Source: Deltaproteobacteria bacterium (GTDB lineage: Bacteria; Desulfobacterota; Desulfobaccia; Desulfobaccales; 0-14-0-80-60-11). From it: 64,000 nt of DNA. Positions 1 to 64,000 of this stretch are shown piece after piece. Numbering within the stretch: the stretch's first letter is position 1; the number at the start of each line of letters is the position of its first letter. The notes beneath the pieces were generated by a model that was given only the letters and a program-made list of their open reading frames with translations, had not been told where the DNA came from and made no database searches. The stretch covers positions 1,669 through 65,668 of the forward strand of contig JAUSOZ010000015.1 of the NCBI GenBank assembly GCA_030655955.1. The letters are read 5' to 3'. The translations under genes and the position numbers were made by a program.

Positions 1-804
1 GCGATCTGCCGCAAGGTCCTGCCCCAGGAAAAGTCCCTGAAATATGGCCTGCTCATCCACTCCACCAACGTCCTGAATGATTTTTATCCGATTTTCTGGG
101 GCTTCGGCGGCCAGGTCAACAATGACGACGGCCAGTTTGTCCTGTCCGACAAGCCCAACGCCGAGGCCTTCGTAGCGGCGCTCAAAGCGCTTATCGCCAT
201 GCAGGGGAGCATTATGCCGGGGCCCGGGGCGCTGAAACAATTCGACCCCGGGGGGAGCCTGCGGCAGGCTTTTTTCCAGGGCCAGACCCTGTTTATGATC
301 AACTGGAGCACCCGCATGAAAGACTTGGGCGATTTGATTGCCAAAGGGGGTGGCCAGCCCCCGGGGAGCCTCACCAGCTTCAGCCAGGTGGGAGTGGCCC
401 CCATCCCGGCCCAGGCGGGTCATCCGCACCGCTATTCCAACATCGGCTCTTTTGGCTGGGCCGTCAACCGCTTTTCCGTGACCGATCCGGTGGTCATCGA
501 GCATGCCAAGCAGTTTATCGGGGTGGTGGCCGGCGAGCAATTTCAGCTCCTGGCGGCGGAAACCATGGGGCAGGTGCCGTCCCTCGTTCGGGCCCTGAAA
601 AAGGTCACCAACAAAGAAGTGTTGCAGGTGTACAATGACACCTTTGCCCAGAAAGATATGGTAATGCGCCCCCGGCCCCATAGCCGCCGGATCAACAATG
701 TGTTGGAAAAAGTCCTGGATGAGGCCCTGAATGGCCGGCAAACCCCGGAGGCGGCCCTGGCTGGGGCGCTTGCGGAACTAAAAAAAGACCAAACTTCTGA
801 TTAA
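1..804 (+). CDS. Extracellular solute-binding protein (ABC family-1 type), 5' end outside window
   Basis: Frame 1 is open from base 1 to TAA at 802-804, so the 199..804 track ORF is only the Met-initiated tail. The sequence looks like the C-terminal lobe of a periplasmic sugar/solute-binding protein (FYPIFWGFGG, LFMINWS, C-terminal GRQTPEAALAGA). Confidence 0.65.
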   Translation, partial: AICRKVLPQEKSLKYGLLIHSTNVLNDFYPIFWGFGGQVNNDDGQFVLSDKPNAEAFVAALKALIAMQGSIMPGPGALKQFDPGGSLRQAFFQGQTLFMINWSTRMKDLGDLIAKGGGQPPGSLTSFSQVGVAPIPAQAGHPHRYSNIGSFGWAVNRFSVTDPVVIEHAKQFIGVVAGEQFQLLAAETMGQVPSLVRALKKVTNKEVLQVYNDTFAQKDMVMRPRPHSRRINNVLEKVLDEALNGRQTPEAALAGALAELKKDQTSD

Positions 805-2448
805 ATGAACACATCCGAGAACTTCATTCGCTATTCTCTACGGAACCGGCTATTCGTCCTGGCCGGGGCCACGTTCTTTTTATGCGCTTTGGTCATCCTG
901 CTGTTCTTTCCCCTACTTAACCTCACCCTGGAAGGGCTCCAGAACCGTACCATCAATTCCATGCAAGCAGCCGCCGAAGTGGAGGCCACCACCATCTCCC
1001 GGCTCCTGGTCCTGGAATTTTCGTCGCTCAAGGGGTTGTTGAAGGTGACGCCGGCATCGAATACTGAGACAGATCAGTGGATCAAAGATCTCTTGTGGGA
1101 GAAGGTCACTTTCAATGAAATCATCGAAGGGGTTGAGCTGATCCAGGGGCAGAAAGACGCCGAGGGCCGGCACCTGACCTACCTGTTTTATCGCCGGGAG
1201 GCCCCGGAACTGAAGCCCATGCCCGGCCCCCAAAAAATCATGAAGTCGTTTCAAGGCCTGGAAAAGGACCTCATCAACAGCATCACAACGCAGCAGCGGG
1301 TGGACAACACCATCCAGGAATCCGTCAATCGGGGTCCTAAAGCAGAAGGGGAGATGCTGCTGCGCTACATGCCGGTGCACGTGCTGCTGGCGGATGAGGG
1401 GGCAGTCTTCTGGGGCGTGGCCAAAATCGGCATCGACACCAACCGGATGCGCCAACTGCTGCTCATTCAGAGCCAGGAGCAGACCAATATCCGCTGGAAC
1501 ATCTGGGTGGAAATGATTCTGAGCCTGTTTATCTCCGGGGTCCTGGCCATGAGCCTCATCTACTTCTGGGTGCGGCACATCACCGAGCCTTTAAGGACCC
1601 TCAGCATGGTGACCGGGGCTTTGCAGGGCGCCAAACCTGAAGATTTCGATCTTTGGCTGGAGAACCTGAAACGGGTCGATGCCCAGGGACAGGCCGAGGT
1701 GGTGGTGATCCAGAAGGTTCTGGAACGCCTGGGTACGGCCGTGCCCAAACTGGGGCAGCGGCTCATTGACGGGGAAGCCCGGGCCTGTCTCGGGAAGGTG
1801 ATAGCCCGTGGGCTTCCGGTCTTTCAGGCCCGGCAGGCTCAATTGCAGGCTCTGGAGCAGGAACTGGGCCACGGAGAGGCCACCGGGCCGGCCCACCAGA
1901 CCCTGACCTTGGTACGGGCCAGAATTGATATGGTTTTTGACGATCTCTCCCACCTCTGGTCTGACCCCAAAGACCAGTGGGATCGCATTGATGTCACCCC
2001 CGGGTTGCAGCGAGCCTGGCGTCTGGCGACCATAGGGCTGCCGGCGGAGGTAACGCAGCACCAGGAGTTTGCGCCTCTGCCGCCGGTCTGGGGGTCAGAG
2101 GCCAAGTTGACCCTGGCCGGGCTCTATCTCCTGGCTTTTGCCGTGGATCTGGTTCCGCCGGCCGGGGAATTAGGTATTAAGGTGGAGACCAGCCCGGCGG
2201 GAGGGGTCCGTCTGACCGTCTGGGTTTCCGGAAACCCGCGCTCGGATGCGGAGTGTCAGGGGTGGTTAAATCCGTTCGGCGATCCGGGCCGGATTCAGGG
2301 AAGCCTGGGGCCGGCCCTGGCCGCGGCCATCGCCTCCCAGCACCGCGGTAGTCTCACGGTGGCGCCCCGGGAGTCCGGCGGCGCGGTCTTCTCCCTGGAA
2401 TTACCCCCTTTAGCGGCCTCACAGGAACCTCATGAACCGGTTATTTAG
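805..2448 (+). CDS. HAMP-containing sensor histidine-kinase-like protein with degenerate ATP-binding boxes
   Basis: ATG at 805 directly abuts the upstream stop. Two TM segments bracket a ~190-aa periplasmic region. These are followed by a HAMP-like segment (ITEPLRTLSMVTGAL), a helix with a single His (DDLSHLWS) and a C-terminal GHKL-like fold ending SGGAVFSLELP. N/G1/G2 box positions read LLAFAVD / VSGNP / GSLGPAL. Confidence 0.6.
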   Translation: MNTSENFIRYSLRNRLFVLAGATFFLCALVILLFFPLLNLTLEGLQNRTINSMQAAAEVEATTISRLLVLEFSSLKGLLKVTPASNTETDQWIKDLLWEKVTFNEIIEGVELIQGQKDAEGRHLTYLFYRREAPELKPMPGPQKIMKSFQGLEKDLINSITTQQRVDNTIQESVNRGPKAEGEMLLRYMPVHVLLADEGAVFWGVAKIGIDTNRMRQLLLIQSQEQTNIRWNIWVEMILSLFISGVLAMSLIYFWVRHITEPLRTLSMVTGALQGAKPEDFDLWLENLKRVDAQGQAEVVVIQKVLERLGTAVPKLGQRLIDGEARACLGKVIARGLPVFQARQAQLQALEQELGHGEATGPAHQTLTLVRARIDMVFDDLSHLWSDPKDQWDRIDVTPGLQRAWRLATIGLPAEVTQHQEFAPLPPVWGSEAKLTLAGLYLLAFAVDLVPPAGELGIKVETSPAGGVRLTVWVSGNPRSDAECQGWLNPFGDPGRIQGSLGPALAAAIASQHRGSLTVAPRESGGAVFSLELPPLAASQEPHEPVI

Positions 2449-3247
2449 GCTGGTAAGGGTCCTGGGCGGCCTCCTGGGGCAGGCCTGGGGTAATTTCGTC
2501 GCCCGGCTGTCCCGATTGCTCGACATCTGCGCCATGTTCCATCGCCTCTTCATAGGAGCCTTCATCGGTCCCCCCTGCATAGGCCTGTTCTTCCGGGAAC
2601 TGAGCCGGCAGGTGTATTTCACCGCTATCCGGCGGGCCTATATCCTGGTCTTTACGTCCCTCATACTGGGCATGCTGGTGATCGTCAACGCCACCCAGCA
2701 GTTGGTCAAGCTCCAGGGACAGGAATTCATCGGCTGGCTGCTGGTCACCATCGTGGTGCGGGAGGTGGGGCCGGTGTGGGCGGCGTTTTTCGTCCTGCTC
2801 AATTCCGGCGCCGCCATCACCGTGGAAATCGGCAACATGTCGGTAAACCAGGAGATCCGGGCCTTGAGTATGATGGGCATCGACCCCTATCGTTACCTGG
2901 GGGTGCCGCGTTTCTGGGGGATGACCATCAGCCTGATGTGCCTCTATATCCTCTGCGTGTTTACCGCCGTCATCGGGGGGTATCTCTTTGCCCAGGCGTT
3001 TGCCGAGATCTTCTGGGCCAAGTTCTGGCTGTCGTTCGTCAATGCCTTCCAAATGACTGACCTGGCCGTGGGTTTTGCCAAGACCACGCTCTTTGCCATG
3101 CTCATTGCCACCGTGTCCCTCTATTTCGGCTTCAGTTGCCGCACTAACGTGGACGAGGTGGCGCGCAATACCTCCGAAGCGGCCATCTGGAGCCTGGTGC
3201 TTATTGGGGCCACGAACATCATCCTGACTGCGGCTTATTACCTGTGA
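2432..3247 (+). CDS. MlaE/Ttg2B-family ABC transporter permease
   Basis: Family-typical core VREVGPVWAAFFVLLNSGAAITVEIGNMSVNQEIRALSMMGIDPYRYLGVPRF with multiple TM helices. The start overlaps the upstream gene end by 17 nt. Confidence 0.8.
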   Translation: MNRLFRLVRVLGGLLGQAWGNFVARLSRLLDICAMFHRLFIGAFIGPPCIGLFFRELSRQVYFTAIRRAYILVFTSLILGMLVIVNATQQLVKLQGQEFIGWLLVTIVVREVGPVWAAFFVLLNSGAAITVEIGNMSVNQEIRALSMMGIDPYRYLGVPRFWGMTISLMCLYILCVFTAVIGGYLFAQAFAEIFWAKFWLSFVNAFQMTDLAVGFAKTTLFAMLIATVSLYFGFSCRTNVDEVARNTSEAAIWSLVLIGATNIILTAAYYL

Positions 3248-3257
3248 GCCCCCCCGG

Positions 3258-4007
3258 TTGGGGCCGCCGCCAAGCGTAACGGTATCTATGCTGCACCATG
3301 CCTTGAATCTGGATATGGTCACCCTGCCGGGAGATAGCTCCTGGCCCGCGCCCCTGTCCCTGGCGGTGGCGTTCAACGAGGTTGTGCTCATCGAAGGGGC
3401 CGGCCTGGCCGTGAGTTCGCCCCTGCTGGAAGTGGCGTCCACGCTCGCCGCCCCGGTGGCGGGCCACGTCCGCCATTGGGGCCGGGACGCGGCAACGCGG
3501 CGCCGGGAAAAGCTCTTTCGCCTCCGGCGCCGCATCGCCTATATCTCGCCCCAGCAGGTGCTGCTGCACCTCATGAGCCTCGCCGAGAATATCGCCCTGG
3601 GTCCCTGTTATTACCAGGGATGCTCGGAAGCGGAGGCTTTAGGGCCCCACGCCGACTTGCTGGAGCAACTGGAACTTAAGGCCCATCTCACCCGGTACCC
3701 GACTCAGGTGTCCAACGCCATCTACGGCCGGGCCGTGTGGGCCCGGGAACTGGTAAAAGGGCCGGAGTTGATTCTGGCGGCAATCGAAGGCGAGTTCGCC
3801 ACCACCGCCGGGGCCGCCATGCTGGCCGGCGTCCTCCGGGAGTACCGGACCCGGTACGGAGCCGCCGTCCTGCTGCTGGGCGAATCCCTGGAAGCCTTTT
3901 ACCCCCTGGGGCATCGGCTCCTCTTGCTGGAGGCGGGGCAACTCCGCAAGCAGACCATCCTGGAACACCGGGCCCGTCCCCTGACGGCGTACCTGCATCT
4001 GGTATGA
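3258..4007 (+). CDS. ABC ATPase-like protein with Walker A, signature and Walker B all degenerate
   Basis: ABC-fold landmarks are present (RIAYISPQQ Q-loop region, ENIALGP). However, Walker A reads EGAGLAVSS (no GK[ST]), the signature reads VSNAI (not LSGGQ) and Walker B reads ELILAAIEG (Asp lost). The start could instead be the Met at 3288. Confidence 0.6.
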   Translation: MGPPPSVTVSMLHHALNLDMVTLPGDSSWPAPLSLAVAFNEVVLIEGAGLAVSSPLLEVASTLAAPVAGHVRHWGRDAATRRREKLFRLRRRIAYISPQQVLLHLMSLAENIALGPCYYQGCSEAEALGPHADLLEQLELKAHLTRYPTQVSNAIYGRAVWARELVKGPELILAAIEGEFATTAGAAMLAGVLREYRTRYGAAVLLLGESLEAFYPLGHRLLLLEAGQLRKQTILEHRARPLTAYLHLV

Positions 4008-4138
4008 CCGAGATGGCGGCAAAAGGGCCGGGAGAGATTGGGATTTAAGGAGAGATTGAGACGTAAAAGGAGTGCTTGGGGGGGAGGAGGTAAGGGCGGA
4101 GGCCTGTTGCCCCCGCCCACCCGGAAAGCGGTTAGCGG

Positions 4139-5203
4139 TTAAAGGACGGCGGTTCCGGCTATTTTGGCCGCGGTCTCGGCCCGCTTGGCCTTCCACATGG
4201 CGCCCAGGATGATCAAGGCGCCAAAGCCCAGGGCGCCGCACATGATGAGAAAGCTGGCAGTGCCCAGGATCGACAGAGTGCTGTCACTCATGGAGATGAG
4301 CTTCAATTCGGTGAGATATCTCGGCACGGCCAGGCCCCGGCTCACCGCCACGATGAGCATGATGCTGCCCATGACGACCTTGACCATGTGTTCTTTGACG
4401 TAGGTGGTGCCGATGGCCCCCAGTTGCACCCCAAAAAGGGACCCGGCCAGAATGATCAGGGTCAGGCGGATGTCTACCTGGCCGTGCATGGCCCACTTGA
4501 TGGTGCCGAAGAAACCCATGACGAAGGCGATGACCAGTTCCGTGGCCGAGGACACCAGGCCTCCGGCCCCCACCACATAGATCATACCGGGCACCCCAAT
4601 GAAGCCGCCTACCGCGATGGTGGCCGCCAGCATGCCGGTAGCGAAACCCACGGGGATGGTGAACCACATGGAGATGCGCACGTTGGCGGTCTTGAAGTGC
4701 ATCATGGGGGGCAGATTGATGGACTGCAGCCATAGGGCTAGGGCGCAAGTCTTTTCCTCACTGCCGGACTTGCCGGTCTTCATGGCGTCATAGAAGACAT
4801 AGCCGCCCACCACCACCAGGATGACCACGAAGGAGGCGCTGACATAGAGGTTGGAGCCGGACTGGCCCCATTTGGCCAGGATCATCTCCTGGATCTGGAT
4901 GCCCACCCACACCCCGATGCCGGCGGAGGCCGCCATGACCAGGCCCAGCTTAATGTCAACCTGGCCGTACTTCCAGCGCTTGTACGCCCCTACCATGGCC
5001 TTGGGGAACTTGTGGCACATGTTGCTGGCCACGGCCACGGTCCCGGGGACCCCCAGACTCATCATCCCCGGGGTCAGGACAAAGGCGCCGCCGGAGCCGA
5101 TGAAGCCGCTCACCAGGCCGCCGATGAATCCTACGACAAACAGAAAAAGTATGGACATTAAGGTTAAGTCGATAAAATTGACGCTGCTGGCGACATCCTG
5201 CAT
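4139..5203 (-). CDS. TauE/SafE-family anion exporter membrane protein
   Basis: Two internal repeats with GxxGGxxSGxxGxGGxxxxxP-like motifs (GFIGGLVSGFIGSGGAFVLTP; GMLAATIAVGGFIGVPGM), ~8 TM helices, and RBS GGGAGGAAG upstream of the ATG. Confidence 0.8.
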   Translation of the reverse strand: MQDVASSVNFIDLTLMSILFLFVVGFIGGLVSGFIGSGGAFVLTPGMMSLGVPGTVAVASNMCHKFPKAMVGAYKRWKYGQVDIKLGLVMAASAGIGVWVGIQIQEMILAKWGQSGSNLYVSASFVVILVVVGGYVFYDAMKTGKSGSEEKTCALALWLQSINLPPMMHFKTANVRISMWFTIPVGFATGMLAATIAVGGFIGVPGMIYVVGAGGLVSSATELVIAFVMGFFGTIKWAMHGQVDIRLTLIILAGSLFGVQLGAIGTTYVKEHMVKVVMGSIMLIVAVSRGLAVPRYLTELKLISMSDSTLSILGTASFLIMCGALGFGALIILGAMWKAKRAETAAKIAGTAVL

Positions 5204-5359
5204 TGAGGCTTCCTCCCTATGGTCAATCCCAGTTTTGCGGTGGTCTTGTGGTTATGAATTAAATCCTGAGCGGGGTTCCCGCCTCCCGCCCCCGGCCCCC
5301 CCGGGAGGGGAAGGGCTGGGGGCGGGAGTTGGAAATGTCTGGTCTCATCCGGGTATTAA

Positions 5360-6187
5360 TCAGGCATCCAGATGTAGCTGCGGGCGGGGACGCTTTCTCG
5401 GCGCCGGCCGCTTCGGGGCCACCCGAGGCTGCACCTTCTTGGCGGCTTCGATGCCCAGGAGCGACCACAGGTTAGAGGCAAAAGAGGCATGTACAAACGA
5501 GAAGGCGAACACCGTGACAATGGGCAACGCCGCAAAGATGCCGCCCTTGGTGAAATACTTCATGACGGTGGCTGAATTGGTAAACACTGCGGCATAGAGG
5601 GCCGCGGAAGCCAGCCCTAAACCAATGGTCCTGGTGATCAACTTCCCCCGGTTCGCCGTTTCATGATGTTCTTGAGCCATAACCTTTTCTCCTTGATATC
5701 CTGAGATGCTGAAGACGGGGAGAGGAATCTCCCCCGTGATTTCCTGGTCCTTGATGCCGGAATCGGTGATGACGAAGTCGATGCGCTTGACTTCGTGGTT
5801 CAGGTCCTTGATGGCCCCGGCCAAACCCTCAAATTTCACCACGTGCTCGCTCTTGATGCCCTGGCTGGCCAACTCGGAGGCCACCGGCACCCAGGCTTCT
5901 TGGGCCCGCTGGGTAAACTTTCCCCGCAGGTGTTGATTGTAGGGGGAAAAGAACTTGCCCGAAGTACTCAGGGCCGGATTGACGCTCATGGCGATAATGT
6001 CATACCCCAATCGCTGGGAGAGGTTAGCGGCATAATCGACCACCCCGTTACTGAAGGCGTAATCCTTGCCCACCACCAGGATTTTCCGCTTGACTTCCTG
6101 GCTGGGGTTGGAGGTGGTGCCAATGCTGCCGGAGCTTTCGTCCACTGCCTTCCTGCCTTTGCCTTTTTGGTCGCTAACATTCTTCAT
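5360..6187 (-). CDS. USP-like (adenine-nucleotide alpha-hydrolase fold) domain protein with C-terminal 2-TM anchor
   Basis: N-terminal KILVVGKDYAFSNGVVDYAANLSQRLGYDIIAMSV ... VKRIDFVITDSG resembles a USP/ETFP fold. The C-terminus has two hydrophobic helices. Start chosen at MKNVSD (6187), preceded by GAGGGGAAGG. The track ORF extends to 6274. Confidence 0.5.
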   Translation of the reverse strand: MKNVSDQKGKGRKAVDESSGSIGTTSNPSQEVKRKILVVGKDYAFSNGVVDYAANLSQRLGYDIIAMSVNPALSTSGKFFSPYNQHLRGKFTQRAQEAWVPVASELASQGIKSEHVVKFEGLAGAIKDLNHEVKRIDFVITDSGIKDQEITGEIPLPVFSISGYQGEKVMAQEHHETANRGKLITRTIGLGLASAALYAAVFTNSATVMKYFTKGGIFAALPIVTVFAFSFVHASFASNLWSLLGIEAAKKVQPRVAPKRPAPRKRPRPQLHLDA

Positions 6188-6350
6188 GGCTTTTGCCTTC
6201 CCCTCTGTTTCCTTCTGCCCACCTGGAAGCGGGGGGTTGATCTTGCCTTTATACCTATACAAGAACGGTGCCAAACTCGATGGCTTTTATATATAATTGA
6301 TTTTACTACAATATTATGATTTTCCCGGTTTATCCCCGGATATTCCCAGC

Positions 6351-6464
6351 ATTGCACTCTGCAACAGTTTTGAACCTTACAATGTATTTAATAATATTTT
6401 CAATATGTTGCATATTATTGCAACACTGGCGCCCAAAGATTGCAAAATGCAACACCAGGCGCCC
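6351..6464. promoter_or_regulatory. AT-rich divergent control region with repeated ATTGCA..TGCAACA boxes
   Basis: Three boxes: attgcactctgcaacag (6351-6367), gttgcatattattgcaacac (6407-6426) and attgcaaaatgcaacacc (6439-6456). The last two extend into a direct repeat TGCAACACYRGGCGCCCA (6418-6435 and 6447-6464, 29-bp period). Confidence 0.35.
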
Positions 6465-6594
6465 AGACCCGAAGTAGCTAATTTTTTCTGAGGAAAATCA
6501 AAAAATTAATCAATCTCGCCCGCCAGCAATGCATTGCTGTTAAAAGGATTTTTTTTTATACTGCTTTAGTTATGCGTCTTACCCAGAGAGGGTT

Positions 6595-8610
6595 ATGATT
6601 ATGGGTTTCTTTCGGAAGATGACTGAAGAAGAGCACCCCAAGCTGGCTCAGGAGCTGGTGGAACTGCGTGCCGCGGTGCAAAAAGCCCAACTGCCGGAGT
6701 CGGTGGCCGCCATTGCCGCCAAGGAGTTGGAGCGGCTGGACAAAACCGATGCCTCCGTGGCCGAGTACAGCATCGGCATCAACTACCTGGATTACCTGAT
6801 CTCCCTGCCCTGGAACCGCTTCACGGAAGATAACCTTGACCTCAAGAGGGCGGAGCGCATCCTGGAGTCCCAGCACTTTGGCCTCCATCATGTCAAAGAG
6901 CGCATCCTGGAGTTTCTGGCGGTCCGCACCCTGTGCAGTGTCCAGACCTCCCAGATCCTGGTGGTGGACGACGAGGAAATCGCCCGGACTAACCTGGAAT
7001 ATATCCTGAGAAAAGAAGGCCACCAGGTGACCACTGCGGCCAATGGCCTGGAAGCCCTGGAAAAGGTCAAGGCCCAGGAGTTCGACGTCGTTCTCACCGA
7101 TCTGAAGATGGAGAAGATGGACGGCATTCAGCTGCTGGAATCCGTCAAGCAGATCGCGCCCCATACTGAAATTGTCATGGTTACCGGTTACGCCACGGTG
7201 AGCTCCGCAGTCGACGCCCTGAAAAAGGGCGCGGCGCACTACTTATCCAAGCCCATCAAACTCGATGAGCTCAGGGCCACGGTGCGGGAAATCATCGACA
7301 AAAAGCGGCACGTGCAGATGAACCGAGGGCCCGTGCTGTGCTTCGCCGGGCCTCCCGGCACCGGCAAGACCTCCATCGGCCAGGCCATCGCCGAGGCCCT
7401 GGAACGCAAGTTCGTGCGCCTGTCCCTGGCAGGGCTTAGGGACGAGGCGGAGCTGCGGGGCCACCGCCGCACCTACGTGGGGGCCATGCCCGGGCGCATC
7501 ATCAACGAACTCAAGCGCCTGGAGGTCAAGAACCCCGTGTTCATGCTGGATGAAATCGACAAGATCGGCCAGGATTTTAGGGGCGACCCGGCCTCGGTGC
7601 TGCTGGAAATCCTGGATCCCCAGCAAAACTCTAAATTCGTCGACCACTACGTGGACGTGCCCTTTGACCTGTCCGGCGTCATGTTCATCACCACCGCCAA
7701 CGTGGTGGAGACCTTGCCCGCGCCCCTCCTGGACCGCCTGGAGGTCATCTATTTTCCCGGCTACACCGAGCAGGAAAAAATCCAGATCTCCCAGCACTTT
7801 CTCGTCCCCCGTCAACTCCGGGAACACGCCCTGGCGCACCTGGGAATCGAGTTTACCGATCCCGCGGTTGCCAAGGTCATCGGCGGCTACACCCGGGAGG
7901 CGGGTCTCCGCAACCTGGAGCGGGAAATTGCCATGGTCTGCCGCAAACTGGCCCGCATCTGCGTCCAGAGCAAGGGGACCTGCGCTCTCAGTATCGACGA
8001 AGAGTTGGTGGAGAAATTTCTCGGACCCCGAAAATTTACCCACGAAGTGGCGGAGGTCGGCAATCAGGTGGGGGTGACCACGGGTCTGGTCTGGACCGAA
8101 TTCGGCGGGGAAATCATCTTCGTGGAAGCCACTCGCATGCGGGGACACAAGCAGTTGATGCTCACCGGCTCCCTGGGCACCGTCTTGCAGGAATCAGCCC
8201 AGACCGCGCTGTCCTATATCCGCAGCCACGCCGAGGCCTTCGACCTGGACCCGGACTTCTTCACCGAGAGTGACATCCACATCCACCTGCCCTCCGGGGC
8301 CATCCCCAAAGAAGGGCCCTCCGCCGGGGTCACCATCGCCCTGGCCCTGCTCTCCTTGCTCACCGGACGGCCCGCCCGCCGGGACGTGGCCCTGACCGGC
8401 GAGCTGACCCTTTCCGGCCGCATCCTGCCGGTGAGCGGCATCAGAGAGAAGGTTCTGGCGGCCCAGCGGGCCGGGGTCAAGGTGGTGGTCTTCCCCAAAA
8501 AAAACGAAGTCGACATCGTCAACCTGGAAGATCAGGTCAAGGCGGGCTTGGAGATTGTCCTGGCCGAGGCCATTGAACCCCTGGTGGACCTGGTGCTGCT
8601 GCCTAAATGA
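6595..8610 (+). CDS. lon: Lon-family ATP-dependent protease lacking the LON N-domain and carrying an inserted response-regulator receiver domain
   Basis: aa 1-110 align to the Lon helical linker (LISLPWN, HFGLHHVKERILEFLAV). aa 121-236 form a complete REC domain (VVDDEE, LTD169LKM, MVTGY, LSKP). These are followed by Walker A GPPGTGKT, Walker B FMLDEIDK, and the protease Ser (PKEGPSAGVT) and Lys (GIREKVLAA). The ATG at 6601 has better RBS spacing (GAGAGGG) than 6595. Confidence 0.9.
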   Translation: MIMGFFRKMTEEEHPKLAQELVELRAAVQKAQLPESVAAIAAKELERLDKTDASVAEYSIGINYLDYLISLPWNRFTEDNLDLKRAERILESQHFGLHHVKERILEFLAVRTLCSVQTSQILVVDDEEIARTNLEYILRKEGHQVTTAANGLEALEKVKAQEFDVVLTDLKMEKMDGIQLLESVKQIAPHTEIVMVTGYATVSSAVDALKKGAAHYLSKPIKLDELRATVREIIDKKRHVQMNRGPVLCFAGPPGTGKTSIGQAIAEALERKFVRLSLAGLRDEAELRGHRRTYVGAMPGRIINELKRLEVKNPVFMLDEIDKIGQDFRGDPASVLLEILDPQQNSKFVDHYVDVPFDLSGVMFITTANVVETLPAPLLDRLEVIYFPGYTEQEKIQISQHFLVPRQLREHALAHLGIEFTDPAVAKVIGGYTREAGLRNLEREIAMVCRKLARICVQSKGTCALSIDEELVEKFLGPRKFTHEVAEVGNQVGVTTGLVWTEFGGEIIFVEATRMRGHKQLMLTGSLGTVLQESAQTALSYIRSHAEAFDLDPDFFTESDIHIHLPSGAIPKEGPSAGVTIALALLSLLTGRPARRDVALTGELTLSGRILPVSGIREKVLAAQRAGVKVVVFPKKNEVDIVNLEDQVKAGLEIVLAEAIEPLVDLVLLPK

Positions 8611-8698
8611 GGCCATACTGAGGGAGGGGTGTCTTACCTTTGGAGCGGCAAAGATTGGTGACTGGGTAAAAATACCGTAACCGCAGAGAGAGGGGTCT

Positions 8699-9217
8699 AT
8701 GATTCCCACTGGGCTTAAGACAAGGCTGAGCCTGAAGATCATGTTAGCGGTCCTCGGGGTGCTTGGTTTCCTGGTTCCCGAGGCTGCCCTGGCTACCACG
8801 CAGTTTTCGGACATCCTGTACCTTGATGGCCAGAAACATTCCCTGGATAGCCTCCCCCTGGAGACGTATTACGGCCCCGGGAATCCTCGTCCCAAGTTCC
8901 GGGCGCCCAACACCGCCACCTGGCGCGGCTACATCGCCACCTGGGAGATTGACCGGGGCGTCCTCCATTTAAAGGCCATCCGGGCCTGGACCGACCGCGG
9001 CGAGGTGGGGCTCCCGGAACTGTTTCCCGGCCGGAAAGGCCCGGTGGCCGCAACCTGGTTTACCGGCAAGCTCAAGGTCCCCCAGGGCAAGGTCATCAAA
9101 CCCGCGGTGCCCCATCCTATTTATGGGAAATACCTCATGATCACGGTGGAGAAGGGTAGGGTGGTCAACCAGGAGGTCATTGACAATCCCGGAGGCACTC
9201 GATCGCCGGGACGGTAA
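8699..9217 (+). CDS. Hypothetical secreted protein
   Basis: N-terminal signal-like segment LKIMLAVLGVLGFLVPEAALA and coding-like composition. No family recognised. Confidence 0.45.
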   Translation: MIPTGLKTRLSLKIMLAVLGVLGFLVPEAALATTQFSDILYLDGQKHSLDSLPLETYYGPGNPRPKFRAPNTATWRGYIATWEIDRGVLHLKAIRAWTDRGEVGLPELFPGRKGPVAATWFTGKLKVPQGKVIKPAVPHPIYGKYLMITVEKGRVVNQEVIDNPGGTRSPGR

Positions 9218-9466
9218 GTACTCGGAGGCCGTTGTTCTCCGGGAAGTCCGCCGGCGCACCCATGGCGCCTGGTGATGCTTGCCGACCGCGGTTACGGGCG
9301 CTGGGTGCGCCCAGTGATCAGGATTCGGGTCCGGCGGCTGGCAGAGTGAGGGCCTTTTCTTAGGCAGCCCTTTCAGAGCGGGTGCTCCTGGTTTTCAGGT
9401 AATGCTTGCAGAATTGCCTCCTTCTCCCCTATAAAGAGAAAATAATGATTGTTTTTTTCAAATCAC

Positions 9467-9492
9467 TTGGCTATTCTTCTTATAAAATACCG
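9467..9492. promoter_or_regulatory. 8-6-8 palindrome (GCTATTCT-N6-AAAATACC), predicted ModE-like operator
   Basis: ttGGCTATTCTtcttatAAAATACCg lies immediately upstream of the modE-like start at 9495. It has the same architecture as the boxes at 9903, 9991 and 16561. Confidence 0.45.
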
Positions 9493-9494
9493 TT

Positions 9495-9881
9495 ATGAAA
9501 GGTAAGAAGCCTGACCACGGCAGGGGAACCGCTTTAGCGGCCAGCCCGGAAACCCAAGGGACGCAGATCAAAGGTCGCCTCTGGCTGGAGAAGTCTGGCG
9601 AAACCTTCATAAGCTGGGGCCGGGTGGTCCTGCTGGAGCGGATCAAAGAAACCGGTTCCATCGCCGCCGCCGCCCGCTCTCTGGAGATGGCTTACAGCCA
9701 TGCCTGGACCCTGGTGGCCAACATGAACCGTCTGGCCGGGGAAGAATTGGTGGCCCGGACCTTCGGAGGCAAGAACGGCGGCCGGGCCTGGCTCACCCCC
9801 GCCGGGGAGGCGGCCATCGCCCAATTCTGGGAGGTGGCTGGCAAGTTTAAGGGATGGCTGAAAAAGCAGGATGTTGAGTAG
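9495..9881 (+). CDS. ModE-family N-terminal (winged-helix) molybdate/tungstate-type regulator, no Mop domains
   Basis: GRLWLEKSGETFISWGRVVLLERIKETGSIAAAARSLEMAYSHAWTLVANMNRLAGEELV matches the ModE N-terminal HTH domain. The protein is only 128 aa, so the C-terminal di-Mop oxyanion-binding part is absent. Confidence 0.8.
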   Translation: MKGKKPDHGRGTALAASPETQGTQIKGRLWLEKSGETFISWGRVVLLERIKETGSIAAAARSLEMAYSHAWTLVANMNRLAGEELVARTFGGKNGGRAWLTPAGEAAIAQFWEVAGKFKGWLKKQDVE

Positions 9882-9902
9882 TTGCATTAAATTATTTTGG
9901 CA

Positions 9903-9927
9903 GCGCTATTTTATTAAAAGAATAGCC
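9903..9927. promoter_or_regulatory. 8-6-8 palindrome GCTATTTT-N6-AGAATAGC (distal box upstream of fdhA)
   Basis: gcGCTATTTTattaaaAGAATAGCc is embedded in an ~32-bp unit (ttttggcaGcgctattTtattAaaagaataGc). That unit is repeated 88 bp downstream. Confidence 0.5.
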
Positions 9928-9990
9928 AAGAAGGGGAGCCGCCTCCAGACGGGGCCGGTTGCCTGATTAATGCCTTATTAAGTTTTGGCA

Positions 9991-10016
9991 TCGCTATTCT
10001 ATTGAAAGAATAACGC
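9991..10016. promoter_or_regulatory. 8-6-8 palindrome GCTATTCT-N6-AGAATAAC (proximal box upstream of fdhA)
   Basis: tcGCTATTCTattgaaAGAATAACgc lies 14 nt upstream of the fdhA ATG region. It resembles the published E. coli ModE operator architecture (CGCTATATA-N-TATATAACG). Confidence 0.5.
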
Positions 10017-10029
10017 AAAGGAGATTGGT

Positions 10030-12063
10030 ATGGATTTCCGCTCGGTTCTCACCACGTGTCCTTACTGCGCCGTAGGCTGCAACCTCCTCTTACAGGTGTT
10101 GGATGGGCAGATCATCGGCACCCTGCCGGCGAAAACCGGACCGTCCAACCAAGGCAGCCTCTGTATCAAAGGCTGGAATGTGCATGAATTTATCCAGCAT
10201 AAGGACCGCCTGACCAAACCCCTCATTCGCCAGGGCGGTTCTCTTAAGGAAACCACCTGGGATGACGCCCTGGATTATGCCGCCTCCCAGTTGACGAGTC
10301 TCAAGGACCAGTATGGTCCGGAGAGCGTCGTCTTCGCGGGCTCGGCCCGCTGCACCAATGAAGAAACCTATATCTTTCAAAAATTTGCCCGCGCCGTGTT
10401 CGGTCATAACCACATCGATCACTGCGCCCGTCTCTGACACGCTCCGACGGTGGCCGGGCTGGCCGCCGCCTTTGGCAGTGGGGCGATGACCAATTCCTTT
10501 GCCGAATTGGAAAAGGCCAATTGTATTTTCGCCATCGGCACGAACACTACGGTGGCTCACCCCATTGCTTCCATGCGCCTCATGCGGGCCAAGGCCAATG
10601 GGGCCAAGCTGATTGTGGTCGACCCCCGGAGGACCCAGATCGCCTCCCTGGCCCATCTGCATATACAGCACCGCCTGGGAACCGACGTGGCCCTGATCAA
10701 CGGCATCATGCATATCATCTATAAGAATGGCTGGCACAACCAGGCTTTTATAGAGGCGCGGACGGAGAATTTCCCGGCCCTGATGGAGATGATCGATAAA
10801 TTCCCCCCGGAGCGGGTCTCCGAGATCACTGGAGTGCCGGTGGCCCAACTCCAACAGGCGGCGGAATGGTACTCCCAGGCCGAGGCCAGCGCCATCTGCT
10901 ACGTCTTGGGCATCACGCAGCATTCCACCGGCACCGACAACGTCAAGAGCCTGGCCAACCTGGCCATGATTTGCGGCCATATCGGCCGGCCCTCCACCGG
11001 GGTCAATCCCATCCGGGGACAGAATAACGTCCAGGGGGCCTGTGACATGGGCTGCCTGCCCAATGTCTTTCCCGGCTACCAGTATATTACCGTCCCGGAG
11101 AACCTGGAGAAGTTTGCCAAGGCCTGGAACGCCAAGTTATCGCCCACCCCCGGCCTCACCATGTTCGAGCAGATCGATGCGATTCTGGAAGGGAAAGTTA
11201 AAGGGCTGGTGGTCTTTGGAGCCAATCCGGTGACGAGCTACCCCGATGTCAACCGGGTGGAAAAGGCTATGAAAGCCCTGGAGTTCTTGCTGGTCATGGA
11301 CATCTTCCCCACCCCAACCACGGAGTTTGCCCACGTGGTACTCCCCGCGACCTCGTTTGCGGAGTCGGACGGCACCTTCTCCAGCTCCGAGCGCCGGGTG
11401 CAGCGGGTGCGGCCCGCCATCGACCCCATCCCGGGAAAGACCAACTGGGAAGCCATCCAGGAACTCTCCACCCGCATGGGGTATCCCATGAATTTCACCT
11501 CGGGAGAGGACATCTTCAACGAAATGGCCTCCCTGACCCCGGCCTTCGGGGGCATGACTTTTGAGCGCCTCAATGAGAAGGGCCTTTGCTGGCCCTGTCC
11601 CACCCCGGACCATCCCGGCACCCAATATTTGCATAAAGACAGGTTCGCCCGGGGCTTGGGGGCCTTTCAGTCCATCGACTACCGGCCGCCGGCCGAGGCC
11701 CCGGACGCCGAGTATCCCCTGTGGCTGACCACCGGCACCCTCTTCACCCATTATCTCACCGGCACCATGACCCGGCGGTGTCCCTCTCTGCATCATGAAA
11801 ATCCGGTGGTGGAAGTGGAAATCCATCCTGAAGACGCCCACCGCCTGCACATCCAGCCGGGGGAGGAGGTTAAGGCCACCAGCCGCCGGGGCAGCATCAT
11901 GGTCAAGGCCTTGGTAACCGAGCGGGTCAAGCCCGGGGTGGTGTTCATCCCGCTGCATTTCGCCGAAAACGCCGCCAACCGGCTCACCAATGCGGCCTTG
12001 GATCCTATTACCAAGACCCCGGAATACAAGGTGTGCGCGGTCAGCTTGGACAAAGTGGCATAA
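10030..12063 (+). CDS. fdhA: Formate dehydrogenase catalytic (molybdo/tungstopterin) subunit, selenocysteine-containing, FdhF/FdhA type
   Basis: The track ORFs 10030..10437 and 10450..12063 are in the same frame and are separated only by TGA at 10435-10437, which sits in the active-site motif [26 protein letters not shown]. There is an N-terminal 4Fe-4S motif (CPYCAVGC..C), no Tat signal, and molybdopterin oxidoreductase motifs throughout. Confidence 0.92.
10446..10470 (+). other. Putative bacterial SECIS hairpin
   Basis: GACGGUGGCC-GGGCU-GGCCGCCGCC forms a 10-bp stem (one A.C mismatch, one G.U pair) and starts 11 nt after the UGA. The apical loop falls ~22-26 nt from the U of UGA. Confidence 0.5.
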
Positions 12064-12072
12064 ACCCCCAAC

Positions 12073-12112
12073 TTCACCCCCACCCCACCCCTTCCCCCGG
12101 GGTGGGGGTGAA
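12073..12112 (+). other. Strong GC hairpin between fdhA and the FmdE-like gene (no T-tract)
   Basis: TTCACCCCCACCCC ... GGGGTGGGGGTGAA gives a perfect 14-bp stem. It is followed by ccataact rather than a U-run, so it is probably an RNA-stability or processing element rather than a terminator. Confidence 0.4.
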
Positions 12113-12150
12113 CCATAACTCAGCCCACGGTTACTCTCGGTGATCAGGAT

Positions 12151-13785
12151 ATGCATATCGGCTCTTATTCCTACGACGATTTTATGCAACTGGTTAAGTC
12201 TTTCCATGGCAATGTGGCTCCCGGCGTCGTCATCGGCGGCATCATGGTCGAGGTGGCCCGGCGCCGTCTCCCGGCGGAGATCTTGTTTGACGCGGTCTGC
12301 GAAACCCGGAATTGTCTTCCCGACGCGGTCCAGCTTCTCACCCCGTGCACCATCGGCAACGGCTGGCTCAAGGTGATCAACGTGGGACGCTTCGCCCTCA
12401 GCCTTTACGATAAGTACGAGGGGAAAGGGGTGCGGGTCTTTCTGGACCCGGTGCAGGTGGCCGACTGGCCGGAAATTAATACCTGGTATCTCAAGCTCAA
12501 ACCCAAAAAGGAGCAGGCCCCGGCCCTGCTGCTGGAAGAAATCCGGCAGGCCGGGGCGGAAATCCTGGGATGGCAGCAAGTCCAAATCCGGCCCCAGTTT
12601 CTCGGCAAGCGCCACCGGGGCCGTATAGTCGTCTGCCCTCTGTGCCGGGAAGCCTATCCGGCCGCAGATGGCGGCATCTGCCGGGCCTGCCAGGGCGAGC
12701 CCCTTTATCTGGCTGATGGGAGGGAAGCAGAAGCGGCCTTTGAGGCCCCGGCGCTGCACTTGTTGCCGGTGGAGCAGGCGGTGGGCCACCGGGCCCTGCA
12801 CGATATGACCATGATCAACCCTGGGGCCAGTAAAGGCCCGGCCTTTAACAAGGGCCATATCATCGGGGTGGGGGACCTCTGCCGCTTGCAGCAGATGGGC
12901 CGGCGGCACCTCTATGTGATGACGGAAGATCAGGTCGGCCCCGAGTGGGTGCACGAGAATGAAGCCGCCCTGGCCTTTGCCCAGGCCATGGCTGGAGAAG
13001 GAGTCACCTTTAGCGAACCTCCCCGGGAAGGCAAGGTCAATCTGGTAGCCGGTCGGGACGGGCTCCTGGTGGTGGATGAACCTAGGCTGGAGAGCTTCAA
13101 CCTGGTGCCCGGGGTCATGTGCGCCTGCCGCCAGGGCTACTCGGTGCTCAGCCAGGGCCGGATGCTGGGCGGCACCAGGGCGATTCCCCTGTTTCTGCCC
13201 CGGGCCGATTTTCATAAGGCCATGGCCCTGTTGAGCGACGGGCCCCTGTTCAGCGTGCTCCCCCTGCGTCAACCCCGGGTCGGCATTCTGGTAACCGGCA
13301 CCGAGGTCTTCATGGGGCTGGTGGAGGATAAATTCGTCCCCATCATCAGCACCAAGGTGGAGAAATTCGGCGGTCAAGTGCTGAAATCCTTGATCGTGGC
13401 CGACGATCGCCGAGCCATCGGCCAAGGGGTGCAGGAACTGCTGGACTGCGGCATTGATCTTTTGGTGACCACCGCCGGGCTCTCCGTGGACCCCGATGAC
13501 GTTACCCGCCAGGGACTGGTGGACGCCGGCGCCACGGATATGCTGTATGGCGCCCCCATTTTGCCGGGGGCCATGACCTTGCTGGCCCATATCGGGAGCG
13601 TCCAGGTTATGGGGGTGCCGGCCTGCGCCCTCTTCTTCAAGACCACCAGTTTCGATCTCCTGCTGCCGCGCCTTTTGGCGGGCCTGGAAATCACCCGGCG
13701 CGATCTGGCCCGCCTGGCTAACGGCGCATTTTGTCTGGAGTGCAAGGTATGCACTTTTCCTCAGAAATGCCCCTTCGGGAAATAA
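12151..13785 (+). CDS. FmdE-domain / Zn-ribbon / MoeA-N-like / molybdopterin-binding (MoCF) domain fusion protein
   Basis: N-terminal FmdE motifs (FHGNVAPGVVIGG, DAVQLLTPCTIGNG). Zn-ribbon CPLCREAYPAADGGICRACQG. C-terminal MogA/MoaB-like domain (VGILVTGTEVF ... DLLVTTAGLSVDPDDVT ... ILPGAMT), ending with CLECKVCTFPQKC. Confidence 0.75.
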   Translation: MHIGSYSYDDFMQLVKSFHGNVAPGVVIGGIMVEVARRRLPAEILFDAVCETRNCLPDAVQLLTPCTIGNGWLKVINVGRFALSLYDKYEGKGVRVFLDPVQVADWPEINTWYLKLKPKKEQAPALLLEEIRQAGAEILGWQQVQIRPQFLGKRHRGRIVVCPLCREAYPAADGGICRACQGEPLYLADGREAEAAFEAPALHLLPVEQAVGHRALHDMTMINPGASKGPAFNKGHIIGVGDLCRLQQMGRRHLYVMTEDQVGPEWVHENEAALAFAQAMAGEGVTFSEPPREGKVNLVAGRDGLLVVDEPRLESFNLVPGVMCACRQGYSVLSQGRMLGGTRAIPLFLPRADFHKAMALLSDGPLFSVLPLRQPRVGILVTGTEVFMGLVEDKFVPIISTKVEKFGGQVLKSLIVADDRRAIGQGVQELLDCGIDLLVTTAGLSVDPDDVTRQGLVDAGATDMLYGAPILPGAMTLLAHIGSVQVMGVPACALFFKTTSFDLLLPRLLAGLEITRRDLARLANGAFCLECKVCTFPQKCPFGK

Positions 13786-14059
13786 GCTTGGTGGTCGAAC
13801 TTCACCTCTTCCCGGGTTACCGGATTGGCCCCAAGTTGCGATAGAGGTCTGGGGCAACCCGCCTTAAAAGAATACCTAAATGTAAAACTAATCACTGGCA
13901 CTATTCACTAATTATACATTATCGTATTTTTAAGGAGCAAAAGGCTGCCGTGAATTTATCTCCTAAATCTATTTTACTAATAAATAAGATAAGTTAGTAA
14001 TTTGATCAAATTGGGGGCATGGAACTTGCCTTTCCCTAATAGCAAAATATCGCTTAGGA

Positions 14060-14746
14060 ATGTGGACGGGTATCGTGAATTTCGCCGTGGATTTAACCCC
14101 TTTATGGTTGACCTTAAAAGTGGCAGGAGTGGCCACCCTGGTGACTTTTATCGTCGGGGTGAGTCTGGCCTTCCTGGTGGCCCGGAGCCGGTTTTGGGGC
14201 CGGGAAGGTCTGGACGCCCTGTGCACCCTGCCCCTGGTGCTGCCGCCCACGGTCCTGGGCTACTACCTCATCGTCCTGATCGGGCGGAATGGTTGGTTGG
14301 GCCGCTGGCTCCAGGAAACCTGGGGGATTTCCTTAATTTTTACCTGGCAGGGCGCGGTCCTGGCCGCGGCCGTGGTGTCCCTGCCCCTGATCTTCAAATC
14401 GGCCCCGGCTGCCTTTGAAGAGGTGAACCTTGAGCTGGAAAATGCCGCCCGCACTCTGGGCCTGTCCGAGACGGCGGTCTTTTTCCGGGTATCTCTCCCC
14501 CTGGCCTGGCGGGGGATTCTGGCCGGGGGCATGCTGGCCTTCGCCCGGGCCATGGGTGAGTTCGGCGCCACCCTGATGGTGGCCGGCAACCTTCCCGGCA
14601 AGACCCAGACCCTGTCCCTGGCCGTGTACGACGCGGTCCAGGCCGGCAATGACGCGAGAGCCACCGTCCTGGTAATTATCATTTCGACGGTATGCCTTAC
14701 CATCCTGGTGGTCTCCGGCAAGGCCTTCAAGGCTGGCTATATGTGA
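14060..14746 (+). CDS. modB: Molybdate ABC transporter permease
   Basis: ModB-typical LTPLWLTLKVA, CTLPLVLPPTVLGYYL and the EAA loop ENAARTLGLSETAVFFRVSLPLA. Confidence 0.85.
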   Translation: MWTGIVNFAVDLTPLWLTLKVAGVATLVTFIVGVSLAFLVARSRFWGREGLDALCTLPLVLPPTVLGYYLIVLIGRNGWLGRWLQETWGISLIFTWQGAVLAAAVVSLPLIFKSAPAAFEEVNLELENAARTLGLSETAVFFRVSLPLAWRGILAGGMLAFARAMGEFGATLMVAGNLPGKTQTLSLAVYDAVQAGNDARATVLVIIISTVCLTILVVSGKAFKAGYM

Positions 14747-14762
14747 AGGAAAGGAGATTTGT

Positions 14763-15524
14763 GTGACTAATCTGAAGTCCATCATCATGCTGTTATTGGG
14801 TGTTATGCTTATCTGGCCGGCGCCGGCCCTGGCCGACCAGGAACTGATCGTCTCCGCTGCTGCCAGCCTCACCAATGCCATGAAGGAGGCGGCCGGGCAA
14901 TTCGAGGCCACCCATCCCGGCACCAAAATCCTGTGTAATTTTGCATCATCCGGTTCCTTGCTGCAGCAAATGGCTCACGGCGCCCCGGTGGACGTGTTTG
15001 CCGCGGCGGACCAAAAGACCATGAATCAGGCCCAGGAGAAGGGGCTCATCGTGCCGGCCAGCCGGAAAAATTTTGTCAGCAACAGCCTGGTGCTCATCAA
15101 ACCTCTGGATTCCCCACTGGCCTTGGGCGGTCTTCAGGACCTGGCCAAACCGGAGGTGAAGCGGGTGGCGGTGGGTAACCCGGCCACTGTGCCCGCAGGG
15201 CGTTACACCAAAGAGGCCCTGGTGAAGGCGGGTCTGTGGGATCAGCTGAGCCCCAAGTTCATCATGGCGGAGTCGGTGCGCCAGGTCCTGGATTACGTCG
15301 GCCGGGGCGAGGTGGACACGGGCTTTGTTTATTCAACCGACGCGGCCATTGCCCGGGGGAAGGTCAAGGTCATGCAGACGGTGGAGGGCCACGCCCCCAT
15401 CCTCTATCCCCTGGCCATCACCGCGGCCACGGGAAAGAAAGTCCTGGCCCAGAGCTTTGTTGATTTTATCTTGAGCCCGGCTGCCCAGGAGATCTTCAAG
15501 AAATATGGCTTTGGCCCAGCCTAG
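14763..15524 (+). CDS. modA: Molybdate-binding periplasmic protein
   Basis: GTG start preceded by AAGGAGA. Signal peptide, then ELIVSAAASLTNAM ... NFASSGSLLQQ ... VDVFAAAD ... VAVGNPATVPAGRY ... GFVYSTDA, typical of ModA. Confidence 0.85.
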   Translation: MTNLKSIIMLLLGVMLIWPAPALADQELIVSAAASLTNAMKEAAGQFEATHPGTKILCNFASSGSLLQQMAHGAPVDVFAAADQKTMNQAQEKGLIVPASRKNFVSNSLVLIKPLDSPLALGGLQDLAKPEVKRVAVGNPATVPAGRYTKEALVKAGLWDQLSPKFIMAESVRQVLDYVGRGEVDTGFVYSTDAAIARGKVKVMQTVEGHAPILYPLAITAATGKKVLAQSFVDFILSPAAQEIFKKYGFGPA

Positions 15525-15568
15525 CCGGTTCAGCAGGGTTACCCGCGGGTAGCAAGGCCGATAACATC

Positions 15569-16312
15569 ATGAAAATCATGGTAGATATCAAAAAACGGTT
15601 GTGGTCGGGACGGCGGGTCTTCCGCCTGGAAGTGGCGTTTGCCTCGGATAAAGACTTCGTCGTCCTGTTCGGTCCCTCGGGGGTGGGCAAAAGTCTCACC
15701 CTGCAGACGATCGCCGGCCTCACTACCCCGGATGAAGGGCGCATCGTGGTGGGGGAGCGAACCCTTTTCGATTCCTCCCGGAAGATCAGGGTACCGGCCC
15801 GCCATCGGAACGTGGGCTATGTCTTCCAGGATTACGCCCTGTTTCCCCACCTGACGGTGGCCCAGAATGTTTCTTTCGGTCTGAAACAAGGCTGGCCCTG
15901 GTACCTGCCGCGGGGAGAACGGCTGCGCCTGGATGAGGCGCTGGAGATTTTTGAGTTGACTCCCCTGAAATACTCCCTGCCCCGGGACCTGTCCGGAGGA
16001 CAACGGCAGCGAGTCGCCCTGGCCCGGGCCCTCATCCGTCGCCCCAGCCTGCTGCTCCTGGATGAGCCGTTTTCATCCCTGGATGCCCTGCTGCGAGTCA
16101 AAATGCGCCAGGAACTTTTGAAGCTTAAGGAGCGGTTTACCATTCCGGTCATACTCATAACCCATGATCCCCAGGACGTGGCGGCCCTGGCGGAAACCGT
16201 GGTGGTCTATGAACATGGCCGGGTGAGTAAAATAATTTCACCACCCAAACACGATTACCCGGTAAGGGAACGCCCCTCGTTATCATCCTGGGCCGCCAAC
16301 CTGTGCGCATGA
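15569..16312 (+). CDS. modC: Molybdate-type ABC transporter ATPase, short form without TOBE domain
   Basis: Walker A GPSGVGKS, signature LSGGQRQRVALARAL, Walker B LLLLDEPFSSLD. At only 247 aa it has no C-terminal TOBE/Mop region. Confidence 0.8.
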   Translation: MKIMVDIKKRLWSGRRVFRLEVAFASDKDFVVLFGPSGVGKSLTLQTIAGLTTPDEGRIVVGERTLFDSSRKIRVPARHRNVGYVFQDYALFPHLTVAQNVSFGLKQGWPWYLPRGERLRLDEALEIFELTPLKYSLPRDLSGGQRQRVALARALIRRPSLLLLDEPFSSLDALLRVKMRQELLKLKERFTIPVILITHDPQDVAALAETVVVYEHGRVSKIISPPKHDYPVRERPSLSSWAANLCA

Positions 16313-16560
16313 ACTCGTCGCCAGAGAGAGCCGGGATTCATTCCCCACAATTACCTGATGGATAGGCTCGGAACCAGCGTCTTACTATCTACACCCACCC
16401 GCAGCGCCTGAGTGCTTTAGCTCAAAAGTAAAAACCTGAAGCCGGCGTTAAACGAGGGTGCCTCATCCCTGCGAGCCCCTGACCCCCCGGTATTCCCCTG
16501 AAATTCCGCCAGCCGCGCTAAGAAATTTTGTCGCAAAATCTCTGGTTTTGTTTTATGATC

Positions 16561-16590
16561 TTCGCTATTCTTACAAACAAATATCGGCAA
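16561..16590. promoter_or_regulatory. Weaker 8-6-8 box (GCTATTCT-N6-CAAATATC) upstream of the tupA-like gene
   Basis: ttcGCTATTCTtacaaaCAAATATCggcaa. The left half is identical to the other boxes and the right half is partial. It lies inside the spurious N-terminal extension of track ORF 16528. Confidence 0.35.
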
Positions 16591-16611
16591 TTGATACGGA
16601 TGGAGGAGAAG

Positions 16612-17472
16612 ATGCGGATCAAGAATTTATTGTCACTGTTTGCAGTTATCGCTCTCGTGATGTTGGGAACTTCGTGCTATGCCGGGGACCAGCCCGCCGC
16701 GGTTTATGGCAACGGCGCTAACCAATTTTCCCTGGCCACCGGCAGCCCCGGGGAGTTAGGGCTTTTACAGGTCCTGGCCGAGGCCTTCGGCAAGCAGGAC
16801 AACGCCAAAATGACCTGGTTTAAAGCCGGTTCGGGTAAGTCCCTGCAACTTCTGAAAGACAAGAAAGTGGACATGATCATGGTGCACGCCCCGGCGGCGG
16901 AAAAGAAGGCGGTACAAGATGGCTGGGCCACTAAGAAAACCCTCCTCGGCTCCAATGAGTTTTTCATCGTGGGTCCGGCCAATGACCCGGCCAAGATCGC
17001 CGGGGCCAAAACCGCGGTAGACGCTTACCGCCGCATTGCCGCCGCCAAGGCCAAGTTCTTCTCCCGGGGCGATAATTCCGGGACTCATAAGAAAGAAATG
17101 GGTATATGGAAGAAAGCCGAAATCAAGCCCCAGGGCGACTGGTACGTGGTCACCAAGGATTTTATGACCGCCACCTTAAAACGGGCCAACCAGGAAAAGG
17201 GTTATTTCATGGTGGACAGCAGCACCTGGGTGGCCGACAAGAAGGATGTTCCGAACCTGAAAATTCTCTTCAAAGGCGACAAACTGCTGGTGAATACCTA
17301 CCATGCGCTCTGCCAGCCGTCCGGCGCCACTCCGGGTGCGGGCACGGCCGCCAAATTCATCGACTTTGTGGCTTCTCCCCAGGGGCAAAAAATTATTCAG
17401 GATTACGGCCAGGACAAATATGGCACGGGGTTGTATAACGACGCGGCCTACGCCAAGCAATACGACGATTAA
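16612..17472 (+). CDS. TupA-like periplasmic oxyanion-binding protein (divergent paralog)
   Basis: ATG at 16612 is preceded by GGAGGAG and opens a lipoprotein-like signal peptide (MRIKNLLSLFAVIALVMLGTSCYAG). It shares SRGDNSGTHKKE and the overall alignment with the downstream TupA, but has LATGSPGELGL where TupA has ASTTSTQNSGL. Confidence 0.75.
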   Translation: MRIKNLLSLFAVIALVMLGTSCYAGDQPAAVYGNGANQFSLATGSPGELGLLQVLAEAFGKQDNAKMTWFKAGSGKSLQLLKDKKVDMIMVHAPAAEKKAVQDGWATKKTLLGSNEFFIVGPANDPAKIAGAKTAVDAYRRIAAAKAKFFSRGDNSGTHKKEMGIWKKAEIKPQGDWYVVTKDFMTATLKRANQEKGYFMVDSSTWVADKKDVPNLKILFKGDKLLVNTYHALCQPSGATPGAGTAAKFIDFVASPQGQKIIQDYGQDKYGTGLYNDAAYAKQYDD

Positions 17473-17542
17473 TCGGCGCGCCCCCGGTCGAACCCGGATC
17501 AGCCTTCCCTGTGGGGATAGACAAGCATAAGGAGAGAAAGGC

Positions 17543-18358
17543 ATGGCCAGAATTCTGTTGATAATGTCTCTGATAGGTTCACTGTTCATGGCTGCTAACG
17601 TTGCGGCGGAAACCCGGATCAAGTGCGCCTCTACCACCAGCACCCAAAATTCAGGACTGTTCGATTACCTGTTGCCCATCTTTGAGAAAAAGACCGGCAT
17701 CAAGGTGGACGTGGTGGCCGTGGGCACCGGCGCGGCCATCGAAATTGGCAAGCGGGGCGACGCCGACGTCGTGTTAGTGCACGCCAAGAACCAGGAATTG
17801 AAGGCCGTGGCCGAGGGGGCCTTCGTCAATCGCCATGACGTGATGTATAATGATTTTGTCGTCATCGGCCCGGCCAAAGATCCTCTGAAAATCAAAGGCA
17901 TGAAGACTGCGGCGGATGCCTTCAAGAAGATTGCGGACCAGAAGGCTGAATTTGTGTCTCGGGGGGATAAATCCGGCACCAATACCAAGGAGCTGGCCCT
18001 CTGGAAGAGCGCCGGCATCGATCCCAAGGGTCAGAAATGGTATTTGGAGGTGGGCCAGGGCATGGCAAAGACCCAGCGCATCGCCAATGAGAAGCGGGCC
18101 TACACCCTCACCGACCGGGGCACCTGGTTGGCCACCAAGGATAAGGATAAGCTGGAAATGGTGGTGGTGCTGGAAGGCGACCCCGTCCTGTTCAATCAAT
18201 ACGGGGTGATGGCGGTGAATTCCGAAAAACATAAGCAGGTGAAATATAAGGAGGCCATGGCCTTCGTGGATTGGCTCATCTCGCCGGCAGGCCAAAAGGC
18301 CATCGGTGACTATAAAGACAAGCTCGGGAATCAACTTTTTACTCCTAATGCCAAATAA
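17543..18358 (+). CDS. tupA: Tungstate-binding periplasmic protein
   Basis: Signal peptide, then the ASTTSTQNSGL (TTTS-type motif) and SRGDKSGTNTKE motifs typical of TupA. Confidence 0.85.
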   Translation: MARILLIMSLIGSLFMAANVAAETRIKCASTTSTQNSGLFDYLLPIFEKKTGIKVDVVAVGTGAAIEIGKRGDADVVLVHAKNQELKAVAEGAFVNRHDVMYNDFVVIGPAKDPLKIKGMKTAADAFKKIADQKAEFVSRGDKSGTNTKELALWKSAGIDPKGQKWYLEVGQGMAKTQRIANEKRAYTLTDRGTWLATKDKDKLEMVVVLEGDPVLFNQYGVMAVNSEKHKQVKYKEAMAFVDWLISPAGQKAIGDYKDKLGNQLFTPNAK

Positions 18359-18389
18359 CTGCGGCGGATAGGGCAGTCGCGTATGAGTT

Positions 18390-18417
18390 GTAGGGGCGGT
18401 GCCCTCACCGCCCCTAC
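18390..18417. repeat. GTAGGGGCGG..CCGCCCCTAC hairpin repeat (family B) between tupA and tupB
   Basis: gtaggggcggtgccctcaccgcccctac. The same stem sequence recurs at 23575, 45905 and, as a variant, at 43467. Confidence 0.7.
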
Positions 18418-18481
18418 GAGAACTTTTTTAAGCAGACCGAACCATGGGTTAGGAACTCTGGTCTGCCCTGGTTAATGCTCT

Positions 18482-19201
18482 ATGCAATCCATCCTCGAAG
18501 GGTTTGCTGCGGCCTTCCGGCTCATCGTCACCGGTAATCCGGAGCTGTGGCGCATTATCCTGTTATCTCTTGAGGTTTCGGGCACGGCCCTGATCCTGGC
18601 CACCGTCCTGGGCCTGCCGGTGGGCGCCTGCCTGGCTATGCGCCGGGTGCCGGTCAAGGGTTTGGTGATCAGCCTGCTCAACACCGGTATGGGCCTGCCG
18701 CCCGTGGCCGCGGGGTTGTTCCTCTACCTGTTTCTGTCCCGCAGCGGTCCCTTGGGGTTCATGGGCTTGCTCTACACCCCCACCGCCATGATCATTGTCC
18801 AGTGCATCCTCGCCTTCCCCATTGTGGCCTCCCTGTCCCATGCCGCCATTGCCAACGTGGACCCGGTGATCCGGCAGGCGGCCGTTACCCTGGGAGCCAC
18901 CCCCATCCAGGAGAGCCTCGCCGTCGTCAAGGAGGCCAGATACTCCATCATGGCGGGGGTCATGGCCGGGCTGGGCCGGGTCATGGCGGAGGTGGGGGCC
19001 ATCATTATCGTCGGCGGCAACATCGCCGGGTACACCCGGGTAATGACCACCACCATCGCCCTGGAGACCGACAAGGGCAACTTTGAACTGGCCATTGCCC
19101 TGGGAATAATTCTCTTGACCATCTCCTTTTCCATCACCGTGGCTCTGCGCTTTTTTCAAAGGCTGGGGCGCACCGGGACTTCGGCTGCTTCATGGGCTTA
19201 G
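18482..19201 (+). CDS. tupB: Tungstate ABC transporter permease
   Basis: Five or more TM helices and a binding-protein-dependent permease EAA-like loop (QAAVTLGATPIQESLAVVKEARYS). Position between tupA and tupC supports the call. Confidence 0.8.
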   Translation: MQSILEGFAAAFRLIVTGNPELWRIILLSLEVSGTALILATVLGLPVGACLAMRRVPVKGLVISLLNTGMGLPPVAAGLFLYLFLSRSGPLGFMGLLYTPTAMIIVQCILAFPIVASLSHAAIANVDPVIRQAAVTLGATPIQESLAVVKEARYSIMAGVMAGLGRVMAEVGAIIIVGGNIAGYTRVMTTTIALETDKGNFELAIALGIILLTISFSITVALRFFQRLGRTGTSAASWA

Positions 19202-19845
19202 AGCTGAAAATCGCGCACGTCTTCCGGAGTTACAACGGCAATCCCATTCTGCGCGATTGCTCTTTTGGCTTCGCCAGTGGGCGCACTTACGTGCTGCAGG
19301 GTCCCAACGGCAGCGGCAAATCCACCCTGTTCCGGGCCCTGGCCCTGTTGGAAAAACCCGACCGCGGCCGGGTAGAGTACCGCGACGGCGGCCGGATTCT
19401 TGCCGCCGACCTGGAATTGCGGCGCCGCATCACCCTGGTACTCCCCAGCACCGGCATTTTCAACACCACGGTGTTCAAAAATGTGGCTTATGGCCTGAAG
19501 ATCAGGGGGGTTACCGGCGCCGACCGAGAGGCGCGGGTCAATGACGCCCTGGCGGCCGTGGGCCTGGCGCATAAGAAATGGCACCGGGCCTCGGAGCTTT
19601 CCAGCGGCGAAACCAAGCGCCTGGGGATTGCCCGGGCCATGGTGATTAACCCGGAAGTCCTGATGCTGGATGAACCCACCGCCAACATTGACCCGGCCAA
19701 TACGGCAATCATCGAGTCCATTATTTTGAAGATGCGGCAGGAGCGGTCCGCCACCATCCTGATGATCACCCACGATCCGGCCCAGGCGGAGCGGTTGGGT
19801 GATGACCTGCTGTTCATGCAAGAGGGCAAAATTATCCCGGCCTGA
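19192..19845 (+). CDS. tupC: Tungstate ABC transporter ATPase
   Basis: Walker A GPNGSGKS, signature LSSGETKRLGIARAM, Walker B VLMLDEPTANID. The start overlaps the tupB end by 10 nt. Confidence 0.8.
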   Translation: MGLELKIAHVFRSYNGNPILRDCSFGFASGRTYVLQGPNGSGKSTLFRALALLEKPDRGRVEYRDGGRILAADLELRRRITLVLPSTGIFNTTVFKNVAYGLKIRGVTGADREARVNDALAAVGLAHKKWHRASELSSGETKRLGIARAMVINPEVLMLDEPTANIDPANTAIIESIILKMRQERSATILMITHDPAQAERLGDDLLFMQEGKIIPA

Positions 19846-20435
19846 GCGGCTCTCCGGGCGCGCCGCGGCAAAAATTTCATCGGACGGCGCTGCCTTTTAC
19901 CCGCATATCGCGTTAAAATACCCTGATTTTTTGGTGAGGATGGGACAAACGCCCGCGTCGCTGTTTCATCACCCCAATTTTGTTCCGCCACCGGGGTCGT
20001 CTCTGTGCCGCTGCAGACCGGGGAGGTTTGGGCGGCAAGTGCGTTCCCAAGCAGGAGCTTGGGAACGAGAGGAAAATCAGATTCAAAGGGAGGCGGAGAG
20101 GCAGGTTTGCCTAGGCCCCCCCTCACCCCAGCCCTCTCCCCCCGAAGCGGGTGGAGAGGGGGTTAGAGGTGCCCAAGCAGAGCTTGGGCGGAAAGCGGCG
20201 TTCCCAAGTGCAACTTGGAAACGAGGGCGTAAAAGACAAATCCCCCCAAACCCCCCTTTTTCAAAGGGGGGCTTTTAGGAGCAGGGGCAAATGGCAGCAG
20301 TGCCAGGTCTACATTTACTCATGGTGCGCGGTGCGCACCCTACATTTCCTACATTTCTCTTTGCTTATAGGGGGTTGGGAGGGGAGGGTGGGGGATCGTT
20401 GATCCCCCAGTCTTCCCCTCAATTATTTTATCTCG
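19846..20435. repeat. 590-bp intergenic cluster of short palindromic repeats (families H, A, D, C)
   Basis: Contents: GTTCCCAAGCaggaGCTTGGGAAC (20043-20066), GCCCAAGCagaGCTTGGGC (20171-20189), GTTCCCAAGTgcaACTTGGAAAC (20200-20222), CCCTCTCC..GGAGAGGG (20132-20160), aaatcccccc..cccccctttttcaaagggggg (20238-20276) and ggtgcgcggtgcgcaccctac (20323-20343). Confidence 0.8.
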
Positions 20436-23006
20436 CTATCCGGCGGCGGCTTCTTGGGGGCGGAGGCATTTGAGGCCGTAGTCTCCGGTTTTGAAGGCGT
20501 TGAGGATGCGCTCCATGACGGCGTCGGAGGTCAGGGCCAGGTCGAGCTGGCGGCAGAAGGCGATGAGGAGTCCGGCCAGTTCCAGGGTCTGTTCGGTTTC
20601 CAGGAGGGAGAGCTTGACCAGGCGGCCCTGAACCAGGTCGCCTTTGGTCTGGGCCTTGAAGCCCAGGTCGTCCAGGATCCGTTTGACCAGGCGGGCCCGG
20701 CGCTCCCGGCGGTCGATGTTGGCGGCGCCGCCCTTGAATTGGAAGCTGATGTAGTTGTCGTTTTTCTCCTCCGAGATGAAGGCGTCGACGATGCCGAAGT
20801 GGTAGCCGATGCGGGAGTTGAAATTGAGGTAGGACTCGGTGACGATGGCGAAGCTCTTGCCCCCCAGGCCGCGCTCGGACTTGGCGGTGTCGTACATGGT
20901 GTTGGCAAAGACCGAGATGAAGCCCTTGAGGTCCGGGGCCACCTGGCCGGCCCAGACCACCCCGGGGTGGTGGAAGCCCCGGAGCAGGGCCTTGAAGGGG
21001 CGGCTTAAGATGTCGGCCTCGGTGACCTGCTCGGCGCCGGTTTCCCTAAGGCCGCCCCCCAGGTCGAGGATGAACAGATTGAGGGGCAGGTCGGTTTTGA
21101 GGCGGCTGACGTGATGGGATGCCAAGGCCTTCTCCATGTCCGGGATAAACATGGCGTCCATGGCCTTTTCGTGACAGAACCGGGTGATGTCGTGGAGGGT
21201 GCGGCAGTTAACCGCCTTAAACTCCGGGCTCTCGGGGTCGAGGAGGTTCAGGCGGGAGACGGATTTCAAGATGCGGCGCAATTTGAGGAAGACCGGGTCA
21301 CTGCGCCAGGCTTCATCCGGTTTCACCTGGCGGGCCAGCAACTCGTGCATGATGCCGGGATAGATGAGGGCGGCGTCGGCGTCGACGGTGACTATCTGGC
21401 CGGGGGTGAGGGTCTTGGTGGCGCCGCCCACCTCCACCAGGGTGGGAATGCGGAACTCCCGGGCCAGGATGCTCATGTGGCCGGTGGGACTGCCCACTTC
21501 GGTGATGATGGCGGCAATGCGGTCCATGACCAGCACCAGGCGGGCTGAGGGCTGGCGGCCCACCACCACGGCGCCGGGCGGAATGCGGCTGACATCTTCA
21601 TCGTGGAGGAAGAGGTGGACCCGGCCGGCGGCCACGCCCCCCACCGCCCGGATGCCGTGGTGGAGGATGGGCGCCACCATGGGTTCGGGGACGGGGGGCC
21701 GCTCCTCGGCGGCAAAGGCCGGGGCGCTGATCCTCAGGGGCCGGGATTGGAGGATGATGAGGTTGCCCGCCTCGCCCACGGTCCACTCGATATCCTGGGG
21801 GTGGCCGAAGTGGTCCTCCAATTGCAGGGCAATTTCGGCCAGGGTCCGGACCTGGTCGTCGGTGAGGCAGGGGGCCTGGGCCTGTTCCGGGGCCAGGGAA
21901 ATTTCTTCCACTCCCCCAGCCGGGCCACAGGTGAGGGCGACGGGTTTTTCGGCTACCCGGCGCTGGGTGATGGAGTGGGGGGCCTGCCGGCTCACCTGAA
22001 AGAGGTCCGGGGACACGGTGCCGTCCACGGCGTACTGGCCCAGGCCCCACACCGCCGAAATCATCACGGTGTCGTCCTGGGGGGCCTGGGGGTCCAGGGA
22101 GAACATGACGCCGCTGGCCCGGGCCGGGACCATGGCCAGGACGCCCACGGCCATGGGGAGCGAGTTGACGGAAAACTGTTGGTATTTCCAGTAGAAGATG
22201 GCGCGAGAGGTAAACTTGCTGGCCACGATCTCCTTGTAGTGACCGGGTAAGGATGCGGCGTCGACGTTCAAGAGGGTGGCGAACTGGCCGGCAAAAGAGA
22301 ATTCGGTGTCCTCGCCCACGGCGCTGGAGCGCACCGCCAGCCAGTGGGTGGGCAGGTCTTGGCCCGCCTGGACGATGGCTGCTTCCAGGTCCGGGGGCAG
22401 GGGGGCCCGGCGCACCATGGCCTGCAACTCCTGGCTGATGACCCTGAGGCTGTCCAGGTCTTCGATGTTGGCCTGGGAGAGTTTGTCGTAAAGGTCGGCG
22501 GCCAGGCTGGAGGATTCCAGGAAGCGTTTGTAGGCCGCGGCGGTAATGGAAAAGCCCTGGGGCACCGGCAGGCCGACGCGGTTGCCGATCTCGCCGAGGT
22601 TGGCCATCTTGCCGCCCACCGCCGGGGCCAGTTCCCGGTGCAGAGCCGATAGGGGCAGGATGAACGGGGTATCGGGGATGGTGGGGACCGCTTCCAACTC
22701 CGCCAGCATCTCGTCCTGCAGACGCCTACAGATGGGGACCAGGTCGGATTGATAGCGGTTGTTGGTCAGGAGGTTGAGGGCGTTTACCATACCGGAGACC
22801 TGTTCGCCCAGGGCATTCACCTGTGAAGAGATATAGCTGGAGTCAAAGACGAAATCGCCGGAGAGTTTTTCCTCCATGTCCGCCATGGTGTCCAGGGCCT
22901 GGTTGTTGTTGTCGAGCAGGCGCCGGAAATGGACAAATTTCTCCTGCAAACGGACCTGTTCGGTCGGTTCGGGGTCTTTGAGAAAGCGCCGCAGGAATTT
23001 TAGCAT
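20436..23006 (-). CDS. Dikinase-like protein P1: N-terminal helical region + PPDK-N ATP-grasp + phosphohistidine swivel domain + unrecognised ~300-aa C-terminal domain
   Basis: GGKMANLGEIGNRVGLPVPQGF, VRSSAVGEDTEFSFAGQ and PQDIEWTV..LIILQSRP indicate a PPDK-N / PEP-synthase nucleotide domain. GSPTGHMSILAREFRIPTLV is the swivel His. The C-terminal domain carries NCRTLHDITRF, LDLGGG, RIGYHF, NDNYISFQFKGGAA and RRERRARL. No PEP-utilizer TIM-barrel motifs are seen. Confidence 0.85.
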   Translation of the reverse strand: MLKFLRRFLKDPEPTEQVRLQEKFVHFRRLLDNNNQALDTMADMEEKLSGDFVFDSSYISSQVNALGEQVSGMVNALNLLTNNRYQSDLVPICRRLQDEMLAELEAVPTIPDTPFILPLSALHRELAPAVGGKMANLGEIGNRVGLPVPQGFSITAAAYKRFLESSSLAADLYDKLSQANIEDLDSLRVISQELQAMVRRAPLPPDLEAAIVQAGQDLPTHWLAVRSSAVGEDTEFSFAGQFATLLNVDAASLPGHYKEIVASKFTSRAIFYWKYQQFSVNSLPMAVGVLAMVPARASGVMFSLDPQAPQDDTVMISAVWGLGQYAVDGTVSPDLFQVSRQAPHSITQRRVAEKPVALTCGPAGGVEEISLAPEQAQAPCLTDDQVRTLAEIALQLEDHFGHPQDIEWTVGEAGNLIILQSRPLRISAPAFAAEERPPVPEPMVAPILHHGIRAVGGVAAGRVHLFLHDEDVSRIPPGAVVVGRQPSARLVLVMDRIAAIITEVGSPTGHMSILAREFRIPTLVEVGGATKTLTPGQIVTVDADAALIYPGIMHELLARQVKPDEAWRSDPVFLKLRRILKSVSRLNLLDPESPEFKAVNCRTLHDITRFCHEKAMDAMFIPDMEKALASHHVSRLKTDLPLNLFILDLGGGLRETGAEQVTEADILSRPFKALLRGFHHPGVVWAGQVAPDLKGFISVFANTMYDTAKSERGLGGKSFAIVTESYLNFNSRIGYHFGIVDAFISEEKNDNYISFQFKGGAANIDRRERRARLVKRILDDLGFKAQTKGDLVQGRLVKLSLLETEQTLELAGLLIAFCRQLDLALTSDAVMERILNAFKTGDYGLKCLRPQEAAAG

Positions 23007-23007
23007 A

Positions 23008-23055
23008 GTAGTCAGTGGTCAGTGGTCAGTAGCCAGTAGTCAGTTGTCAGTTGTC
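23008..23055. repeat. Tandem heptanucleotide array (GTCAGTG/GTCAGTA/GCCAGTA/GTCAGTT), abutting the P1 start codon
   Basis: gtcagtg gtcagtg gtcagta gccagta gtcagtt gtcagtt gtc. It begins 1-4 nt from the ATG (23006-23004, minus strand). It is the inverted complement of the array at 23116-23148. Confidence 0.85.
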
Positions 23056-23115
23056 TGGGGTTAGATAGAGGGCGTGCCGGGTGCCCCGGATTTGGCGGCC
23101 ACCAGGCCGCTCCAT

Positions 23116-23148
23116 AACTGACCACTGGCAACTGGCAACTGACTACTG
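23116..23148. repeat. Tandem heptanucleotide array (AACTGAC/CACTGGC/AACTGGC), overlapping the response-regulator stop codon
   Basis: aactgac cactggc aactggc aactgac tactg is the reverse complement of CAGTNGT-type units. It can pair with 23008-23055 across a ~60-nt spacer. Confidence 0.85.
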
Positions 23149-23547
23149 TTTTTTCAAGGCGGCCAGTTCCCCTTGCATGCGCTTCCACTCCAGGGCCCGC
23201 TTGATGGTGATGAGGATGGTCTCCTTGCGGAAGGGCTTGGTGATAAAATCGTAGGCGCCTTTCTGGATGGCCTCTTCGGCGGTCTCAATGGTGCCGTAGG
23301 CGGTAATGACAATAATGGGCATGGTAACGTCGATATTCTTGACGATGCCGATGAGGTCGATGCCATCCACCAGGGGCATTTTGAGATCGGTGACCACTAA
23401 GTCGTAATGACTATCCTGGAGCAATTTGCTCACTTCCAGGGGATTGTTGGTCGTGGTAACCTCATAGCCGGTCTTATCCATCAGGATAGTTTTCAGCAAT
23501 CTGAGCATATTGGGTTCATCGTCAACGACCAGTATCCGCTCCGGCAT
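23143..23547 (-). CDS. Single-domain (CheY-like) response regulator
   Basis: ILVVDDEP, LVVTDLKMP, VITAYG and DFITKPF. At 134 aa there is no output domain. Confidence 0.9.
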   Translation of the reverse strand: MPERILVVDDEPNMLRLLKTILMDKTGYEVTTTNNPLEVSKLLQDSHYDLVVTDLKMPLVDGIDLIGIVKNIDVTMPIIVITAYGTIETAEEAIQKGAYDFITKPFRKETILITIKRALEWKRMQGELAALKKQ

Positions 23548-23574
23548 CTTATCCTCCTGTCCTGAAAAGTTCCC

Positions 23575-23602
23575 GTAGGGGCGGTTCGCGAACCGCCCCT
23601 AC
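23575..23602. repeat. Family-B hairpin GTAGGGGCGGttcgcgaaCCGCCCCTAC between the kinase and regulator genes
   Basis: Perfect 10-bp stem located in the 63-bp gap between the HK stop (23611) and the RR start (23547). Confidence 0.7.
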
Positions 23603-23610
23603 AACTCTCT

Positions 23611-25932
23611 TTACGAGATAACTGCGGTTTGATTCGGCGGGGCCTGTTCCAGGCCGTTCGCCTCGGCCTCGGGGCCGGAAATAATGGGGAGGTAAACGGT
23701 AAACGTGGTGCCATGCTTTCCGGGATATTCATCGGCGGGGTAACTGGTGAAGATGATGTTCCCGCCGAATTTGGTGATAATGCCGTAGCTCATGGACAGG
23801 CCCAGGCCGGTGCCTTTGCCGGTCTCCTTGGTGGTGAAGAAGGGGTCGAAGATCTTGGCCTGGGCCTCCCGGGGGATGCCGGCGCCGGTGTCGATAAATT
23901 CGATGGCGACGCGTTTGCCGTCGGGGCTGAGCGCGGTAAGGACCTTGAGGATCCCGCCCCCCGCCATGGCGTCGGCGGCATTGTTGACCAGATTGATGAA
24001 GACCTGCTGCAGTTCCGGGGGGTCACCCTTGACCCGGGGGAGGCCCGGGGCCAGGCTGGTTTCCAGGCGGATCTTTTTGGTCAGCAGGGTGTTCTTCACC
24101 ACGGCCAGGGTTTTTTCCAGGAGGCCGGAAACCTCGGCGCTGGTTTCGCTCACCTGGGGGATGCGGGCGAAGGTGAGGATGTTTTCGACGATTTTTTTGC
24201 ACCGGAGCCCTTCGTCCTCGATGACCTGGAGGGTTTCGTGGATCTCGGGCATGGACTCGGTCTGCTCCAGGAGGTGCTCGGTGAATCCCAGGATCACGGT
24301 CATGGGATTATTGATCTCATGGGCCACCCCCGCGGCCAGGGTGCCGATGGAGGCGAGCTTCTCCATGTTGATCATCCGGTCTTCAATGGCTTTGCGGCCG
24401 GTGATGTTCCGGGAAATGATCTCGTAGGCAAAGGTATCGCCGTGTTCATCTTTGATGCCCACGATGCTGGTGGAAAACCAGAATTCCTGGTCGCCGATGG
24501 ACACCGGGTGGCGCTTGCTTCTGACCCTGTTCGTCTCCTTGACTTCCCGGAGCCATTCCATGTGGAAGTCGGCGGATTTTTGATTGAAGATGTCGTTCAA
24601 GGTGCGCCCGACAAACTCCTGGGATGTCCCCTGGATGACGCCGCCGGTGGTTGCGGGCTTTACCGAGGATCGGGCGGTGGCGAAGAGGTTGGCGGCGTAG
24701 CGGTTGATGGACAGGACACGGCCGTCGGCGTCCACGGAGTAGATCAGGTCGGCGGCGTTTTCCACCAGGCCCTGATACCGGGCCTCTGATTTCTGCAACT
24801 TCTCCTTCTGGCGGTTGACCTCTTCTTCCAGGCTGGAAGAAAACTGCTGCTCGTAGCGGAAATTCAGCATGACGATGGTGCCGGACAGGACCACCAGGCC
24901 GATGATGACCTGGAGGTAGAACTGCCGGGTATAGAGGGTATGGATCACGCCTTCGACTTCGCTGGCCGGGGCCACCACCGCCACTGACCAGGAGGTGGCC
25001 GGTTTAGTCTCCTGGACCAGGTTTTGTTCTTCCAACTGTACCGGGGCATAGGCCATGAGCTTTTGAATCTCTCCCGCCATGCCGCGATGCCAGCCGGAGA
25101 TATAAGTGCCCCAGCCTTCTTTGCCGGCCAGCATTTTTTCGCGCTGAATCTGGTTGATGGCGTCGAAGGAGATGGCGGGCATCCGTTCTTTGCGCACCGT
25201 AAAGGCGTTCTTGCCGATGAAGTCGCGTTCCGGATGACTGAGAAATATGCCCTTGCTATCCATGATCCAGGCATAACCGGTTTTGCCGCTCTGAATACCC
25301 TGGGTAAACTTTTTGGCCAGGGCATGGGCATCGATATAAAACACCAGCACCCCGCTGAAAGCCCCGGAGGGGTGGGGATGGGTTTCGTCCACCGACATCT
25401 CATAGGTGGGCACGGCCATGACGAAGATGAGCCGGCCGACGTAATGGGGAATCTCGGTGGACACCGGCATCACCAGGACCTGGCCCTTGTGTTCCGGTTG
25501 GGCGGCCCAGGAGAGGAACGAGGTGTCCTTGAAGGAGCCGGTGGTGATCTGATCCACCCCCCGGGAGTCCATCTGAAAAGCCCGGTTGCCGTCGGCACTG
25601 ATACGCAGGATCTCCACCACGCCTTCTTCCCGGACGGAAGCCAGGGTGGCCCGCATGCGGTTGGCCCAGGACAGGGGCTCCAGGTATTGGATGGAAGGGG
25701 AGAAGTTGAGGGTGCTCAGTTCCCGTTTGAGGAAGTTGATATCCTGCTCCAGCAGGCTGGCGGTATATTTGGCCAGCACCAACTGCTGCTGGTTGAAGTC
25801 TTCCTTGACGATCTCCTTCATCTGGTTGGCGGACATGAGGCCCAGATAGATGCTGATCCCCAGCAGGGCGAAATTGACCGCCAACAATAAAGCCAGGGCG
25901 TAGCGGGAGGCGAGAAACGGGAAGCGGCGCAT
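23611..25932 (-). CDS. Sensor histidine kinase with periplasmic Cache-like domain, PAS, HisKA, HATPase
   Basis: TM1 (ALALLLAVNFALLGISIYLGL), a ~300-aa extracytoplasmic region with Cache-like features (GYAWIMDSKGIFLSHP) and TM2. These are followed by a PAS domain (YQGLVENAADLIYSVDADGRV), H-box AAGVAHEINNP, N-box LVNNAADAM, and G-boxes DTGAGI / GTGLGLS. Confidence 0.9.
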   Translation of the reverse strand: MRRFPFLASRYALALLLAVNFALLGISIYLGLMSANQMKEIVKEDFNQQQLVLAKYTASLLEQDINFLKRELSTLNFSPSIQYLEPLSWANRMRATLASVREEGVVEILRISADGNRAFQMDSRGVDQITTGSFKDTSFLSWAAQPEHKGQVLVMPVSTEIPHYVGRLIFVMAVPTYEMSVDETHPHPSGAFSGVLVFYIDAHALAKKFTQGIQSGKTGYAWIMDSKGIFLSHPERDFIGKNAFTVRKERMPAISFDAINQIQREKMLAGKEGWGTYISGWHRGMAGEIQKLMAYAPVQLEEQNLVQETKPATSWSVAVVAPASEVEGVIHTLYTRQFYLQVIIGLVVLSGTIVMLNFRYEQQFSSSLEEEVNRQKEKLQKSEARYQGLVENAADLIYSVDADGRVLSINRYAANLFATARSSVKPATTGGVIQGTSQEFVGRTLNDIFNQKSADFHMEWLREVKETNRVRSKRHPVSIGDQEFWFSTSIVGIKDEHGDTFAYEIISRNITGRKAIEDRMINMEKLASIGTLAAGVAHEINNPMTVILGFTEHLLEQTESMPEIHETLQVIEDEGLRCKKIVENILTFARIPQVSETSAEVSGLLEKTLAVVKNTLLTKKIRLETSLAPGLPRVKGDPPELQQVFINLVNNAADAMAGGGILKVLTALSPDGKRVAIEFIDTGAGIPREAQAKIFDPFFTTKETGKGTGLGLSMSYGIITKFGGNIIFTSYPADEYPGKHGTTFTVYLPIISGPEAEANGLEQAPPNQTAVIS

Positions 25933-25939
25933 AATTTTT

Positions 25940-28489
25940 CTATTTACCCACGTGTTCCTGCACGAAGTCCTTAATATACCATTCTACAATACTATCCGAA
26001 AACAGCACCATGTCCAGTTGTTTGGTGTAATGCGTGAGTTTACCCAGCAGGGTGAGCCGCTGGGCCATCTGCTCGGCGGGGTATTTGGCGAGACGGGCCT
26101 CGATGAGCTCGCCTTTGCGCCGGTGATTCAGGTGGAGGTGGTCGATGATGGCCTCGATGAGGCGGGCGCGGCGCTCCCGGCGCTCCGGGGTGGAGCCGCC
26201 GCCCCGGAACCCGAAGGTGAGGTAGTTGTCGTTCACCTGGTCCGAGACGTAGGCCTCCACCGTGGAGAGATGATACCCCAGGCGGATGCTGAAATTCATG
26301 TAATTTTTGGCGAGCACGACATAACTCTGGTCCCGCCAGGGGTCGGCGCCCTGGGCCACCTCGGCCTCGCCCTTGACAAAGACCGAGGACAGGCTCTTGA
26401 CCCCGGCGGGTGCAGCCTGGGCCCAGCGCATGGCGGTGAGGCCCTTCCAGAAGGCCTGGAAGGGGAGGGAGTCCACCTGTTCGGGTTTGACCTTGCGGCC
26501 CCAGCCCCTTTTCAGCACGCCGCCCAGATCCAGGATTCTGACCTTGATGGGCAGCCCGGAATCCAGGTCCACGACCTCGCCGGCGGTGTCGATTTCATTT
26601 TCCGCCAGGCGGAACATTTCCCGCATGGAATATTCGTGGGCGTAGCGCACGATGTCATGGATGGTGCGGCAGTGAGACGGTGAGAACGTGGCGTCATCTT
26701 CGGGATTGATCAGGTTCAAGGGGACGATCTTTTGCACCACATTCTTTAAGGTTTGAAACACCGGGCTGTCAGCCAGGTCATTTTTTTTATGCCGCAGTTC
26801 CAGGAGTTCCGGGATCAGGCCGGCGTAGACGTTATTATAGTTGGCGTCCACGGTGACCACTTGTCCGGGTTGCAGGATTTGGGTGGCGTTGCCGGTATTG
26901 AGAATGGTGGGGACCTGGAATTCCCGGGCCAGGAGGGCCATGTGGCCGGTGGGGCTGCCGGCGTCGGTAAGGATGGCGGCGGTCTGGGGCATGACGGTGA
27001 CATATTTGGTTGAGGTGTGGCGGGCCACCAGGACGCTGCCGGCGGGGAAGTTCTTCAGATCCGCATCCCGGCGCACCAGGAACACCGGACCGGCCCCGAC
27101 GCCGCGGCAGGCTACGGTGCCGTGGTCAATGAGCACGGCATGCTCCTTCAGGGTCCGGGCCGGCGGCTCCGGGGTCTTGGGGGGCGGGAGCTGCAGCGGC
27201 CGGCTCTGGAGGAGCCAGAGGGCCCCGGTTTCATCCAGGGCCCACTCCACGTCCTGGGGTTTGGCGAAATGGGCCTCCAGGGTGGCGGCCCAGTGCACCA
27301 GTTGGGTAATCTGGCCCTGGTCCAGGCAGGGGGCGCTGACCAGCTCCGGCGGCACCGGCACCTCGGCTTCGCCGCCCTGGGGCCGGCAGACCAGCATGAC
27401 CTCCTTGGGGGGAATCGTTTGGGCCAGGACCTGGCCCGGCGGCTGGTAGGCCACCAGGTAGTGATCCGGGTTGATGACGCCGCCTACGGCGTATCTGCCC
27501 AAGCCCCAGACGGCGTTGATGAAGGCAGCCTCCTGGCCGGCGTCATCGGGCTGGCGGGTGAAGAGCACCCCGCTGGCCCGGGCCTGGATCATGGGCATCA
27601 CCACCACGCCCATGGCCATCTCTTCTTCCTTGAACCCCTTGTTCTTGTAGTAAAACAGGGCGCGAGGAGTGAACAGGCTGGCGACGATATCCTTATAGCG
27701 GCTGCTGAGGGATTCGGGGGCCACGTTGAGATAGGTGGCGTACTGGCCGGCGAAGGTCAGGGTGAGGTCCTCGCCCACGGCGGAAGAGCGCATGGCCACC
27801 CGGGGCCGGCGGGGCTCCCGGGCCGCCAGGCGCTCGTAGGCCTCGGTGATGGCCGCCTCCAGTTCCGGGGGTACTTGGGCCGCGAGGATCATCTGCTTTA
27901 AGTCCTCGCTGACCCGGGCCAGGCTGTCCAGATCATCCAGGCGCCAGTGCCCCAGCAATTCCGTCAGCCGGGCCGCCAGGTGATTGTGATCCAGGAAAAC
28001 CTTGTAGGCGTGGGTGGAAATGGCAAAGCCGGCGGGGACCGGCAGGCCCACGCGGTTTTTGACCTCCCCCAGATTGGCGTTTTTGCCCCCCACCACGTCA
28101 CCCATGGTGGCGTTGATGGCCTCGAAGTCAATCACCAGGGGGGCTACGGGGATCTCGCGGCGGTGGGTCAGGACTGCCTCCACCTCCCGGCTGATGCGGG
28201 CCAGGGCCTCGGACAGCCCTTGATAGCGGTTGCCCCCCAAGCCATTGAGGGCATCGACCAACTTGGCCGTTTCCTGGTGGAGTTGACTGACCGCGGCGCG
28301 GATGTATTGGAGGTCAAACAGGTAGTCGCCCGACAGCTTCTCTTCCATGTCGGCCATCAGGGTCAGGACCTGGTTGTTGGCGGAGAGCAAGGCCTGAAAG
28401 TGGGTGTATTTTTCCGCCAGCTCCGCCTGGGTTTTACCCGGCGTGGCCTTGGTAAGACGTTGCCAGGCGCGTTTCAGGGTGGTCACCAT
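25940..28489 (-). CDS. Dikinase-like protein P2 (paralog of P1/P3)
   Basis: Same architecture: GGKNANLGEVKNRVGLPVPAGF, MRSSAVGEDLTLTFAGQ, PQDVEWAL..LWLLQSRP and swivel GSPTGHMALLAREFQVPTIL. The C-terminal domain has HCRTIHDIVRY, LDLGG, RLGYHL, NDNYLTFGFRGGGS and RRERRARL. The stop lies 7 nt before the HK start. ATG at 28489 (after GGGGAG) is preferred over the TTG at 28507. Confidence 0.85.
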   Translation of the reverse strand: MVTTLKRAWQRLTKATPGKTQAELAEKYTHFQALLSANNQVLTLMADMEEKLSGDYLFDLQYIRAAVSQLHQETAKLVDALNGLGGNRYQGLSEALARISREVEAVLTHRREIPVAPLVIDFEAINATMGDVVGGKNANLGEVKNRVGLPVPAGFAISTHAYKVFLDHNHLAARLTELLGHWRLDDLDSLARVSEDLKQMILAAQVPPELEAAITEAYERLAAREPRRPRVAMRSSAVGEDLTLTFAGQYATYLNVAPESLSSRYKDIVASLFTPRALFYYKNKGFKEEEMAMGVVVMPMIQARASGVLFTRQPDDAGQEAAFINAVWGLGRYAVGGVINPDHYLVAYQPPGQVLAQTIPPKEVMLVCRPQGGEAEVPVPPELVSAPCLDQGQITQLVHWAATLEAHFAKPQDVEWALDETGALWLLQSRPLQLPPPKTPEPPARTLKEHAVLIDHGTVACRGVGAGPVFLVRRDADLKNFPAGSVLVARHTSTKYVTVMPQTAAILTDAGSPTGHMALLAREFQVPTILNTGNATQILQPGQVVTVDANYNNVYAGLIPELLELRHKKNDLADSPVFQTLKNVVQKIVPLNLINPEDDATFSPSHCRTIHDIVRYAHEYSMREMFRLAENEIDTAGEVVDLDSGLPIKVRILDLGGVLKRGWGRKVKPEQVDSLPFQAFWKGLTAMRWAQAAPAGVKSLSSVFVKGEAEVAQGADPWRDQSYVVLAKNYMNFSIRLGYHLSTVEAYVSDQVNDNYLTFGFRGGGSTPERRERRARLIEAIIDHLHLNHRRKGELIEARLAKYPAEQMAQRLTLLGKLTHYTKQLDMVLFSDSIVEWYIKDFVQEHVGK

Positions 28490-28624
28490 CGCTCCCCATT
28501 GCCGCAAATATAGACAGGACTGCCATTGGCATCAAACAATCAAAAATTATATCAAATTTTAGCTCAATTGCCAGTCCGCTCCGGCTGGCGCCCGGGCGTA
28601 TTTTGGGGCAAGGAACGGGGAGAG

Positions 28625-28657
28625 AGTAGTCAGTAGCCGGTGGGCAGTGGTCAGTGC
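28625..28657. repeat. Degenerate CAGTNGY heptamer array
   Basis: agtagt cagtagc cggtggg cagtggt cagtgct. A partially complementary array gactatc gaccact gccagtt lies at 28785-28810. Confidence 0.6.
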
Positions 28658-28682
28658 TAAAGAAAATCCCGACCATGTACCA

Positions 28683-28768
28683 GTAGGGAGCGTCTCACGC
28701 GCCATTCGTGGTGCGTAAGACGCACCCTACGAAGGGAAACGGCCTTTTTGAACGCAACTCGGCATCAG
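28683..28768. repeat. Composite repeat: long family-C hairpin (GTAGGGAGCGTCTCACGC..GCGTAAGACGCACCCTAC) + TTTTTGAACGCAACTCGGCATCAG module
   Basis: The C module recurs at 31783 and 43829. The TTGAACGCAACTCGG.ATCAG module recurs inverted at 31855-31881 and as a truncated TTTTTGAACG at 43856. Confidence 0.7.
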
Positions 28769-28857
28769 TGTTGCAGAAATCTCCGACTATCGACCACTGC
28801 CAGTTATACTTCACCCCCTGAACCCACTTATTATTCAGAGCGGAAAAAAGATTACTT

Positions 28858-28979
28858 CCCCCTCACCCTAACCCTCTCCCCCATTGGGGGAGAGGGGAAA
28901 AGATGGAACCGATTTAAGGCGCTGCGATCATTAAACCCGGAGTTTAACCTACTCCCTCTCCCCCGCCGGGGGAGAGGGG
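28858..28979. repeat. Two family-A hairpins (CCCTCTCCCC-loop-GGGGAGAGGG)
   Basis: cccctcaccctaaccctctcccccattgggggagagggg (28858-28896) and ccctctcccccgccgggggagagggg (28954-28979). Related copies lie at 20119-20170, 37939-37962 and 41257-41295. Confidence 0.8.
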
Positions 28980-29026
28980 ACAAGGATGGAATCCCTTTAA
29001 GGCTCGCATGAATGACCGCTGCCGGG

Positions 29027-30769
29027 CTAATAGGCCAGGAGCAGATAGACCGTGGCTATGACCACCGTAACCAGCATGGGCGCCATGCAGGCCTTGATGT
29101 AGGCCATGAAGGAGATGTGGTAGCCCGCTTTTTCCGCCAGGCCCACGGTGACCACGTTGGCGGAGGCTCCGATCATGGTGCCGTTGCCGCCGAAGCAGGC
29201 CCCCAGGGACAGGGCCCACCAGAGCACCCCGGACTCCGCCCCCGGGATGGTTTGGTTGAGAAAGGCGACAATGGGCAGCATGGTGGCGGTGAAGGGAATG
29301 TTGTCGATGGCGGCGGAAGCGAGGGCCGACACCCAGAGGACCAGGATGACCGCCACCACCAGGTTGCCTTGGGAGAGATGCGCCACCCACTCGGCGATGA
29401 ACTGGATCAGGCCGGTCTCCTCGGCCCCGGCCACCACGATGAACAGGGCCATGAAGAACACCAGGGTGGGCCACTCCACTTCGTGCTCCAGCATTTCCAC
29501 GATGTCGACCCCGGAGATGGCCAGGAGCAGCATGGCGCCGGTGAGGGCGGCGATGGAGGGCTCCATGTGAAACACCCCGTGGAGGACGAACAGGAGGATG
29601 GTGAATACCAGCATCACCAGGCACTTGATGAGCAGCACCTTATCGGTGATGCGGTATTCCTGTTTCATGTAGGCGGTGGTGCGCTCCACATCCTTGACCT
29701 CGGCCTCTTTATAGGAGCGGCGATACCAGAAGATGTAGAAGGCCACGCTGAAGACCATGCTAATGACGACGACCAGGGTGAGGTTGTTCAAAAAGGCCCC
29801 GAAGGAGAGGTTGGCATAGGAGCCGATCAAGATATTGGGGGGGTCGCCGATCAGGGTGGCGGTGCCGCCGACGTTGGAGGCAAAGACCTCGGGAATCAGC
29901 AGGGCAATGGGGTTCAATTTCAAGGCCACGGCGATCTCGATGGTCACCGGGATCATCAACAGCATGGTGGTGACGTTGTCCAGGAAGGCCGAGGCCACCG
30001 CGGTGACCACCATGAGAATGCCGGCCAGGATATAAATATTGCCCCGGGCCATGGCAAAGGATTTGTAGGCCAGCCACTGGAACAAGCCGGTCTTTTTCAA
30101 GACCCCGACAATGATCATCATCCCCATGAGGAGGAAGATGACGTTCATGTCGATGGCCCGCATGGCGTCATCGAAAGAGATGACGAAGTACCCCGGGTTG
30201 AAGGTCCCGAACACATAAGAGATGAACATGATGGCCGCGGCCCCGAGAAACGCCGCCAGGGTGCGGTGCATCAGTTCAAAGGCGATGAGGGCGTAGACCA
30301 GGAACAAGACCAGGGTGGCGATCCAGAAGGCCGGAGTCACCGCCCGGAGCAGGGTGAGGTGGGCCTGGGCCTGGAAGAGGTTGTTTCCCGACTGGTCGGT
30401 GCCCCCGGGCAAGAGGGTCACCGGTGCGGGGGGCAGATTGCGCCAGTTGGGCTTCTTGGCCTGGATCTCGACCCGGGCCCCGGCCAGGGTGCCGGCGGGG
30501 AGGTGGAACTGGGCCAGAAAACCGCCCTGGCTGCCGGTGACAATGGTGGTTTTCTTGCCTTCCGGTTTGAGGTGACGGCCGTTGACCAGCACCTCGACGT
30601 CGGCTTCCTTGACGCCCCGGCCTTCGGTGTTGAGGATGGAACCGGCCAGGCTGAGGCGGTCCTGGGGGCCGGGGTCGGCGGCCCGGGCGCAGGTGGGGCT
30701 CAGGCCGGGGATGAGAATCAACCATAAAAATATGAGTAAAAAAACCCCATGTCTCTTAGTCATAGGCAC
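29027..30769 (-). CDS. ArsB/NhaD-superfamily (SLC13/CitMHS-like) anion permease with N-terminal signal peptide and ~120-aa periplasmic domain
   Basis: Signal peptide (VFLLIFLWLILIPGLSPTCARA), followed by a beta-rich segment (GSILNTEGRGVKEADVEVLVNGRHL ... ARVEIQAKKPNW) and ~11-12 TM helices. The permease part shows duplicated motifs (DNVTTMLLMIPV / IDNIPFTATMLPIV, GGTATLIGDPPN / GGNGTMIGASAN). Confidence 0.8.
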   Translation of the reverse strand: MPMTKRHGVFLLIFLWLILIPGLSPTCARAADPGPQDRLSLAGSILNTEGRGVKEADVEVLVNGRHLKPEGKKTTIVTGSQGGFLAQFHLPAGTLAGARVEIQAKKPNWRNLPPAPVTLLPGGTDQSGNNLFQAQAHLTLLRAVTPAFWIATLVLFLVYALIAFELMHRTLAAFLGAAAIMFISYVFGTFNPGYFVISFDDAMRAIDMNVIFLLMGMMIIVGVLKKTGLFQWLAYKSFAMARGNIYILAGILMVVTAVASAFLDNVTTMLLMIPVTIEIAVALKLNPIALLIPEVFASNVGGTATLIGDPPNILIGSYANLSFGAFLNNLTLVVVISMVFSVAFYIFWYRRSYKEAEVKDVERTTAYMKQEYRITDKVLLIKCLVMLVFTILLFVLHGVFHMEPSIAALTGAMLLLAISGVDIVEMLEHEVEWPTLVFFMALFIVVAGAEETGLIQFIAEWVAHLSQGNLVVAVILVLWVSALASAAIDNIPFTATMLPIVAFLNQTIPGAESGVLWWALSLGACFGGNGTMIGASANVVTVGLAEKAGYHISFMAYIKACMAPMLVTVVIATVYLLLAY

Positions 30770-31069
30770 CTTCCTGTCGTGGCTAAAAGCCGGGAGATAG
30801 TTTGTGGTCGCGGTTAAATATGAGAAAGTCCGGGGAGGCTTGAGCCTCGCCCTCCCCGGGCTTTTATGTTTACTGGCTGGGCCTTAAGGACCGTGACGAT
30901 GTTGAAACCGGCCAGCGGACGCGGGGTCAAGAGGGGGGAGGGTGGCGGAAGGCGTTTCCGGCCCTCCCCTTATATAAAACCGGCGCGCGCTACAGCTTGG
31001 GCGCCAACACCGGCATACCCGGCATGGGTGGTATTATTGCACTGGCATGGCGGTTTCAGGTAGTTACGG

Positions 31070-31582
31070 TTAAGCCTGGTCGCCCAGCACCAGCTGGGCG
31101 ACCTCATGGAACAGATCGCTTAAGCGGATCATCCCGGCCACCTTGCCCGCCTGCATCACCGGCAAGAAGCCGACGTTTTCCTGGATCATCAGGTAGAGGG
31201 CCTTGGCGACGGGGGCGCTGGCGTCCACGGTGACCTGAATGGGGCACATGACCTCGTTCACCGGGCGCTGGGACGCGGTCCTCATATTGGGGCCCAGGAG
31301 ATCTCCCATGAGGACGGTGAGATTGGGGTCCATCGCCACGAGGCTGGTCTCTTGGAGAAAACTGGGCTCCAGGCCCTTGATCATGTTCCGTAAAGTCAGG
31401 ATACCCATGAGCTGATATTTTTCGTCAAAGACCAGCACGGCCCGGGGCTCAAAGGCGCCTTCAAACTTGCCCACGGCTTCCCGGACAATGGCCATGGCCT
31501 GGCGCAAGGTGAACCAATAGGGAATGTGGGGAAAGTCCGCCAGGGGGATCATGAGATCCTTGACTTTTTTATCATTGGCCAT
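31070..31582 (-). CDS. CBS-pair domain protein
   Basis: 170 aa with two CBS-like repeats (VKDLMIPL ... MAIVREA ... LVFDEKYQLMGILTLRNM; VNEVMCP ... VTVDASAPVAKALYLMIQENVGFLPVMQAGKVAGMIRLSDL). Confidence 0.8.
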   Translation of the reverse strand: MANDKKVKDLMIPLADFPHIPYWFTLRQAMAIVREAVGKFEGAFEPRAVLVFDEKYQLMGILTLRNMIKGLEPSFLQETSLVAMDPNLTVLMGDLLGPNMRTASQRPVNEVMCPIQVTVDASAPVAKALYLMIQENVGFLPVMQAGKVAGMIRLSDLFHEVAQLVLGDQA

Positions 31583-31782
31583 GACAGAACTCCTCGAAGG
31601 TCGCCCCTTGTTACATTTTTCACAAAATCTTGGTTACTTTTTTAAGGGAATAAGCTTGAAAAGTCAAGCTAATAATAGGGCAGGGCCTGGTTTTCCCTGG
31701 GACAGAAAAATGATTAAGTGTAATGCTTCACAAGCCCCGGGCAGGTTATCGATCCGGTCCATGGCCGGCGGATGGAATAGCT

Positions 31783-31804
31783 GGTGCGTAGGACGCACCC
31801 TACG
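31783..31804. repeat. Family-C hairpin GGTGCGTAGGACGCACCCTACG
   Basis: Identical 22-mer at 43829-43850. One-base variant at 28709-28730. Confidence 0.8.
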
Positions 31805-31854
31805 GGAATTGCACCGGATAGACAGCCTGTGCCACCATTTGGTTGTATTTTGGT

Positions 31855-32106
31855 CTGATACCGAGTTGCGTTCAACAGGCAATTATTTGCAGACGCAGGC
31901 TTTACCGTGAAACTTCAAATCCCCCTCAATCCCCCTTTAAAAAAGGGGGACTTTAAGGAAGCCGCAGTCTTTTCCCCCCTTTTCTAAAGGGGGGGTAGGG
32001 GGGATTTTCATCCCCGGGAGTGACCAACCCCGAGGTCATGGACGTTTCGCTTGCGCCAGCACAGGCAAGACGCATCTGTCGCCAATTGATTGCGACTTGG
32101 TATCAG
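31855..32106. mobile_element. MITE-like 252-bp composite palindrome
   Basis: Imperfect ~27-bp terminal inverted repeats: ctgataccgagttgcgttcaacaggca (31855-31881) and tgccaattgattgcgacttggtatcag (32080-32106). They enclose an inverted pair of family-D modules (31917-31955 and 31971-32008). No coding capacity. Confidence 0.4.
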
Positions 32107-32141
32107 GGGGCGTAAAACGCACCCAACCTGGAGCTTCGGGG

Positions 32142-32170
32142 ACAAAAGGGCGGCCCCCGAGGGGGCCGCC
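32142..32170 (-). terminator. Rho-independent terminator after the USP gene
   Basis: On the minus strand, GGCGGCCCCC-tc-GGGGGCCGCC is followed by CTTTTG, 30 nt downstream of the USP stop. The plus strand also has a TTTT tail, so it could be bidirectional. Confidence 0.55.
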
Positions 32171-32199
32171 AGGTTTTAGGGAGACTGCTATGGGTTGGC

Positions 32200-32619
32200 T
32201 CAATCCTGGGTCTTGACTACCAGGACCGAGCAGGGAGAGTAGGTTACCACCTGGGAGGCGGTGCTGCCCAGGAAGGACCTGGTTTTGCCGGCCAGGCCCC
32301 GGCTGCCGATGACGATGAGGTCGGCCTGCTGATCTTTGGCCACCTGGACGATCTCATCGGCAGGGGAGGCGCCGGTGGACAGGATCACCTCGGCGTCGAT
32401 GCCTTTGGCCTGGGCCACTTCCTTGGCCTTGGCCAGGGCGATTTCAGCCTGGGCCTTCATCTTCTCGGCGATATAGACTCCTTCTTCCAACTCCGGGATC
32501 TGCACGGCCACCGCGGTTAAGACTACGGTGGACGGGGCCTGGGCCTTGGCCAGGTCGCAGGCGGTTTCCACGGCTTTGAGGGAATAGGCCGAGCCATCCA
32601 CGGGAACTATGATCTTCAT
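32200..32619 (-). CDS. Universal stress protein (single USP domain)
   Basis: MKIIVPVDGS ... DLIVIGSRGLAGKTRSFLGSTASQVVTYSPCSVLVV, including the ATP-binding G-2x-G-9x-G(S/T) motif. The ATG at 32619 lies 1 nt after the TauE stop, preceded by AAAGGAGGGG. Confidence 0.9.
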   Translation of the reverse strand: MKIIVPVDGSAYSLKAVETACDLAKAQAPSTVVLTAVAVQIPELEEGVYIAEKMKAQAEIALAKAKEVAQAKGIDAEVILSTGASPADEIVQVAKDQQADLIVIGSRGLAGKTRSFLGSTASQVVTYSPCSVLVVKTQD

Positions 32620-32620
32620 G

Positions 32621-33658
32621 TTAGGCCCCTCCTTTGCCGGCATAGGCGGCCTTTTCGGCCTGTTCTTTCTTAAAGCCGTTATACAGTTTGATCATAATCA
32701 CGGCGCACATGCCCAGGGCGGCGGTCATGACCAGCCAGGCAGCGGCGGTGGTCAATTCGAACTGCTTCAGGGCCACGGAGGAACCGGCCAGGATGATCAT
32801 GATGGCAAAGAGCAGCCGGATGCCGTAGCCCCGGATGTACTTCACCGCGGTGACGCCGATCTGGGCGCCGATGGCGGCGCCGATGAGCATGAGGACCGCG
32901 GCGATGATCTCGACCCGGCCCTTGATGCCGTAGGTGAAGCAGCCATAGGCCCCGGAGAACAGCACCGAGAAGAGGTCGGTGCCGATGGCGATGGCCGTGG
33001 GACAGCCGATGAGGTAAATCAGGGCCGGCATGCGGATGAAGCCGCCGCCGACGCCCAGGAGGCCGGAGAGCCAGCCGGTAAAGAGGAACACCCCGGTGAC
33101 GGTCCACAAGGAGATGGTGATGCCGGAGGCCGGGAAGTGGATCATGGGCGGCAGGTTCCAGGCTTTGCGGACCGGCAGATCCAGCCCCGCCCGGGCCGCC
33201 TCGGCCACCTTGGCGGCCTGGACCGCAGCGCGTTTATCTTTGGTCAGGTAATCGTAGAGCATGTAGAAGCCCAGCCCGAAAAGCAGGACCATATATAAAT
33301 AACGCACCACCGGGCCGGCGATGCCCAGCTTGGTCAGCCACATGACGTTCTGGGCCCCGATCTCCACCCCGACGACCGAGCCGACGATGGACATGAGCCC
33401 CAGTTTCATGTCGACGTTGCCCATCTTGCGATGTTTGGCGGTGGCGACGATGGATTTGCCGAAGATGTGGGCCAGGTCGGTGCCGATGGCGTAGGCCATG
33501 GGAAAGCCGAAGATGTTCAGCGCCGGGGTCACCACCCAGGCGCCGCCGACTCCGAAGAAGCCGCCCAGCACCCCTACCGAGAAGCCGATAGCCACCAGGA
33601 TGAGGGCATTGAATTGCATCTCGGCAATGGGTAAATATACATTAAACATATCAAACAT
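32621..33658 (-). CDS. TauE/SafE-family anion exporter membrane protein (second copy)
   Basis: GFSVGVLGGFFGVGGAWVVTP and GWLSGLLGVGGGFIRMPAL repeats, 8 TM helices, and a central loop as in the 4139 copy. Confidence 0.8.
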   Translation of the reverse strand: MFDMFNVYLPIAEMQFNALILVAIGFSVGVLGGFFGVGGAWVVTPALNIFGFPMAYAIGTDLAHIFGKSIVATAKHRKMGNVDMKLGLMSIVGSVVGVEIGAQNVMWLTKLGIAGPVVRYLYMVLLFGLGFYMLYDYLTKDKRAAVQAAKVAEAARAGLDLPVRKAWNLPPMIHFPASGITISLWTVTGVFLFTGWLSGLLGVGGGFIRMPALIYLIGCPTAIAIGTDLFSVLFSGAYGCFTYGIKGRVEIIAAVLMLIGAAIGAQIGVTAVKYIRGYGIRLLFAIMIILAGSSVALKQFELTTAAAWLVMTAALGMCAVIMIKLYNGFKKEQAEKAAYAGKGGA

Positions 33659-33682
33659 TGCGCAGTTCCTCCCCTCCGGGTG

Positions 33683-33973
33683 TTATTCGTGGTGCTCCAT
33701 TTTGTGGACTTCCATGCCGATCATCTTTAAGATGATGTCAGTGACCAGGGCGATGACCAAGCCGATCACCCCCATGATCGCGGTGACCATGATGGCGTAG
33801 AGCCACATATTGTCGTTATACCAGCTGGCGAAGAAGTAATTGAGGCCGGTCAATTTCGCCAGATCGATTGTCTTCTGCAAGGGCTCGGCCTTCGCCACCC
33901 CCTCAGCAAACGCCAGATTGCTGGACACGGCCAGGAAAAAGAAGTTAAGAATGAGGACCATATATCGTTTCAC
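33683..33973 (-). CDS. Small membrane protein (signal peptide + 1 TM), co-transcribed with TauE
   Basis: MKRYMVLILNFFFLAVSSNLAFA signal and TM helix LYAIMVTAIMGVIGLVIALV. The stop lies 24 nt before the TauE ATG, with GGAGGGGAGG in between. Confidence 0.5.
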   Translation of the reverse strand: MKRYMVLILNFFFLAVSSNLAFAEGVAKAEPLQKTIDLAKLTGLNYFFASWYNDNMWLYAIMVTAIMGVIGLVIALVTDIILKMIGMEVHKMEHHE

Positions 33974-34206
33974 CGTCGTTCACCTCCCTTCAACCCATTG
34001 AATTTATGGTGCTAACCGTCGGCCAGGCCCCGAGACCGGCCAGGCTACCTTATTTCCGCTTTTTTTTGTCTGCCCTTTATACAGGCAATGGCCGTGCCAA
34101 GCCCTGGGGAAAAAAATGCGCATCGATTAACTAAGGGAATATAAAAGGAAACCATAGGGTAGGGGGCATTTTTCCCCGGAGGTTGGTGAGCCTTTTCTGT
34201 CAGGAA

Positions 34207-34223
34207 TTTTTACAGTGTGTAAA
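34207..34223. promoter_or_regulatory. Perfect palindrome TTTTACA-GTG-TGTAAAA upstream of P3
   Basis: 7-bp arms with a 3-bp spacer, 158 bp upstream of the P3 ATG and ~60 bp upstream of a TATAAT hexamer (34285-34290). Confidence 0.3.
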
Positions 34224-34380
34224 ACCAGGGAGAGGGTGGATGAGCCAAAAAAACTTGAGGCTTATCCGGCGATGATTTTCCGGCTATAATGTAACGAAAT
34301 CACCTTTTAGTAGCTTACTTTTGAGCTGAAAAGTATTATTCTGCTCAAGGTAGCCAAGGCAAATTCCTTCAGGGAAGTCT

Positions 34381-36963
34381 ATGGGACTGTTTGATTTTTT
34401 CCGCCGCAGAAAGAGAGCCGACGCCTCGGCTCCGAAGTTGAGAGAGATCTGGTGCGGTTTCCAGCAGATATTGGCCGACAATAACGAGGTCATGGGCCTT
34501 ATCGGCAGCCTGGAAGAGATGCTGGTGAGCCGCAAGGATCTGGACCTCCCCTATCTTAACTCCCGGATTTGTCTGCTGGACCAGCATGGTGCCTCTCTGG
34601 TGGCGGCGCTGCAAAAGATTTCCGGGGCCAGGTACCCGGAGTTGGAGTCGGCCCGGGTCCGGATCAAAGATGCTATCGTGCGGCGCCTGGAAGATGCGGC
34701 GCCCTTCCCGGCCAGCCCGCTGATCGTGCGCCTGGAGGAGGCGGGCCCCGAGTTGCTGGCAGCCCTGGGAGGCAAAGCCGGCAATCTGGCCCGGGTCAAA
34801 AACCAGTTGGATCTGCCGGTGCCCGACGGGGCGGTGGCCACGCTGTCGGCCTATAAACTCTTCATGGAGCAGGAACTGCCGGACGGTGGCGGCACGCTCC
34901 TGTCCCGGCTCAAGTCCGGGCTGCATAACCTGGACCTGGCGAATGAAACCCAGGTGGGGCAAGTTTCCCAGGAGTTACAGCACCTGATTCTGGCCCAGCC
35001 AATTCCGCCGGAGCTAGAAGCAGCCCTCCTTACGGCCGCCCAGCGCCTGGCCCCGGAAGGGGGCCATACGCTCACGGTGCGGAGCAGCGGCGGCCGGGAA
35101 GATATCACGGCGTCTTTTGCCGGCCAGTACGAGACCTTTCTGGGGGTGGCGCCGGCAGAGGTCCCCGACCGCTGGCGCCGGGTAGTGGCCAGCCAGTTCG
35201 GGGAGGGGGCGATTATTTACTTCAAACTCCAGGGCCTGCTTCTGGAAGAGGCGGCCATGGGGGTCCTGATCCAGCGTCTGGTGGATGCTACGAGCGCCGG
35301 GGTCATGTTAACCACGGACCCGGCCGGCGCCTCGCCTGAAACCCTCATGATCAGCGCCACCTGGGGCCTGGCCGCCGATCTGGTGGCCGGCAGGATGGGC
35401 GGCGATGAATACCTGGTCAACAAGGCGGATGGGGGCCTGATCCAGGCCCGGCATGGCCGCCAGGAATACCGGCTCCAGGTCCGGGATGGCCGCGTGGAGA
35501 AGCAGCCGGTGGCGCCGGAACTGCTGGAGACCCCGGTGCTGGAGGCGGGCGACCTTAAGCTCCTTTCGTCTTATGCCCGGATTTTAGAGGCCCATTGTGG
35601 CTGCCCCCATTGTGTGGAGTGGGTCAAGGATGGCCAGGGGGACCTCCAGGTGGTGCAATCCCGCCACCTGCCGCCGGCGGATAATTTCCGGTGCCCCCCT
35701 GAGGACATGGCCGCGGCCGCGGCCGGGGTCCAGGTGCTTTTAAGCGGGCATATCGGCTCGCCCGGGGTGGCGGCCGGGCCGGTTTTTTCTCTGGACCCCG
35801 GGCGCAGCCTGGCCGAGGTGCCTGCCGGGGTGGTGTTAGTGGTTCCCCGGACTACGCCGGAACTGGCCCCGGTGTTGCCCCGGATAGCCGCCCTGCTGGC
35901 CGAGACGGGTTCAGCCACCGGCCACCTGATCCTGGTGGCCAGGGAATATGGCGTCCCGGCCCTGGTGGAGGCAGGGGGCGCGGCCGGACTGCCCGCCGGT
36001 GAGGTGGTGACCGTGGACGCCTTTCACGGCAAGGTTTATCAAGGCCGGGTGGAGGATCTGCTGCGTTATCAGAGGCCCCATCCCCGGTACGCCCCTGACT
36101 CGCCGATCCTGGCGCGGCTCCGGGCCGTGGCCGATCTGATCATCCCCTTGAACCTGGTGGACCGGCGCAGCAAAGATTTCCGCCCGGAGAATTGCCGCAC
36201 CTACCACGATATCACCCGTTTTGGCCAAGAAAAGGCCATGCAGATCATGTTCGACCTCATGGACGAAGTCGCCCAGGGCCGGGTGCCGGCCCTGAAACTT
36301 CTGAAGCTCAAAACCGCGCTGCCACTCAACCTCCACCTGGTGGACCTGGGGGATGGCCTGGCCAGCCACGATACCCCGGTGCCTCCCGAAGACATCATTT
36401 CCCGGCCCATGCGGGCCTTGTGGCGGGGCATCAGCTATCCCAACATCACCTGGGCCGGTCCGGTGCCGGTGAATGTGGGCGGCTTCTTGCAAGTGCTGGG
36501 GCAGTCGGCCATTAATCCGCCGCAGAAGTTCTGGGACAAGACCTATGCCATCGTGGCGGCCAACTATGTCAATTACGCCTGCCGCCTGGGGTATCACTTC
36601 CAGAGTGTGGACAGCTATGTTGGCGATGTCCCCGCAAATAATTATATCAATTTTACCTTCAAGGGCGGGGCGGCGGACGATACCCGGCGTATCCGCCGCA
36701 TCCGGCTCATTGCCACGGTGTTGGAGCGTTTGGGTTTCACCATGGAAATTTTCGGCGATGTGATCCGGGCCCGCTTCCGCCGGCGTCCGGAAGCGGAGAT
36801 GGAAGAACGCCTGGATCTCGTGGGCCGCCTGATGGCTTATGTGCGGCAGATGGATATGCTCATGAAGGATGACAACATCAGTCAGGTCCTGGCGGAACGT
36901 TTTCTGGCCGGGCATTATGACCGGCCGGGAGAAGAGGCTGAAACCGGCGAGGCGGGCAATTAA
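34381..36963 (+). CDS. Dikinase-like protein P3 (paralog of P1/P2)
   Basis: GGKAGNLARVKNQLDLPVPDG, VRSSGGREDITASFAGQ, CVEWVKD..LQVVQSRH and swivel GSATGHLILVAREYGVPALV. The C-terminal domain has NCRTYHDITRF, VDLGDG, RLGYHF, NNYINFTFKGGAA and RRIRRIRL. Confidence 0.85.
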   Translation: MGLFDFFRRRKRADASAPKLREIWCGFQQILADNNEVMGLIGSLEEMLVSRKDLDLPYLNSRICLLDQHGASLVAALQKISGARYPELESARVRIKDAIVRRLEDAAPFPASPLIVRLEEAGPELLAALGGKAGNLARVKNQLDLPVPDGAVATLSAYKLFMEQELPDGGGTLLSRLKSGLHNLDLANETQVGQVSQELQHLILAQPIPPELEAALLTAAQRLAPEGGHTLTVRSSGGREDITASFAGQYETFLGVAPAEVPDRWRRVVASQFGEGAIIYFKLQGLLLEEAAMGVLIQRLVDATSAGVMLTTDPAGASPETLMISATWGLAADLVAGRMGGDEYLVNKADGGLIQARHGRQEYRLQVRDGRVEKQPVAPELLETPVLEAGDLKLLSSYARILEAHCGCPHCVEWVKDGQGDLQVVQSRHLPPADNFRCPPEDMAAAAAGVQVLLSGHIGSPGVAAGPVFSLDPGRSLAEVPAGVVLVVPRTTPELAPVLPRIAALLAETGSATGHLILVAREYGVPALVEAGGAAGLPAGEVVTVDAFHGKVYQGRVEDLLRYQRPHPRYAPDSPILARLRAVADLIIPLNLVDRRSKDFRPENCRTYHDITRFGQEKAMQIMFDLMDEVAQGRVPALKLLKLKTALPLNLHLVDLGDGLASHDTPVPPEDIISRPMRALWRGISYPNITWAGPVPVNVGGFLQVLGQSAINPPQKFWDKTYAIVAANYVNYACRLGYHFQSVDSYVGDVPANNYINFTFKGGAADDTRRIRRIRLIATVLERLGFTMEIFGDVIRARFRRRPEAEMEERLDLVGRLMAYVRQMDMLMKDDNISQVLAERFLAGHYDRPGEEAETGEAGN

Positions 36964-37001
36964 GCGGCGGGGGAGAATTTACCGACCCTGCCCGGGGATG
37001 T

Positions 37002-37865
37002 GTGGCAAACATGAAGAATCTTTTTCCGACGCTGGTCTGCCCCGGCGGATGGGGCAAATTGATGGTCTGCACCGACGGCTCGGACGAGGGGCAGAACGCG
37101 GTGGCGGTGGCCCTGGAACTGGCCGTGGCCTGCGACAGCCAGGTTATCGCCGTCCAGGTGCTGCACGTGGTCCCGGAATTCCAGGCGGTGGCCCCGGATT
37201 TGCGGGCTACTCTGGGAAAAGGGGTACGGGAGAATATGGCGGTTATCAAGGCCGCAGCCGACAAACTGGGGGTGGCCCTCAAGACCATGACGCCCGAGGG
37301 GCAAACGCCGCATGCCGCCATCGTGGCCACAGCCGAGAAGATCCACCCCGATCTGGTCATCATGGGCCGGTGCGGGAAAAGCGCCCTGGCCCGCATCTTG
37401 ATGGGCAATGTCACCGCCCGGGTCATCGGTCTCAGCCCGACAAACGTCCTGGTGGTGCCCCGGGGCGGCATGATTGGTTTCCAGCGTATTCTCGTGGCCT
37501 CGGATGGCTCCTCTTACAGCCAGGCAGCCTGGGAACTCGCCCTGGCCATGGCCAAGCAGGCGAAAAGCCGGTTGATCGGCGTGGCGGTGGCCCCGGAGGA
37601 AGGCGATATCATTGAGGCCAAGGCCATCATCCGCCGGATGCTCACTGCCGCCAGCCTGGTCCGGGTCCCCTTCAAGGGAGTTAACCCCCAGGGAGTCGCA
37701 CCCGATACCGGCATTGTCCAGCAGGCCATTAAACATGAGGTGGACCTGATCATCGTGGGCAGCTACGGGCGCACCGGATTGAGGAAACTCCTCATGGGGA
37801 GCGTTACCGAACGGGTTATCGGGGGCTCCCCCTGTCCCATTCTGGTGGTCAAGCAGCCGGGCTGA
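37002..37865 (+). CDS. Tandem universal stress protein (two USP domains)
   Basis: Two repeats, each with (M/L)V(C/A)(T/S)DGS ... DL(V/I)I(M/V)G ... G ... (M/L)MG(N/S)VT..V(I)..SP..VLVV. Confidence 0.9.
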   Translation: MANMKNLFPTLVCPGGWGKLMVCTDGSDEGQNAVAVALELAVACDSQVIAVQVLHVVPEFQAVAPDLRATLGKGVRENMAVIKAAADKLGVALKTMTPEGQTPHAAIVATAEKIHPDLVIMGRCGKSALARILMGNVTARVIGLSPTNVLVVPRGGMIGFQRILVASDGSSYSQAAWELALAMAKQAKSRLIGVAVAPEEGDIIEAKAIIRRMLTAASLVRVPFKGVNPQGVAPDTGIVQQAIKHEVDLIIVGSYGRTGLRKLLMGSVTERVIGGSPCPILVVKQPG

Positions 37866-37938
37866 AAGTTGTAAGAGGAGAGGCCGGGACCCTTGGCGCG
37901 AATTATGAATCAACGCCTTTAGGGCAATGCTTTCTTAT

Positions 37939-37962
37939 CCCCTCTCCCCGCTGGGGAGAGGG
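37939..37962. repeat. Family-A hairpin CCCTCTCCCC-gct-GGGGAGAGGG
   Basis: Perfect 10-bp stem between the two tandem-USP genes. Confidence 0.75.
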
Positions 37963-38046
37963 CTATGATGAGGGGGAACGCATCTGCTTTTCCGCTCCTG
38001 TTTCTAACCTGATCCCACCGCCGTGAGGCCCATGAGGAGAAGACCT

Positions 38047-38913
38047 ATGTCTGCTGCCAGCCCTTCAGCCCCTTTCCCCAAAATCCTGGTGTGTACCGAC
38101 GGCTCCCCTGACAGTGAAGGGGCCATCAGCGCCGCGCTTAATCTGGCCAAGACCACGGGAAGCACGGTCTTTCTCCTGGAAGTGCTGTTCTACCTGGCGG
38201 GATATGAGCTGCAGGCGCCGGATACCCTGGCGCCGCCAATAGTCAATATGGAATTGATGCAGGCCCAGGAGACCGCGGTGAGGGAGCGGTTAGAGGCCCG
38301 GAAGGCTGAGGCTGCCGGGGAGGGGATAACCCTGGAGCCCCGGGTCCGGACCGGGTCCTCGGCCTATGAGGGTATTTTGGAGGAAGTCGGTGAATCCCAG
38401 CCCGACCTGATTATCATGGGCCGCCACGGCTATACCGGTCTGACCCGGTTGCTCATGGGCAGTGTCACCGCCCGGGTCATCGGCCACAGCCCCTGCGACG
38501 TTCTGGTGGTGCCCCGGGAAGTTCCCTTAAGTTTTAAAAGCCTCCTGGTCGCCAGCGACGGCTCGCCGTTCAGCGAGGCCGCCTGGACCAAAGCGCTCCT
38601 GTTGGCCAAGACCATGGGCAGCGCCCTGATCGGGGTGGCGGTGGCCGCCTCCGACCGGGATATCCCGGCGGCGACGCAAGTGGTCCGGGGCCTGGAGGCG
38701 GCCGCCAGCGAGCAGGGGATCGCCCTGGACACCATGATTCCCATGGGCCGGCCGGAGGAGGGCATCGTCAAGGCGGCGGATTTCAAGGGCGCCAGCCTCA
38801 TCATCGTGGGCAGCCACGGCCGCACCGGCTTGAAGCGGCTCCTCATGGGTTCGGTGGCGGAACGGGTCATCGGCCACGCCAAATGCCCGGTGCTGGTGGT
38901 GAAGAAGAAGTGA
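38047..38913 (+). CDS. Tandem universal stress protein (two USP domains), second gene
   Basis: The ATG at 38047 is preceded by GAGGAGAAG. Repeats: ILVCTDGS ... DLIIMGRHGYTGLTRLLMGSVTARVIGHSPCDVLVV and LLVASDGS ... SLIIVGSHGRTGLKRLLMGSVAERVIGHAKCPVLVV. Confidence 0.9.
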   Translation: MSAASPSAPFPKILVCTDGSPDSEGAISAALNLAKTTGSTVFLLEVLFYLAGYELQAPDTLAPPIVNMELMQAQETAVRERLEARKAEAAGEGITLEPRVRTGSSAYEGILEEVGESQPDLIIMGRHGYTGLTRLLMGSVTARVIGHSPCDVLVVPREVPLSFKSLLVASDGSPFSEAAWTKALLLAKTMGSALIGVAVAASDRDIPAATQVVRGLEAAASEQGIALDTMIPMGRPEEGIVKAADFKGASLIIVGSHGRTGLKRLLMGSVAERVIGHAKCPVLVVKKK

Positions 38914-38938
38914 GCAGTGAGCAGTAAGCAGTGAGCAG
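38910..38938. repeat. Tandem heptamer array (GTGAGCA/GTAAGCA) starting at the USP stop codon
   Basis: gtgagca gtgagca gtaagca gtgagca g, with the TGA stop at 38911-38913 inside the first unit. The 22-mer GTGAGCAGTAAGCAGTGAGCAG (38917-38938) is identical to 43150-43171. Confidence 0.9.
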
Positions 38939-39172
38939 ATGGGTGGTAAGTCGTGGGGTGCGTCATGCGGACCCGATAAATACTATGGCTGGGAGAAGGT
39001 AGATTTCTCAGATTGCTGATAAGGGCAAGATAATCTCTATCCGCTCGATCTGGTGCCTTGCTGATTAACGAGCCCCGTATCCCTTCCCCCCAAAATGCCG
39101 GGAGCAGGGGGTTCCCCCCTGCACCCCAAAAGAATAATTATCAAATAACTCAAATAACCCAAGCAGCCAGCA

Positions 39173-39802
39173 TCATGGACCGCCTCGCACACACCATACA
39201 TAGTAGTTGCTGCTCTGTCCGTTGTAGTTCACGTAGCCTTCGAGGAAATTCACGGACCAGGCGAAGCTGACGTTGCTTGCGGTGGTACTCGACGACCAGT
39301 AGTTGCCCGACTGCACACCCTGGAAAGGACTACCCTCCTCCCACTTACCTGTTCCCAGCGTATTTGGCAGGGCGGGACCAGAATATCCATAATCGATGAG
39401 GCTCTGGAGTTCCCTGACGTTGGGCAGGCGCCAGTCACCCGCTACCGAGCCGTCTGTGAGGCCTTTGGCGGGCTCTGCCAGACCGTTGGCGGCGGTCAGG
39501 GCGGCCACCCAATTTATCGCGCCGAAAGCCTGGGCATTTTTCATCCAGATCAGTCCGGTCAGCTTATCAGTCACGGTGCCATTGTTATTGTCAGTAAAGC
39601 GCGGGGTGGGCCAGGCCACGCCCTTCTTCAAGTCCCCGTCGGTTCCCGTGCGACCATAGGCATTCGTCTGTCCGGTCTTGGGAACCGGGGCGTAGTTTCC
39701 TCTCATAGCTGGTATGACATAAAACCCATCCTCTGCACCGACCGAACTCCAACCGACCAATGCTAAAACCAACGACAGCGAAATCAACAGAAATCTTCTC
39801 AT
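39173..39802 (-). CDS. Secreted DUF1566 (Lcl C-terminal-like) domain protein
   Basis: Signal peptide MRRFLLISLSLVLALVGWSSVGA. Then VTDKLTGLIWMKNA ... GDWRLPNVRELQSL ... YWSSST ... AWSVNF ... YVWCVRGG, the typical DUF1566 pattern. Confidence 0.75.
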   Translation of the reverse strand: MRRFLLISLSLVLALVGWSSVGAEDGFYVIPAMRGNYAPVPKTGQTNAYGRTGTDGDLKKGVAWPTPRFTDNNNGTVTDKLTGLIWMKNAQAFGAINWVAALTAANGLAEPAKGLTDGSVAGDWRLPNVRELQSLIDYGYSGPALPNTLGTGKWEEGSPFQGVQSGNYWSSSTTASNVSFAWSVNFLEGYVNYNGQSSNYYVWCVRGGP

Positions 39803-40556
39803 GACTGGGCTCCTTTTTCAGGAATGGAATGGTTTGATTCTCTAAACCCCTAAAATGCTCTGATTTTTCTCAAGCAGGTCTTTCCCCGCGCGTCCGCCCT
39901 AGCCTTTGACCACCTCTTTTAGAAGGTAACCAACGGTCCTGGCTTTATGTGCTTACTGCGTTCCTGCGGACGTTAGGTTGGCGGAAGGAGAGTAGGGTCG
40001 TGCGAGAGGTACTTCAGATAGGAATTGACCAATAACCATGCAGACTTAGTGAGAGGACTGGGCTTGTTCATAGGCATAATCCCCCGGAAAAAGAAAAATC
40101 ACCTAAAGTGGCTCATACTGAATCATTCTCACATGTTCCAAATCTGTGTATTGCCTTTTAACCCGCAATTATGCGGCCGCCTTGGCCTTGCATTCGAAAA
40201 ATGGTTTTAGGGACCTCTTGGCTGCGGTGAGAATCTCCTAAAGGTACCATTCCCTATGCCGCTTCATCTCATTGACGGCAAAATACCACAAATTTACTGA
40301 AAAAAGACATTTATTTTTGATTTTTTAATGAATTATACGCTTAGAATCCGGACACCTCTTTCCTGGGAAGTCCAATGGCCCCCAGGCCAGCACCGCCCGG
40401 TAGTGGTGCACCAGGCGAATGGCGGAGGCCAAATGCACATACCACCTCCGGGTATGGTAAGAAACCCTGCGCTCATTTTGAACAAAAGATCGGTTAGACA
40501 GGCTGGGGCGTTGGTTCGCTGCTATGTATGACAACTCTTTCGATTGAAGTCAGGTT

Positions 40557-41000
40557 TCATCTTCCCTGAGACAGGGCGGCTTTGATCCTCTCCGGCAATT
40601 CCTTCGCCCGCCAGTCCGGGCCGATGGCCACCAGGGTAGCGGTACCTTCGGCCAGGAGATCGTGGCCGGTTTCCGGGTAGAACTCGAAGCGGAACAAGAT
40701 GGCCTTGGTCCGGATTTCCTGGACGCGGGTCTCGATGCGTAATAAATCCCCGTAGATACTGGGGCGGCGGAAGCGGCCCCAGGCCTCGACGATGGGCAGG
40801 CCGAAGCCCTCCGGGACATTTTTGAAGGTCTCGTGGGGCGGCAGGCTGCAGGCCCGCAAAAATTCCTCGATGGCCCGGTGGCAATAGCGGAAATAGCTGA
40901 CGAAGTAGACGATGCCGTAGGGGTCGGTGTCCCCGAAGCGCACCCTGATTTCGGTGTGGTGGACGCCGCCTTCCAGAGCTGCCGCGGGCTTAATGAGCAT
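40557..41000 (-). CDS. Acyl-CoA thioesterase, 4HBT/YbgC-like hotdog fold
   Basis: HTEIRVRFGDTDPYGIVYFVSYFRYCHRAIEEFL is the canonical N-terminal catalytic Asp region of the YbgC/4HBT class. Confidence 0.8.
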   Translation of the reverse strand: MLIKPAAALEGGVHHTEIRVRFGDTDPYGIVYFVSYFRYCHRAIEEFLRACSLPPHETFKNVPEGFGLPIVEAWGRFRRPSIYGDLLRIETRVQEIRTKAILFRFEFYPETGHDLLAEGTATLVAIGPDWRAKELPERIKAALSQGR

Positions 41001-41256
41001 AAGGTATCCTCCGGGTTAAGGGAGTTCCGGTTATGGACGGGATCATGGCGCCGGGGCGCCTCCGGGCTGGGCCGGCGAACCGGATGCGCTATCTTATTAC
41101 AAACCGGCGTTATTGGGAAACTTTTCCTGGAGTGCCCCGGTTTTGGGCGGCGGAGAACTTATGGTTTTCAGCAGGGTGTCCGGTAAGCTTATGGCTAAGA
41201 GGCCAGTCTATACCGGGAGAAAGTGCAGGGTGAGGGGGTGTCAGCCAACGAAGCCA

Positions 41257-41410
41257 CCCCTCACCCCAGCCCTCTCCCCTCCCAGGGGAGAGGGGGTTTT
41301 GGCTGCTACCGGTGTCAGACTGCGGCACCCTCGGCAAGAGCGAATGTCAAAAGTATTTTCCATAGCGGAATCATTATCATCCCCCCTACCCCCCCTGGAG
41401 AAAAGGGGCG
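41257..41410. repeat. Family-A hairpin (41257-41295) and family-D element (41376-41410)
   Basis: cccctcaccccagccctctcccctcccaggggagaggggg and atcatcccccctaccccccctggagaaaaggggcg. Confidence 0.7.
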
Positions 41411-41596
41411 AAATATTCTCTGGGAAATGCGAGAAGTTTCACATATTCGGGTTGACAGGCGCCGCAAAAGTAAATAATCTCCCCTAGTCCATTAAACCTA
41501 GTCCATGAAAATCGTTCCAGCTTTTTGGCCCGGGAGTTGTGCCGGGCCGGGCGGGGTTATGCGGGGGCGAGGGGTTACGATAAAAAGGAGTTACCT

Positions 41597-43150
41597 ATGA
41601 AGACCGTGGCCGAGAAGATCCGGGAGTTGAAGGAGAAGGAGGAGCAGATCAAGGGGATGGGTGGTGCCAAGGCTGTGGAGAAGCAGCGGGCCAGCGGCAA
41701 GCTCACCGCCCGGGAGCGGTTGGATTTGTTCTTTGACCCGGGGACCTTTCGGGAGACCGATATTTTTGTGACGCACCGCTGCGTCAACTTCGGCATGGAG
41801 AAGGTGGAGATCCCGGCGGACGGGGTGGTCACCGGCTTTGGGAAGGTGAACAATCGCCCGGTGTTCGCCTTTGCCCAGGACTTCACCAGCCGCGCCGGGT
41901 CGCTGGGGGAGATGCACAGCAAGAAGATCTGCAAGGTCATGGACCTGGCCTTGAAGGCCGGGGTGCCGTTTGTGGGGTTCAACGACTCCGGCGGGGCCCG
42001 CATCCAGGAGGGCGTGGATTCTTTGAGCGCCTACGGGCAGATTTTCTATAGGAACGCCATCGCCAGCGGCGTCATTCCCCAGGTCTCCGCCATCATGGGA
42101 CCCACCGCCGGGGGCGCGGTCTACTCGCCGGCCATGACGGATTTCATCTTCATGGTGAAGAACACGTCGTACATGTTCATCACCGGCCCCGACGTCATCA
42201 AGAGCGTCACCGGGGAGGAGATCAGCTTCGAGGCCCTGGGCGGCGCCATGGCCCACAACACCAAGTCCGGGGTGGCCCACTTCGCCTGCGAGTCCGACAG
42301 TGATGCCATCGACCAGATCAAGCGCCTGTTAAGCTACCTGCCCAACAATAACATGGAAGACCCGCCGCTTACGCCCACCGCCGACCCTGCCGGCCGGGAG
42401 GCGCCGGAGTTGGACGCCATTATCCCGGACAGCGCCGGGCAATCTTATGACATGCACGACGTCATCCGTGCCATCGTGGACGACGGCGAGTTCTTCGAGC
42501 CCCACGCCCATTTCGCCGGCAACATGGTGGTGGCCCTGGCGCGTATGGGCGGCCGGCCCATCGGCATCATCGCCAACAACCCCAGGGTGCTGGCGGGCTG
42601 CCTGGACTGCGACGCGGCGGACAAGGCCACGCGGTTCATCCGCTTCTGCGACGCCTTCAACATTCCGCTCTTAACCATCGCCGACGTGCCCGGGTACCTG
42701 CCGGGGAGCGACCAGGAGTGGCAGGGCATCATCCGGCACGGGGCCAAGCTGTTGTGGTGCTACTCCGAGGCCACGGTGCCCAAGATCACCCTGGTGACCC
42801 GGAAGGACTACGGCGGCTCGTACCTGGCCATGTGCTCCCAGGACCTGGGGGCCGACATGGTCATCGCCTGGCCCACGGCTGAGATTGCGGTGATGGGGGC
42901 GGGGGGTGCGGCCAACGTCATCTTCCGGAAAGAGATCAAGGCGGCGGCGGACCCGGTGGCCAAGCGGGCCGAGATCATCGACAATTACGAGACCCTGCTC
43001 TACAACCCGTACATTGCCGCATCGCGAGGCTTTGTGGACCAGGTGATCACGCCCCGGGAGACCAGGCCGCGGCTCATCGAGGCGTTGGAGATCCTGAGCA
43101 CCAAGCGGGAGACGTTGCCGGCCAAGAAGCACGGCAATATTCCGGTTTAG
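41597..43150 (+). CDS. Methylmalonyl-CoA/propionyl-CoA carboxyltransferase (12S-type) subunit
   Basis: The ATG at 41597 is preceded by AAGGAG. Motifs: GKLTARERLDLFFDPGTF, FAQDFTSRAGSLGEMH, GGARIQEG, MGPTAGGAVYSPA, GQSYDMHDVI, PGYLPG..QEW.GIIRHGAKLL. Confidence 0.9.
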   Translation: MKTVAEKIRELKEKEEQIKGMGGAKAVEKQRASGKLTARERLDLFFDPGTFRETDIFVTHRCVNFGMEKVEIPADGVVTGFGKVNNRPVFAFAQDFTSRAGSLGEMHSKKICKVMDLALKAGVPFVGFNDSGGARIQEGVDSLSAYGQIFYRNAIASGVIPQVSAIMGPTAGGAVYSPAMTDFIFMVKNTSYMFITGPDVIKSVTGEEISFEALGGAMAHNTKSGVAHFACESDSDAIDQIKRLLSYLPNNNMEDPPLTPTADPAGREAPELDAIIPDSAGQSYDMHDVIRAIVDDGEFFEPHAHFAGNMVVALARMGGRPIGIIANNPRVLAGCLDCDAADKATRFIRFCDAFNIPLLTIADVPGYLPGSDQEWQGIIRHGAKLLWCYSEATVPKITLVTRKDYGGSYLAMCSQDLGADMVIAWPTAEIAVMGAGGAANVIFRKEIKAAADPVAKRAEIIDNYETLLYNPYIAASRGFVDQVITPRETRPRLIEALEILSTKRETLPAKKHGNIPV

Positions 43151-43177
43151 TGAGCAGTAAGCAGTGAGCAGTAAAAG
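43150..43177. repeat. Tandem heptamer array (GTGAGCA/GTAAGCA) starting at the carboxyltransferase stop codon
   Basis: ta|gtgagca gtaagca gtgagca gtaaaag. It shares an identical 22-mer with 38917-38938. Confidence 0.9.
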
Positions 43178-43195
43178 AGTGGTGATTGCAGGTTT

Positions 43196-43237
43196 TTGAA
43201 CCTTGAATCTTGAACTTTGAACTTTGAACTTTGAACT
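43196..43237. repeat. Tandem heptamer array (TTGAACY x6)
   Basis: ttgaacc ttgaatc ttgaact ttgaact ttgaact ttgaact. It ends 12 nt before the ATG at 43250. Confidence 0.9.
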
Positions 43238-43249
43238 GACGAGGTGGAG

Positions 43250-43447
43250 ATGCCGATCGCACCTAAGATTTTAGCGGCCATCAGTGGGGCCATTGCGGCC
43301 TATATGGCCGACGAGGAGGCCTGCCAGATGGCGGCGGCGGGTTTGGCGGCCCCGGCCCCGGGCCCGCCCATAAACCTCTGGGGAATGTCCGGGCGTTCCG
43401 AGGCCATGCAGCTCAGGCTCTTGATGCAGCGGCGGAGTTTGCGGTAG
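43250..43447 (+). CDS. Small Ala-rich hypothetical protein between the two transcarboxylase genes
   Basis: ATG preceded by GAGGTGGAG. 65 aa: MPIAPKILAAISGAIAAYMADEE ... PINLWGMSGRSEAMQLRLLMQR. It is reminiscent of small accessory subunits of biotin decarboxylase/transcarboxylase complexes, but the family is not recognised with certainty. Confidence 0.4.
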   Translation: MPIAPKILAAISGAIAAYMADEEACQMAAAGLAAPAPGPPINLWGMSGRSEAMQLRLLMQRRSLR

Positions 43448-43466
43448 TCGCCCAGGTGCGCGTCCA

Positions 43467-43528
43467 GGGCGGACACACGGGTCCGCCCCTACGAAAATCC
43501 CCCCTGACCCCCTTGAGAAAAGGGGGGG
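43467..43528. repeat. Family-B variant hairpin (GGGCGGACacacggGTCCGCCCCTACG) fused to a family-D element
   Basis: gggcggacacacgggtccgcccctacgaaaatcccccctgacccccttgagaaaaggggggg. Confidence 0.65.
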
Positions 43529-43604
43529 ATGGTGGGCCGGGGCCGCAAGGTTTCCCGGTGAAACGGGGGATTGATACCTCATGAGCCATCAAAGGACTAT
43601 TTTT

Positions 43605-43683
43605 GTCATTCTGAGTGCAGCGAAGAATCTCTTCTTTAAAGCCGCCGAGATTCGTAACGAAGCTGCGCTCCGTTCAGAATGAC
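43605..43683. repeat. 79-bp inverted-repeat element (family F: GTCATTCTGAG..GCAGCGAAG ... CTGCGC..TCAGAATGAC)
   Basis: gtcattctgagtgcagcgaagaatctcttctttaaagccgccgagattcgtaacgaagctgcgctccgttcagaatgac. A half-copy lies at 46107-46157. Confidence 0.75.
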
Positions 43684-43828
43684 ATGAATTTTCATAGGTT
43701 ATTGACTGCAACTTTATATGAGGGGCTTTAACCAGCAGCCTTGACAGTTATTCATGGGCCGGTGGCCCACCCGTAAAACATGCAAATATATGTGGGCGGG
43801 CATTGCCCGCCGATTCGGCTGACTAATT

Positions 43829-43850
43829 GGTGCGTAGGACGCACCCTACG
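43829..43850. repeat. Family-C hairpin GGTGCGTAGGACGCACCCTACG
   Basis: Identical to 31783-31804. It is followed by aaaaaCTTTTTGAACG, as at 28741-28752. Confidence 0.8.
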
Positions 43851-43866
43851 AAAAACTTTTTGAACG

Positions 43867-43901
43867 GAAAACGGAAAACCGAAAACGGAAAACTGAAAAA
43901 A
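43867..43901. repeat. Tandem heptamer array (GAAAACN x5)
   Basis: gaaaacg gaaaacc gaaaacg gaaaact gaaaaaa. Confidence 0.9.
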
Positions 43902-43915
43902 GCGGTTTGTTTTAA

Positions 43916-43950
43916 AGCTGACAGCTGACGGCTGACAGCTGAAAGCTGAC
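43916..43950. repeat. Tandem heptamer array (AGCTGAC x5)
   Basis: agctgac agctgac ggctgac agctgaa agctgac. It ends 5 nt before the AAGGAG RBS of the 43967 gene. Confidence 0.9.
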
Positions 43951-43966
43951 GACAAAGGAGTCATCC

Positions 43967-45898
43967 ATGGCCGGAAAAAATCCCATCAAATTCACCGATA
44001 CCACCTTTAGGGACGGTCACCAGTCGCTGCTGGCCACCCGCATGCGGTCCGAGGACATCATTCCCTTCATGGCGCGCATGGACCAGATGGGCTACTTTGC
44101 CATCGAGGTTTGGGGGGGCGCCACCTTCGACACCACCCACCGTTTCCTGGGGGACGACCCCTGGGAGCGCATCCGCACCATCAAGGGGATCCTGAAGAAG
44201 ACCCCCACCATGATGCTGTTGCGGGGCCAGAACCTGGTGGGATACCGGAACTACGCCGACGATCTCACCTACCGGTTCGTGCGCTATGCCGCCGAGGCCG
44301 GGGTGGACATCTTCCGGGTCTTCGACGCGCTGAACGACATGCGCAACTGGGAAGTGGCGGTCAAGGCCCTGATGGACGCCAAAAAGGCCGGCCTCATGGC
44401 CCACTTCCAGGCGGCGGTGTGCTATTCGCTGACCCAGCGGCGCATGGGCGGGCCCATCTTCAACCTGGACTACTACGTCAATTTTGCCAAGAAGTCCGAG
44501 GACATGGGGGCCGACTCGGTGGTCTTGAAGGACATGGCCGGCATGTGCTCGCCGAATGACGCCTACGCCATCATCAAGGGGATGAAGGATACCATCAAGA
44601 TCCCGGTGGAGTTCCACACCCACTACACCTCGGGCTCGGGCTCCATGAGCTACCTGAAGGCCATCGAGGCGGGCGTGGACGTGCTGGACACCTGCCTGTC
44701 GCCCTTTGCGCTGCGGACCTCCCAGCCGGCCATCGAGCCGCTCATCGTGGCGGTGGAGCAGACCGACCGGGAAACCGACATGAACCTGGCGGGCTTGATC
44801 GCGATCGGCTACGACCTGGAGAAGGTGGCGGTGAAGTACCGGGACCTGCTGGACACCTCCAAGATGGCCCAGATCGACACCGGGGTGCTGCTGCACCAGA
44901 TCCCCGGGGGCATGTACTCCAACCTGGTGAACCAGCTCAAAGAGTTGGACGCCTTGGACCGGATCCACGAGGTGATGGCGGACCTGCCCCAGACCCGGCA
45001 GGAGCTGGGGTTCCCGCCGCTGGTGACCCCCACCAGCCAGATTGTGGGCATCCAGGCGGTGATGAACGTGCTGTTCGGGCGCTACAAGAAGGTGACGGCC
45101 GAGACCCAGGGCCTGGCCTACGGCCTCTACGGCAAGACCCCGGCCCCCATGGACCTGGAGGTGCAGAAGCACATCCTCAAGGGCTACGAGCGGGGCGAGA
45201 CGCCCACCACCGGGCGGCCCGGGGACATCCTGGCGCCGGAGTGGGACAAGGCGGTGGCGGACACCAAGGCCATTGCCAAGGACGAAGGCGACATCCTGAT
45301 CTACGCCCTGTACCCCACCACGGGCATGCGTTTCCTCAAGTGGAAGTATAACCTGGAGCCCATCCCCGCCGAAGTCAAGGGCAAGACTCTGGAGCAGATC
45401 GCCCTGGAAGACGGGGTTTATCTGACCATCAAGCAGAAAAAACTTTTCGCCAAGGTGAAGGAGTATCTGGATACGCTGTCCCAGGCGGCGCCGGAAAAGG
45501 GCCCGGGGACGCGGGGCTTCAACGTCTTCGTGGACGGGCAGTACTACAACGTCGAGGTGGAGTGCACCTCCGGGGCGCCGGTGATCACCAATGTGGCCCC
45601 GGCACGTGGCACAGGCGTCTCGCCTGTGGTCGCGGCGGCCCCGGCTCCGGCCCCCCGGCCGGCGGCAGCCCCGGCGGCGGGGGACGCGCCCCTCAAGGCC
45701 CCCATGCCCGGGATGATCATCAGCTATGCGGTGAAGGTGGGTGATGCGGTGAAAACCGGCGACCTGATCTGCGTGCTCGAGGCCATGAAGATGCAGAACA
45801 GCCTCCCGGCGCCCGCAAGCGGAGTGGTGAAGGCCATCAACTTCGAGCCCGGCGCCAGCGTCGCCAAAGACGCCACCATCCTGGTGATCGGCACCTAA
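43967..45898 (+). CDS. Transcarboxylase 5S-type (pyruvate/oxaloacetate carboxyltransferase, HMGL-like TIM barrel) subunit fused to a biotin carboxyl-carrier domain
   Basis: FTDTTFRDGHQSLLATRM and EVWGGATFD (OadA/PycB/5S family). An Ala/Pro linker (AAAPAPAPRPAAAPAAG) precedes the biotinyl domain with CVLEAMKMQN. Confidence 0.9.
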   Translation: MAGKNPIKFTDTTFRDGHQSLLATRMRSEDIIPFMARMDQMGYFAIEVWGGATFDTTHRFLGDDPWERIRTIKGILKKTPTMMLLRGQNLVGYRNYADDLTYRFVRYAAEAGVDIFRVFDALNDMRNWEVAVKALMDAKKAGLMAHFQAAVCYSLTQRRMGGPIFNLDYYVNFAKKSEDMGADSVVLKDMAGMCSPNDAYAIIKGMKDTIKIPVEFHTHYTSGSGSMSYLKAIEAGVDVLDTCLSPFALRTSQPAIEPLIVAVEQTDRETDMNLAGLIAIGYDLEKVAVKYRDLLDTSKMAQIDTGVLLHQIPGGMYSNLVNQLKELDALDRIHEVMADLPQTRQELGFPPLVTPTSQIVGIQAVMNVLFGRYKKVTAETQGLAYGLYGKTPAPMDLEVQKHILKGYERGETPTTGRPGDILAPEWDKAVADTKAIAKDEGDILIYALYPTTGMRFLKWKYNLEPIPAEVKGKTLEQIALEDGVYLTIKQKKLFAKVKEYLDTLSQAAPEKGPGTRGFNVFVDGQYYNVEVECTSGAPVITNVAPARGTGVSPVVAAAPAPAPRPAAAPAAGDAPLKAPMPGMIISYAVKVGDAVKTGDLICVLEAMKMQNSLPAPASGVVKAINFEPGASVAKDATILVIGT

Positions 45899-45904
45899 AC
45901 AATC

Positions 45905-45933
45905 GTAGGGGCGGGTTTAAAACCCGCCCCTAC
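45905..45933. repeat. Family-B hairpin GTAGGGGCGGGtttaaaaCCCGCCCCTAC
   Basis: Perfect 11-bp stem, 7 nt after the 5S-BCCP stop. Confidence 0.75.
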
Positions 45934-45973
45934 AGGCCCAATACCCGCACGACATCCTTTCATAGACCAAAAA

Positions 45974-46006
45974 GACCGGGGAGAAGCATCCCCCGGTCTT
46001 TTTTTT
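45974..46006 (+). terminator. Rho-independent terminator of the transcarboxylase operon
   Basis: GACCGGGG-agaagcat-CCCCGGTC followed by eight T residues. Confidence 0.8.
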
Positions 46007-46106
46007 AGCTGGAAGCCTGAGCTTATGGCTGGTTTTGCTGGTAGTAACCGCGGAAGCCAGGCCCATTTTCTGAGAAGAAGTTGCGGTCATAAATAATAAT
46101 ATTCAT

Positions 46107-46157
46107 GTCATTCTGGGCGGAACGCAGCGGAGTGAAGCATCTCGGCGGCTTTAAAGC
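46107..46157. repeat. Family-F half element
   Basis: gtcattctgggcggaacgcagcggagtgaagcatctcggcggctttaaagcgg aligns to the reverse complement of the right arm of 43605-43683, including tctcggcggctttaaag. Confidence 0.65.
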
Positions 46158-46167
46158 GGTGCCGGAA

Positions 46168-46257
46168 CATATGAGGCTTGAGGCGCTACCGCCTTATAGT
46201 TTACAACCCAACCCGGTGGAACAAATCTGGGATGGAATTCGGGAGAAGCGGTACCCG
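46168..46257 (+). pseudogene. IS630/Tc1-mariner-family transposase C-terminal remnant
   Basis: HMRLEALPPYSLQPNPVEQIWDGIREKRYP matches the conserved LPPYSPxLNPIExxW region (third catalytic acidic residue) of IS630 DDE transposases. Only ~30 codons are present and no terminal inverted repeats were identified. Confidence 0.55.
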
Positions 46258-46452
46258 AGAGTGCCGCGGTGCCAGCGCAGATCAGGTTGAACATCTCGAA
46301 TAAGAAGAACCGCTCAGGGAAACTCGCGGGAAAATTGTGGCCGGGAGGTCAATAATGCCAAGATTGTCTACCGCCGATAGCTTCACCCGGAAACTTTTTA
46401 TGACATCATTGGCAATCCTGGCCCAGTGTGCTAATATGCCCCTGGGCCTCTC

Positions 46453-47607
46453 GTGGAACTAATTTTAATCATTGGAATTTCGGCACTGCTGCAGTTTGCT
46501 GCGGCCTTTTTCGCTTTCAGGTTGATCCGGGTGACGGGATTTCAGATTGCCTGGGTCCTGATCTCCGCGGCCTTCTGTGCCATGGGCATTCGCCGGGTCA
46601 TCGCCCTGGCCGAATTGCTGGCCGGCGAACTGCCGCATGGTGGCGATTTAGTAGTAGAATCCGTGGGGCTGGTCATCTCGATCATGATGCTGGCCGGCGT
46701 CTTATCCATAGGTCCTCTCTTCCGCACCATCAAGGCCGCGGAAGCGGCGCTGCGGCAGTCCCGGGACGAGCTGGAAGGACTGGTGTCGGAGCGCACTGAA
46801 GAATTACAGGATGCCAACGCCCGCCTGTCCGTGGAACTGGACGAACGTCGAAAGGCCGAACACCTGATGGCCCAATACGCCGGAGACCTGGCGCGTTCCA
46901 ATGCCGAACTGGAGCAATTTGCCTACGTGGCCTCCCACGACCTGCAAGAACCGTTACGGATGGTGGCCAGTTTCACCCAGCTCCTGGCCAAGCGTTACCG
47001 GGGCCAACTTGATGCTGATGCCGATGAATTCATCGGCTTTGCCGTGGATGGGTCTACCCGTATGCAGCGGCTCCTGAATGATTTGCTGGCTTATTCCCGG
47101 GTGGGTACCCGGAGCAAACCCTTTGTCATGGTAGAGTGCGACTCGGTTTTAAGCGACGCCTTGGATAACCTGAAGCCGGCCATTGAGGAGAGCGGCGCCA
47201 TAATCACGCACGAGCCGTTACCCATCGTCAGGGGCGATGAAGTTCAGCTCACCCAACTGTTTCAAAACCTCATTGCCAATGCCGTCAAATTCCACGGCCA
47301 CGAACCGCTCCAGGTCCATATTTCCGCCCAACTGCAAGACGGCGATTGGGTGTTTGCGGTGCGGGATAACGGCATTGGTATTGCTCCGGAACAGCAAGAG
47401 CGCATTTTTTTAATCTTTCAGCGCCTGCATCACCGGTCGGAATATCCCGGCACCGGTATCGGCCTGGCCCTCTGTAAGCGGATTGTAGAACGCCACGGCG
47501 GCCGGATCTGGGTTGAGTCAGAGGTGGGGAAGGGTGCAATGTTTTACTTCACAATCAAGGGAGGGGAAAATGCCCCGAAAGAACCGAGAGAATTGTCGGC
47601 CAATTGA
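46453..47607 (+). CDS. Membrane sensor histidine kinase (HisKA + HATPase)
   Basis: GTG start. Three or four N-terminal TM helices, a coiled coil, H-box [17 protein letters not shown]-box LIANAVKF, and G-boxes DNGIGI / GTGIGLA. Confidence 0.85.
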
Positions 47608-48022
47608 AATATTATTGGTGGAAGACAACCCGGGTGATGTGCGCCTCACCCAAGAAGCCCTGAGAGAAGGCAAGGTGCGCAACCATCTCCACGTGGCGGC
47701 CGATGGCGTAGACGCCATGGCCTTCCTGCGCCGGGAAGGTCAGCATGCCCATGCCCCGCAGCCGGACCTGATCCTCCTGGACTTGAACCTGCCGAAAAAG
47801 GGGGGCCGGGAAGTGTTGGCAGAAATTAAGGAAGACCCGGAACTGCGGCGCATACCGGTGGTAATCCTGACCGTCTCCAAGGCCGAGGAAGACGTCTTGA
47901 AAAGCTATAACCTCCATGCCAACTGTTACATTACCAAGCCGGTGAATCTGGACCAGTTTCTCGAGGTCGTGAAGTCGATTGAAGATTTTTGGTTAACCGT
48001 GGTGATGCTACCACCGAGATAG
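47570..48022 (+). CDS. Single-domain response regulator
   Basis: The ATG at 47570 is preceded by GGGAGGGG and overlaps the kinase end. Motifs: [31 protein letters not shown]. Confidence 0.85.
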
Positions 48023-48027
48023 CGATT

Positions 48028-49455
48028 ATGACGGGGAAAAGCACGAATATTCTCCTGGTGGAGGATAATCCGGGAGACGCCCGCCTGGTCCGGGAAATGC
48101 TGGCCGAGGCCGGAGGCGGGAGCTTTGCAGTCGATTGGGTCACCAGCCTGTCCGAGGCGCTGGAGCACCTGGCCCGAGGCGGTATCGACCTGGTGCTCCT
48201 GGACCTGGGTTTACCGGACAGCCAGGGACTGGGCACCTTCCTGCGGGCTTATGAGCCGGCCTCCCATCTGCCGTTCCTGGTACTTACGGGCTACGCCGAT
48301 GAGACTCTCGGGTCCACTGCGGTGCGCCAGGGGGCCCAGGACTACCTCCCCAAGGGAGAGGTGACCGGCAGCCTGCTTCACCGCGCCATCCGCTATGCCA
48401 TCGAGCGCAAGCGGTCCGAGGCGTCGCTGGCGGCAGAGCATCAAAAGCTCTTCTCCCTCCTGGATGAACTCCCTGCCCTGGTTTATCTGAAGGCGCCGGA
48501 ATATTTTATTCGTTTTGCCAACCGGATTTTTCGGGATACCTTTGGCCCCTGGGAGGGGAAACGCTGCTTCGAGGTGCTGTTCGGCAGACAAGAACCCTGC
48601 CAGGACTGCCCCTCCTTTACGGTCCTCAAGACCCATGCGCCCCACCAATGGGAGTGGACCAGGCCTGATAGCGCCCGCACCTATCAAGTCCATAATTACC
48701 CCTTCGCCGATACCGACGGCTCCCCCCTGGTGCTCACTCTCGGCGTCGACATCACCGAACGCCAGCAGGCGGAGAAGACTTTGCGGGAGTCTGAGAAAAA
48801 ATTGCGCCTGCTGGCTGACCAGCTGCTGACGGCGCAGGAAGACGAACGCAAGCGCATCTCCGGCGAACTGCACGATGAACTGGGACACGCCCTGCTCACC
48901 CTGAAACTGGACTTGAGGTCCATCGAAAAACAGCTGCTCCCGGAGCAGCAGGCCATAGCCGAAGAAGTTGAATCAATCCTCGGATATATCGATGCAGTGA
49001 TTAAAAATGTCCGCCGCCTCTATCTAGGCTTGAGCCCCGGTGACCTGGAGGATTTGGGACTAACTGCCGCCCTCAAAAGTCTCATCGATGAATTTAGCCA
49101 ACATAACCAGAAAATAACCTGGTCAATTGATTTCGACGGCATCGATGGTCTCTTTCCCCTGGAGTTTCAAACCAATATTTATAGGATTTTTCAAGAAATA
49201 TTGACGAATATCGGCAAGCATGCCGCCCCCACCCATATATCAATTGTGATACAAAAAACCAATAAGGGGGTGTTGTTTAAGGTAGAGGACAACGGCAGGG
49301 GTTTTAATTACAACGATCTTCTGGACGGTTCTTATAACCACGGATTGGGGCTTATAGTTATGGAAGAACGGGTAAGAATAATGGGGGGCTCTTTTACCGT
49401 AACTAGCCGAGAAAACGACGGGACGAAAATATTTTTTACTATCCAAGTTTCATAG
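48028..49455 (+). CDS. Hybrid REC-PAS-histidine kinase (HisKA_3 / NarX-DegS type)
   Basis: N-terminal REC ([30 protein letters not shown]), a PAS-like Cys-rich segment (CFEVLFGRQEPCQDCP), HisKA_3 H-box ISGELHDELGHAL, and HATPase (NIGKHA, DNGRGF, GLGLIVMEER). Confidence 0.85.
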   Translation: MTGKSTNILLVEDNPGDARLVREMLAEAGGGSFAVDWVTSLSEALEHLARGGIDLVLLDLGLPDSQGLGTFLRAYEPASHLPFLVLTGYADETLGSTAVRQGAQDYLPKGEVTGSLLHRAIRYAIERKRSEASLAAEHQKLFSLLDELPALVYLKAPEYFIRFANRIFRDTFGPWEGKRCFEVLFGRQEPCQDCPSFTVLKTHAPHQWEWTRPDSARTYQVHNYPFADTDGSPLVLTLGVDITERQQAEKTLRESEKKLRLLADQLLTAQEDERKRISGELHDELGHALLTLKLDLRSIEKQLLPEQQAIAEEVESILGYIDAVIKNVRRLYLGLSPGDLEDLGLTAALKSLIDEFSQHNQKITWSIDFDGIDGLFPLEFQTNIYRIFQEILTNIGKHAAPTHISIVIQKTNKGVLFKVEDNGRGFNYNDLLDGSYNHGLGLIVMEERVRIMGGSFTVTSRENDGTKIFFTIQVS

Positions 49456-49462
49456 GGAGGAC

Positions 49463-50107
49463 ATGAGATTGAGTCCTTATTTTTTGGTGCTGGCTGATGA
49501 TCACGTCATGTTCCGTAAGGGTGTCAAAAAGATAATCACGGGAGTTGACGACTTCGAAGTCATCGGGGAAGCCAACGATGGCCGGGAATTGTTGGACCTC
49601 CTGCAAACCACCAAGCCTCACCTGATAATCCTGGATATTTCCATGCCCAACCTCCGGGGACTGGAAGCAACCCGGGAAATCAAGCAGATTTACCCGCACA
49701 TCAAGATCCTGCTGCTCACCATGCACAAGAAAAAAGAATTCATTCAGCAGGCGATGGCGGCAGGAGCTGACGGGTACCTGCTTAAAGAAGACGCTGACAC
49801 CGAACTGTTAAAAGCGGTAAAAACCATCCGGGAGGGGAATAAATTCATTTCCTCGCTGTTATCTTCCGAACTGGCGGACTTGGTCACGGCGACCAGCCAG
49901 ACAGGTGCGCTAACCGGGCGGGAAAGGGAGGTTTTGCAGCACGTGGCCGAAGGCAAGTCTTCCCGAGAAATAGGTGATCTCCTCCATATCAGTATCTTTA
50001 CGGTGCGCCGGCACCGGGAGAGCATCATCAGGAAACTCAACCTCAACAATATGGCCGATCTGGTCAAATACGCCCTCGACCACGGTTATACTTACAGCAA
50101 TGGTTGA
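49463..50107 (+). CDS. NarL/FixJ-family response regulator (REC + LuxR HTH)
   Basis: VLADDHVMFRKG, LIILDISMP, LLTMH and C-terminal LTGREREVLQHVAEGKSSREIGDLLHISIFTVRRHRESIIRKL. Confidence 0.9.
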   Translation: MRLSPYFLVLADDHVMFRKGVKKIITGVDDFEVIGEANDGRELLDLLQTTKPHLIILDISMPNLRGLEATREIKQIYPHIKILLLTMHKKKEFIQQAMAAGADGYLLKEDADTELLKAVKTIREGNKFISSLLSSELADLVTATSQTGALTGREREVLQHVAEGKSSREIGDLLHISIFTVRRHRESIIRKLNLNNMADLVKYALDHGYTYSNG

Positions 50108-50682
50108 TTCCGGCCGGGCAAGCCGCATAGTCACTTGTGCCTATCTAAAAATAGTCCTTCCAGCCAATTTCTTTTTATCTCCACAAGACTTAGCATAACA
50201 GATAGTTTTCCGGCGCGGTTCGGCTGGTACGAACTAAGCGTCCGTTGGGGTGGAATGTTTCTTTAAGGCTACCCCGGACGATTTATCCGGCTGGGACCAG
50301 GGGAAACCGGCGGACTGCTCTCCCCATCCGGAGAGGAGCCAGGGGTTGAAATCATGAGTCGAACTAAAGAGTACCCCGGATTTGTCTCGGCGTTCCAACA
50401 AACTGCAGCAATGCTTCGTCAGGTACAGTATGACGGGGTCTGCTGGCGCCACCTATCCCAGAGATTGGGGTTCCTGGTCAGCACACCCCGGCCCTGGACG
50501 GGGTTCTTACCGTTATCTTACGGGGCCGCGGCTCATGGGCCTGAACCTCATCTACTACCGAAAAATTGGAGCTAATGGCAACCAGCGGCTCAACCATTGT
50601 GGCCGGCGGCCAAGATCTCCCTACGGAAACTGCTCTTGAGAAGTGTAACCGCTCGTTTATTCAATGCTTATCAGGAGGGAAA

Positions 50683-50889
50683 ATGGAGCCCCAGACTGAG
50701 GTAGAAAAATATTTTCATTGCCGGATCGCCGTCATCGAGATGAAACTCGGAGAGAGCAAAGAGAACGCCTGGTCGCTTCACCTTTTAGAACATCCTGAAG
50801 ATGCGTATGCGGACATTAAGGTTTTCAATCGGCACAGCCTGCCGTCTATAGTTCCTCAAAAGAAAAAAGCGGATAATTTTTATTTTTAA
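50683..50889 (+). CDS. Small hypothetical protein
   Basis: The ATG at 50683 is preceded by AGGAGGG. 68 aa with no recognisable family, lying in a lower-GC stretch. Confidence 0.3.
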   Translation: MEPQTEVEKYFHCRIAVIEMKLGESKENAWSLHLLEHPEDAYADIKVFNRHSLPSIVPQKKKADNFYF

Positions 50890-51142
50890 CCAACCGTGGC
50901 CTGGTTCTTTTTCGATAGCTGCTTCCATACCGTCTGGGGTTATCTGGATTTATGGAGAAAACTACACGTAACTATCTGGGGATACGAGAAAAAAAGGTAT
51001 GAGGCTGATTCGGACAGAGCTGCGTTCGCTGGCGGGATTAAGATAACGGAGTCGGCGAGACTACTATCCACGCCAAGCGTCTGGTTCATGATGGATTTAT
51101 CTTAAAGAGTGGCTCGGCCAGCGATAGGCTTCTTGTTCCAGG

Positions 51143-52102
51143 TCACTTCTCCCGCCAGACCACCACCAGGCCCAGGCAGAGCCAGAAGGCTTCCCGGAGG
51201 CGCCGGAGGATGCTGAAGGCGGCGCCCAGATCGAAACCCAGCTTGAAGCCCAGGGCCAGGAGGATGTTGCCGCCCTCCTGGACCCCCATGGCGGCGGGGA
51301 TAAAAAACCCCAGGGCCGTGAAGAGCATGGCCAGGGCATCCAGGCAGACGGCCATGCCCGGGCTGATGGGGTGGCCCAGGAGCCAGAAAATCAGATAGAC
51401 CTCCACCGAATGGAGCAGCCAGCTGAGGAAAAACAGGAAAAAGGCCAGCGCCGCCCGGGACGGATATTGCCGGTAAAACTGGGACATGGCCGTGTCCAGA
51501 TTCTCTAAAAAGCCCTCCTGATCCCGGAGAAAGTGGGGCAGCCAGCCGCGCCGGTTCAGGAAGCGGAAGCTGTTGCCAAAGGGCTCCCGCCGCTGCACGA
51601 TGACGAAAATAATGCCGACGGCCGCCAGACCCAGGGCCGCCAGGCATAAGAACAGCATATGCTTGGCCGCCTCCGGCAGATAGAAGGGGGCCAGGGCCAG
51701 CCCGGTAAAGATATACAGCACCAGGCTCAGCACCAGGATGCCCTTCATGATCACCACCGAGGCGCTGGCCATCTCCAGGGGCACGCCGTCGGCCTGGAGG
51801 CGGGAGGCCTTGAAGGGCTCGCCCCCCAGGCTGGCGGTGGGAGTGAGCTGGTTCAGGGCTTCGCCCCCGAGGCGCAGCCAGAAGAGCCGGCCCACCGTGG
51901 TCCTGGCCGGTGTGTCCACCAGGATATACTTCCAGGACCAGGCTTCCAGCCAGTTGACCAGCCCATAAGGCAGCAGGAGCAGCGGCCAGTACCACCCTAC
52001 CTGCCAGAGATAGTGGCCCAGGGTATCCCACCCCACCTCGTTGAGAATCCAGACGAAGAAAACCGAGGCGATGAGCAGGAGAATGAGATTGGCGAGGCGC
52101 AA
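51143..52102 (-). CDS. Lysylphosphatidylglycerol-synthase-TM-like (UPF0104 flippase-like) membrane protein
   Basis: 8 TM helices. Family-typical LFWLRLGGEALNQLTPTASLGGEPFKASRL and C-terminal GVQEGGNILLALGF. Confidence 0.7.
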   Translation of the reverse strand: MRLANLILLLIASVFFVWILNEVGWDTLGHYLWQVGWYWPLLLLPYGLVNWLEAWSWKYILVDTPARTTVGRLFWLRLGGEALNQLTPTASLGGEPFKASRLQADGVPLEMASASVVIMKGILVLSLVLYIFTGLALAPFYLPEAAKHMLFLCLAALGLAAVGIIFVIVQRREPFGNSFRFLNRRGWLPHFLRDQEGFLENLDTAMSQFYRQYPSRAALAFFLFFLSWLLHSVEVYLIFWLLGHPISPGMAVCLDALAMLFTALGFFIPAAMGVQEGGNILLALGFKLGFDLGAAFSILRRLREAFWLCLGLVVVWREK

Positions 52103-52203
52103 CAGCGTATCCTTCTCGGCATGGGCGTGGGAGAGAATCAGCCGGCCGGATAATAGCCCTTATCGGAAGAATAATAGCAGAATGCAACGGATCAAGGAAG
52201 GGC

Positions 52204-53784
52204 TTATCGGCGCGGCTCCTCTTCTGGGGCAACGGCAGATTTGGGGGTGTGGCGCATGAGAAAGACCAGGGGCAGCAGGCAGAGAAAGACGATGGTGAAG
52301 AACCAGTAATCGTCGCAGAAGGCCAGCATTTTAGCCTGGCGCTGCAGTTCCTGATAGAGCCCGCCCATGGCCTGGGGGGCATTCCACCACTGCCAGTTGG
52401 CTCCCAAATCCGGCAAGGCTTGCGACAGGCGGTGCTGCCAGTCGTTGAAGGGCTGGGACAGTGGGGTGAGGTGCTCCACCAGGCGACTCTGATGGAACTG
52501 ACTCCGCCGGGACAGGAGGGTGGTGGCCGTGGCGATGCCGAAGGACCCTCCCAGGTTGCGCATCAGGTTGAAGATGCCGGTGGCGTTGCCCATTTTCTCC
52601 TGGGAGATGCGGGACATGGTGAGGGTGGTGAGGGACACGAAGGTGGCCCCCAGGCCAAACCCCTGGATGAACCGGGGCCACCAGGCATGGTAAAAATCAA
52701 TGGTGGTGGTGTAGCCGCTCATGAGATACACGGCATAGGCGTTGATTAACAGGCCCGCAAAGACGATCTTGCGGCTGTCCATCACCATGGTGAGGCGTCC
52801 CACTATCGGCATGATCATCAGGGAGCCGATACCGCCGAAGGCCAGGGCCCAGCCCGCCAGGGTGGCATCGTAGCCCATGAGGGTCTGGAGGTAAAGGGGC
52901 AGGAGCATGATGCTGCCGTAGAGGACAAACCCGAAAAAAAACATGATGGTCACCCCGGCGGCGTAGTTCCGCTCCTTGAAGAGGCGGAGGGCCACCACGG
53001 GGTCCCGGGTTTTGAGCTCATGATAGATCAGGACACCTATGGCCACCACCGCGATGATGGCCAGGCGGGTGATGAAGGCGGAAGAGAACCAGTCGTCCCG
53101 CTCCCCTTTGTCCAGCACCACCTGGAGGGCTCCCAGACCCACGACCAAGAGACCCAGCCCCCAGTAGTCGATGCTGCCGGCCCGCTGGCGCCGGATGTAA
53201 TCCGGGTCGAAGATGAACAGATAGGTGAGAACCAGGGACAACAGGCCGATGGGCAGGTTGATGTAGAAGGCCCAGCGCCAGGTGAGGTTGTCGGTGACCC
53301 AGCCCCCCATGACCGGCCCCACAATGGGGGCGATGATCACCCCGATGCCCCAAATGGCCATGGCCATGCCCCGCTCGGCCACCGGGAAGGTTTCCAGCAG
53401 AATGGCCTGGGAGATGGGCTGGAGCGCCCCGCCGCCGACGCCCTGGATGATGCGGAAGACGATGAGCATCACCAAACTGGTGGCCATGCCGCACAGCATG
53501 GAACTAACGGTGAACAGCGCGATGCAGAGAAGCAGGAAGCGTTTGCGGCCGAACAGGGCCGCCAGCCAGCCGGTGATGGGCAGGATGATGGCGTTGGAGA
53601 CCAGGTAGGCCGTGAGAATCCAGGTGGTTTCGTCCTCCGAGGCGGCCAGGCTGCCGGCGATATGGGGCAGGGCCACGTTGACCACCGTGGTGTCGACGAT
53701 CTCCATGAAGGTGCCGGCCATCACCGCGATAGTGACCAGCCATTTGTTGACCGCTACCGGGGAGTTGTTGTTGGGAGTGGTCAT
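52204..53784 (-). CDS. EmrB/QacA-subfamily (DHA2, 14-TMS) MFS efflux transporter
   Basis: MEIVDTTVVNVALPHI, WLAALFGRKRFLL, FRIIQGVGGGAL, ~14 TM helices, 526 aa. Confidence 0.88.
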   Translation of the reverse strand: MTTPNNNSPVAVNKWLVTIAVMAGTFMEIVDTTVVNVALPHIAGSLAASEDETTWILTAYLVSNAIILPITGWLAALFGRKRFLLLCIALFTVSSMLCGMATSLVMLIVFRIIQGVGGGALQPISQAILLETFPVAERGMAMAIWGIGVIIAPIVGPVMGGWVTDNLTWRWAFYINLPIGLLSLVLTYLFIFDPDYIRRQRAGSIDYWGLGLLVVGLGALQVVLDKGERDDWFSSAFITRLAIIAVVAIGVLIYHELKTRDPVVALRLFKERNYAAGVTIMFFFGFVLYGSIMLLPLYLQTLMGYDATLAGWALAFGGIGSLMIMPIVGRLTMVMDSRKIVFAGLLINAYAVYLMSGYTTTIDFYHAWWPRFIQGFGLGATFVSLTTLTMSRISQEKMGNATGIFNLMRNLGGSFGIATATTLLSRRSQFHQSRLVEHLTPLSQPFNDWQHRLSQALPDLGANWQWWNAPQAMGGLYQELQRQAKMLAFCDDYWFFTIVFLCLLPLVFLMRHTPKSAVAPEEEPRR

Positions 53785-53923
53785 CTTAAGCTCACAACCT
53801 GATCAATCCGGGCAATAACTTCGATTTCCCAGGGATGGCCCCGGCTTTTGCGGCGCCAGGTGGTGCTCCGGCAGACCTCAAGGGGTCCGGCGCTACCGGG
53901 AGGCGGCCCGGGGGCCGCAAAAC

Positions 53924-54982
53924 TTATTGAGAAGAAAAATGGCTCTCCGGCCCCAATAGCCGTTTGCCGGTGTGTTTTCGGGTATCGACGATAACCTCGG
54001 TGGACATCCCCAGGCGCAGGGGGCGGTTGGCGGGGAAGGGCGGAGCCAGGGTGATTTTGACCGGGACGCGTTGGACCACCTTGACCCAGTTGCCGGTGGC
54101 GTTCTCCGGGGGCAGGAGCGAGAAGGCCGAGCCGGTGCCGGCCATGATGGAATGCACCCTGCCGGTAAATTCGACCCCGGGGTAGGTGTCCACCCAGACC
54201 CTGGCGGGCTGGCCGATATACATGTTGGTCAGTTCCGTCTCTTTGTAGTTGGCCTGGACCCAGAGCTGGGAGGTGCCCAGAGGCACGAGCATCATCAAGG
54301 GCTGTCCCGGCTGGACCCAGTTGCCCACTTCCACCTGCCGTCTGGTGATGTAGCCTTCGATCTGGGCGGTGATCTTGGCATAGCCCAGGTTGAGGCGGGC
54401 CTGCTCCAGTTTGGCTTTGGCTTCCTTGATGGCTGGCTGCTCGTCCAGAGGGATGTCGGTGGACCCGCCGATGGCGGCCAGGGCTTCCTTGAGTTCCCGT
54501 TGCGCCTTGTCTAACATGGCCTGAGTGACCCGGTAGCGGGTTTCCACCTGGTCCAGGGTCTGTTTGGGGATGGTGCGGCGCTCAAAAAGACTGGTATAGC
54601 GACTCTTATCGAGGTTGGCCATCTTGAAATTGGCCTCGGCCTCGGGTATCCGGGTTTTGGTGGTGGAAACCCGGACGTAGGCCTGGGCCAGTTCCTGGCG
54701 CAGGCGGCCCAGGTTCCCTTCTTCCTTGGCCACCGCGGTGTCATAGTCCTGAGGCTCCAGGGTCACCAGGACCTGGCCGGGAGTAACGTGCTGGTTGTTA
54801 TCCACCAGAATTTTGGCCACCCGCCCCGGCACCCGGGCCGAAATGACCCCCACATAACCGGCCACATAGGCGTCGTCGGTGCTGACGAAAATGTGGATGT
54901 GCCTCCAGTAGGCAAACCCGCCCCCGATCATGAGCAGGACCAGGAGGCCAATGCCGATGCGGGCGAGAAGTTTACGGGACAT
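53924..54982 (-). CDS. HlyD/EmrA-family membrane-fusion protein
   Basis: N-terminal TM anchor, TDDAYVAGYVGVISARVPGRV lipoyl-like motif, coiled-coil hairpin, and C-terminal beta-barrel (VKVVQRVPVKI). The ATG at 54982 overlaps the TolC-like stop; an alternative ATG lies at 55015. Confidence 0.85.
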   Translation of the reverse strand: MSRKLLARIGIGLLVLLMIGGGFAYWRHIHIFVSTDDAYVAGYVGVISARVPGRVAKILVDNNQHVTPGQVLVTLEPQDYDTAVAKEEGNLGRLRQELAQAYVRVSTTKTRIPEAEANFKMANLDKSRYTSLFERRTIPKQTLDQVETRYRVTQAMLDKAQRELKEALAAIGGSTDIPLDEQPAIKEAKAKLEQARLNLGYAKITAQIEGYITRRQVEVGNWVQPGQPLMMLVPLGTSQLWVQANYKETELTNMYIGQPARVWVDTYPGVEFTGRVHSIMAGTGSAFSLLPPENATGNWVKVVQRVPVKITLAPPFPANRPLRLGMSTEVIVDTRKHTGKRLLGPESHFSSQ

Positions 54983-56321
54983 GGCGTGGCTGGTTCTCCT
55001 GGGGGAGGAGTTCATTGATGCCGCCGATGGCCCAGAGCATCTGGGCCTTGGCCATCTGATGGTCGTACACTGCGGTCCAGTAATTGACCCGGGTCTTGGT
55101 CAAGAGGGTATCGGCGTCGATGACGTCAGTGGCGGTCCCGACGCTTTCTTTATACCGTTCTTCGTTGAGGCGCAGATTTTCCTCGCCCTGGGTCACCGCG
55201 GTCTCCGTGGTCCTGATCCGGTCCACGGTCTCTTTGATCTTCAGGTAAGCGGTCTGGACATCCAGTTGGACTTGCTCATTCATATTTTTTTGCTGCTCCT
55301 GCAGTTGCTGCACCTTGAGCTTGGCCTGGGAGACCGCCGCCTTGGTGTCCAAGCCGGAAAAGATGTTCCAGTTCATGGCAAAGATGGCGAACCACTGGTG
55401 ATTGTGCAGCAGGCTGTTGTTTACCTGATAGGTATGCCCCGCCTGGACGCCAAACTGGGGAAAGAACTGGGCCCGGGTCTCCACCACCACCTTTTCCTGT
55501 TCATGGATGCGCTCCTGGGAGGCCTTGAGATCGGCCCGGCGCTTCAAGGCAACGTCCGTAGCCTCCCCCAGGGCCCAGGCCTTGACGTCGACTTTCTCAT
55601 CCTTCAGGACCGTGGCGGCGGTTACGGGCAGCATCAAGGCCTTGTTCAGGGACGACCGCATGTTGATAAAGTCGGTTTCGGCCACGATCAGGTTCTGCTG
55701 GGCGTCAGCCAGGGAAACCTTGGCCTGGAGCACATCGTTCATAGTCACGATCCCAAATTGGTACTGGTCCTGGGCAATGCGGAGATGCTCCTTGAGGTCA
55801 AAAACCGTCTGCTTGGCCACTTCCACCATTTTCTTGGCCCGGAGGGTTTTGAAGTACCCCTGGGCTACGGTCAGAAAGACGTCGTCCCGGGTCTGGGTGG
55901 TATCCAGCAGACTGGCCTGATGTCCCTTGATGGCTGCCATATATTTGGACGGGGTGCCCCAGAAGTCGAAGATCAACTGGTTCACGGAGGTCTGGCTGCT
56001 CCAAAAGTTCCGGTTGGTCTGGGGAAAACTCACCCCCCCGCCCGCAATGTTAAACTTCAGCGGGTCATCGTAAATGGTCTGGCCCACCTGGGTTTTGACC
56101 TGGGGCAGCAGCCCTGACCGGGCCCGGACCACCTGCTCGCCGGCGATGAGAGCCTGGAGGCGGCTGATCTGCAAATTGGGGTTGGCCTTCCAGGCCAGGC
56201 GCAGGGCTTCCTTCAAATCCAGGTGGGTGGCCGGGGGTTCAGCGGCCCCGCCCGGGAAGACCGTGGCGCCCCACAGTAAGAGTAAAAATCCGAGCCCGAG
56301 CCCTAGGTTTCTGGCCGTCAT
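54972..56321 (-). CDS. TolC-family outer-membrane efflux protein
   Basis: Signal peptide, duplicated OEP repeats (LKEALRLAWKANPNLQ ..., coiled-coil-rich), 449 aa. Confidence 0.85.
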   Translation of the reverse strand: MTARNLGLGLGFLLLLWGATVFPGGAAEPPATHLDLKEALRLAWKANPNLQISRLQALIAGEQVVRARSGLLPQVKTQVGQTIYDDPLKFNIAGGGVSFPQTNRNFWSSQTSVNQLIFDFWGTPSKYMAAIKGHQASLLDTTQTRDDVFLTVAQGYFKTLRAKKMVEVAKQTVFDLKEHLRIAQDQYQFGIVTMNDVLQAKVSLADAQQNLIVAETDFINMRSSLNKALMLPVTAATVLKDEKVDVKAWALGEATDVALKRRADLKASQERIHEQEKVVVETRAQFFPQFGVQAGHTYQVNNSLLHNHQWFAIFAMNWNIFSGLDTKAAVSQAKLKVQQLQEQQKNMNEQVQLDVQTAYLKIKETVDRIRTTETAVTQGEENLRLNEERYKESVGTATDVIDADTLLTKTRVNYWTAVYDHQMAKAQMLWAIGGINELLPQENQPRHVP

Positions 56322-56971
56322 AGCGCCGCTTCCTCTGCTAAAGATTGCTTTCCCCGGACCAAACCGGAGGAGATAAGGGTGAGAATAACCGGTAAGGCCT
56401 CTTTGGCCGCATCCGCCTGTCCTTCGGACTTCTGATAGTAGCCGGTGGCCCGGATCAATCCCCGGATCAAAAAGGTGAGGAGGCGGGGATTGGCGGGAAT
56501 AAAATGACCCGCGGCAATGCCTTCGGCAAACAGGTCCGTCACCAGGGCGACAAATTGCTCTTCCAATTCCTGGAAGCGGCGCCGGAAGCCATCCCGGGAT
56601 TCTCCCTCTCCCTGGACCAGTTCCCGGGCGTAGATGGGAAACAACAGCCGCTCCCGGTTGAGATACTCCAGGAGAACGGACACCAGCCGGATCAACTTCT
56701 CCGGCGGCGTCCCGGGGGCCACCAGAGCGGCCTCCACGTCCTGAATGATGTTTTCCCCCACCTGGGCGATGAGGGCCTGGATCAGATCGTCTTTGCTCTG
56801 GAAATAAAGATACACTGTGCCCTTGGCCACCCCGGCGGCCGCGGCGATCTCCTCCATGGTCATGGCTTCCGGGCCGCGCTGCTCCAGCAGGCTCCGGGCC
56901 GCGGCCAGGATCTCCCGGGTGCGGAAGGCGGTGACAATTTCTTTCTTAGTGGCTTTGAGGGAGGCTGGCAT
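56318..56971 (-). CDS. TetR/AcrR-family transcriptional regulator
   Basis: N-terminal HTH TMEEIAAAAGVAKGTVYLYFQSKDDL. It overlaps the TolC-like start by 4 nt. Confidence 0.9.
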   Translation of the reverse strand: MPASLKATKKEIVTAFRTREILAAARSLLEQRGPEAMTMEEIAAAAGVAKGTVYLYFQSKDDLIQALIAQVGENIIQDVEAALVAPGTPPEKLIRLVSVLLEYLNRERLLFPIYARELVQGEGESRDGFRRRFQELEEQFVALVTDLFAEGIAAGHFIPANPRLLTFLIRGLIRATGYYQKSEGQADAAKEALPVILTLISSGLVRGKQSLAEEAAL

Positions 56972-57043
56972 GTCTCACAATTGGTCCGACTTGTCGCCGG
57001 GGCTACCGGCGAGGTGGCTCGAAACGAATTATTATCCGACCGT

Positions 57044-57064
57044 GTAGGGTGCGCACCGCGCACC
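57044..57064. repeat. Family-C variant GTAGGGTGCGCACCGCGCACC
   Basis: Exact reverse complement of the 21-mer at 20323-20343. Confidence 0.8.
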
Positions 57065-57233
57065 AGCTTTTGGCGATATCCAGATAGTCACAGGGCTGGT
57101 ATAATGACTACTGGGTCATTAAAATGACCATTTAGTCAATAATAGGTTTTCGTGGCCTTGTCAAGAAAAACTTGCAAACTCACATGGCTCTGTTTAGACT
57201 AGAAAATATCCAGAGGGTTGACAGGAGGCGATA

Positions 57234-58145
57234 ATGCACCGTCGTGATTTCATCAGGTATATGACGGCCTTGGGACTGGTAAGCGGGGCCGGGCGGCTGG
57301 TGTTGCCGGAAGAAGTGTGGGCCATGGCCCCCCAACAAACGCCGCAACCCTTGGTAGCCAAAGCCCAGGGGGCCAATTACGCCCAGCTGGTGGGAGATAC
57401 CATCCAGGCCCTGGGCGGCATGAAGAAATTCGTCAATCCCGGCGAAGTGGTGGTGGTCAAGCCCAACATGGCCTGGGACCGGACCCCGGAGATGGCGGCC
57501 AACGCCAATCCGCTGGTGGTGCGCCAGGTGGTGGAATTGTGCCTGGAAGCCGGGGCCAAAAAGGTCAAGGTGCTGGACAACACCTGCCACGACGCCCGCA
57601 AGGCCTACGCCAACTCGGGCATCAAGGCGGCGGTGGAAGCCATCAAAGATCCCCGGGCGGTGGTGGAGTTTGTGGATGATCGCGGCTTCGTGGAACTCCG
57701 TATCGAGAAGGCCAAGGCCCTGAAAAAATGGTATTTTTATAAAGAGATTTTGGAAGCCGACCGCTTCATCAACATTCCCATCGCCAAGAATCACTCCGAA
57801 GCCCGCCTCACCATGTGCCTGAAGAACATGATGGGGGCCATCGGCGGCTGGCGGGGCCGCATCCATGTGGGCCTGCACCAGAACATCGCCGACATGAACC
57901 TGCTGCTGCGCCCCGATCTCCACGTCCTGGACGCCACCCGGATTATGCTGAAAAACGGCCCTTCCGGCGGCAGCCTCGAGGATGTGGCGGTGAAAAACTT
58001 GGTGTTCGCCGGCACCGACCCCGTGGCCCTGGACGCCCTGGGCACCGGACTGTTCGGCATGAAACCGGCGGATATCGGCTATATCACCAAGTCCCACCAG
58101 GCCGGCCGGGGCGAAATGGACCTGAACAAGATCAAGGTCCTGTAA
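57234..58145 (+). CDS. DUF362-domain protein with twin-arginine signal
   Basis: MHRRDFIRYMTALGLVSGAG Tat-type signal. GEVVVVKPNMAW..ANANPLVVRQVVELCLEAGAKKVKVLDN is typical of DUF362. Confidence 0.8.
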   Translation: MHRRDFIRYMTALGLVSGAGRLVLPEEVWAMAPQQTPQPLVAKAQGANYAQLVGDTIQALGGMKKFVNPGEVVVVKPNMAWDRTPEMAANANPLVVRQVVELCLEAGAKKVKVLDNTCHDARKAYANSGIKAAVEAIKDPRAVVEFVDDRGFVELRIEKAKALKKWYFYKEILEADRFINIPIAKNHSEARLTMCLKNMMGAIGGWRGRIHVGLHQNIADMNLLLRPDLHVLDATRIMLKNGPSGGSLEDVAVKNLVFAGTDPVALDALGTGLFGMKPADIGYITKSHQAGRGEMDLNKIKVL

Positions 58146-58325
58146 GCGAAAAACCCCAGGTCAAAGACCCAGCCGGCGGTTTCTTGAGACCTAACCGGAC
58201 AAGACGTAGGGGCGGCGCTCGCACCGGCCCTGCCGGATTTTTGGGATAACTATAGCAATTAACCAAAGAGCCTCTGGCAAAAGTGTCTTTCCACCGAGAT
58301 TCCATCAATCTATCCCAAGGAATCT

Positions 58326-58480
58326 GGTGGCACAGGCTTCCAGCCTGTGCTGATAAAGGATTAAATCCGAGGTATATCATCTTGATATTCTTTAAAAAGA
58401 GGTTCTTGGGAAACTGAGGGTCATTAATGCCGGACCGACCTTCATCACGCATTTGCACAGGCTGGGAAGCCTGTGCCACC
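58326..58480. mobile_element. MITE-like unit: two inverted copies of hairpin GGTGGCACAGGCT-nnn-AGCCTGTGC flanking a ~104-bp AT-richer core
   Basis: ggtggcacaggcttccagcctgtgc (58326-58350) and gcacaggctgggaagcctgtgccacc (58455-58480). A partial copy cagcctgtgccacc lies at 31823-31836. Confidence 0.4.
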
Positions 58481-58544
58481 AGACTAAGATGAATTTTGCC
58501 AGTGCCTCAAAAGGTTTTTCCGTTCTTGCACATGCCCCAAGAAC

Positions 58545-58640
58545 CTAAATCCCCCCTATCCCCCCTTTTCCAAAGGGGGGAACTTAGCGGAATTCCTTTG
58601 AAAGTCCCCCTTGGAACAGGGGCATTTAAGGGGATTTAAA
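58545..58640. repeat. Inverted pair of family-D elements
   Basis: ctaaatcccccctatccccccttttccaaaggggggaacttag (58545-58587) and gaaagtcccccttggaacaggggcatttaaggggatttaaa (58601-58640, opposite orientation). Confidence 0.65.
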
Positions 58641-58717
58641 CACCATCAATGGGAAGGAATTTTTGGCAATCGCTTTAAATCTCTGTACCTAACCATGCCC
58701 TTAACCCGGAAGAATCA

Positions 58718-60277
58718 ATGGAAAAAACCAGTTTCTCCTTAACCGGCCGCGGCTACGCCCGCCTCCGCCGGGTCATTCAGGTCCTTTTTCTGGCCCTGTT
58801 TTTCTGGCTGTTTCTGAAAGCCGCCTTCGTGGGTCAGGAAAACCTGGCCTGGCCGGTGGACCTGTTCTTTCGCTTCGACCCCCTGATCCTGGCAGCCCAA
58901 CTCCTGACCTTCAGCCCCTTGGTGGCCGGTCTGTTCTGGTCCCTGATCATGGTGGCCGCAACCTTCATCCTGGGCCGGTTTTTCTGCGGCTGGGTCTGCC
59001 CCCTGGGAACCACCCTGGACGGGGCTCGCCGGCTGCTCTTTACCTCCCGGCCCGACCGCGGCGTGGCGGCCCGGTGGCGCCGGGGCAAATACTACCTGCT
59101 CATGGGGCTGTTGGTCAGCAGCCTCTTTTCCCTGAACCTGGTGGGGCTCTTCGACCCCCTGTCCCTGCTCTACCGCACCCTGGCCATCGTCTTTTATCCC
59201 GCCTTCGGCTACGGGGTGGAAAAGGCCGGGCTGACCTTCTACCGCCTGGGGCCGCCCCTCACCTATGTGAGCGAACCCCTGTATCAATTCTTCAAGGCCA
59301 CGGTGCTGCCCTTCCGGCCCCTGGTCTACCTGCTGCCTTTTTTCACCTTAACGCTCTTTGCCCTGGTGGTGGCCGCGGAATGGGTTGACCGGCGCTTCTG
59401 GTGCCGGGCCTTCTGTCCCCTGGGGGCTTTATACGGCTTGATCGCCCGCTACTCCCGGCTCAGGCGGCGGCCTGCGGCCCTCTGCCCCGACTGCGGCGAC
59501 TGCACCCAGTTGTGCAAGATGGCCGCCTTCGCCCCGGGCAAACCGGCCCGCCATTTGACTTCCGAGTGCCAGCTCTGCCTCCGCTGCCTGGAGGGGTGCG
59601 ACAAAGAGGACCGGGTGAGCTTTACCTGGACCTCCAAGGCGCCCCGGGCGACCCTGGACCTGGGGAGGCGCCAGGTCATCACCGCGGTGGCGGCGGGGGC
59701 CGTGGCCGTGCCTTTCATCCGCCTGGGCTCCCTGGCCCGGCGGCCCGACGAATTTCTCGTCCGGCCCCCCGGGGCCCAGACCGAGGCCGAGGTTCTCTCC
59801 CGTTGCATCCGCTGCGGCCAGTGCATGAAGGTCTGCCTGACCAACGGCATTCAGCCGGTGCTGTGGGAAGCGGGCCTGGAAGGGCTCTACACCCCCCGGC
59901 TCATCCCGCGCATGGGTTACTGCTCTTACTCCTGCAACCTGTGCGGCCAGGTGTGCCCCACCGGGGCTATTCCCCATCTAAAACTTGAGGTTAAGCAGGC
60001 CACCGTTCTGGGAACCGCCAGCATCAACCGCACCCGCTGCATCCCTTACACCGAAGGCACCGATTGCCTGGTGTGCGAAGAGCATTGCCCCGTCTCCCCC
60101 AAGGCCATCACCTACGTCGAACAGGAAGTAGTCAATGTCCAGGGGGAACGGCTGAAGGTGAAGCTGCCCATGGTGATTCCGGATCGCTGCATCGGCTGCG
60201 GCCACTGCGAACACGTCTGCCCCGTGGGCGGCGCCGCGGCCATCCGGGTGAAGCGGTCGTTGCGGGTGGAGATGTAA
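58718..60277 (+). CDS. Membrane-anchored polyferredoxin (NapH/MauN-like TM module + multiple 4Fe-4S domains)
   Basis: TM region with RFFCGWVCPLGT and FWCRAFCPLGALYG. Then Cys clusters CPDCGDCTQLC, CQLCLRCLEGC, CIRCGQCMKVC, CNLCGQVCP, CLVCEEHCP and CIGCGHCEHVCP. Confidence 0.85.
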   Translation: MEKTSFSLTGRGYARLRRVIQVLFLALFFWLFLKAAFVGQENLAWPVDLFFRFDPLILAAQLLTFSPLVAGLFWSLIMVAATFILGRFFCGWVCPLGTTLDGARRLLFTSRPDRGVAARWRRGKYYLLMGLLVSSLFSLNLVGLFDPLSLLYRTLAIVFYPAFGYGVEKAGLTFYRLGPPLTYVSEPLYQFFKATVLPFRPLVYLLPFFTLTLFALVVAAEWVDRRFWCRAFCPLGALYGLIARYSRLRRRPAALCPDCGDCTQLCKMAAFAPGKPARHLTSECQLCLRCLEGCDKEDRVSFTWTSKAPRATLDLGRRQVITAVAAGAVAVPFIRLGSLARRPDEFLVRPPGAQTEAEVLSRCIRCGQCMKVCLTNGIQPVLWEAGLEGLYTPRLIPRMGYCSYSCNLCGQVCPTGAIPHLKLEVKQATVLGTASINRTRCIPYTEGTDCLVCEEHCPVSPKAITYVEQEVVNVQGERLKVKLPMVIPDRCIGCGHCEHVCPVGGAAAIRVKRSLRVEM

Positions 60278-60385
60278 GGTTTTGAGGGAGGGGGTAGGGG
60301 CTTTTGCCCCTAGCCTCCTTCCTCAATTGGAGGCCAAGTTATCAAACGTCACTACCCCGATCAGCCCCTGGTAGGCGTTGGCGCC

Positions 60386-60799
60386 GTGGTCTTTAAGGGC
60401 GACGAGGTGCTGTTGGTGCGCCGGGGCCAGGAGCCGGCCCTGGGTTCCTGGAGCCTGCCCGGCGGCCTGGTGGAGCTGGGGGAGACCCTGTCGGCTGCCA
60501 TTAAGCGGGAACTGGCGGAAGAGACCGGGCTGACCGTGACCCTCCTGGGCATCGCCGCAGTTCTCGAACGCATCTTCCCCGACCCCGACGGTGCCATCGC
60601 CTATCACTATGTCCTGGTAGATTACCTCTGCGACTACTTAGGAGGGGAGTTGAGCCCCGGCTCGGACATCACCGCGGCCCGGTTCGTTTCTGTGAGCGAC
60701 CTGCCCGGCTTCGACCTGCCGCAATTCACCGCCGACGTCATCCGCCGGGCCTGGGAGCAGAAACGGCAGGGTAGCTGTTTGCCCTTAACGGAAATTTGA
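60386..60799 (+). CDS. NUDIX hydrolase
   Basis: Nudix box GGLVELGETLSAAIKRELAEETGL. GTG at 60386 is the first canonical start, but family-like sequence continues upstream in frame (see findings). Confidence 0.8.
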   Translation: MVFKGDEVLLVRRGQEPALGSWSLPGGLVELGETLSAAIKRELAEETGLTVTLLGIAAVLERIFPDPDGAIAYHYVLVDYLCDYLGGELSPGSDITAARFVSVSDLPGFDLPQFTADVIRRAWEQKRQGSCLPLTEI

Positions 60800-60823
60800 G
60801 GGCGGGGAATCCCTCATCTTTAC

Positions 60824-61336
<513 letters not shown>

Positions 61337-61512
61337 GTGGATCTCCTTTAAAGCGTAATTGATATATCGTTAAACTTAAGGAGTGAGGTTAGGGAAATCA
61401 ATTGTCGGGGGCACGATTTAATGGGCTTTAAAGCGTGATACATAAAGCCTCAATAAAAAAAAGGGCAGCGCCAGTCATCGGCCTGCCCTCTTTTCCTGGC
61501 ATCAGTGCGGGG

Positions 61513-62874
61513 TTATGGGTTTATCTTGGGCAAATTCGCCAGGGCCTTTTTGATATTCTCGTCCGGGTCGAGTTCGATGTCCTTGAGTTGGCCTTCCAGG
61601 AAGGCGTCGTAGGCCGCCAGGTCGAAGTGGCCATGGCCCGATAAATTAAACACGATGCACTTGGCCTGGCCGGTGTCCTTGCACACCAGGGCCTCGTCCA
61701 CCGCCGCCCTGACGGCGTGGGCGGTCTCCGGGGCCGGGATGATCCCCTCGGTTACGGCGAAGAGGCGGGCGGCCTCAAACACCGGGTTCTGGGCATAGGC
61801 CCGGGCCTCGATGACCTTTTCGTGCACCAGCTGGCAGAGAAGCGGGGCGTCGCCGTGGTAGCGCAGGCCGCCGGCGTGGATGCCCGACGGCACGAAGGAG
61901 TGCCCCAGGGTGTACATCAGGATCAGAGGGGTGAGGCCGGCGGTGTCCCCGAAGTCATAGGTGTAGGCCCCTTTGGTCAGGGTGGGGCAGGCAGTGGGCT
62001 CCACCGCCACAAAACGGATATCTTGGCCCTTGAGTTTGTCCGGCACGAACGGGAAGCAGAATCCGGCGAAATTGCTGCCGCCGCCGACACAGCCGATGAG
62101 CACGTCCGGCGTCTCCCCGGCCAGGGCCAACTGCTTTTTGGTCTCCAGCCCGACGATGGTCTGGTGCAGCATGACGTGGTTGAGGACGCTTCCCAGGGCA
62201 TAGTTGGTGTCCTCGTGGGTGGCGGCGTCCTCCACCGCCTCGGAGATGGCCATGCCCAGGCTGCCGGAGGTCTCGGGGTCGGCGGCCAAAATATTCCGGC
62301 CCGCCTGGGTGCGATCTGTGGGAGACGGGTAGACGCTGGCCCCCCAGATGTGCATGAGCGACCGGCGGTAGGGCTTCTGGTGGTAGCTCACCTTGACCAT
62401 GTAGACGGTGCATTCCATGGCGAAAAAGTTACAGGCCAGGGACAGGGCGCAGCCCCACTGACCCGCCCCGGTCTCGGTGGCCAGCCGTTTGATGCCCGCC
62501 GCCTTGTTGTAGTAGGCCTGGGGTACCGCGGTGTTGGGCTTGTGGCTCCCGGCGGGGCTGACGGATTCGTTCTTATAATAAATGCGGGCCGGGGTTTTCA
62601 GGGCCTTCTCCAGGTTGTAGGCCCGGTGCAGGGGGCTGGGCCGCCACAACTGATAGATGCGCCGCACCTCGTCAGGGATGGGGATCCAACGCTCCGGGCT
62701 CACTTCCTGCTCGATTAAGGCCGGGGGAAAGATGGCCGCCAGGTCGGCCGGGGTGATGGGCAGGCCGGTTGCCGGGTGGAGATAAGGCGGCATCGGAGAG
62801 GGCAGGTCGGGAATGATGTTGTACCACTCCTGGGGCATCTCGGCTTCGCTCAGGTGTATCTTGTAGGAATCCAT
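61513..62874 (-). CDS. trpB2: TrpB2-type tryptophan synthase beta-like PLP enzyme
   Basis: The ATG at 62874 is preceded by AAGGAG. Motifs: [26 protein letters not shown] (PLP Lys), [24 protein letters not shown]. Confidence 0.88.
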
Positions 62875-63113
62875 AGGGACCACGGCTCCTTTGCGGTAGT
62901 GATGCAGGGGAGCATAAAGCACCTTACCCGGAAAAAACGCCAGTCGAAAGGACCCGCCGGGTCGCCCCGATGATGAGGCAATGCAGGTTATGCTCCGATT
63001 GGTAACCTCAATGTATCGGCCTCAGGCCGTACCTGTCAAGGGCAAGGGAGGAGTATGCCGTTCTCCCCGCCGCACGGTCATGGGACCATGGTTCAGGTAT
63101 TTCGTCTCCAGGT

Positions 63114-63407
63114 TTATTTTATCTTTTGGTATTCGGCATAGGCTTCTTGCCAACGCTGCTTGAGAATACTGGGATCGCCTTCCGGATTGAGTCGCATAAA
63201 GTTGTTAATGGTAGTAATGGCATAGTTGCACTTGACTACAACCAATGAGGCTTTCTTCGCTTGTCCCTCTTGTTTCATCCGATTAAGATCAGCGATGACC
63301 GCCGCCGGATTGGTGAAATCGGGTGCCGGTCTTGACTCGGCACCAGCGTTAACTGACAGAATCGAAACTAAAACAATCGATACTACAGTCGATATCCACT
63401 TTTTCAT
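63114..63407 (-). CDS. Small secreted hypothetical protein (lower-GC)
   Basis: MKKWISTVVSIVLVSILSVNAGA signal peptide. 97 aa with no family recognised. Confidence 0.4.
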   Translation of the reverse strand: MKKWISTVVSIVLVSILSVNAGAESRPAPDFTNPAAVIADLNRMKQEGQAKKASLVVVKCNYAITTINNFMRLNPEGDPSILKQRWQEAYAEYQKIK

Positions 63408-63419
63408 TGGGCTTACCCC

Positions 63420-63555
63420 CAGTAGTTGTGCCAAGTATTAAGTTAGGATGGGAGTCAAAAAGCTTATGGACAAAGAAAATGGGAAGGAATATAAAGACGT
63501 TTTTGATGTATCGGTGCGGTCTTGCCAGAGTTATGAGAGCCTGGATTTTTGACAT
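63420..63555 (-). pseudogene. N-terminal remnant of a UbiA-family prenyl/phosphoribosyl-transferase
   Basis: MSKIQALITLARPHRYIKNVFIFLPIFFVHKLFD matches the conserved N-terminus (LxRPhQWxKNxxVFxPxxFA) of UbiA/DPPR-synthase-like proteins. Family similarity is lost after ~45 codons, where the frame runs into the 63114-63407 gene. Confidence 0.4.
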
Positions 63556-63657
63556 TACCAATGATCGCCCGCCATAGGTCGGCATTGACACCAAACCCTG
63601 GGTGGACGGCGCCCCCAGCGGGCATTATCCACCCAGGCAATCACGTCAGGGCCGGGA

Positions 63658-64000
63658 TCAGTTTTTGCGGACGTTTTCCCGGATAAAGCTGATAATGTCG
63701 CCGGTGTCGGTGCCGGGGCCGAAGATGGCGGCGATGCCGGCGGTCTTCAAGGGCGGGATGTCCTCATCGGGAATGATGCCGCCGCCCATCACCAGGACAT
63801 CGGTGATGCCTTTTTCCTTCACCAGTTCCATGACCCGGGGGAACAGGTAGTTGTGGGCTCCCGAGAGCACGCTCATGGCGATGACATCCGCATCTTCCTG
63901 GACCGCGGCCGCGACGATCTGCTCCGGGGTCTGCCTGAGGCCGGTGTATATGACTTCCATGCCGGCATCCCGCAAGGCGGCGCAGATGACTTTGATGCCC
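63658..64000 (-). CDS. Methylmalonyl-CoA-mutase-type cobalamin-binding domain protein (5' end outside window)
   Basis: The frame is open to the window edge (..[20 protein letters not shown]). The sequence [27 protein letters not shown] ... [10 protein letters not shown] ... [10 protein letters not shown] is the B12-binding Rossmann domain of MCM small subunits. Confidence 0.85.

Follow-up and report, generated by a model that had tools for sequence, protein, structure and literature searches.

Arrangement of the receiver-P1 spacer

Within the window, the whole 64,000-nucleotide stretch of DNA analysed here, the gene for a stand-alone response regulator (the receiver) lies upstream of P1, which encodes a protein with PPDK_N and PEP-utilizer mobile domains (Table 1). 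The limits of the two open reading frames leave a spacer of 136 nt, which the preliminary description had held to be filled by two inverted heptanucleotide arrays around a GC-rich core, and TRF recovers both arrays in these positions. In the sense orientation, array A reads CAGTAGT, CAGTTGC, CAGTTGC, CAGTGGT and CAGTT. A heptamer array is thus present as described, but its units (CAGT followed by AGT, TGC, TGC, GGT and TAT) are not strictly of the proposed CAGTNGT type. The first unit is formed by the last sense codon of the receiver gene, CAG, and its TAG stop codon (23145-23143), and the resulting C-terminus (...KKQ*) is common to the array-bearing orthologues, whereas the array-less orthologues differ. 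Array B reads (GA)CAACTGA, CAACTGA, CTACTGG, CTACTGA, CCACTGA, CCACTGA and CTACT, and abuts the P1 ATG (23006-23004). Its proximity to this codon had been recognized correctly, but with a gap of 1-4 nt, whereas the last copy ends at 23007, the base before the ATG. Allowing for at most one mismatch, CAGTNNNCAGTNNNCAGT is matched 15 times in the window, against an expectation of 0.15. The hairpin described in the core is present as GCGGCC-tggt-GGCCGC, with the base preceding it being A, not G.

Table 1. Genes, heptamer arrays and core element in the window
Feature	Position	Strand	Remarks
P1, 856-aa PPDK_N and PEP-utilizer mobile-domain protein	20436..23006	-	Pfam PF01326, 1.1e-87; PF00391, 1.8e-18
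Array B, before the start, G-poor/C-rich, 3' stem arm	23007..23055	-	Entire P1 leader; TRF: period 7, 7.0 copies, 88% matches
GC-rich core, ..GCGGCCtggtGGCCGC..CCGGGgcaCCCGG..GGCACGCCCTCTAT	23056..23115	-	nhmmer match 23119-23061, E = 1.3e-13
Array A, after the stop, G/U-rich, 5' stem arm	23116..23148	-	TRF: period 7, 4.7 copies, 80% matches
Receiver gene, stand-alone response regulator, 134 aa	23143..23547	-	Pfam PF00072, 1.7e-30
Degenerate ACTG-type array (ACTGACC ACTGCCC ACCGGCT ACTGACT ACT)	28631..28655	-	
Unpaired after-stop array, AGTGAGC/AGTAAGC	38909..38938	+	Supplies TGA stop of ORF 38023..38913
Unpaired after-stop array, AGTGAGC/AGTAAGC	43149..43174	+	Begins on TAG stop of ORF 41525..43150
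(C/T)TTGAAC x6, second heptamer family	43195..43237	+	Ends just 5' of GAGGTGGAG, ATG 43251
AACGGAA x5 (43863-43899) and AGCTGAC x5 (43916-43950), adjacent	43863..43950	+	

Among 64 distinct P1 orthologues, codons 2-11 (FKFLRRFLKE) are nearly invariant at codon positions 1 and 2 and variable at position 3, and no such codon-position periodicity is found upstream of the ATG in the same comparison. Judged from this pattern, the ATG at 23006 is the true P1 start, and a downstream alternative with its own RBS is ruled out by its onset at codon 2. The proposal that P1 starts without an SD sequence is upheld: GGAG, GAGG and AGGA are absent from the 25 nt before the ATG, and neither these motifs nor AAGG occur 3-13 nt upstream of it. 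In several orthologues, however, array B is separated from the P1 start by sequence that includes a GGAG. Three mechanically called open reading frames cover the arrays (23012..23188 on the minus strand, 22876..23064 and 23081..23254 on the plus strand), but the arrays are not considered coding, since their length differences among orthologues are multiples of seven nucleotides and not of three.

Folding of the region 22990-23160 (minus strand) yields a structure of -69.2 kcal/mol (z = -6.18), with none of 200 shuffled controls being as good, and z ranges from -6.2 to -6.9 across computations. The signal derives entirely from 29 base pairs between arrays A and B, a pairing worth about 40 kcal/mol. 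Two registers each give 85% complementarity of the arms over 33 nt, a third gives 81% over 31 nt, and the best two duplexes have energies of -44.6 and -40.3 kcal/mol. The long, register-slippery stem first proposed is thus borne out, its stability lying far beyond chance. By itself, array A folds at -3.5 kcal/mol (z = -0.07), and array B is unstructured (-1.7 kcal/mol over 49 nt). The further suggestion that the stem buries the initiation region holds in part, as the predicted stem spans the region from the receiver stop codon to just before the SD-less start, but does not bury the AUG itself. In the MFE structure this codon is mostly unpaired, the stem stopping 7 nt before its A, and 11 of the 20 nt upstream are paired, compared to 0/20 when the receiver stop codon and 13 nt are held single-stranded.

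A scan of the coding (minus) strand between 22800 and 23700 identified no terminator-like or promoter-like sites, and the stem is followed by ACUACUAUG, not by a U-tract, so that an intrinsic terminator or attenuator and an internal promoter are unsupported. No known structured RNA family of Rfam was matched at gathering score in 22500-23700, the only match with E <= 1 being mir-3913, whose 27.3 bits fall short of the family's gathering score of 100 and are attributable to a generic long hairpin. A CRISPR was dismissed, as the 7-nt units are contiguous and lack spacers. The core corresponds to a conserved element, TTATAGGGCGGCCyGTGGCCGCC...GGCACGCCCTATA, found in about 20 orthologous spacers, and an nhmmer search returned 23 further matches in related loci (24 in total), nearly all of them sense-oriented and located in the corresponding spacer. 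With no second copy found in the 64-kb window and matches almost confined to the orthologous spacer, a dispersed REP or MITE was rejected. The core was likewise rejected as a structured RNA, since RNAalifold on 15 cores retrieves one invariant hairpin without covariation (covariation term: +0.45) and the core alone folds with z = -1.07.

Variation among orthologous spacers

About 60 orthologous spacers of Desulfobaccales (individual loci bear L numbers here) retain the layout described above. The units differ among them, including TAACTGC (L012, L017, L081, L082 and L085), CTCACTG, CCACTGA and others, and copy number ranges from 0 to 17, with arrays absent from some spacers. Among 69 distinct orthologous spacers, about 25 carry the complete pair, and by a crude count 9/69 carry array A only, 12/69 array B only and 23/69 neither. 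Distant orthologues are array-less, with plain, unstructured spacers of 32-78 nt. The stem occupies a similar position in about 18 of 23 orthologues, starting -8 to -1 from the stop codon and ending -21 to +10 from the ATG, and it reaches up to about 80 bp in L041, compared to 29 bp here. A z-score below -2 was obtained for 88% of 33 array-bearing orthologous spacers, and about half of the array-less ones are also significantly structured.

The arrays had been suspected to be length-variable, and among relatives this is the case: unit numbers lie between 0 and about 17, arrays differ even where the flanks are 99.25% identical (L011 and L027), and one unit is found against six at 95.9% identity (L012 and L031). 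The comparison of repeat numbers that had been suggested across strains gives a divided result, as variation is seen among relatives, but spacer length is the same wherever the flanks of two loci match at 100%, one such pair differing by a single substitution, which lends no support to phase variation within populations. Scanning of metagenomes retrieved no contigs of the same strain, the best match being 92%, and no recorded protein is identical to the receiver.

Pairing between the arms is specific to the genome, averaging -38.5 kcal/mol for arms of the same genome compared to -29.4 kcal/mol for cross-genome combinations, a value reached in none of 5000 permutations. Unit dialects are nevertheless mismatched between the arms in L010, L031, L006 and L011/L027. 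Copy numbers of the two arms are correlated overall (Spearman: 0.49), but the correlation is driven by presence and absence and falls to 0.20 (not significant) among array-bearing spacers, leaving a coupled expansion of both arms unsupported. Arm mismatches comprise 33 of the G.U and 36 of the A.C type, as well as 64 of the transversion type. A wobble signature at the RNA level is thus absent, which points to homogenisation of the arms at the DNA level rather than selection at the RNA level. Nothing in these mismatch counts indicates selection on the sense-RNA helix.

Both arms persist across insertions of 400-900 nt of cargo in the spacers of relatives. Three kinds of insert, namely a gene for an intervening sequence protein (IVP), an AbiGi-like gene and AT-rich DNA, are all located between array A and the core on one side and array B on the other. 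The IVP gene (PF05635, '23S rRNA intervening sequence protein'; 1.2e-40) lies in the loop of at least eight relatives. Array B is retained in loci whose upstream sequence has given way to AT-rich DNA or to an inserted gene (L001, L004, L020, L030, L041, L082 and L086), and the spacer of L081 contains a tandem duplication of array B, the 5' end of P1 and the core. The common insertion point of all three kinds of insert, the duplication in L081 and the strand symmetry of the complementarity could be taken to suggest that the arrays act at the DNA level, as a cruciform or recombination hotspot at which small gene cassettes would land, rather than as an RNA signal. We consider this very improbable, as a tblastn search with the IVP gave 11 matches (10 loci), every one of them in the receiver-P1 spacer, and thus no evidence of mobility, there is no adjacent recombinase gene, and the core is not dispersed. 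The confinement of these matches to a single spacer also leaves an array-IVP-array mobile cassette unsupported.

Heptamer arrays across the lineage and their possible role

The tandem repeats of the window are mostly period-7 arrays, seven of which are intergenic (TRF), and the related loci (428 kb) contain 73 arrays of period 7 or 14, about 63 of them intergenic. On the sense strand, arrays following a stop codon have G and C fractions of 0.32 and 0.18, compared to 0.165 and 0.32 for those preceding a start codon (n = 22 each; p about 1e-4 and 1e-5). The array at 28631-28655 lies about 125-140 nt upstream of a paralogous PPDK_N gene and shares the unit dialect of array B, and arrays occur at the equivalent position in L022 and L024. 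The (C/T)TTGAAC family is also found in the HK-receiver spacer of L017, L029, L030 and L007, and AAGGAG and the ATG at 43967 lie downstream of the AGCTGAC array (43916-43950). The receiver-P1 arrays are therefore one case of a fast-evolving intergenic heptamer class that pervades this Desulfobaccales lineage. Many of these lineage-wide arrays are unpaired, and the pair at the receiver-P1 locus is not a locus-specific control element. The translational control element originally envisaged is not sustained as a dedicated one, given the seven intergenic arrays of the window and the presence of a single array or none in about a third of the orthologous spacers.

Our preferred reading, which we consider possible though doubtful, is that slippage has produced an inverted heptamer pair whose stem is forced by array polarity and which would tune P1 translation via receiver termination. 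Replication slippage would create and resize the arrays, and these would be tolerated in a fixed polarity, a stop codon being overlapped or closely followed by the version that is G-rich in the mRNA, and a start codon closely preceded by the G-poor, C-rich version. Where both arrays lie between co-oriented genes, they are necessarily inverted complements, and DNA-level exchange may keep the arms alike at the receiver-P1 locus. In a putative receiver-P1 co-transcript, the arms would zip into an imperfect, register-slipping stem of about 29 bp, with the receiver UAG contained in its base and its far end separated by 7 nt from the P1 AUG, which has no SD. On reaching the receiver stop codon, a terminating ribosome would melt the base of this stem and expose array B, a G-poor leader that is otherwise unstructured. 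Through such melting, P1 translation would be attenuated and coupled to that of the receiver, with the strength of attenuation set by repeat number. The analysis establishes the arrays and their polarity, their genome-specific complementarity, the geometry, the rapid change in length and the genuine SD-less start, whereas a shared transcript, formation of the stem in vivo and an influence on P1 output are inferred. In practical terms for this operon, P1, the second PEP-utilising-type gene, may depend for its expression on receiver translation.

It is somewhat unlikely, in our estimation, that the hairpin is instead a neutral by-product without a selected regulatory consequence. Slippage-prone SSRs would then simply fill tolerant non-coding space, their inversion would follow from the polarity rule, and their similarity would stem from inverted duplication or quasipalindrome template switching at the DNA level. 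Arrays of unrelated units, often unpaired, do occur in many spacers, and presence, unit and copy number turn over fast, as in the pairs L011/L027 and L012/L031. The frequent A-only, B-only and array-less states, the missing G.U bias and the plain spacers with which distant orthologues make do are in keeping with neutrality, as is the report that heptamers outnumber the other long SSRs of many bacteria, which has been put down to slippage of the polymerase (Mrazek 2007, summarised in PMC4679880). However, a stem of about -40 kcal/mol over the ribosome-landing region of a conserved, SD-less gene would hardly be without effect. Furthermore, the two arms share a locus-specific unit dialect unlike that of other arrays of the same genome and are both kept around inserted genes, and the significant structure of about half of the array-less spacers likewise argues against a mere by-product.

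The behaviour of array B could alternatively be explained if its single-stranded leader recruited ribosomes via S1 or a Csp/CsrA-type binder, array A being incidental, and an RNA-binder role of this kind has been proposed for TAACTGA repeats (PMC4679880). Array B abuts an ATG without an SD in the window and many orthologues, persists in the seven loci where the upstream sequence was replaced, stands alone in 12 spacers and is unstructured by itself. The same pattern is genome-wide in BOGUAY, and in Nostoc, where TTTTGAA arrays lie near start codons, deletion of heptamer repeats in such positions changes reporter output (bioRxiv 10.1101/2022.06.06.494920). We nonetheless regard such a platform as unlikely, since none of the heptamer classes has a known binding protein and the wide range of units (ACTGACC, CTCACTG, GCTAACT and CGCAACC) fits an effect of composition better than a sequence-specific binder, while the within-genome matching of array A is left unexplained.

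A stem length of 29 bp in the window, rising to about 80 bp in L041, would also be compatible with cleavage of the A:B duplex by RNase III, which would separate the receiver and P1 mRNAs and leave P1 with a very short leader. In the relatives with a PF05635 gene in the loop, such cleavage would also excise this four-helix-bundle gene, by analogy with 23S rRNA intervening sequences, and the heptamer-SSR hairpin of hmw1A is indeed cleaved by RNase III, with a resulting rise in expression (PMC12721329). This appears rather improbable, as the stem is broken by mismatches every few base pairs and the unpaired arrays elsewhere cannot work in this manner. Equally improbable is a wider reading in which the arrays would be an evolvable RNA 'zipper' that bounds an intervening segment of the operon. 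Its stem would bring the upstream stop codon next to the SD-less start, permitting either termination-coupled initiation or RNase III excision, and its loop could bear cargo such as the four-helix-bundle gene or the AbiGi-like gene. If true, the zipper would be the mRNA counterpart of rRNA intervening sequences and would give the heptamer class a function.

Relation to known heptamer repeats

Period-7 repeats of Xanthomonas (GGGAATC) and Nostoc (GGGGA(C/T)T) lie mostly between co-oriented ORFs, with the G-rich sense version within 50 bp of the stop codon or overlapping it and the C-rich version before the next ORF (Rehm et al. 2015, PLoS One, PMC4692102). There are 70-75 inverted pairs per genome, and the pair or single type of a site is kept between species while lengths differ (PMC4692102). 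The arrays described here share this polarity, the overlap with the stop codon, the convergent pairs and the variable lengths. They differ in that they form a degenerate CAGT/ACTG family rather than one fixed heptamer, occur in the phylum Thermodesulfobacteriota, and have units (CAGTAGT, CAGTTGC and CAGTGGT) with at most GG and no G-tract of three or more, so that the formation of G-quadruplexes is inapplicable.

A parallel to array B is found in the direct TAACTGA repeats known from marine Beggiatoaceae and from some Cyanobacteria and Bacteroidetes; out of 170 TAACTGA repeat sets, 132 point toward a start codon without an RBS, most often ending 1 nt upstream (MacGregor 2015, Front Microbiol, PMC4679880). 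Its forward units of the NNACTGA type similarly end 0-1 nt before the start, an SD is absent and the array is unstructured, and some BOGUAY sets overlap an upstream stop codon, as array A does here. In BOGUAY, however, only the exact TAACTGA unit is repeated, related heptamers being rare (PMC4679880), whereas array B contains no TAACTGA unit and the first two and last positions vary. The pairing of a complementary CAGT-type array on the stop codon with the start-proximal array is a further difference, a single inverted repeat being reported among the 170 BOGUAY sets.

In the 5'-UTR of hmw1A of H. influenzae, one side of a long hairpin is likewise made up of a heptamer SSR; repeat number alters hairpin length, phase variation has been demonstrated, and the system is a tested case of post-transcriptional control that depends on an SSR (Rapun-Araiz et al. 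2025, NAR, PMC12721329). The likeness lies in a heptanucleotide array that pairs into a long hairpin within the untranslated RNA preceding a gene. The second arm of hmw1A is, however, a non-repeat G-rich segment and its 5'-UTR is monocistronic, whereas both arms are arrays here and the predicted hairpin is intercistronic.

Cyanobacterial STRR are likewise tandem intergenic heptamers. Mazel and colleagues reportedly described them in 1990 as CCCCAGT, TTGGTCA and CAACAGT, and two of these three units contain the CAGT core. Three tandem heptanucleotides are cited for Calothrix PCC 7601 (PMC4692102). The TTTTGAA arrays of Nostoc are one base apart from the (C)TTTGAA arrays of the window (43195-43237). 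The hosts and unit sequences of both STRR and the Nostoc arrays are different, and the literature searched holds no description of stop-to-start inverted pairing for either.

The heptamer class has been known for decades, with units from Xanthomonas, Beggiatoaceae and cyanobacteria, and its function is not established. It is extended here to Thermodesulfobacteriota. The about 60 orthologous versions of one spacer represent a natural mutant series for asking if such arrays tune translation, processing or recombination, spanning arrays absent to 17 copies, different units, paired and unpaired states, and spacers with or without an SD or inserted gene. The polarity between stop and start codons and the presence of an array in place of an RBS reappear from phylum to phylum, suggesting that these repeats are under a shared constraint.

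Gene cluster and receiver-P1 spacer

The spacer lies in a conserved four-gene minus-strand cluster (window 20436-28507), in which two ~855-aa PPDK_N/PEP-utilizer paralogues, the second being P1 (856 aa), flank a histidine kinase and a stand-alone receiver. Pfam gave no match C-terminal to the PEP-utilizer domain of either paralogue (domain end at ~residue 545-556 of ~855), and the NCBIfam PEP-synthase matches of both all fall far under the cut-offs. The 63-nt histidine kinase-receiver spacer contains a perfect palindrome, at the site of which relatives have an AACTTTG-type heptamer array.

The sequence of the 136-nt receiver-P1 spacer agrees exactly with the array-core-array layout of the preliminary description, with CAGT-type heptamers (array A), a GC-rich core and ACTG-type heptamers (array B) directly followed by the P1 ATG. 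The receiver 3' end reads ...AAA AAA CAG TAG, CAG-TAG being the first unit of array A. A pattern search of the window gave 15 matches to the three-unit CAGT pattern vs 0.15 expected. The unit dialect of arrays A and B is CAGT[A/G/T]G[T/C]; that of the arrays at 38.9 and 43.1 kb is CAGT[G/A]AG.

Every further period-7 array in the window is intergenic, and the pattern search found no inverted partner for them there. Genes that precede after-stop arrays of CAG-TGA-G, CAG-TAA-G or CAG-TAG-T units take their stop codon from the array; as the 7-nt unit length is not divisible by 3, every reading frame meets a stop within three units. A second family, (C/T)TTGAAC, is always in sense orientation a few nt 5' of a Shine-Dalgarno (SD) motif and start codon; its arrays in relatives sit between histidine kinase and receiver. 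A dispersed REP-like hairpin, GTAGGGTGCG-N(3-9)-CGCACC, has 5 window copies vs 0 expected and also occurs inside the receiver-P1 spacers of three related loci (L017, L007 and L085).

Positions of genes, arrays and other features in the window and in related loci (L numbers)
Feature	Position	Strand	Remarks
PPDK_N/PEP-utilizer protein, P1 paralogue	28507..25940	-	
dCache-PAS histidine kinase	25932..23611	-	
Palindrome	23575-23602		GTAGGGGCGGTTCGCGAACCGCCCCTAC, 28 nt
Stand-alone receiver	23547..23143	-	
Array A	23148-23116	-	CAGTAGT CAGTTGC CAGTTGC CAGTGGT CAGTT; TRF 4.7 copies, 80% matches
Core	between arrays A and B	-	GC-rich, ~60 nt
Array B	23055-23007	-	CAACTGA CAACTGA CTACTGG CTACTGA CCACTGA CCACTGA CTACT; TRF 7.0 copies, 88% matches
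P1	23006..20436	-	second PPDK_N/PEP-utilizer protein
Degenerate ACTG-type array	28631-28655		upstream of P1-paralogous gene
AGTGAGC/AGTAAGC arrays	38909-38938; 43149-43174		each begins on, and supplies, the stop codon; the two genes unrelated
Other stop-supplying arrays	L033 8557-8588; L018 8613-8643		
(C/T)TTGAAC x6	43195-43237		just before SD + start codon
(C/T)TTGAAC, relatives	L017 5378-5409; L029 5376-5402; L030 5103-5136; L007 144-167		
AACGGAA x5 and AGCTGAC x5	43863-43950		before another start
REP-like hairpin	20323-20343; 28710-28730; 31783-31803; 43829-43849	-	
REP-like hairpin	57044-57064	+	
Spacer insertions	L041 5544-5900; L001 5079-5888		L104, L092, L098, L080, L084, L004, L030 at same position as L041
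Tandem duplication	L081 ~1270-1500		

Predicted fold and start codon of P1

As had been proposed, arrays A and B are complementary in several registers at 7-nt offsets, the two best duplexes reaching -44.6 and -40.3 kcal/mol. The minus-strand segment 22990-23160 folds better than shuffles (-69.2 kcal/mol; z = -6.2). The whole statistical signal is supplied by 29 A:B pairs (23148:23013 to 23116:23045). Folded alone, both arrays are unstructured (A, -3.5 kcal/mol; B, -1.7 kcal/mol) and the core is no improvement on shuffles (z = -1.07), while barring array A from pairing raises the fold energy to -29.1 kcal/mol. The receiver UAG sits at the base of the predicted stem, and 7 nt separate the end of the stem from the P1 AUG; 11/20 nt upstream of this AUG are paired in the MFE structure and 0/20 when the stop codon and ~13 nt are covered.

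A motif search found no SD-like motif upstream of the P1 ATG, which bears out the earlier remark. Among 64 distinct orthologues, the first and second positions of P1 codons 2-11 (FKFLRRFLKE) are nearly invariant and the third is variable, while the 30 nt 5' of the ATG show flat variability by position (0.53/0.55/0.55) and contain an in-frame stop in 31/64. The ATG at 23006 is the true P1 start, and this codon-position pattern excludes a downstream start with its own RBS. With arrays and layout as described, a fold that beats shuffles and a genuine ATG, the original observation is confirmed.

Our preferred, still tentative, reading is that slippage would generate simple-sequence repeats of a known class, whose forced inverted polarity and local DNA-level homogenisation would yield a stem on the co-transcript. 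A ribosome terminating over the stop codon and ~13 nt could leave the 20 nt before the P1 AUG entirely unpaired, as an exposed, unstructured, G-poor leader. This arrangement would attenuate P1 translation and couple it to that of the receiver, at a strength that may drift with repeat number. Receiver-P1 co-transcription is consistent with the absence of promoter-like and terminator-like sites on the coding strand in a scan around the spacer. We infer that the stem may fold in vivo and may affect expression.

Variation and selection among orthologous spacers

By its P1 orthologues, the window belongs to a Desulfobaccales/Desulfobacca-like lineage (best match a MAG, 95% amino-acid identity). Receiver-to-P1 synteny is kept in 28 sources, window included, and additional receiver-P1 loci were drawn from metagenomes. 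The layout is common to most orthologous spacers and nearly all else is variable; orthologues below ~58% identity have short plain spacers. By a crude count of 69 distinct spacers, 25 have both arrays, 9 only A, 12 only B and 23 neither. Unit pairs include CAGTAGT/ACTACTG, CAGTGAG/CTCACTG and CAGTTAG/CTAACTG, and L025 has period-14 CGCAACCCGTAACT-type arrays. The supposed length variability is evident among relatives, where copy number ranges from 0 to ~17 (L041, 12/11; L080, ~13/17), outpacing the flanks. The flanks of L011 and L027 are 99.25% identical, yet their B arrays differ, and L012 and L031 (95.9%) have ~1 vs 6 array A units; loci with 100% identical flanks have identical spacer lengths, one pair showing a single substitution. 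The arrays evolve much faster than their own flanks.

The middle of the spacer holds either a conserved core (TTATAGGGCGGCCyGTGGCCGCC...GGCACGCCCTATA; 24 nhmmer matches) or an insertion, namely a PF05635 '23S rRNA intervening sequence' four-helix-bundle gene, an AbiGi-like gene or AT-rich DNA. The PF05635 gene (1.2e-40) or AT-rich AbiGi-like gene (1.2e-08) is flanked by array A/core on one side and array B on the other, neither array being lost, a gene-within-long-stem layout similar to that of rRNA intervening sequences. The spacer is an insertion hotspot; as an explanation of the arrays themselves, a DNA-level recombination or insertion hotspot is very improbable. The L081 spacer carries a tandem duplication that takes in array B, ~45 nt from the 5' end of the P1 coding sequence and another copy of the core, a structure which suggests recombination or slippage between arrays.

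Four observations count for selection on the hairpin. Values of z < -2 are found in 88% of 33 array-bearing spacers (median -3.4) and 48% of 29 array-less ones; arm A pairs with its own arm B at -38.5 vs -29.4 kcal/mol with that of other genomes (reached in 0/5000 permutations); relative to the receiver stop the stem starts at -8 to -1, and relative to the ATG its end is at -21 to +10, in ~18/23 orthologues; and in the window the arms have a common dialect, unlike that of the arrays at 38.9 and 43.1 kb. Against it count the lack of arm copy-number coupling among array-bearing spacers, mismatched dialects between arms in several pairs, and G.U/A.C parity, unbiased best-register alignment of 29 distinct spacers giving 782 Watson-Crick, 33 G.U, 36 A.C and 64 transversion-type mismatch positions. 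In a sense-transcript helix under selection, G.U should be accepted at a far higher frequency than A.C. The parity implies strand-symmetric complementarity, as would be expected of DNA-level homogenisation or weak selection. That the arrays are a neutral by-product is somewhat less probable than the preferred reading.

Array polarity and known heptamer repeats

In the window and 34 related loci, sense-strand composition is G 0.32 and C 0.18 for arrays at or after stops and G 0.165 and C 0.32 for those before starts (p ~1e-4 and 1e-5, respectively, for cases not phylogenetically independent). Because of this polarity rule, when two co-oriented genes are separated by a spacer with arrays of one family at either end, these arrays are necessarily inverted complements, and the inverted arrangement is thus explained by a general rule. 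The suggestion of a control element is supported in part, its long multi-register stem and SD-less start being upheld; arrays also occur in other spacers, and a new kind of riboregulator is rejected. The receiver-P1 arrays belong to an already described class of intergenic heptamers, inverted-pair arrangement included; what is new is the lineage and unit family, no published report of such arrays in Desulfobaccales having been found in the literature. The ~60 orthologous spacers form a natural series that could test what heptamer arrays do.

One arm of a long 5'-UTR hairpin in H. influenzae consists of (ATCTTTC)n repeats, and RNase III cleaves this hairpin (PMC12721329); such processing of the receiver-P1 stem is quite improbable. 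A Beggiatoaceae genome carries 170 TAACTGA repeat sets, 132/170 toward a start codon without RBS, the commonest end point being 1 nt before it; alone they are unstructured, and S1, Csp or CsrA binding has been hypothesized (MacGregor 2015, PMC4679880). That array B alone is likewise an SD-independent ribosome or protein platform is improbable. Deletion of heptamer repeats near Nostoc start codons altered reporter output (preprint, bioRxiv 10.1101/2022.06.06.494920), and the TTTTGAA arrays reported 5' of start codons in Nostoc PCC 7120 are one base from the (C)TTTGAA arrays of the window. Xanthomonas GGGAATC arrays are mostly transcribed and lie mostly between co-oriented ORFs, the sense, G-rich ones <=50 bp from, or overlapping, stop codons and the antisense ones <=50 bp upstream of ORFs, with 70-75 convergent pairs per genome and pair/single type the same across species despite differing lengths (Rehm et al. 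2015, PMC4692102). Their polarity is the same as that of the arrays in the window and its relatives.

Follow-up and report, generated by a model that had tools for sequence, protein, structure and literature searches.

STRRs consist of several tandem heptanucleotide units dispersed in the non-coding DNA of one genome; the cyanobacterial STRR sequences were reportedly described by Mazel et al. in 1990, and the canonical units STRR1-3 are CCCCAGT, TTGGTCA and CAACAGT. The REP/BIME elements of enterobacteria are conserved imperfect palindromes of ~35 bp, which are extragenic, transcribed and hairpin-forming, often lie just after stop codons in operons and are patchily present between relatives. 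What bacterial heptamer arrays (STRRs and related types) do and where they come from has been a question since 1990. Three STRR heptanucleotides occur in Calothrix PCC 7601 (cited in PMC4692102), and in many bacteria heptanucleotides are reported to dominate among the long SSRs (Mrazek 2007, cited in PMC4679880 and PMC4692102). The GGGAATC / GGGGAYT repeats of Xanthomonas and Nostoc are intergenic tandem heptamers, usually of ~4 units, which are preferentially found between aligned ORFs and are mostly transcribed (Rehm et al. 2015, PMC4692102). The G-rich version of the Xanthomonas-type repeats occurs on the sense strand, at most 50 bp from or overlapping a stop codon, with the complement upstream of start codons; 70-75 convergent inverted pairs are found per genome, and length and sequence vary extensively at the same intergenic sites among close relatives (PMC4692102). 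Geobacter metallireducens contains paired five-unit MTYCTGA sites and four-unit GGACCGG elements (Aklujkar et al. 2009, PMC2700814), the two members of a pair lying on opposite strands and a varying distance apart, as between proB and proA, and the authors reading them as putative binding sites for a global regulator or for IHF/HU. Marine Beggiatoaceae, some Cyanobacteria and Bacteroidetes carry TAACTGA direct repeats, which are likewise intergenic: 2-6 units precede a start codon by a few nucleotides, always in the same orientation and frequently where a canonical SD is lacking, and nearly always a single unit is involved (169 direct sets, one indirect; MacGregor 2015, PMC4679880). In Haemophilus influenzae the transcribed (ATCTTTC)n array of hmw1A, a single virulence gene, pairs with a non-repeat G-rich segment to give a long hairpin 5' of the gene, and both an effect of copy number on expression and dependence on RNase III have been demonstrated (Rapun-Araiz et al. 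2025, PMC12721329).

The window analysed here, the whole stretch of 64,000 nucleotides (64 kb), derives from a Desulfobaccales-like MAG lineage that is sulfate-reducer-like; the genomes nearest to the source are Desulfobaccales / Syntrophobacterales MAGs and are not cyanobacterial. Exact-protein look-ups for three window proteins, aimed at same-species contigs for a comparison of copy number, returned no match, the nearest relatives being at ~93% nucleotide identity. The preliminary description had reported STRR-like tandem heptanucleotide arrays with several unit sequences, and Tandem Repeats Finder confirms this, with seven period-7 arrays in the window; an eighth, degenerate array (28625-28657) was identified by eye. 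One of the eight (38909-38938) had not been listed previously, nor had the complementarity between the arrays at 23007-23055 and 23116-23148. The count of five different units given before is literally true, but three of them (GTGAGCA/GTAAGCA, CAGTNGT and AGCTGAC) share a CAG core. When the window was scanned at a score of at least 11, six arrays of period 7 were retrieved as opposed to 0-1 for every other period from 4 to 12, while twenty dinucleotide shuffles yielded ~0 arrays at this score, with no other period scoring comparably; for the pattern CAGTNRNCAGTNR, 13 occurrences compare with an expectation of 0.24. Similarly, the clade sequence contains 38 arrays of period 7 and at most nine of any other period. 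Array density amounts to ~94-128 per Mb over 64 kb of the source genome and ~230 kb of relatives, and the clade reaches 128 per Mb where orthologous loci from other phyla, 1.9 Mb in total, yield 1.6 per Mb. The enrichment of period 7 over other periods, on which the preliminary description had made its reading depend, is thus present in the window and in the accessible clade sequence, an over-representation as in the intergenic long SSRs of the Mrazek 2007 / Rehm 2015 type.

Four arrays between 43149 and 43950, all on the forward strand, had been flagged, and these lie inside a methylmalonyl-CoA carboxyltransferase-type operon, each between a stop codon and the next SD. The first (AGTGAGC/AGTAAGC, ~3.7 units by Tandem Repeats Finder; 43149-43174) begins within the TAG stop (43148-43150) of a carboxyltransferase gene. 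It is of the 5'-arm type and partnerless at this locus; GCTCACT is the partner of this unit in L005, L022, L038, L108 and the phage L208. The TTTGAAC array (~6 units, 6.1 copies; 43195-43237) ends 12 nt 5' of ATG 43250, with the SD GAGGTGGAG of this start directly 3' of the array. It is an orphan of the 3'-arm type with a self-fold of 0.0 kcal/mol, the whole spacer folds no better than shuffled sequences (z +0.82), and in L110 the array at this position is paired with an AAGTTCA arm. A GAAAACN (AACGGAA) array of ~5.3 units (43863-43899) is located in the 525-nt spacer upstream of the 5S-subunit gene; this unit also occurs directly 5' of the SD in L083, L084, L141 and L111 and at position 3682 of L005. 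The AGCTGAC array (5 units; 43916-43950) ends 16 nt 5' of ATG 43967, just 5' of the SD AAGGAG, and self-pairs via CAGCTG palindromes (self-fold -14.1 kcal/mol; local fold z -3.08), and its orthologues in L003, L085 and L094 have AGCTRTC as 5' partner. A complementary partner for each flagged array was sought across 41400-46100 and none scored above shuffled queries, so that inverted pairs are not a feature of these four arrays themselves. The comparison with relatives shows them to be "orphan" arms whose partner was lost or replaced. A sigma-70-only scan of 42900-44100 found no promoter-like or terminator-like sites.

The remaining window arrays include a paired example. On the minus strand, a 5' arm of CAGTAGT/CAGTTGC units (4.7 copies; 23116-23148) holds the TAG stop of a response-regulator gene in its first unit, and a 3' arm of seven ACAACTG/ACCACTG/ACTACTG units (23007-23055; forward-strand AGTAGTC) directly abuts ATG 23006 of a PEP-synthase-like gene, a start codon which has no SD and is backed by homology to a paralog from residue 3. 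The two arms are mutual reverse complements, with a predicted fold of -68.7 kcal/mol (z -6.67) that none of 200 shuffles equalled. The degenerate ACTG-type 3' arm at 28625-28657 (minus strand), visible in the sequence, has an eroded 5' partner, 'CAGTGGTCGATAGTCGG', at ~28782-28798 on the same strand. On the forward strand, the AGTGAGC array of ~4.3 units at 38909-38938 provides the TGA stop (38911-38913) of a universal-stress-protein gene. The genes flanking the window arrays are those of the methylmalonyl-CoA carboxyltransferase-type operon, the Usp gene and PEP-synthase-like genes, with no surface or virulence genes among them. Searched against Rfam at the gathering threshold, the window gave 0 matches.

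Two further statements of the preliminary description, that all arrays are intergenic and that they abut RBS, start or stop codons, hold in the enlarged dataset. Across 296 kb of clade sequence, 81% of it coding, none of 49 arrays falls within a called gene as judged with a crude gene caller, a non-coding placement like that of the long SSRs. Stop codons at 38911-38913, 43148-43150 and, on the minus strand, 23143-23145 each share 2-5 nt with a window array; further arrays stop short of a start codon by 12-17 nt, leaving room for the SD directly 3' of them, and one runs right up to an ATG. Approximately two-thirds of 51 arrays in the orthologous operon spacers either start 0-13 nt after a stop or end 10-25 nt before a start, the clade arrays being mostly from one operon and their orthologous copies not independent. 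The TTTGAAC and GAAAACN arrays are always just 5' of an SD in sense orientation, and orphan arrays near stop codons show a modest sense-strand bias (38 versus 20; p = 0.025). Provision of stops in all three frames was considered as a purpose of the after-stop arrays and discarded: the units AGTGAGC, AGTAAGC, TTAGCAG and CAGTAGY carry three-frame stops, which explains how some arrays absorb the stop codon, but AAGTTCA, AGGTTTC, AGCGGTC, AGCTRTC and CAGTGGY are stop-free, and thus three-frame stops are no general property.

Comparison of spacers shows that the elementary element is an inverted pair, with a G-richer arm (CAGYNRN-type, AAGTTCA or CGGTTTT) at the upstream stop codon, a variable filler, and the reverse complement (NYNRCTG-type, TTTGAAC or GAAAACN) at the downstream SD or start codon. 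Many arrays are arms of such pairs, with predicted stems of 25-50 bp and, in relatives, z values of -3.5 to -10. Arrays within the same spacer are complementary at 6/7 positions or more in 7/20 cases, compared with 8% in the null. Convergent inverted pairs, which are frequent among the long SSRs, are represented by the window pair 23007/23116, by relatives and by independent contigs. The polarity likewise corresponds to that of the long SSRs, the G-richer arm being on the sense strand at the stop and the complement before starts: the G-rich arm came first in 37 cases and second in 9 (p = 4e-5), and the CAGT arm came first 38 times versus 4 in unrelated contigs, including a phage. Both architecture and polarity are shared by unrelated IMG/VR contigs, again including a phage; shared ancestry of these array-rich contigs with the clade was ruled out on the basis of zero nucleotide similarity. 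At least 120 matches were listed in viral contigs for each of the CAGT-phased and GACT-phased arrays.

Relatives at 82-93% coding nucleotide identity differ in units, copy numbers and partners within the same spacers, the variation between close relatives at one intergenic site that is also seen in long SSRs. Five of them (L004, L072, L109, L112 and L001) have short spacers without or nearly without arrays, and in the first four the array-free spacers of the same operon measure 17-60 nt. A single orthologous array displays the intermediates GCTAACT, GCTGACC, GCTGACT and GCTGACA, which points to mutation and homogenisation. A single lineage harbours at least eight unrelated unit families, which substitute for one another at the same site, and units from a limited repertoire turn up repeatedly, at loci that are not linked, across genomes and in a phage.

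The explanation proposed here, to which roughly even credence is given, is that the arrays are intergenic heptanucleotide SSRs of the STRR or 'long SSR' kind that have expanded in a Desulfobaccales-like lineage by turnover at the DNA level, without selection on RNA folds. Replication slippage would make arrays grow, shrink and change units, with homogenisation along the array, and a strand-symmetric DNA-level process, such as arm-to-arm conversion or template switching, rather than selection on the transcript fold, would keep the arms complementary. Purifying selection would do no more than confine the arrays to the gaps. Their exact extension to stop codons and SD sites would follow from this, as would the ability of a unit with a stop in it to take over the stop of the gene. 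Since the spacers lie inside operons, paired arms would form long mRNA stems and orphan A/U-rich arms unstructured leaders, and array turnover would probably perturb intercistronic processing or translation as a side effect rather than as a maintained function. Against this explanation stand the fixed polarity of the arms, which neither pure slippage nor conversion predicts, the limited set of units recurring at unlinked loci across genomes and phage, and the persistence of arrays in streamlined phage genomes. The sense bias of the orphans also counts against it as a hint of a constraint at the transcript or translation level, and the heptamer arm of the H. influenzae 5'-UTR hairpin is functional, RNase III being required for its copy number to change (PMC12721329).

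These last observations favour an unlikely alternative, in which the arrays are maintained RNA modules, with the paired-arm stem bringing the upstream stop beside the downstream SD or ATG. Such stems could act as RNase III processing stalks, mRNA stabilisers or translational-coupling devices, while orphan A/U-rich arrays would be unstructured standby or enhancer leaders before the SD. The stems, with z values to -10, do close entire spacers, the stop sitting at their base and the SD following immediately 3', the array at 23007 adjoins an SD-less ATG, and the TTTGAAC and GAAAACN arrays are structureless and consistently placed in sense before the SD. Furthermore, there is a precedent in the hmw hairpin with RNase III (PMC12721329), and deletion of Nostoc heptamers altered reporter output. 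However, selection on RNA pairing was tested through the asymmetry of sense-strand arm mismatches and not found: G.U and A.C mismatches number 44 and 41 (p = 0.83), so that RNA-pairing selection is unsupported. In addition, four relatives run the same operon with the short array-free spacers, broken or mismatched pairs are common, the flagged region being one example, and no Rfam family matched. No sign was found that the arrays are maintained for an RNA function.

A distinctly unlikely extension is that inverted heptamer pairs constitute one cross-phylum class with built-in polarity, in which a dedicated DNA-level mechanism or factor keeps the arms complementary and phages move the pairs between lineages, as opposed to independent slippage in each lineage. 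This class may span Desulfobaccales, Xanthomonas, Geobacter, Beggiatoaceae, cyanobacteria and phages, with a G-rich/CAGT arm after the stop and a C-rich/ACTG arm before the start. Fixed arm polarity and a limited, recurrent unit set would be in keeping with arrays that bind an oligomeric protein covering ~7 nt of DNA or RNA per contact, the polarity then reflecting dimer symmetry, and protein binding was proposed by the authors of PMC2700814 and PMC4679880. Following the Geobacter proposal, the binder could be a global or nucleoid regulator, or, following that for Beggiatoaceae, a protein of the cold-shock/S1 type. This appears quite improbable, as the coexistence of at least eight unrelated unit families that interchange at one site is hard to square with sequence-specific recognition, and no candidate protein was identified.

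The polarity furthermore resembles that of terminal inverted repeats, and the arrays might be taken for MITE- or REPIN-like mobile elements with heptamer-array termini, inserted between stop and SD and spread by transposases or phages. Close relatives do differ in presence and absence, the same units occur in a real phage, and other REP-like palindromes are nested within the same spacers. This origin is nevertheless highly improbable: the inter-arm fillers match at orthologous positions only, which leaves no multicopy interior and led to rejection of a MITE with a conserved interior, no target-site duplications were seen in the inspected window and relatives' spacer sequences, copy number is unequal between arms, and the gradation between units within one site indicates that they evolved in place. 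Finally, the preliminary description suggested that each unit gained or lost rotates the helix by some two-thirds of a turn and that copy-number change could thereby adjust the geometry of a promoter or RBS, which would liken the arrays to phase-variable contingency loci. This is hardly credible, for while relatives do differ in copy number and hmw1A in H. influenzae is under heptamer SSR control, the flagged arrays lie within an operon rather than between promoter elements, the scanned region has no promoter-like site, four relatives run the operon with array-free spacers, the genes serve central metabolism and do not encode surface antigens, and hmw works through an RNA hairpin and RNase III instead of through DNA phasing (PMC12721329).

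The arrays reveal no new mechanism. They add an uncultivated anaerobic lineage with dense arrays to the question of heptamer function and origin, and ~20 orthologous spacers of one operon in which a life cycle is visible, from the empty spacer through the complementary pair and unit replacement to the orphan arm. Also added is the rule of arm polarity, reproduced in unrelated contigs and a phage, and the arms contain no surplus of G.U mismatches, a negative result that speaks against the popular view of them as conserved RNA stems. The lineage is experimentally intractable and the practical impact therefore modest; for annotators, stops and SD-less starts beside such arrays are real.

The arrays fall into a class of heptamer repeats that has been described in bacteria before. 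With the cyanobacterial STRRs they have in common several heptanucleotide units in the non-coding DNA of one genome, but the host is not cyanobacterial and the canonical units are absent: STRR1-3, searched as trimers with up to 3 mismatches, had no match in the window. The preliminary description held such organisation to be unexpected outside cyanobacteria, a view that is not supported in light of the reported dominance of heptanucleotides in many bacteria and of the parallels in Xanthomonas (PMC4692102) and Geobacter metallireducens (PMC2700814). With hmw1A they share a transcribed heptamer array as hairpin arm upstream of a gene, the fold being a prediction here; in hmw1A the other arm is non-repeat, the expression effect and RNase III dependence are shown for that system only, and no surface or virulence gene is controlled from a promoter or 5'-UTR in the present case. 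Like REP/BIME, they are hairpin-forming extragenic elements after stops with patchy presence, but are built from tandem heptamers. The TAACTGA repeats are similarly placed before starts, often replacing the SD, as are the 23007 array and the ACTG-type arms, and in both systems stop-codon content limits gene overlap. TAACTGA itself is absent from the window, its closest counterpart being CTAACTG in relatives; ATAACTG is one base off this 3' arm of the clade and equally oriented, although many units and frequent inverted pairs are found here. The Xanthomonas GGGAATC repeats share the stop-overlapping, inverted-pair geometry of intergenic heptamers. Where Xanthomonas and Nostoc have the one GGGAATC/GGGGAYT family, the Desulfobaccales-like host has many unit families side by side, and its units lack G-tracts (no G3-4-tract unit of this subfamily was found in the window), which makes G-quadruplexes impossible. 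The exact Geobacter units are absent from the window, and the likeness to G. metallireducens lies in a 'deltaproteobacterial' genome carrying about five tandem heptamers, paired on opposite strands, with a CTG/CAG-containing unit.

Tandem Repeats Finder and a match/mismatch scan confirmed the heptanucleotide arrays of the preliminary description. Four of these, with AGTAAGC/AGTGAGC (43149-43174; 3.7 copies), TTTGAAC (43195-43237; 6.1 copies), AACGGAA (= GAAAACN; 43863-43899; 5.3 copies) and AGCTGAC units (43916-43950; 5.0 copies), lie close together, period-7 arrays occur at 23007-23055 (7.0 copies) and 23116-23148 (4.7 copies), and an AGTGAGC array (38909-38938; 4.3 copies) extends the earlier list. 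A degenerate array is seen in the raw sequence at 28625-28657. The expected enrichment of period 7 over other periods holds in the window, with six arrays scoring ≥11 versus 0-1 at each other period from 4 to 12 and approximately none in dinucleotide shuffles, and for the phased motif CAGTNRNCAGTNR 13 occurrences compare with an expectation of 0.24. It also holds in the clade of related Desulfobaccales-like MAGs (38 arrays at period 7 versus at most nine at any other), where a single operon supplies most of the arrays and its orthologous copies do not count as independent. Across 296 kb of clade sequence the density of period-7 arrays is 128 per Mb; across 1.89 Mb from other phyla, taken at orthologous loci, it is 1.6 per Mb. 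In a genome collection search, the 5S protein shares 79-89 % identity with Desulfobaccales/Syntrophobacterales MAGs, and up to 96-98 % amino acid identity with metagenome contigs; the best coding DNA identity among these relatives is only ~93 %, that is, outside the species, and exact-protein look-ups with the window proteins were empty.

The four clustered arrays lie inside an operon encoding an mmdA-type carboxyltransferase (ending at 43150), a conserved 65-aa ORF (43250-43447, plus strand) and a 5S/OadA-type subunit with a fused biotinyl domain (43967-45898). The first bases of the 43149-43174 array fall inside the carboxyltransferase TAG stop, and the TTTGAAC and AGCTGAC arrays end 12 nt 5' of ATG 43250, directly 5' of GAGGTGGAG, and 16 nt 5' of ATG 43967, directly 5' of AAGGAG, respectively. 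Similarly, a Usp gene has its TGA stop within the 38909 array and, on the minus strand, a response-regulator TAG stop is contained in the 23148-23116 array. The 23055-23007 array (minus strand) reaches ATG 23006 of a PEP-synthase-like gene without a Shine-Dalgarno (SD) site, a start supported by paralog homology beginning at residue 3. None of 49 clade arrays is located inside genes as delimited by a rough codon-usage gene caller (81 % of sequence coding), and the arrays are indeed STRR-like, non-coding and boundary-hugging. The 65-aa product (MPIAPKILAAISGAIAAYMADEEA...LRLLMQRRSLR), retained in all ~23 relatives and without a Pfam or NCBIfam family match, presumably belongs to the carboxyltransferase/decarboxylase complex as a small subunit. 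Two paralogous PEP-synthase/PPDK-N-domain proteins are encoded on the minus strand at 20436-23006 and 25940-28507; they share 44 % identity in their N-terminal 200 aa and score under equivalog cut-offs. The interval between their genes holds the response regulator, a single-domain protein (23143-23547), and a histidine kinase of Cache/PAS type (23611-25932).

In many spacers the 5' array, nearer the upstream stop, and the 3' array, nearer the downstream start, are mutually reverse-complementary (TTAGCAG/CTAACTG, AGTGAGC/GCTCACT, AGCTRTC/GCTGACA, AAGTTCA/CTTTGAA and CAGTAGT/ACTACTG), with ≥6/7 complementarity in 7/20 same-spacer neighbours versus 8 % of random pairings. The arms are predicted to form RNA stems of 25-50 bp closing the whole spacer (z -3.5 to -10); for the window pair 23160-22995 (minus strand) the predicted fold has -68.7 kcal/mol (z -6.67), equalled by 0/200 shuffles. 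The 28625 array is a 3' arm with an eroded partner. No complementary partner beyond chance was found in 41400-46100 for the four operon arrays, and the spacer 43141-43262 folds no better than its shuffles (z +0.82). Self-structure is essentially nil for the TTTGAAC, AGTGAGC and GAAAACN arrays, and the AGCTGAC array self-pairs via CAGCTG palindromes. Each of the four has a proper partner in some relative, as exemplified by AAGTTCA for TTTGAAC (L110), AGCTRTC for AGCTGAC (L094, L085 and L003) and GCTCACT for AGTGAGC (L005, L022, L038 and L108), so we read them as orphaned or re-assorted arms.

Comparison of the same two operon spacers across ~20 relatives (51 arrays) revealed array-free spacers of 17-160 nt in four distant members (L004, L072, L109 and L112), and nearly so in L001; the operon thus does not need arrays. 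In other members some arrays begin 0-13 nt past the stop, often with the TAG within the first unit (TAGCAGT..., TAGCCGT..., TAGTGAGC...), and others end 10-25 nt 5' of the start, approximately two-thirds of the 51 hugging one of these boundaries. Provision of stops in all three frames was rejected as the purpose of the arrays, a property that roughly half of the after-stop units lack. Close relatives differ in unit, copy number and partner at the same spacers; the position of the GAAAACN and AGCTGAC arrays of the window is taken by a TTAGCAG/CTAACTG pair in L081 (96 % amino acid, 93 % nucleotide identity). One orthologous array includes the intermediate units GCTAACT, GCTGACC, GCTGACT and GCTGACA, a series which indicates point mutation with subsequent homogenisation rather than insertion-replacement. 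A small hairpin followed by a T-run ('...ggtttttc') is often found directly 5' of the 3' arm (L081, L083, L094 in both spacers, L085; window 43188-43196) and, inside the long-range stem, resembles a weak intrinsic terminator. In the relative L038, a CTGCTTA/CTGCTCA array (6091-6123) occupies the entire gap between two convergent genes, 3 nt and 5 nt from their stop codons.

An independent set of IMG/VR contigs, scanned for CAGT phased at 7 nt, yielded at least 120 loci without DNA similarity to the clade; this number and that of a GACT control scan are lower bounds, not meaningful as counts. Among the matches listed, median GC is 0.585, array density reaches 22 per 10 kb in some loci, and the start of the arm closest to a gene end is in most cases 1-24 nt past the stop codon. 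Within 300 nt, a CAGT-type array precedes an ACTG-type array in 38 cases and follows one in four (18 loci). Where two arrays of any unit are complementary (51 pairs), the first arm is richer in G than in C in 37 and richer in C than in G in nine (p = 4e-5), again among the matches listed. Because an inverted pair is identical on both strands, pairs cannot show a transcription-sense rule; orphan arrays show one modestly, the CAGT-type lying in sense after the stop in 38 versus 20 cases (p = 0.025) among the matches listed. The contig L208 (IMGVR_UViG_3300033405_000065; 60 % GC; 14 period-7 arrays in 13.6 kb, noted at 1461-1661 and 8726-8814) is a true phage region, encoding terminase and portal domains. 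Between these two genes lie AGTGAGC/AGTAAGC...GCTCACT pairs, which share the ending 'CAGTAAA(A)G' with the window array. This phage is a possible vehicle for spreading such arrays.

The reading we prefer, at about even chances, is that a known class of intergenic heptamer array, comprising polar inverted pairs and orphan arms, has bloomed specifically in this lineage. Slippage and conversion at the DNA level would generate and homogenise the arrays, selection on flanking genes would fence them in, and effects on intercistronic mRNA structure would probably be by-products. The strong arm polarity and the limited unit set recurring at unlinked loci, genomes and phage are unexplained by this reading. 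A maintained RNA function appears unlikely: stems maintained as RNA should show mostly G.U transition mismatches on the sense strand, whereas G.U and A.C mismatches number 44 and 41 (p = 0.83; 21:19 in the clade, 23:22 in the independent contigs), which favours a strand-symmetric origin of the complementarity at the DNA level, or arms too young for filtering. No known RNA family was found in the window (Rfam, gathering threshold), and no promoter (sigma-70 scan) or terminator in 42900-44100. The proposal that copy number phases promoters was not upheld, the arrays being intercistronic and some relatives doing without them. A role as protein-binding sites is decidedly improbable. That the arrays are mobile elements is about as improbable; inter-arm fillers match at orthologous positions only.

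Multicopy matches within these spacers represent other, REP-like palindromes. The element 'ATTTTTGTCATTCTGAGTGCAGCGAAG ... CTGCGCTCCGTTCAGAATGACATGAAT' (43599-43689; 27-nt arms), with a second partial copy at 46101-46156 and similar copies in L082 (5499-5597), L005 and even the Chloroflexota locus L015, is a REP-like family separate from the heptamers. A small intergenic palindrome, 'GGTGCGTARGACGCACCCTACGAA' (28709-28733, 31782-31804 and 43828-43852; also L084, L141 and L082), often adjoins heptamer arrays, and the multicopy intergenic family 'AAATCCCCCCTG(A/C)CCCCCTTTG..AAAGGGGGGA...TTTAGGGGGATTT' (43490-43535 and 31916-32007; L003, L005, L082, L084 and L110) lies between heptamer arms in several relatives. 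At 28872-28896 and 28954-28978 lie similar palindromes, 'TCCCCTCTCCCCC..GGGGGAGAGGG'.

Among long SSRs, heptanucleotides are reported to be the most frequent class in many bacteria, and polymerase slippage has been proposed as their cause (Mrazek 2007, as cited in PMC4679880 and PMC4692102). The view that such arrays are unexpected outside cyanobacteria gives way to published cases in Xanthomonas, Geobacter, Beggiatoaceae and Bacteroidetes. Our literature search found no report from Desulfobaccales or Syntrophobacterales, and none of the published units looked for is present in the window. In Geobacter metallireducens, five-unit MTYCTGA arrays have been annotated as eight pairs with members on opposite strands, besides 49 four-unit GGACCGG elements (Aklujkar et al. 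2009, PMC2700814). The TAACTGA arrays of Beggiatoaceae, cyanobacteria and Bacteroidetes, placed directly before starts that lack an SD (MacGregor 2015, PMC4679880), are one base apart from the clade unit CTAACTG, in identical orientation. In Nostoc, (TTTTGAA)3-4 near start codons alters reporter output, and its unit differs by one base from CTTTGAA of the window. In H. influenzae, transcribed (ATCTTTC)n is one arm of an RNase III-cleaved hairpin which controls hmw1A and is required for repeat-number change (PMC12721329). A G-rich array in the Anaerolineae MAG L040, an unrelated phylum (GATTCGGGATTGGGGATTAGGGATTGGG; 13741-13774), is by its sequence of the Xanthomonas/Nostoc G-quadruplex type. 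The GGGAATC arrays of Xanthomonas (~4 units) prefer spacers between aligned ORFs, with the G-rich version on the sense strand ≤50 bp from the stop or over it and the complement upstream of starts, form 70-75 convergent inverted pairs, vary among close relatives and are mostly transcribed (Rehm et al. 2015, PMC4692102), a geometry almost exactly that of the window and clade arrays.
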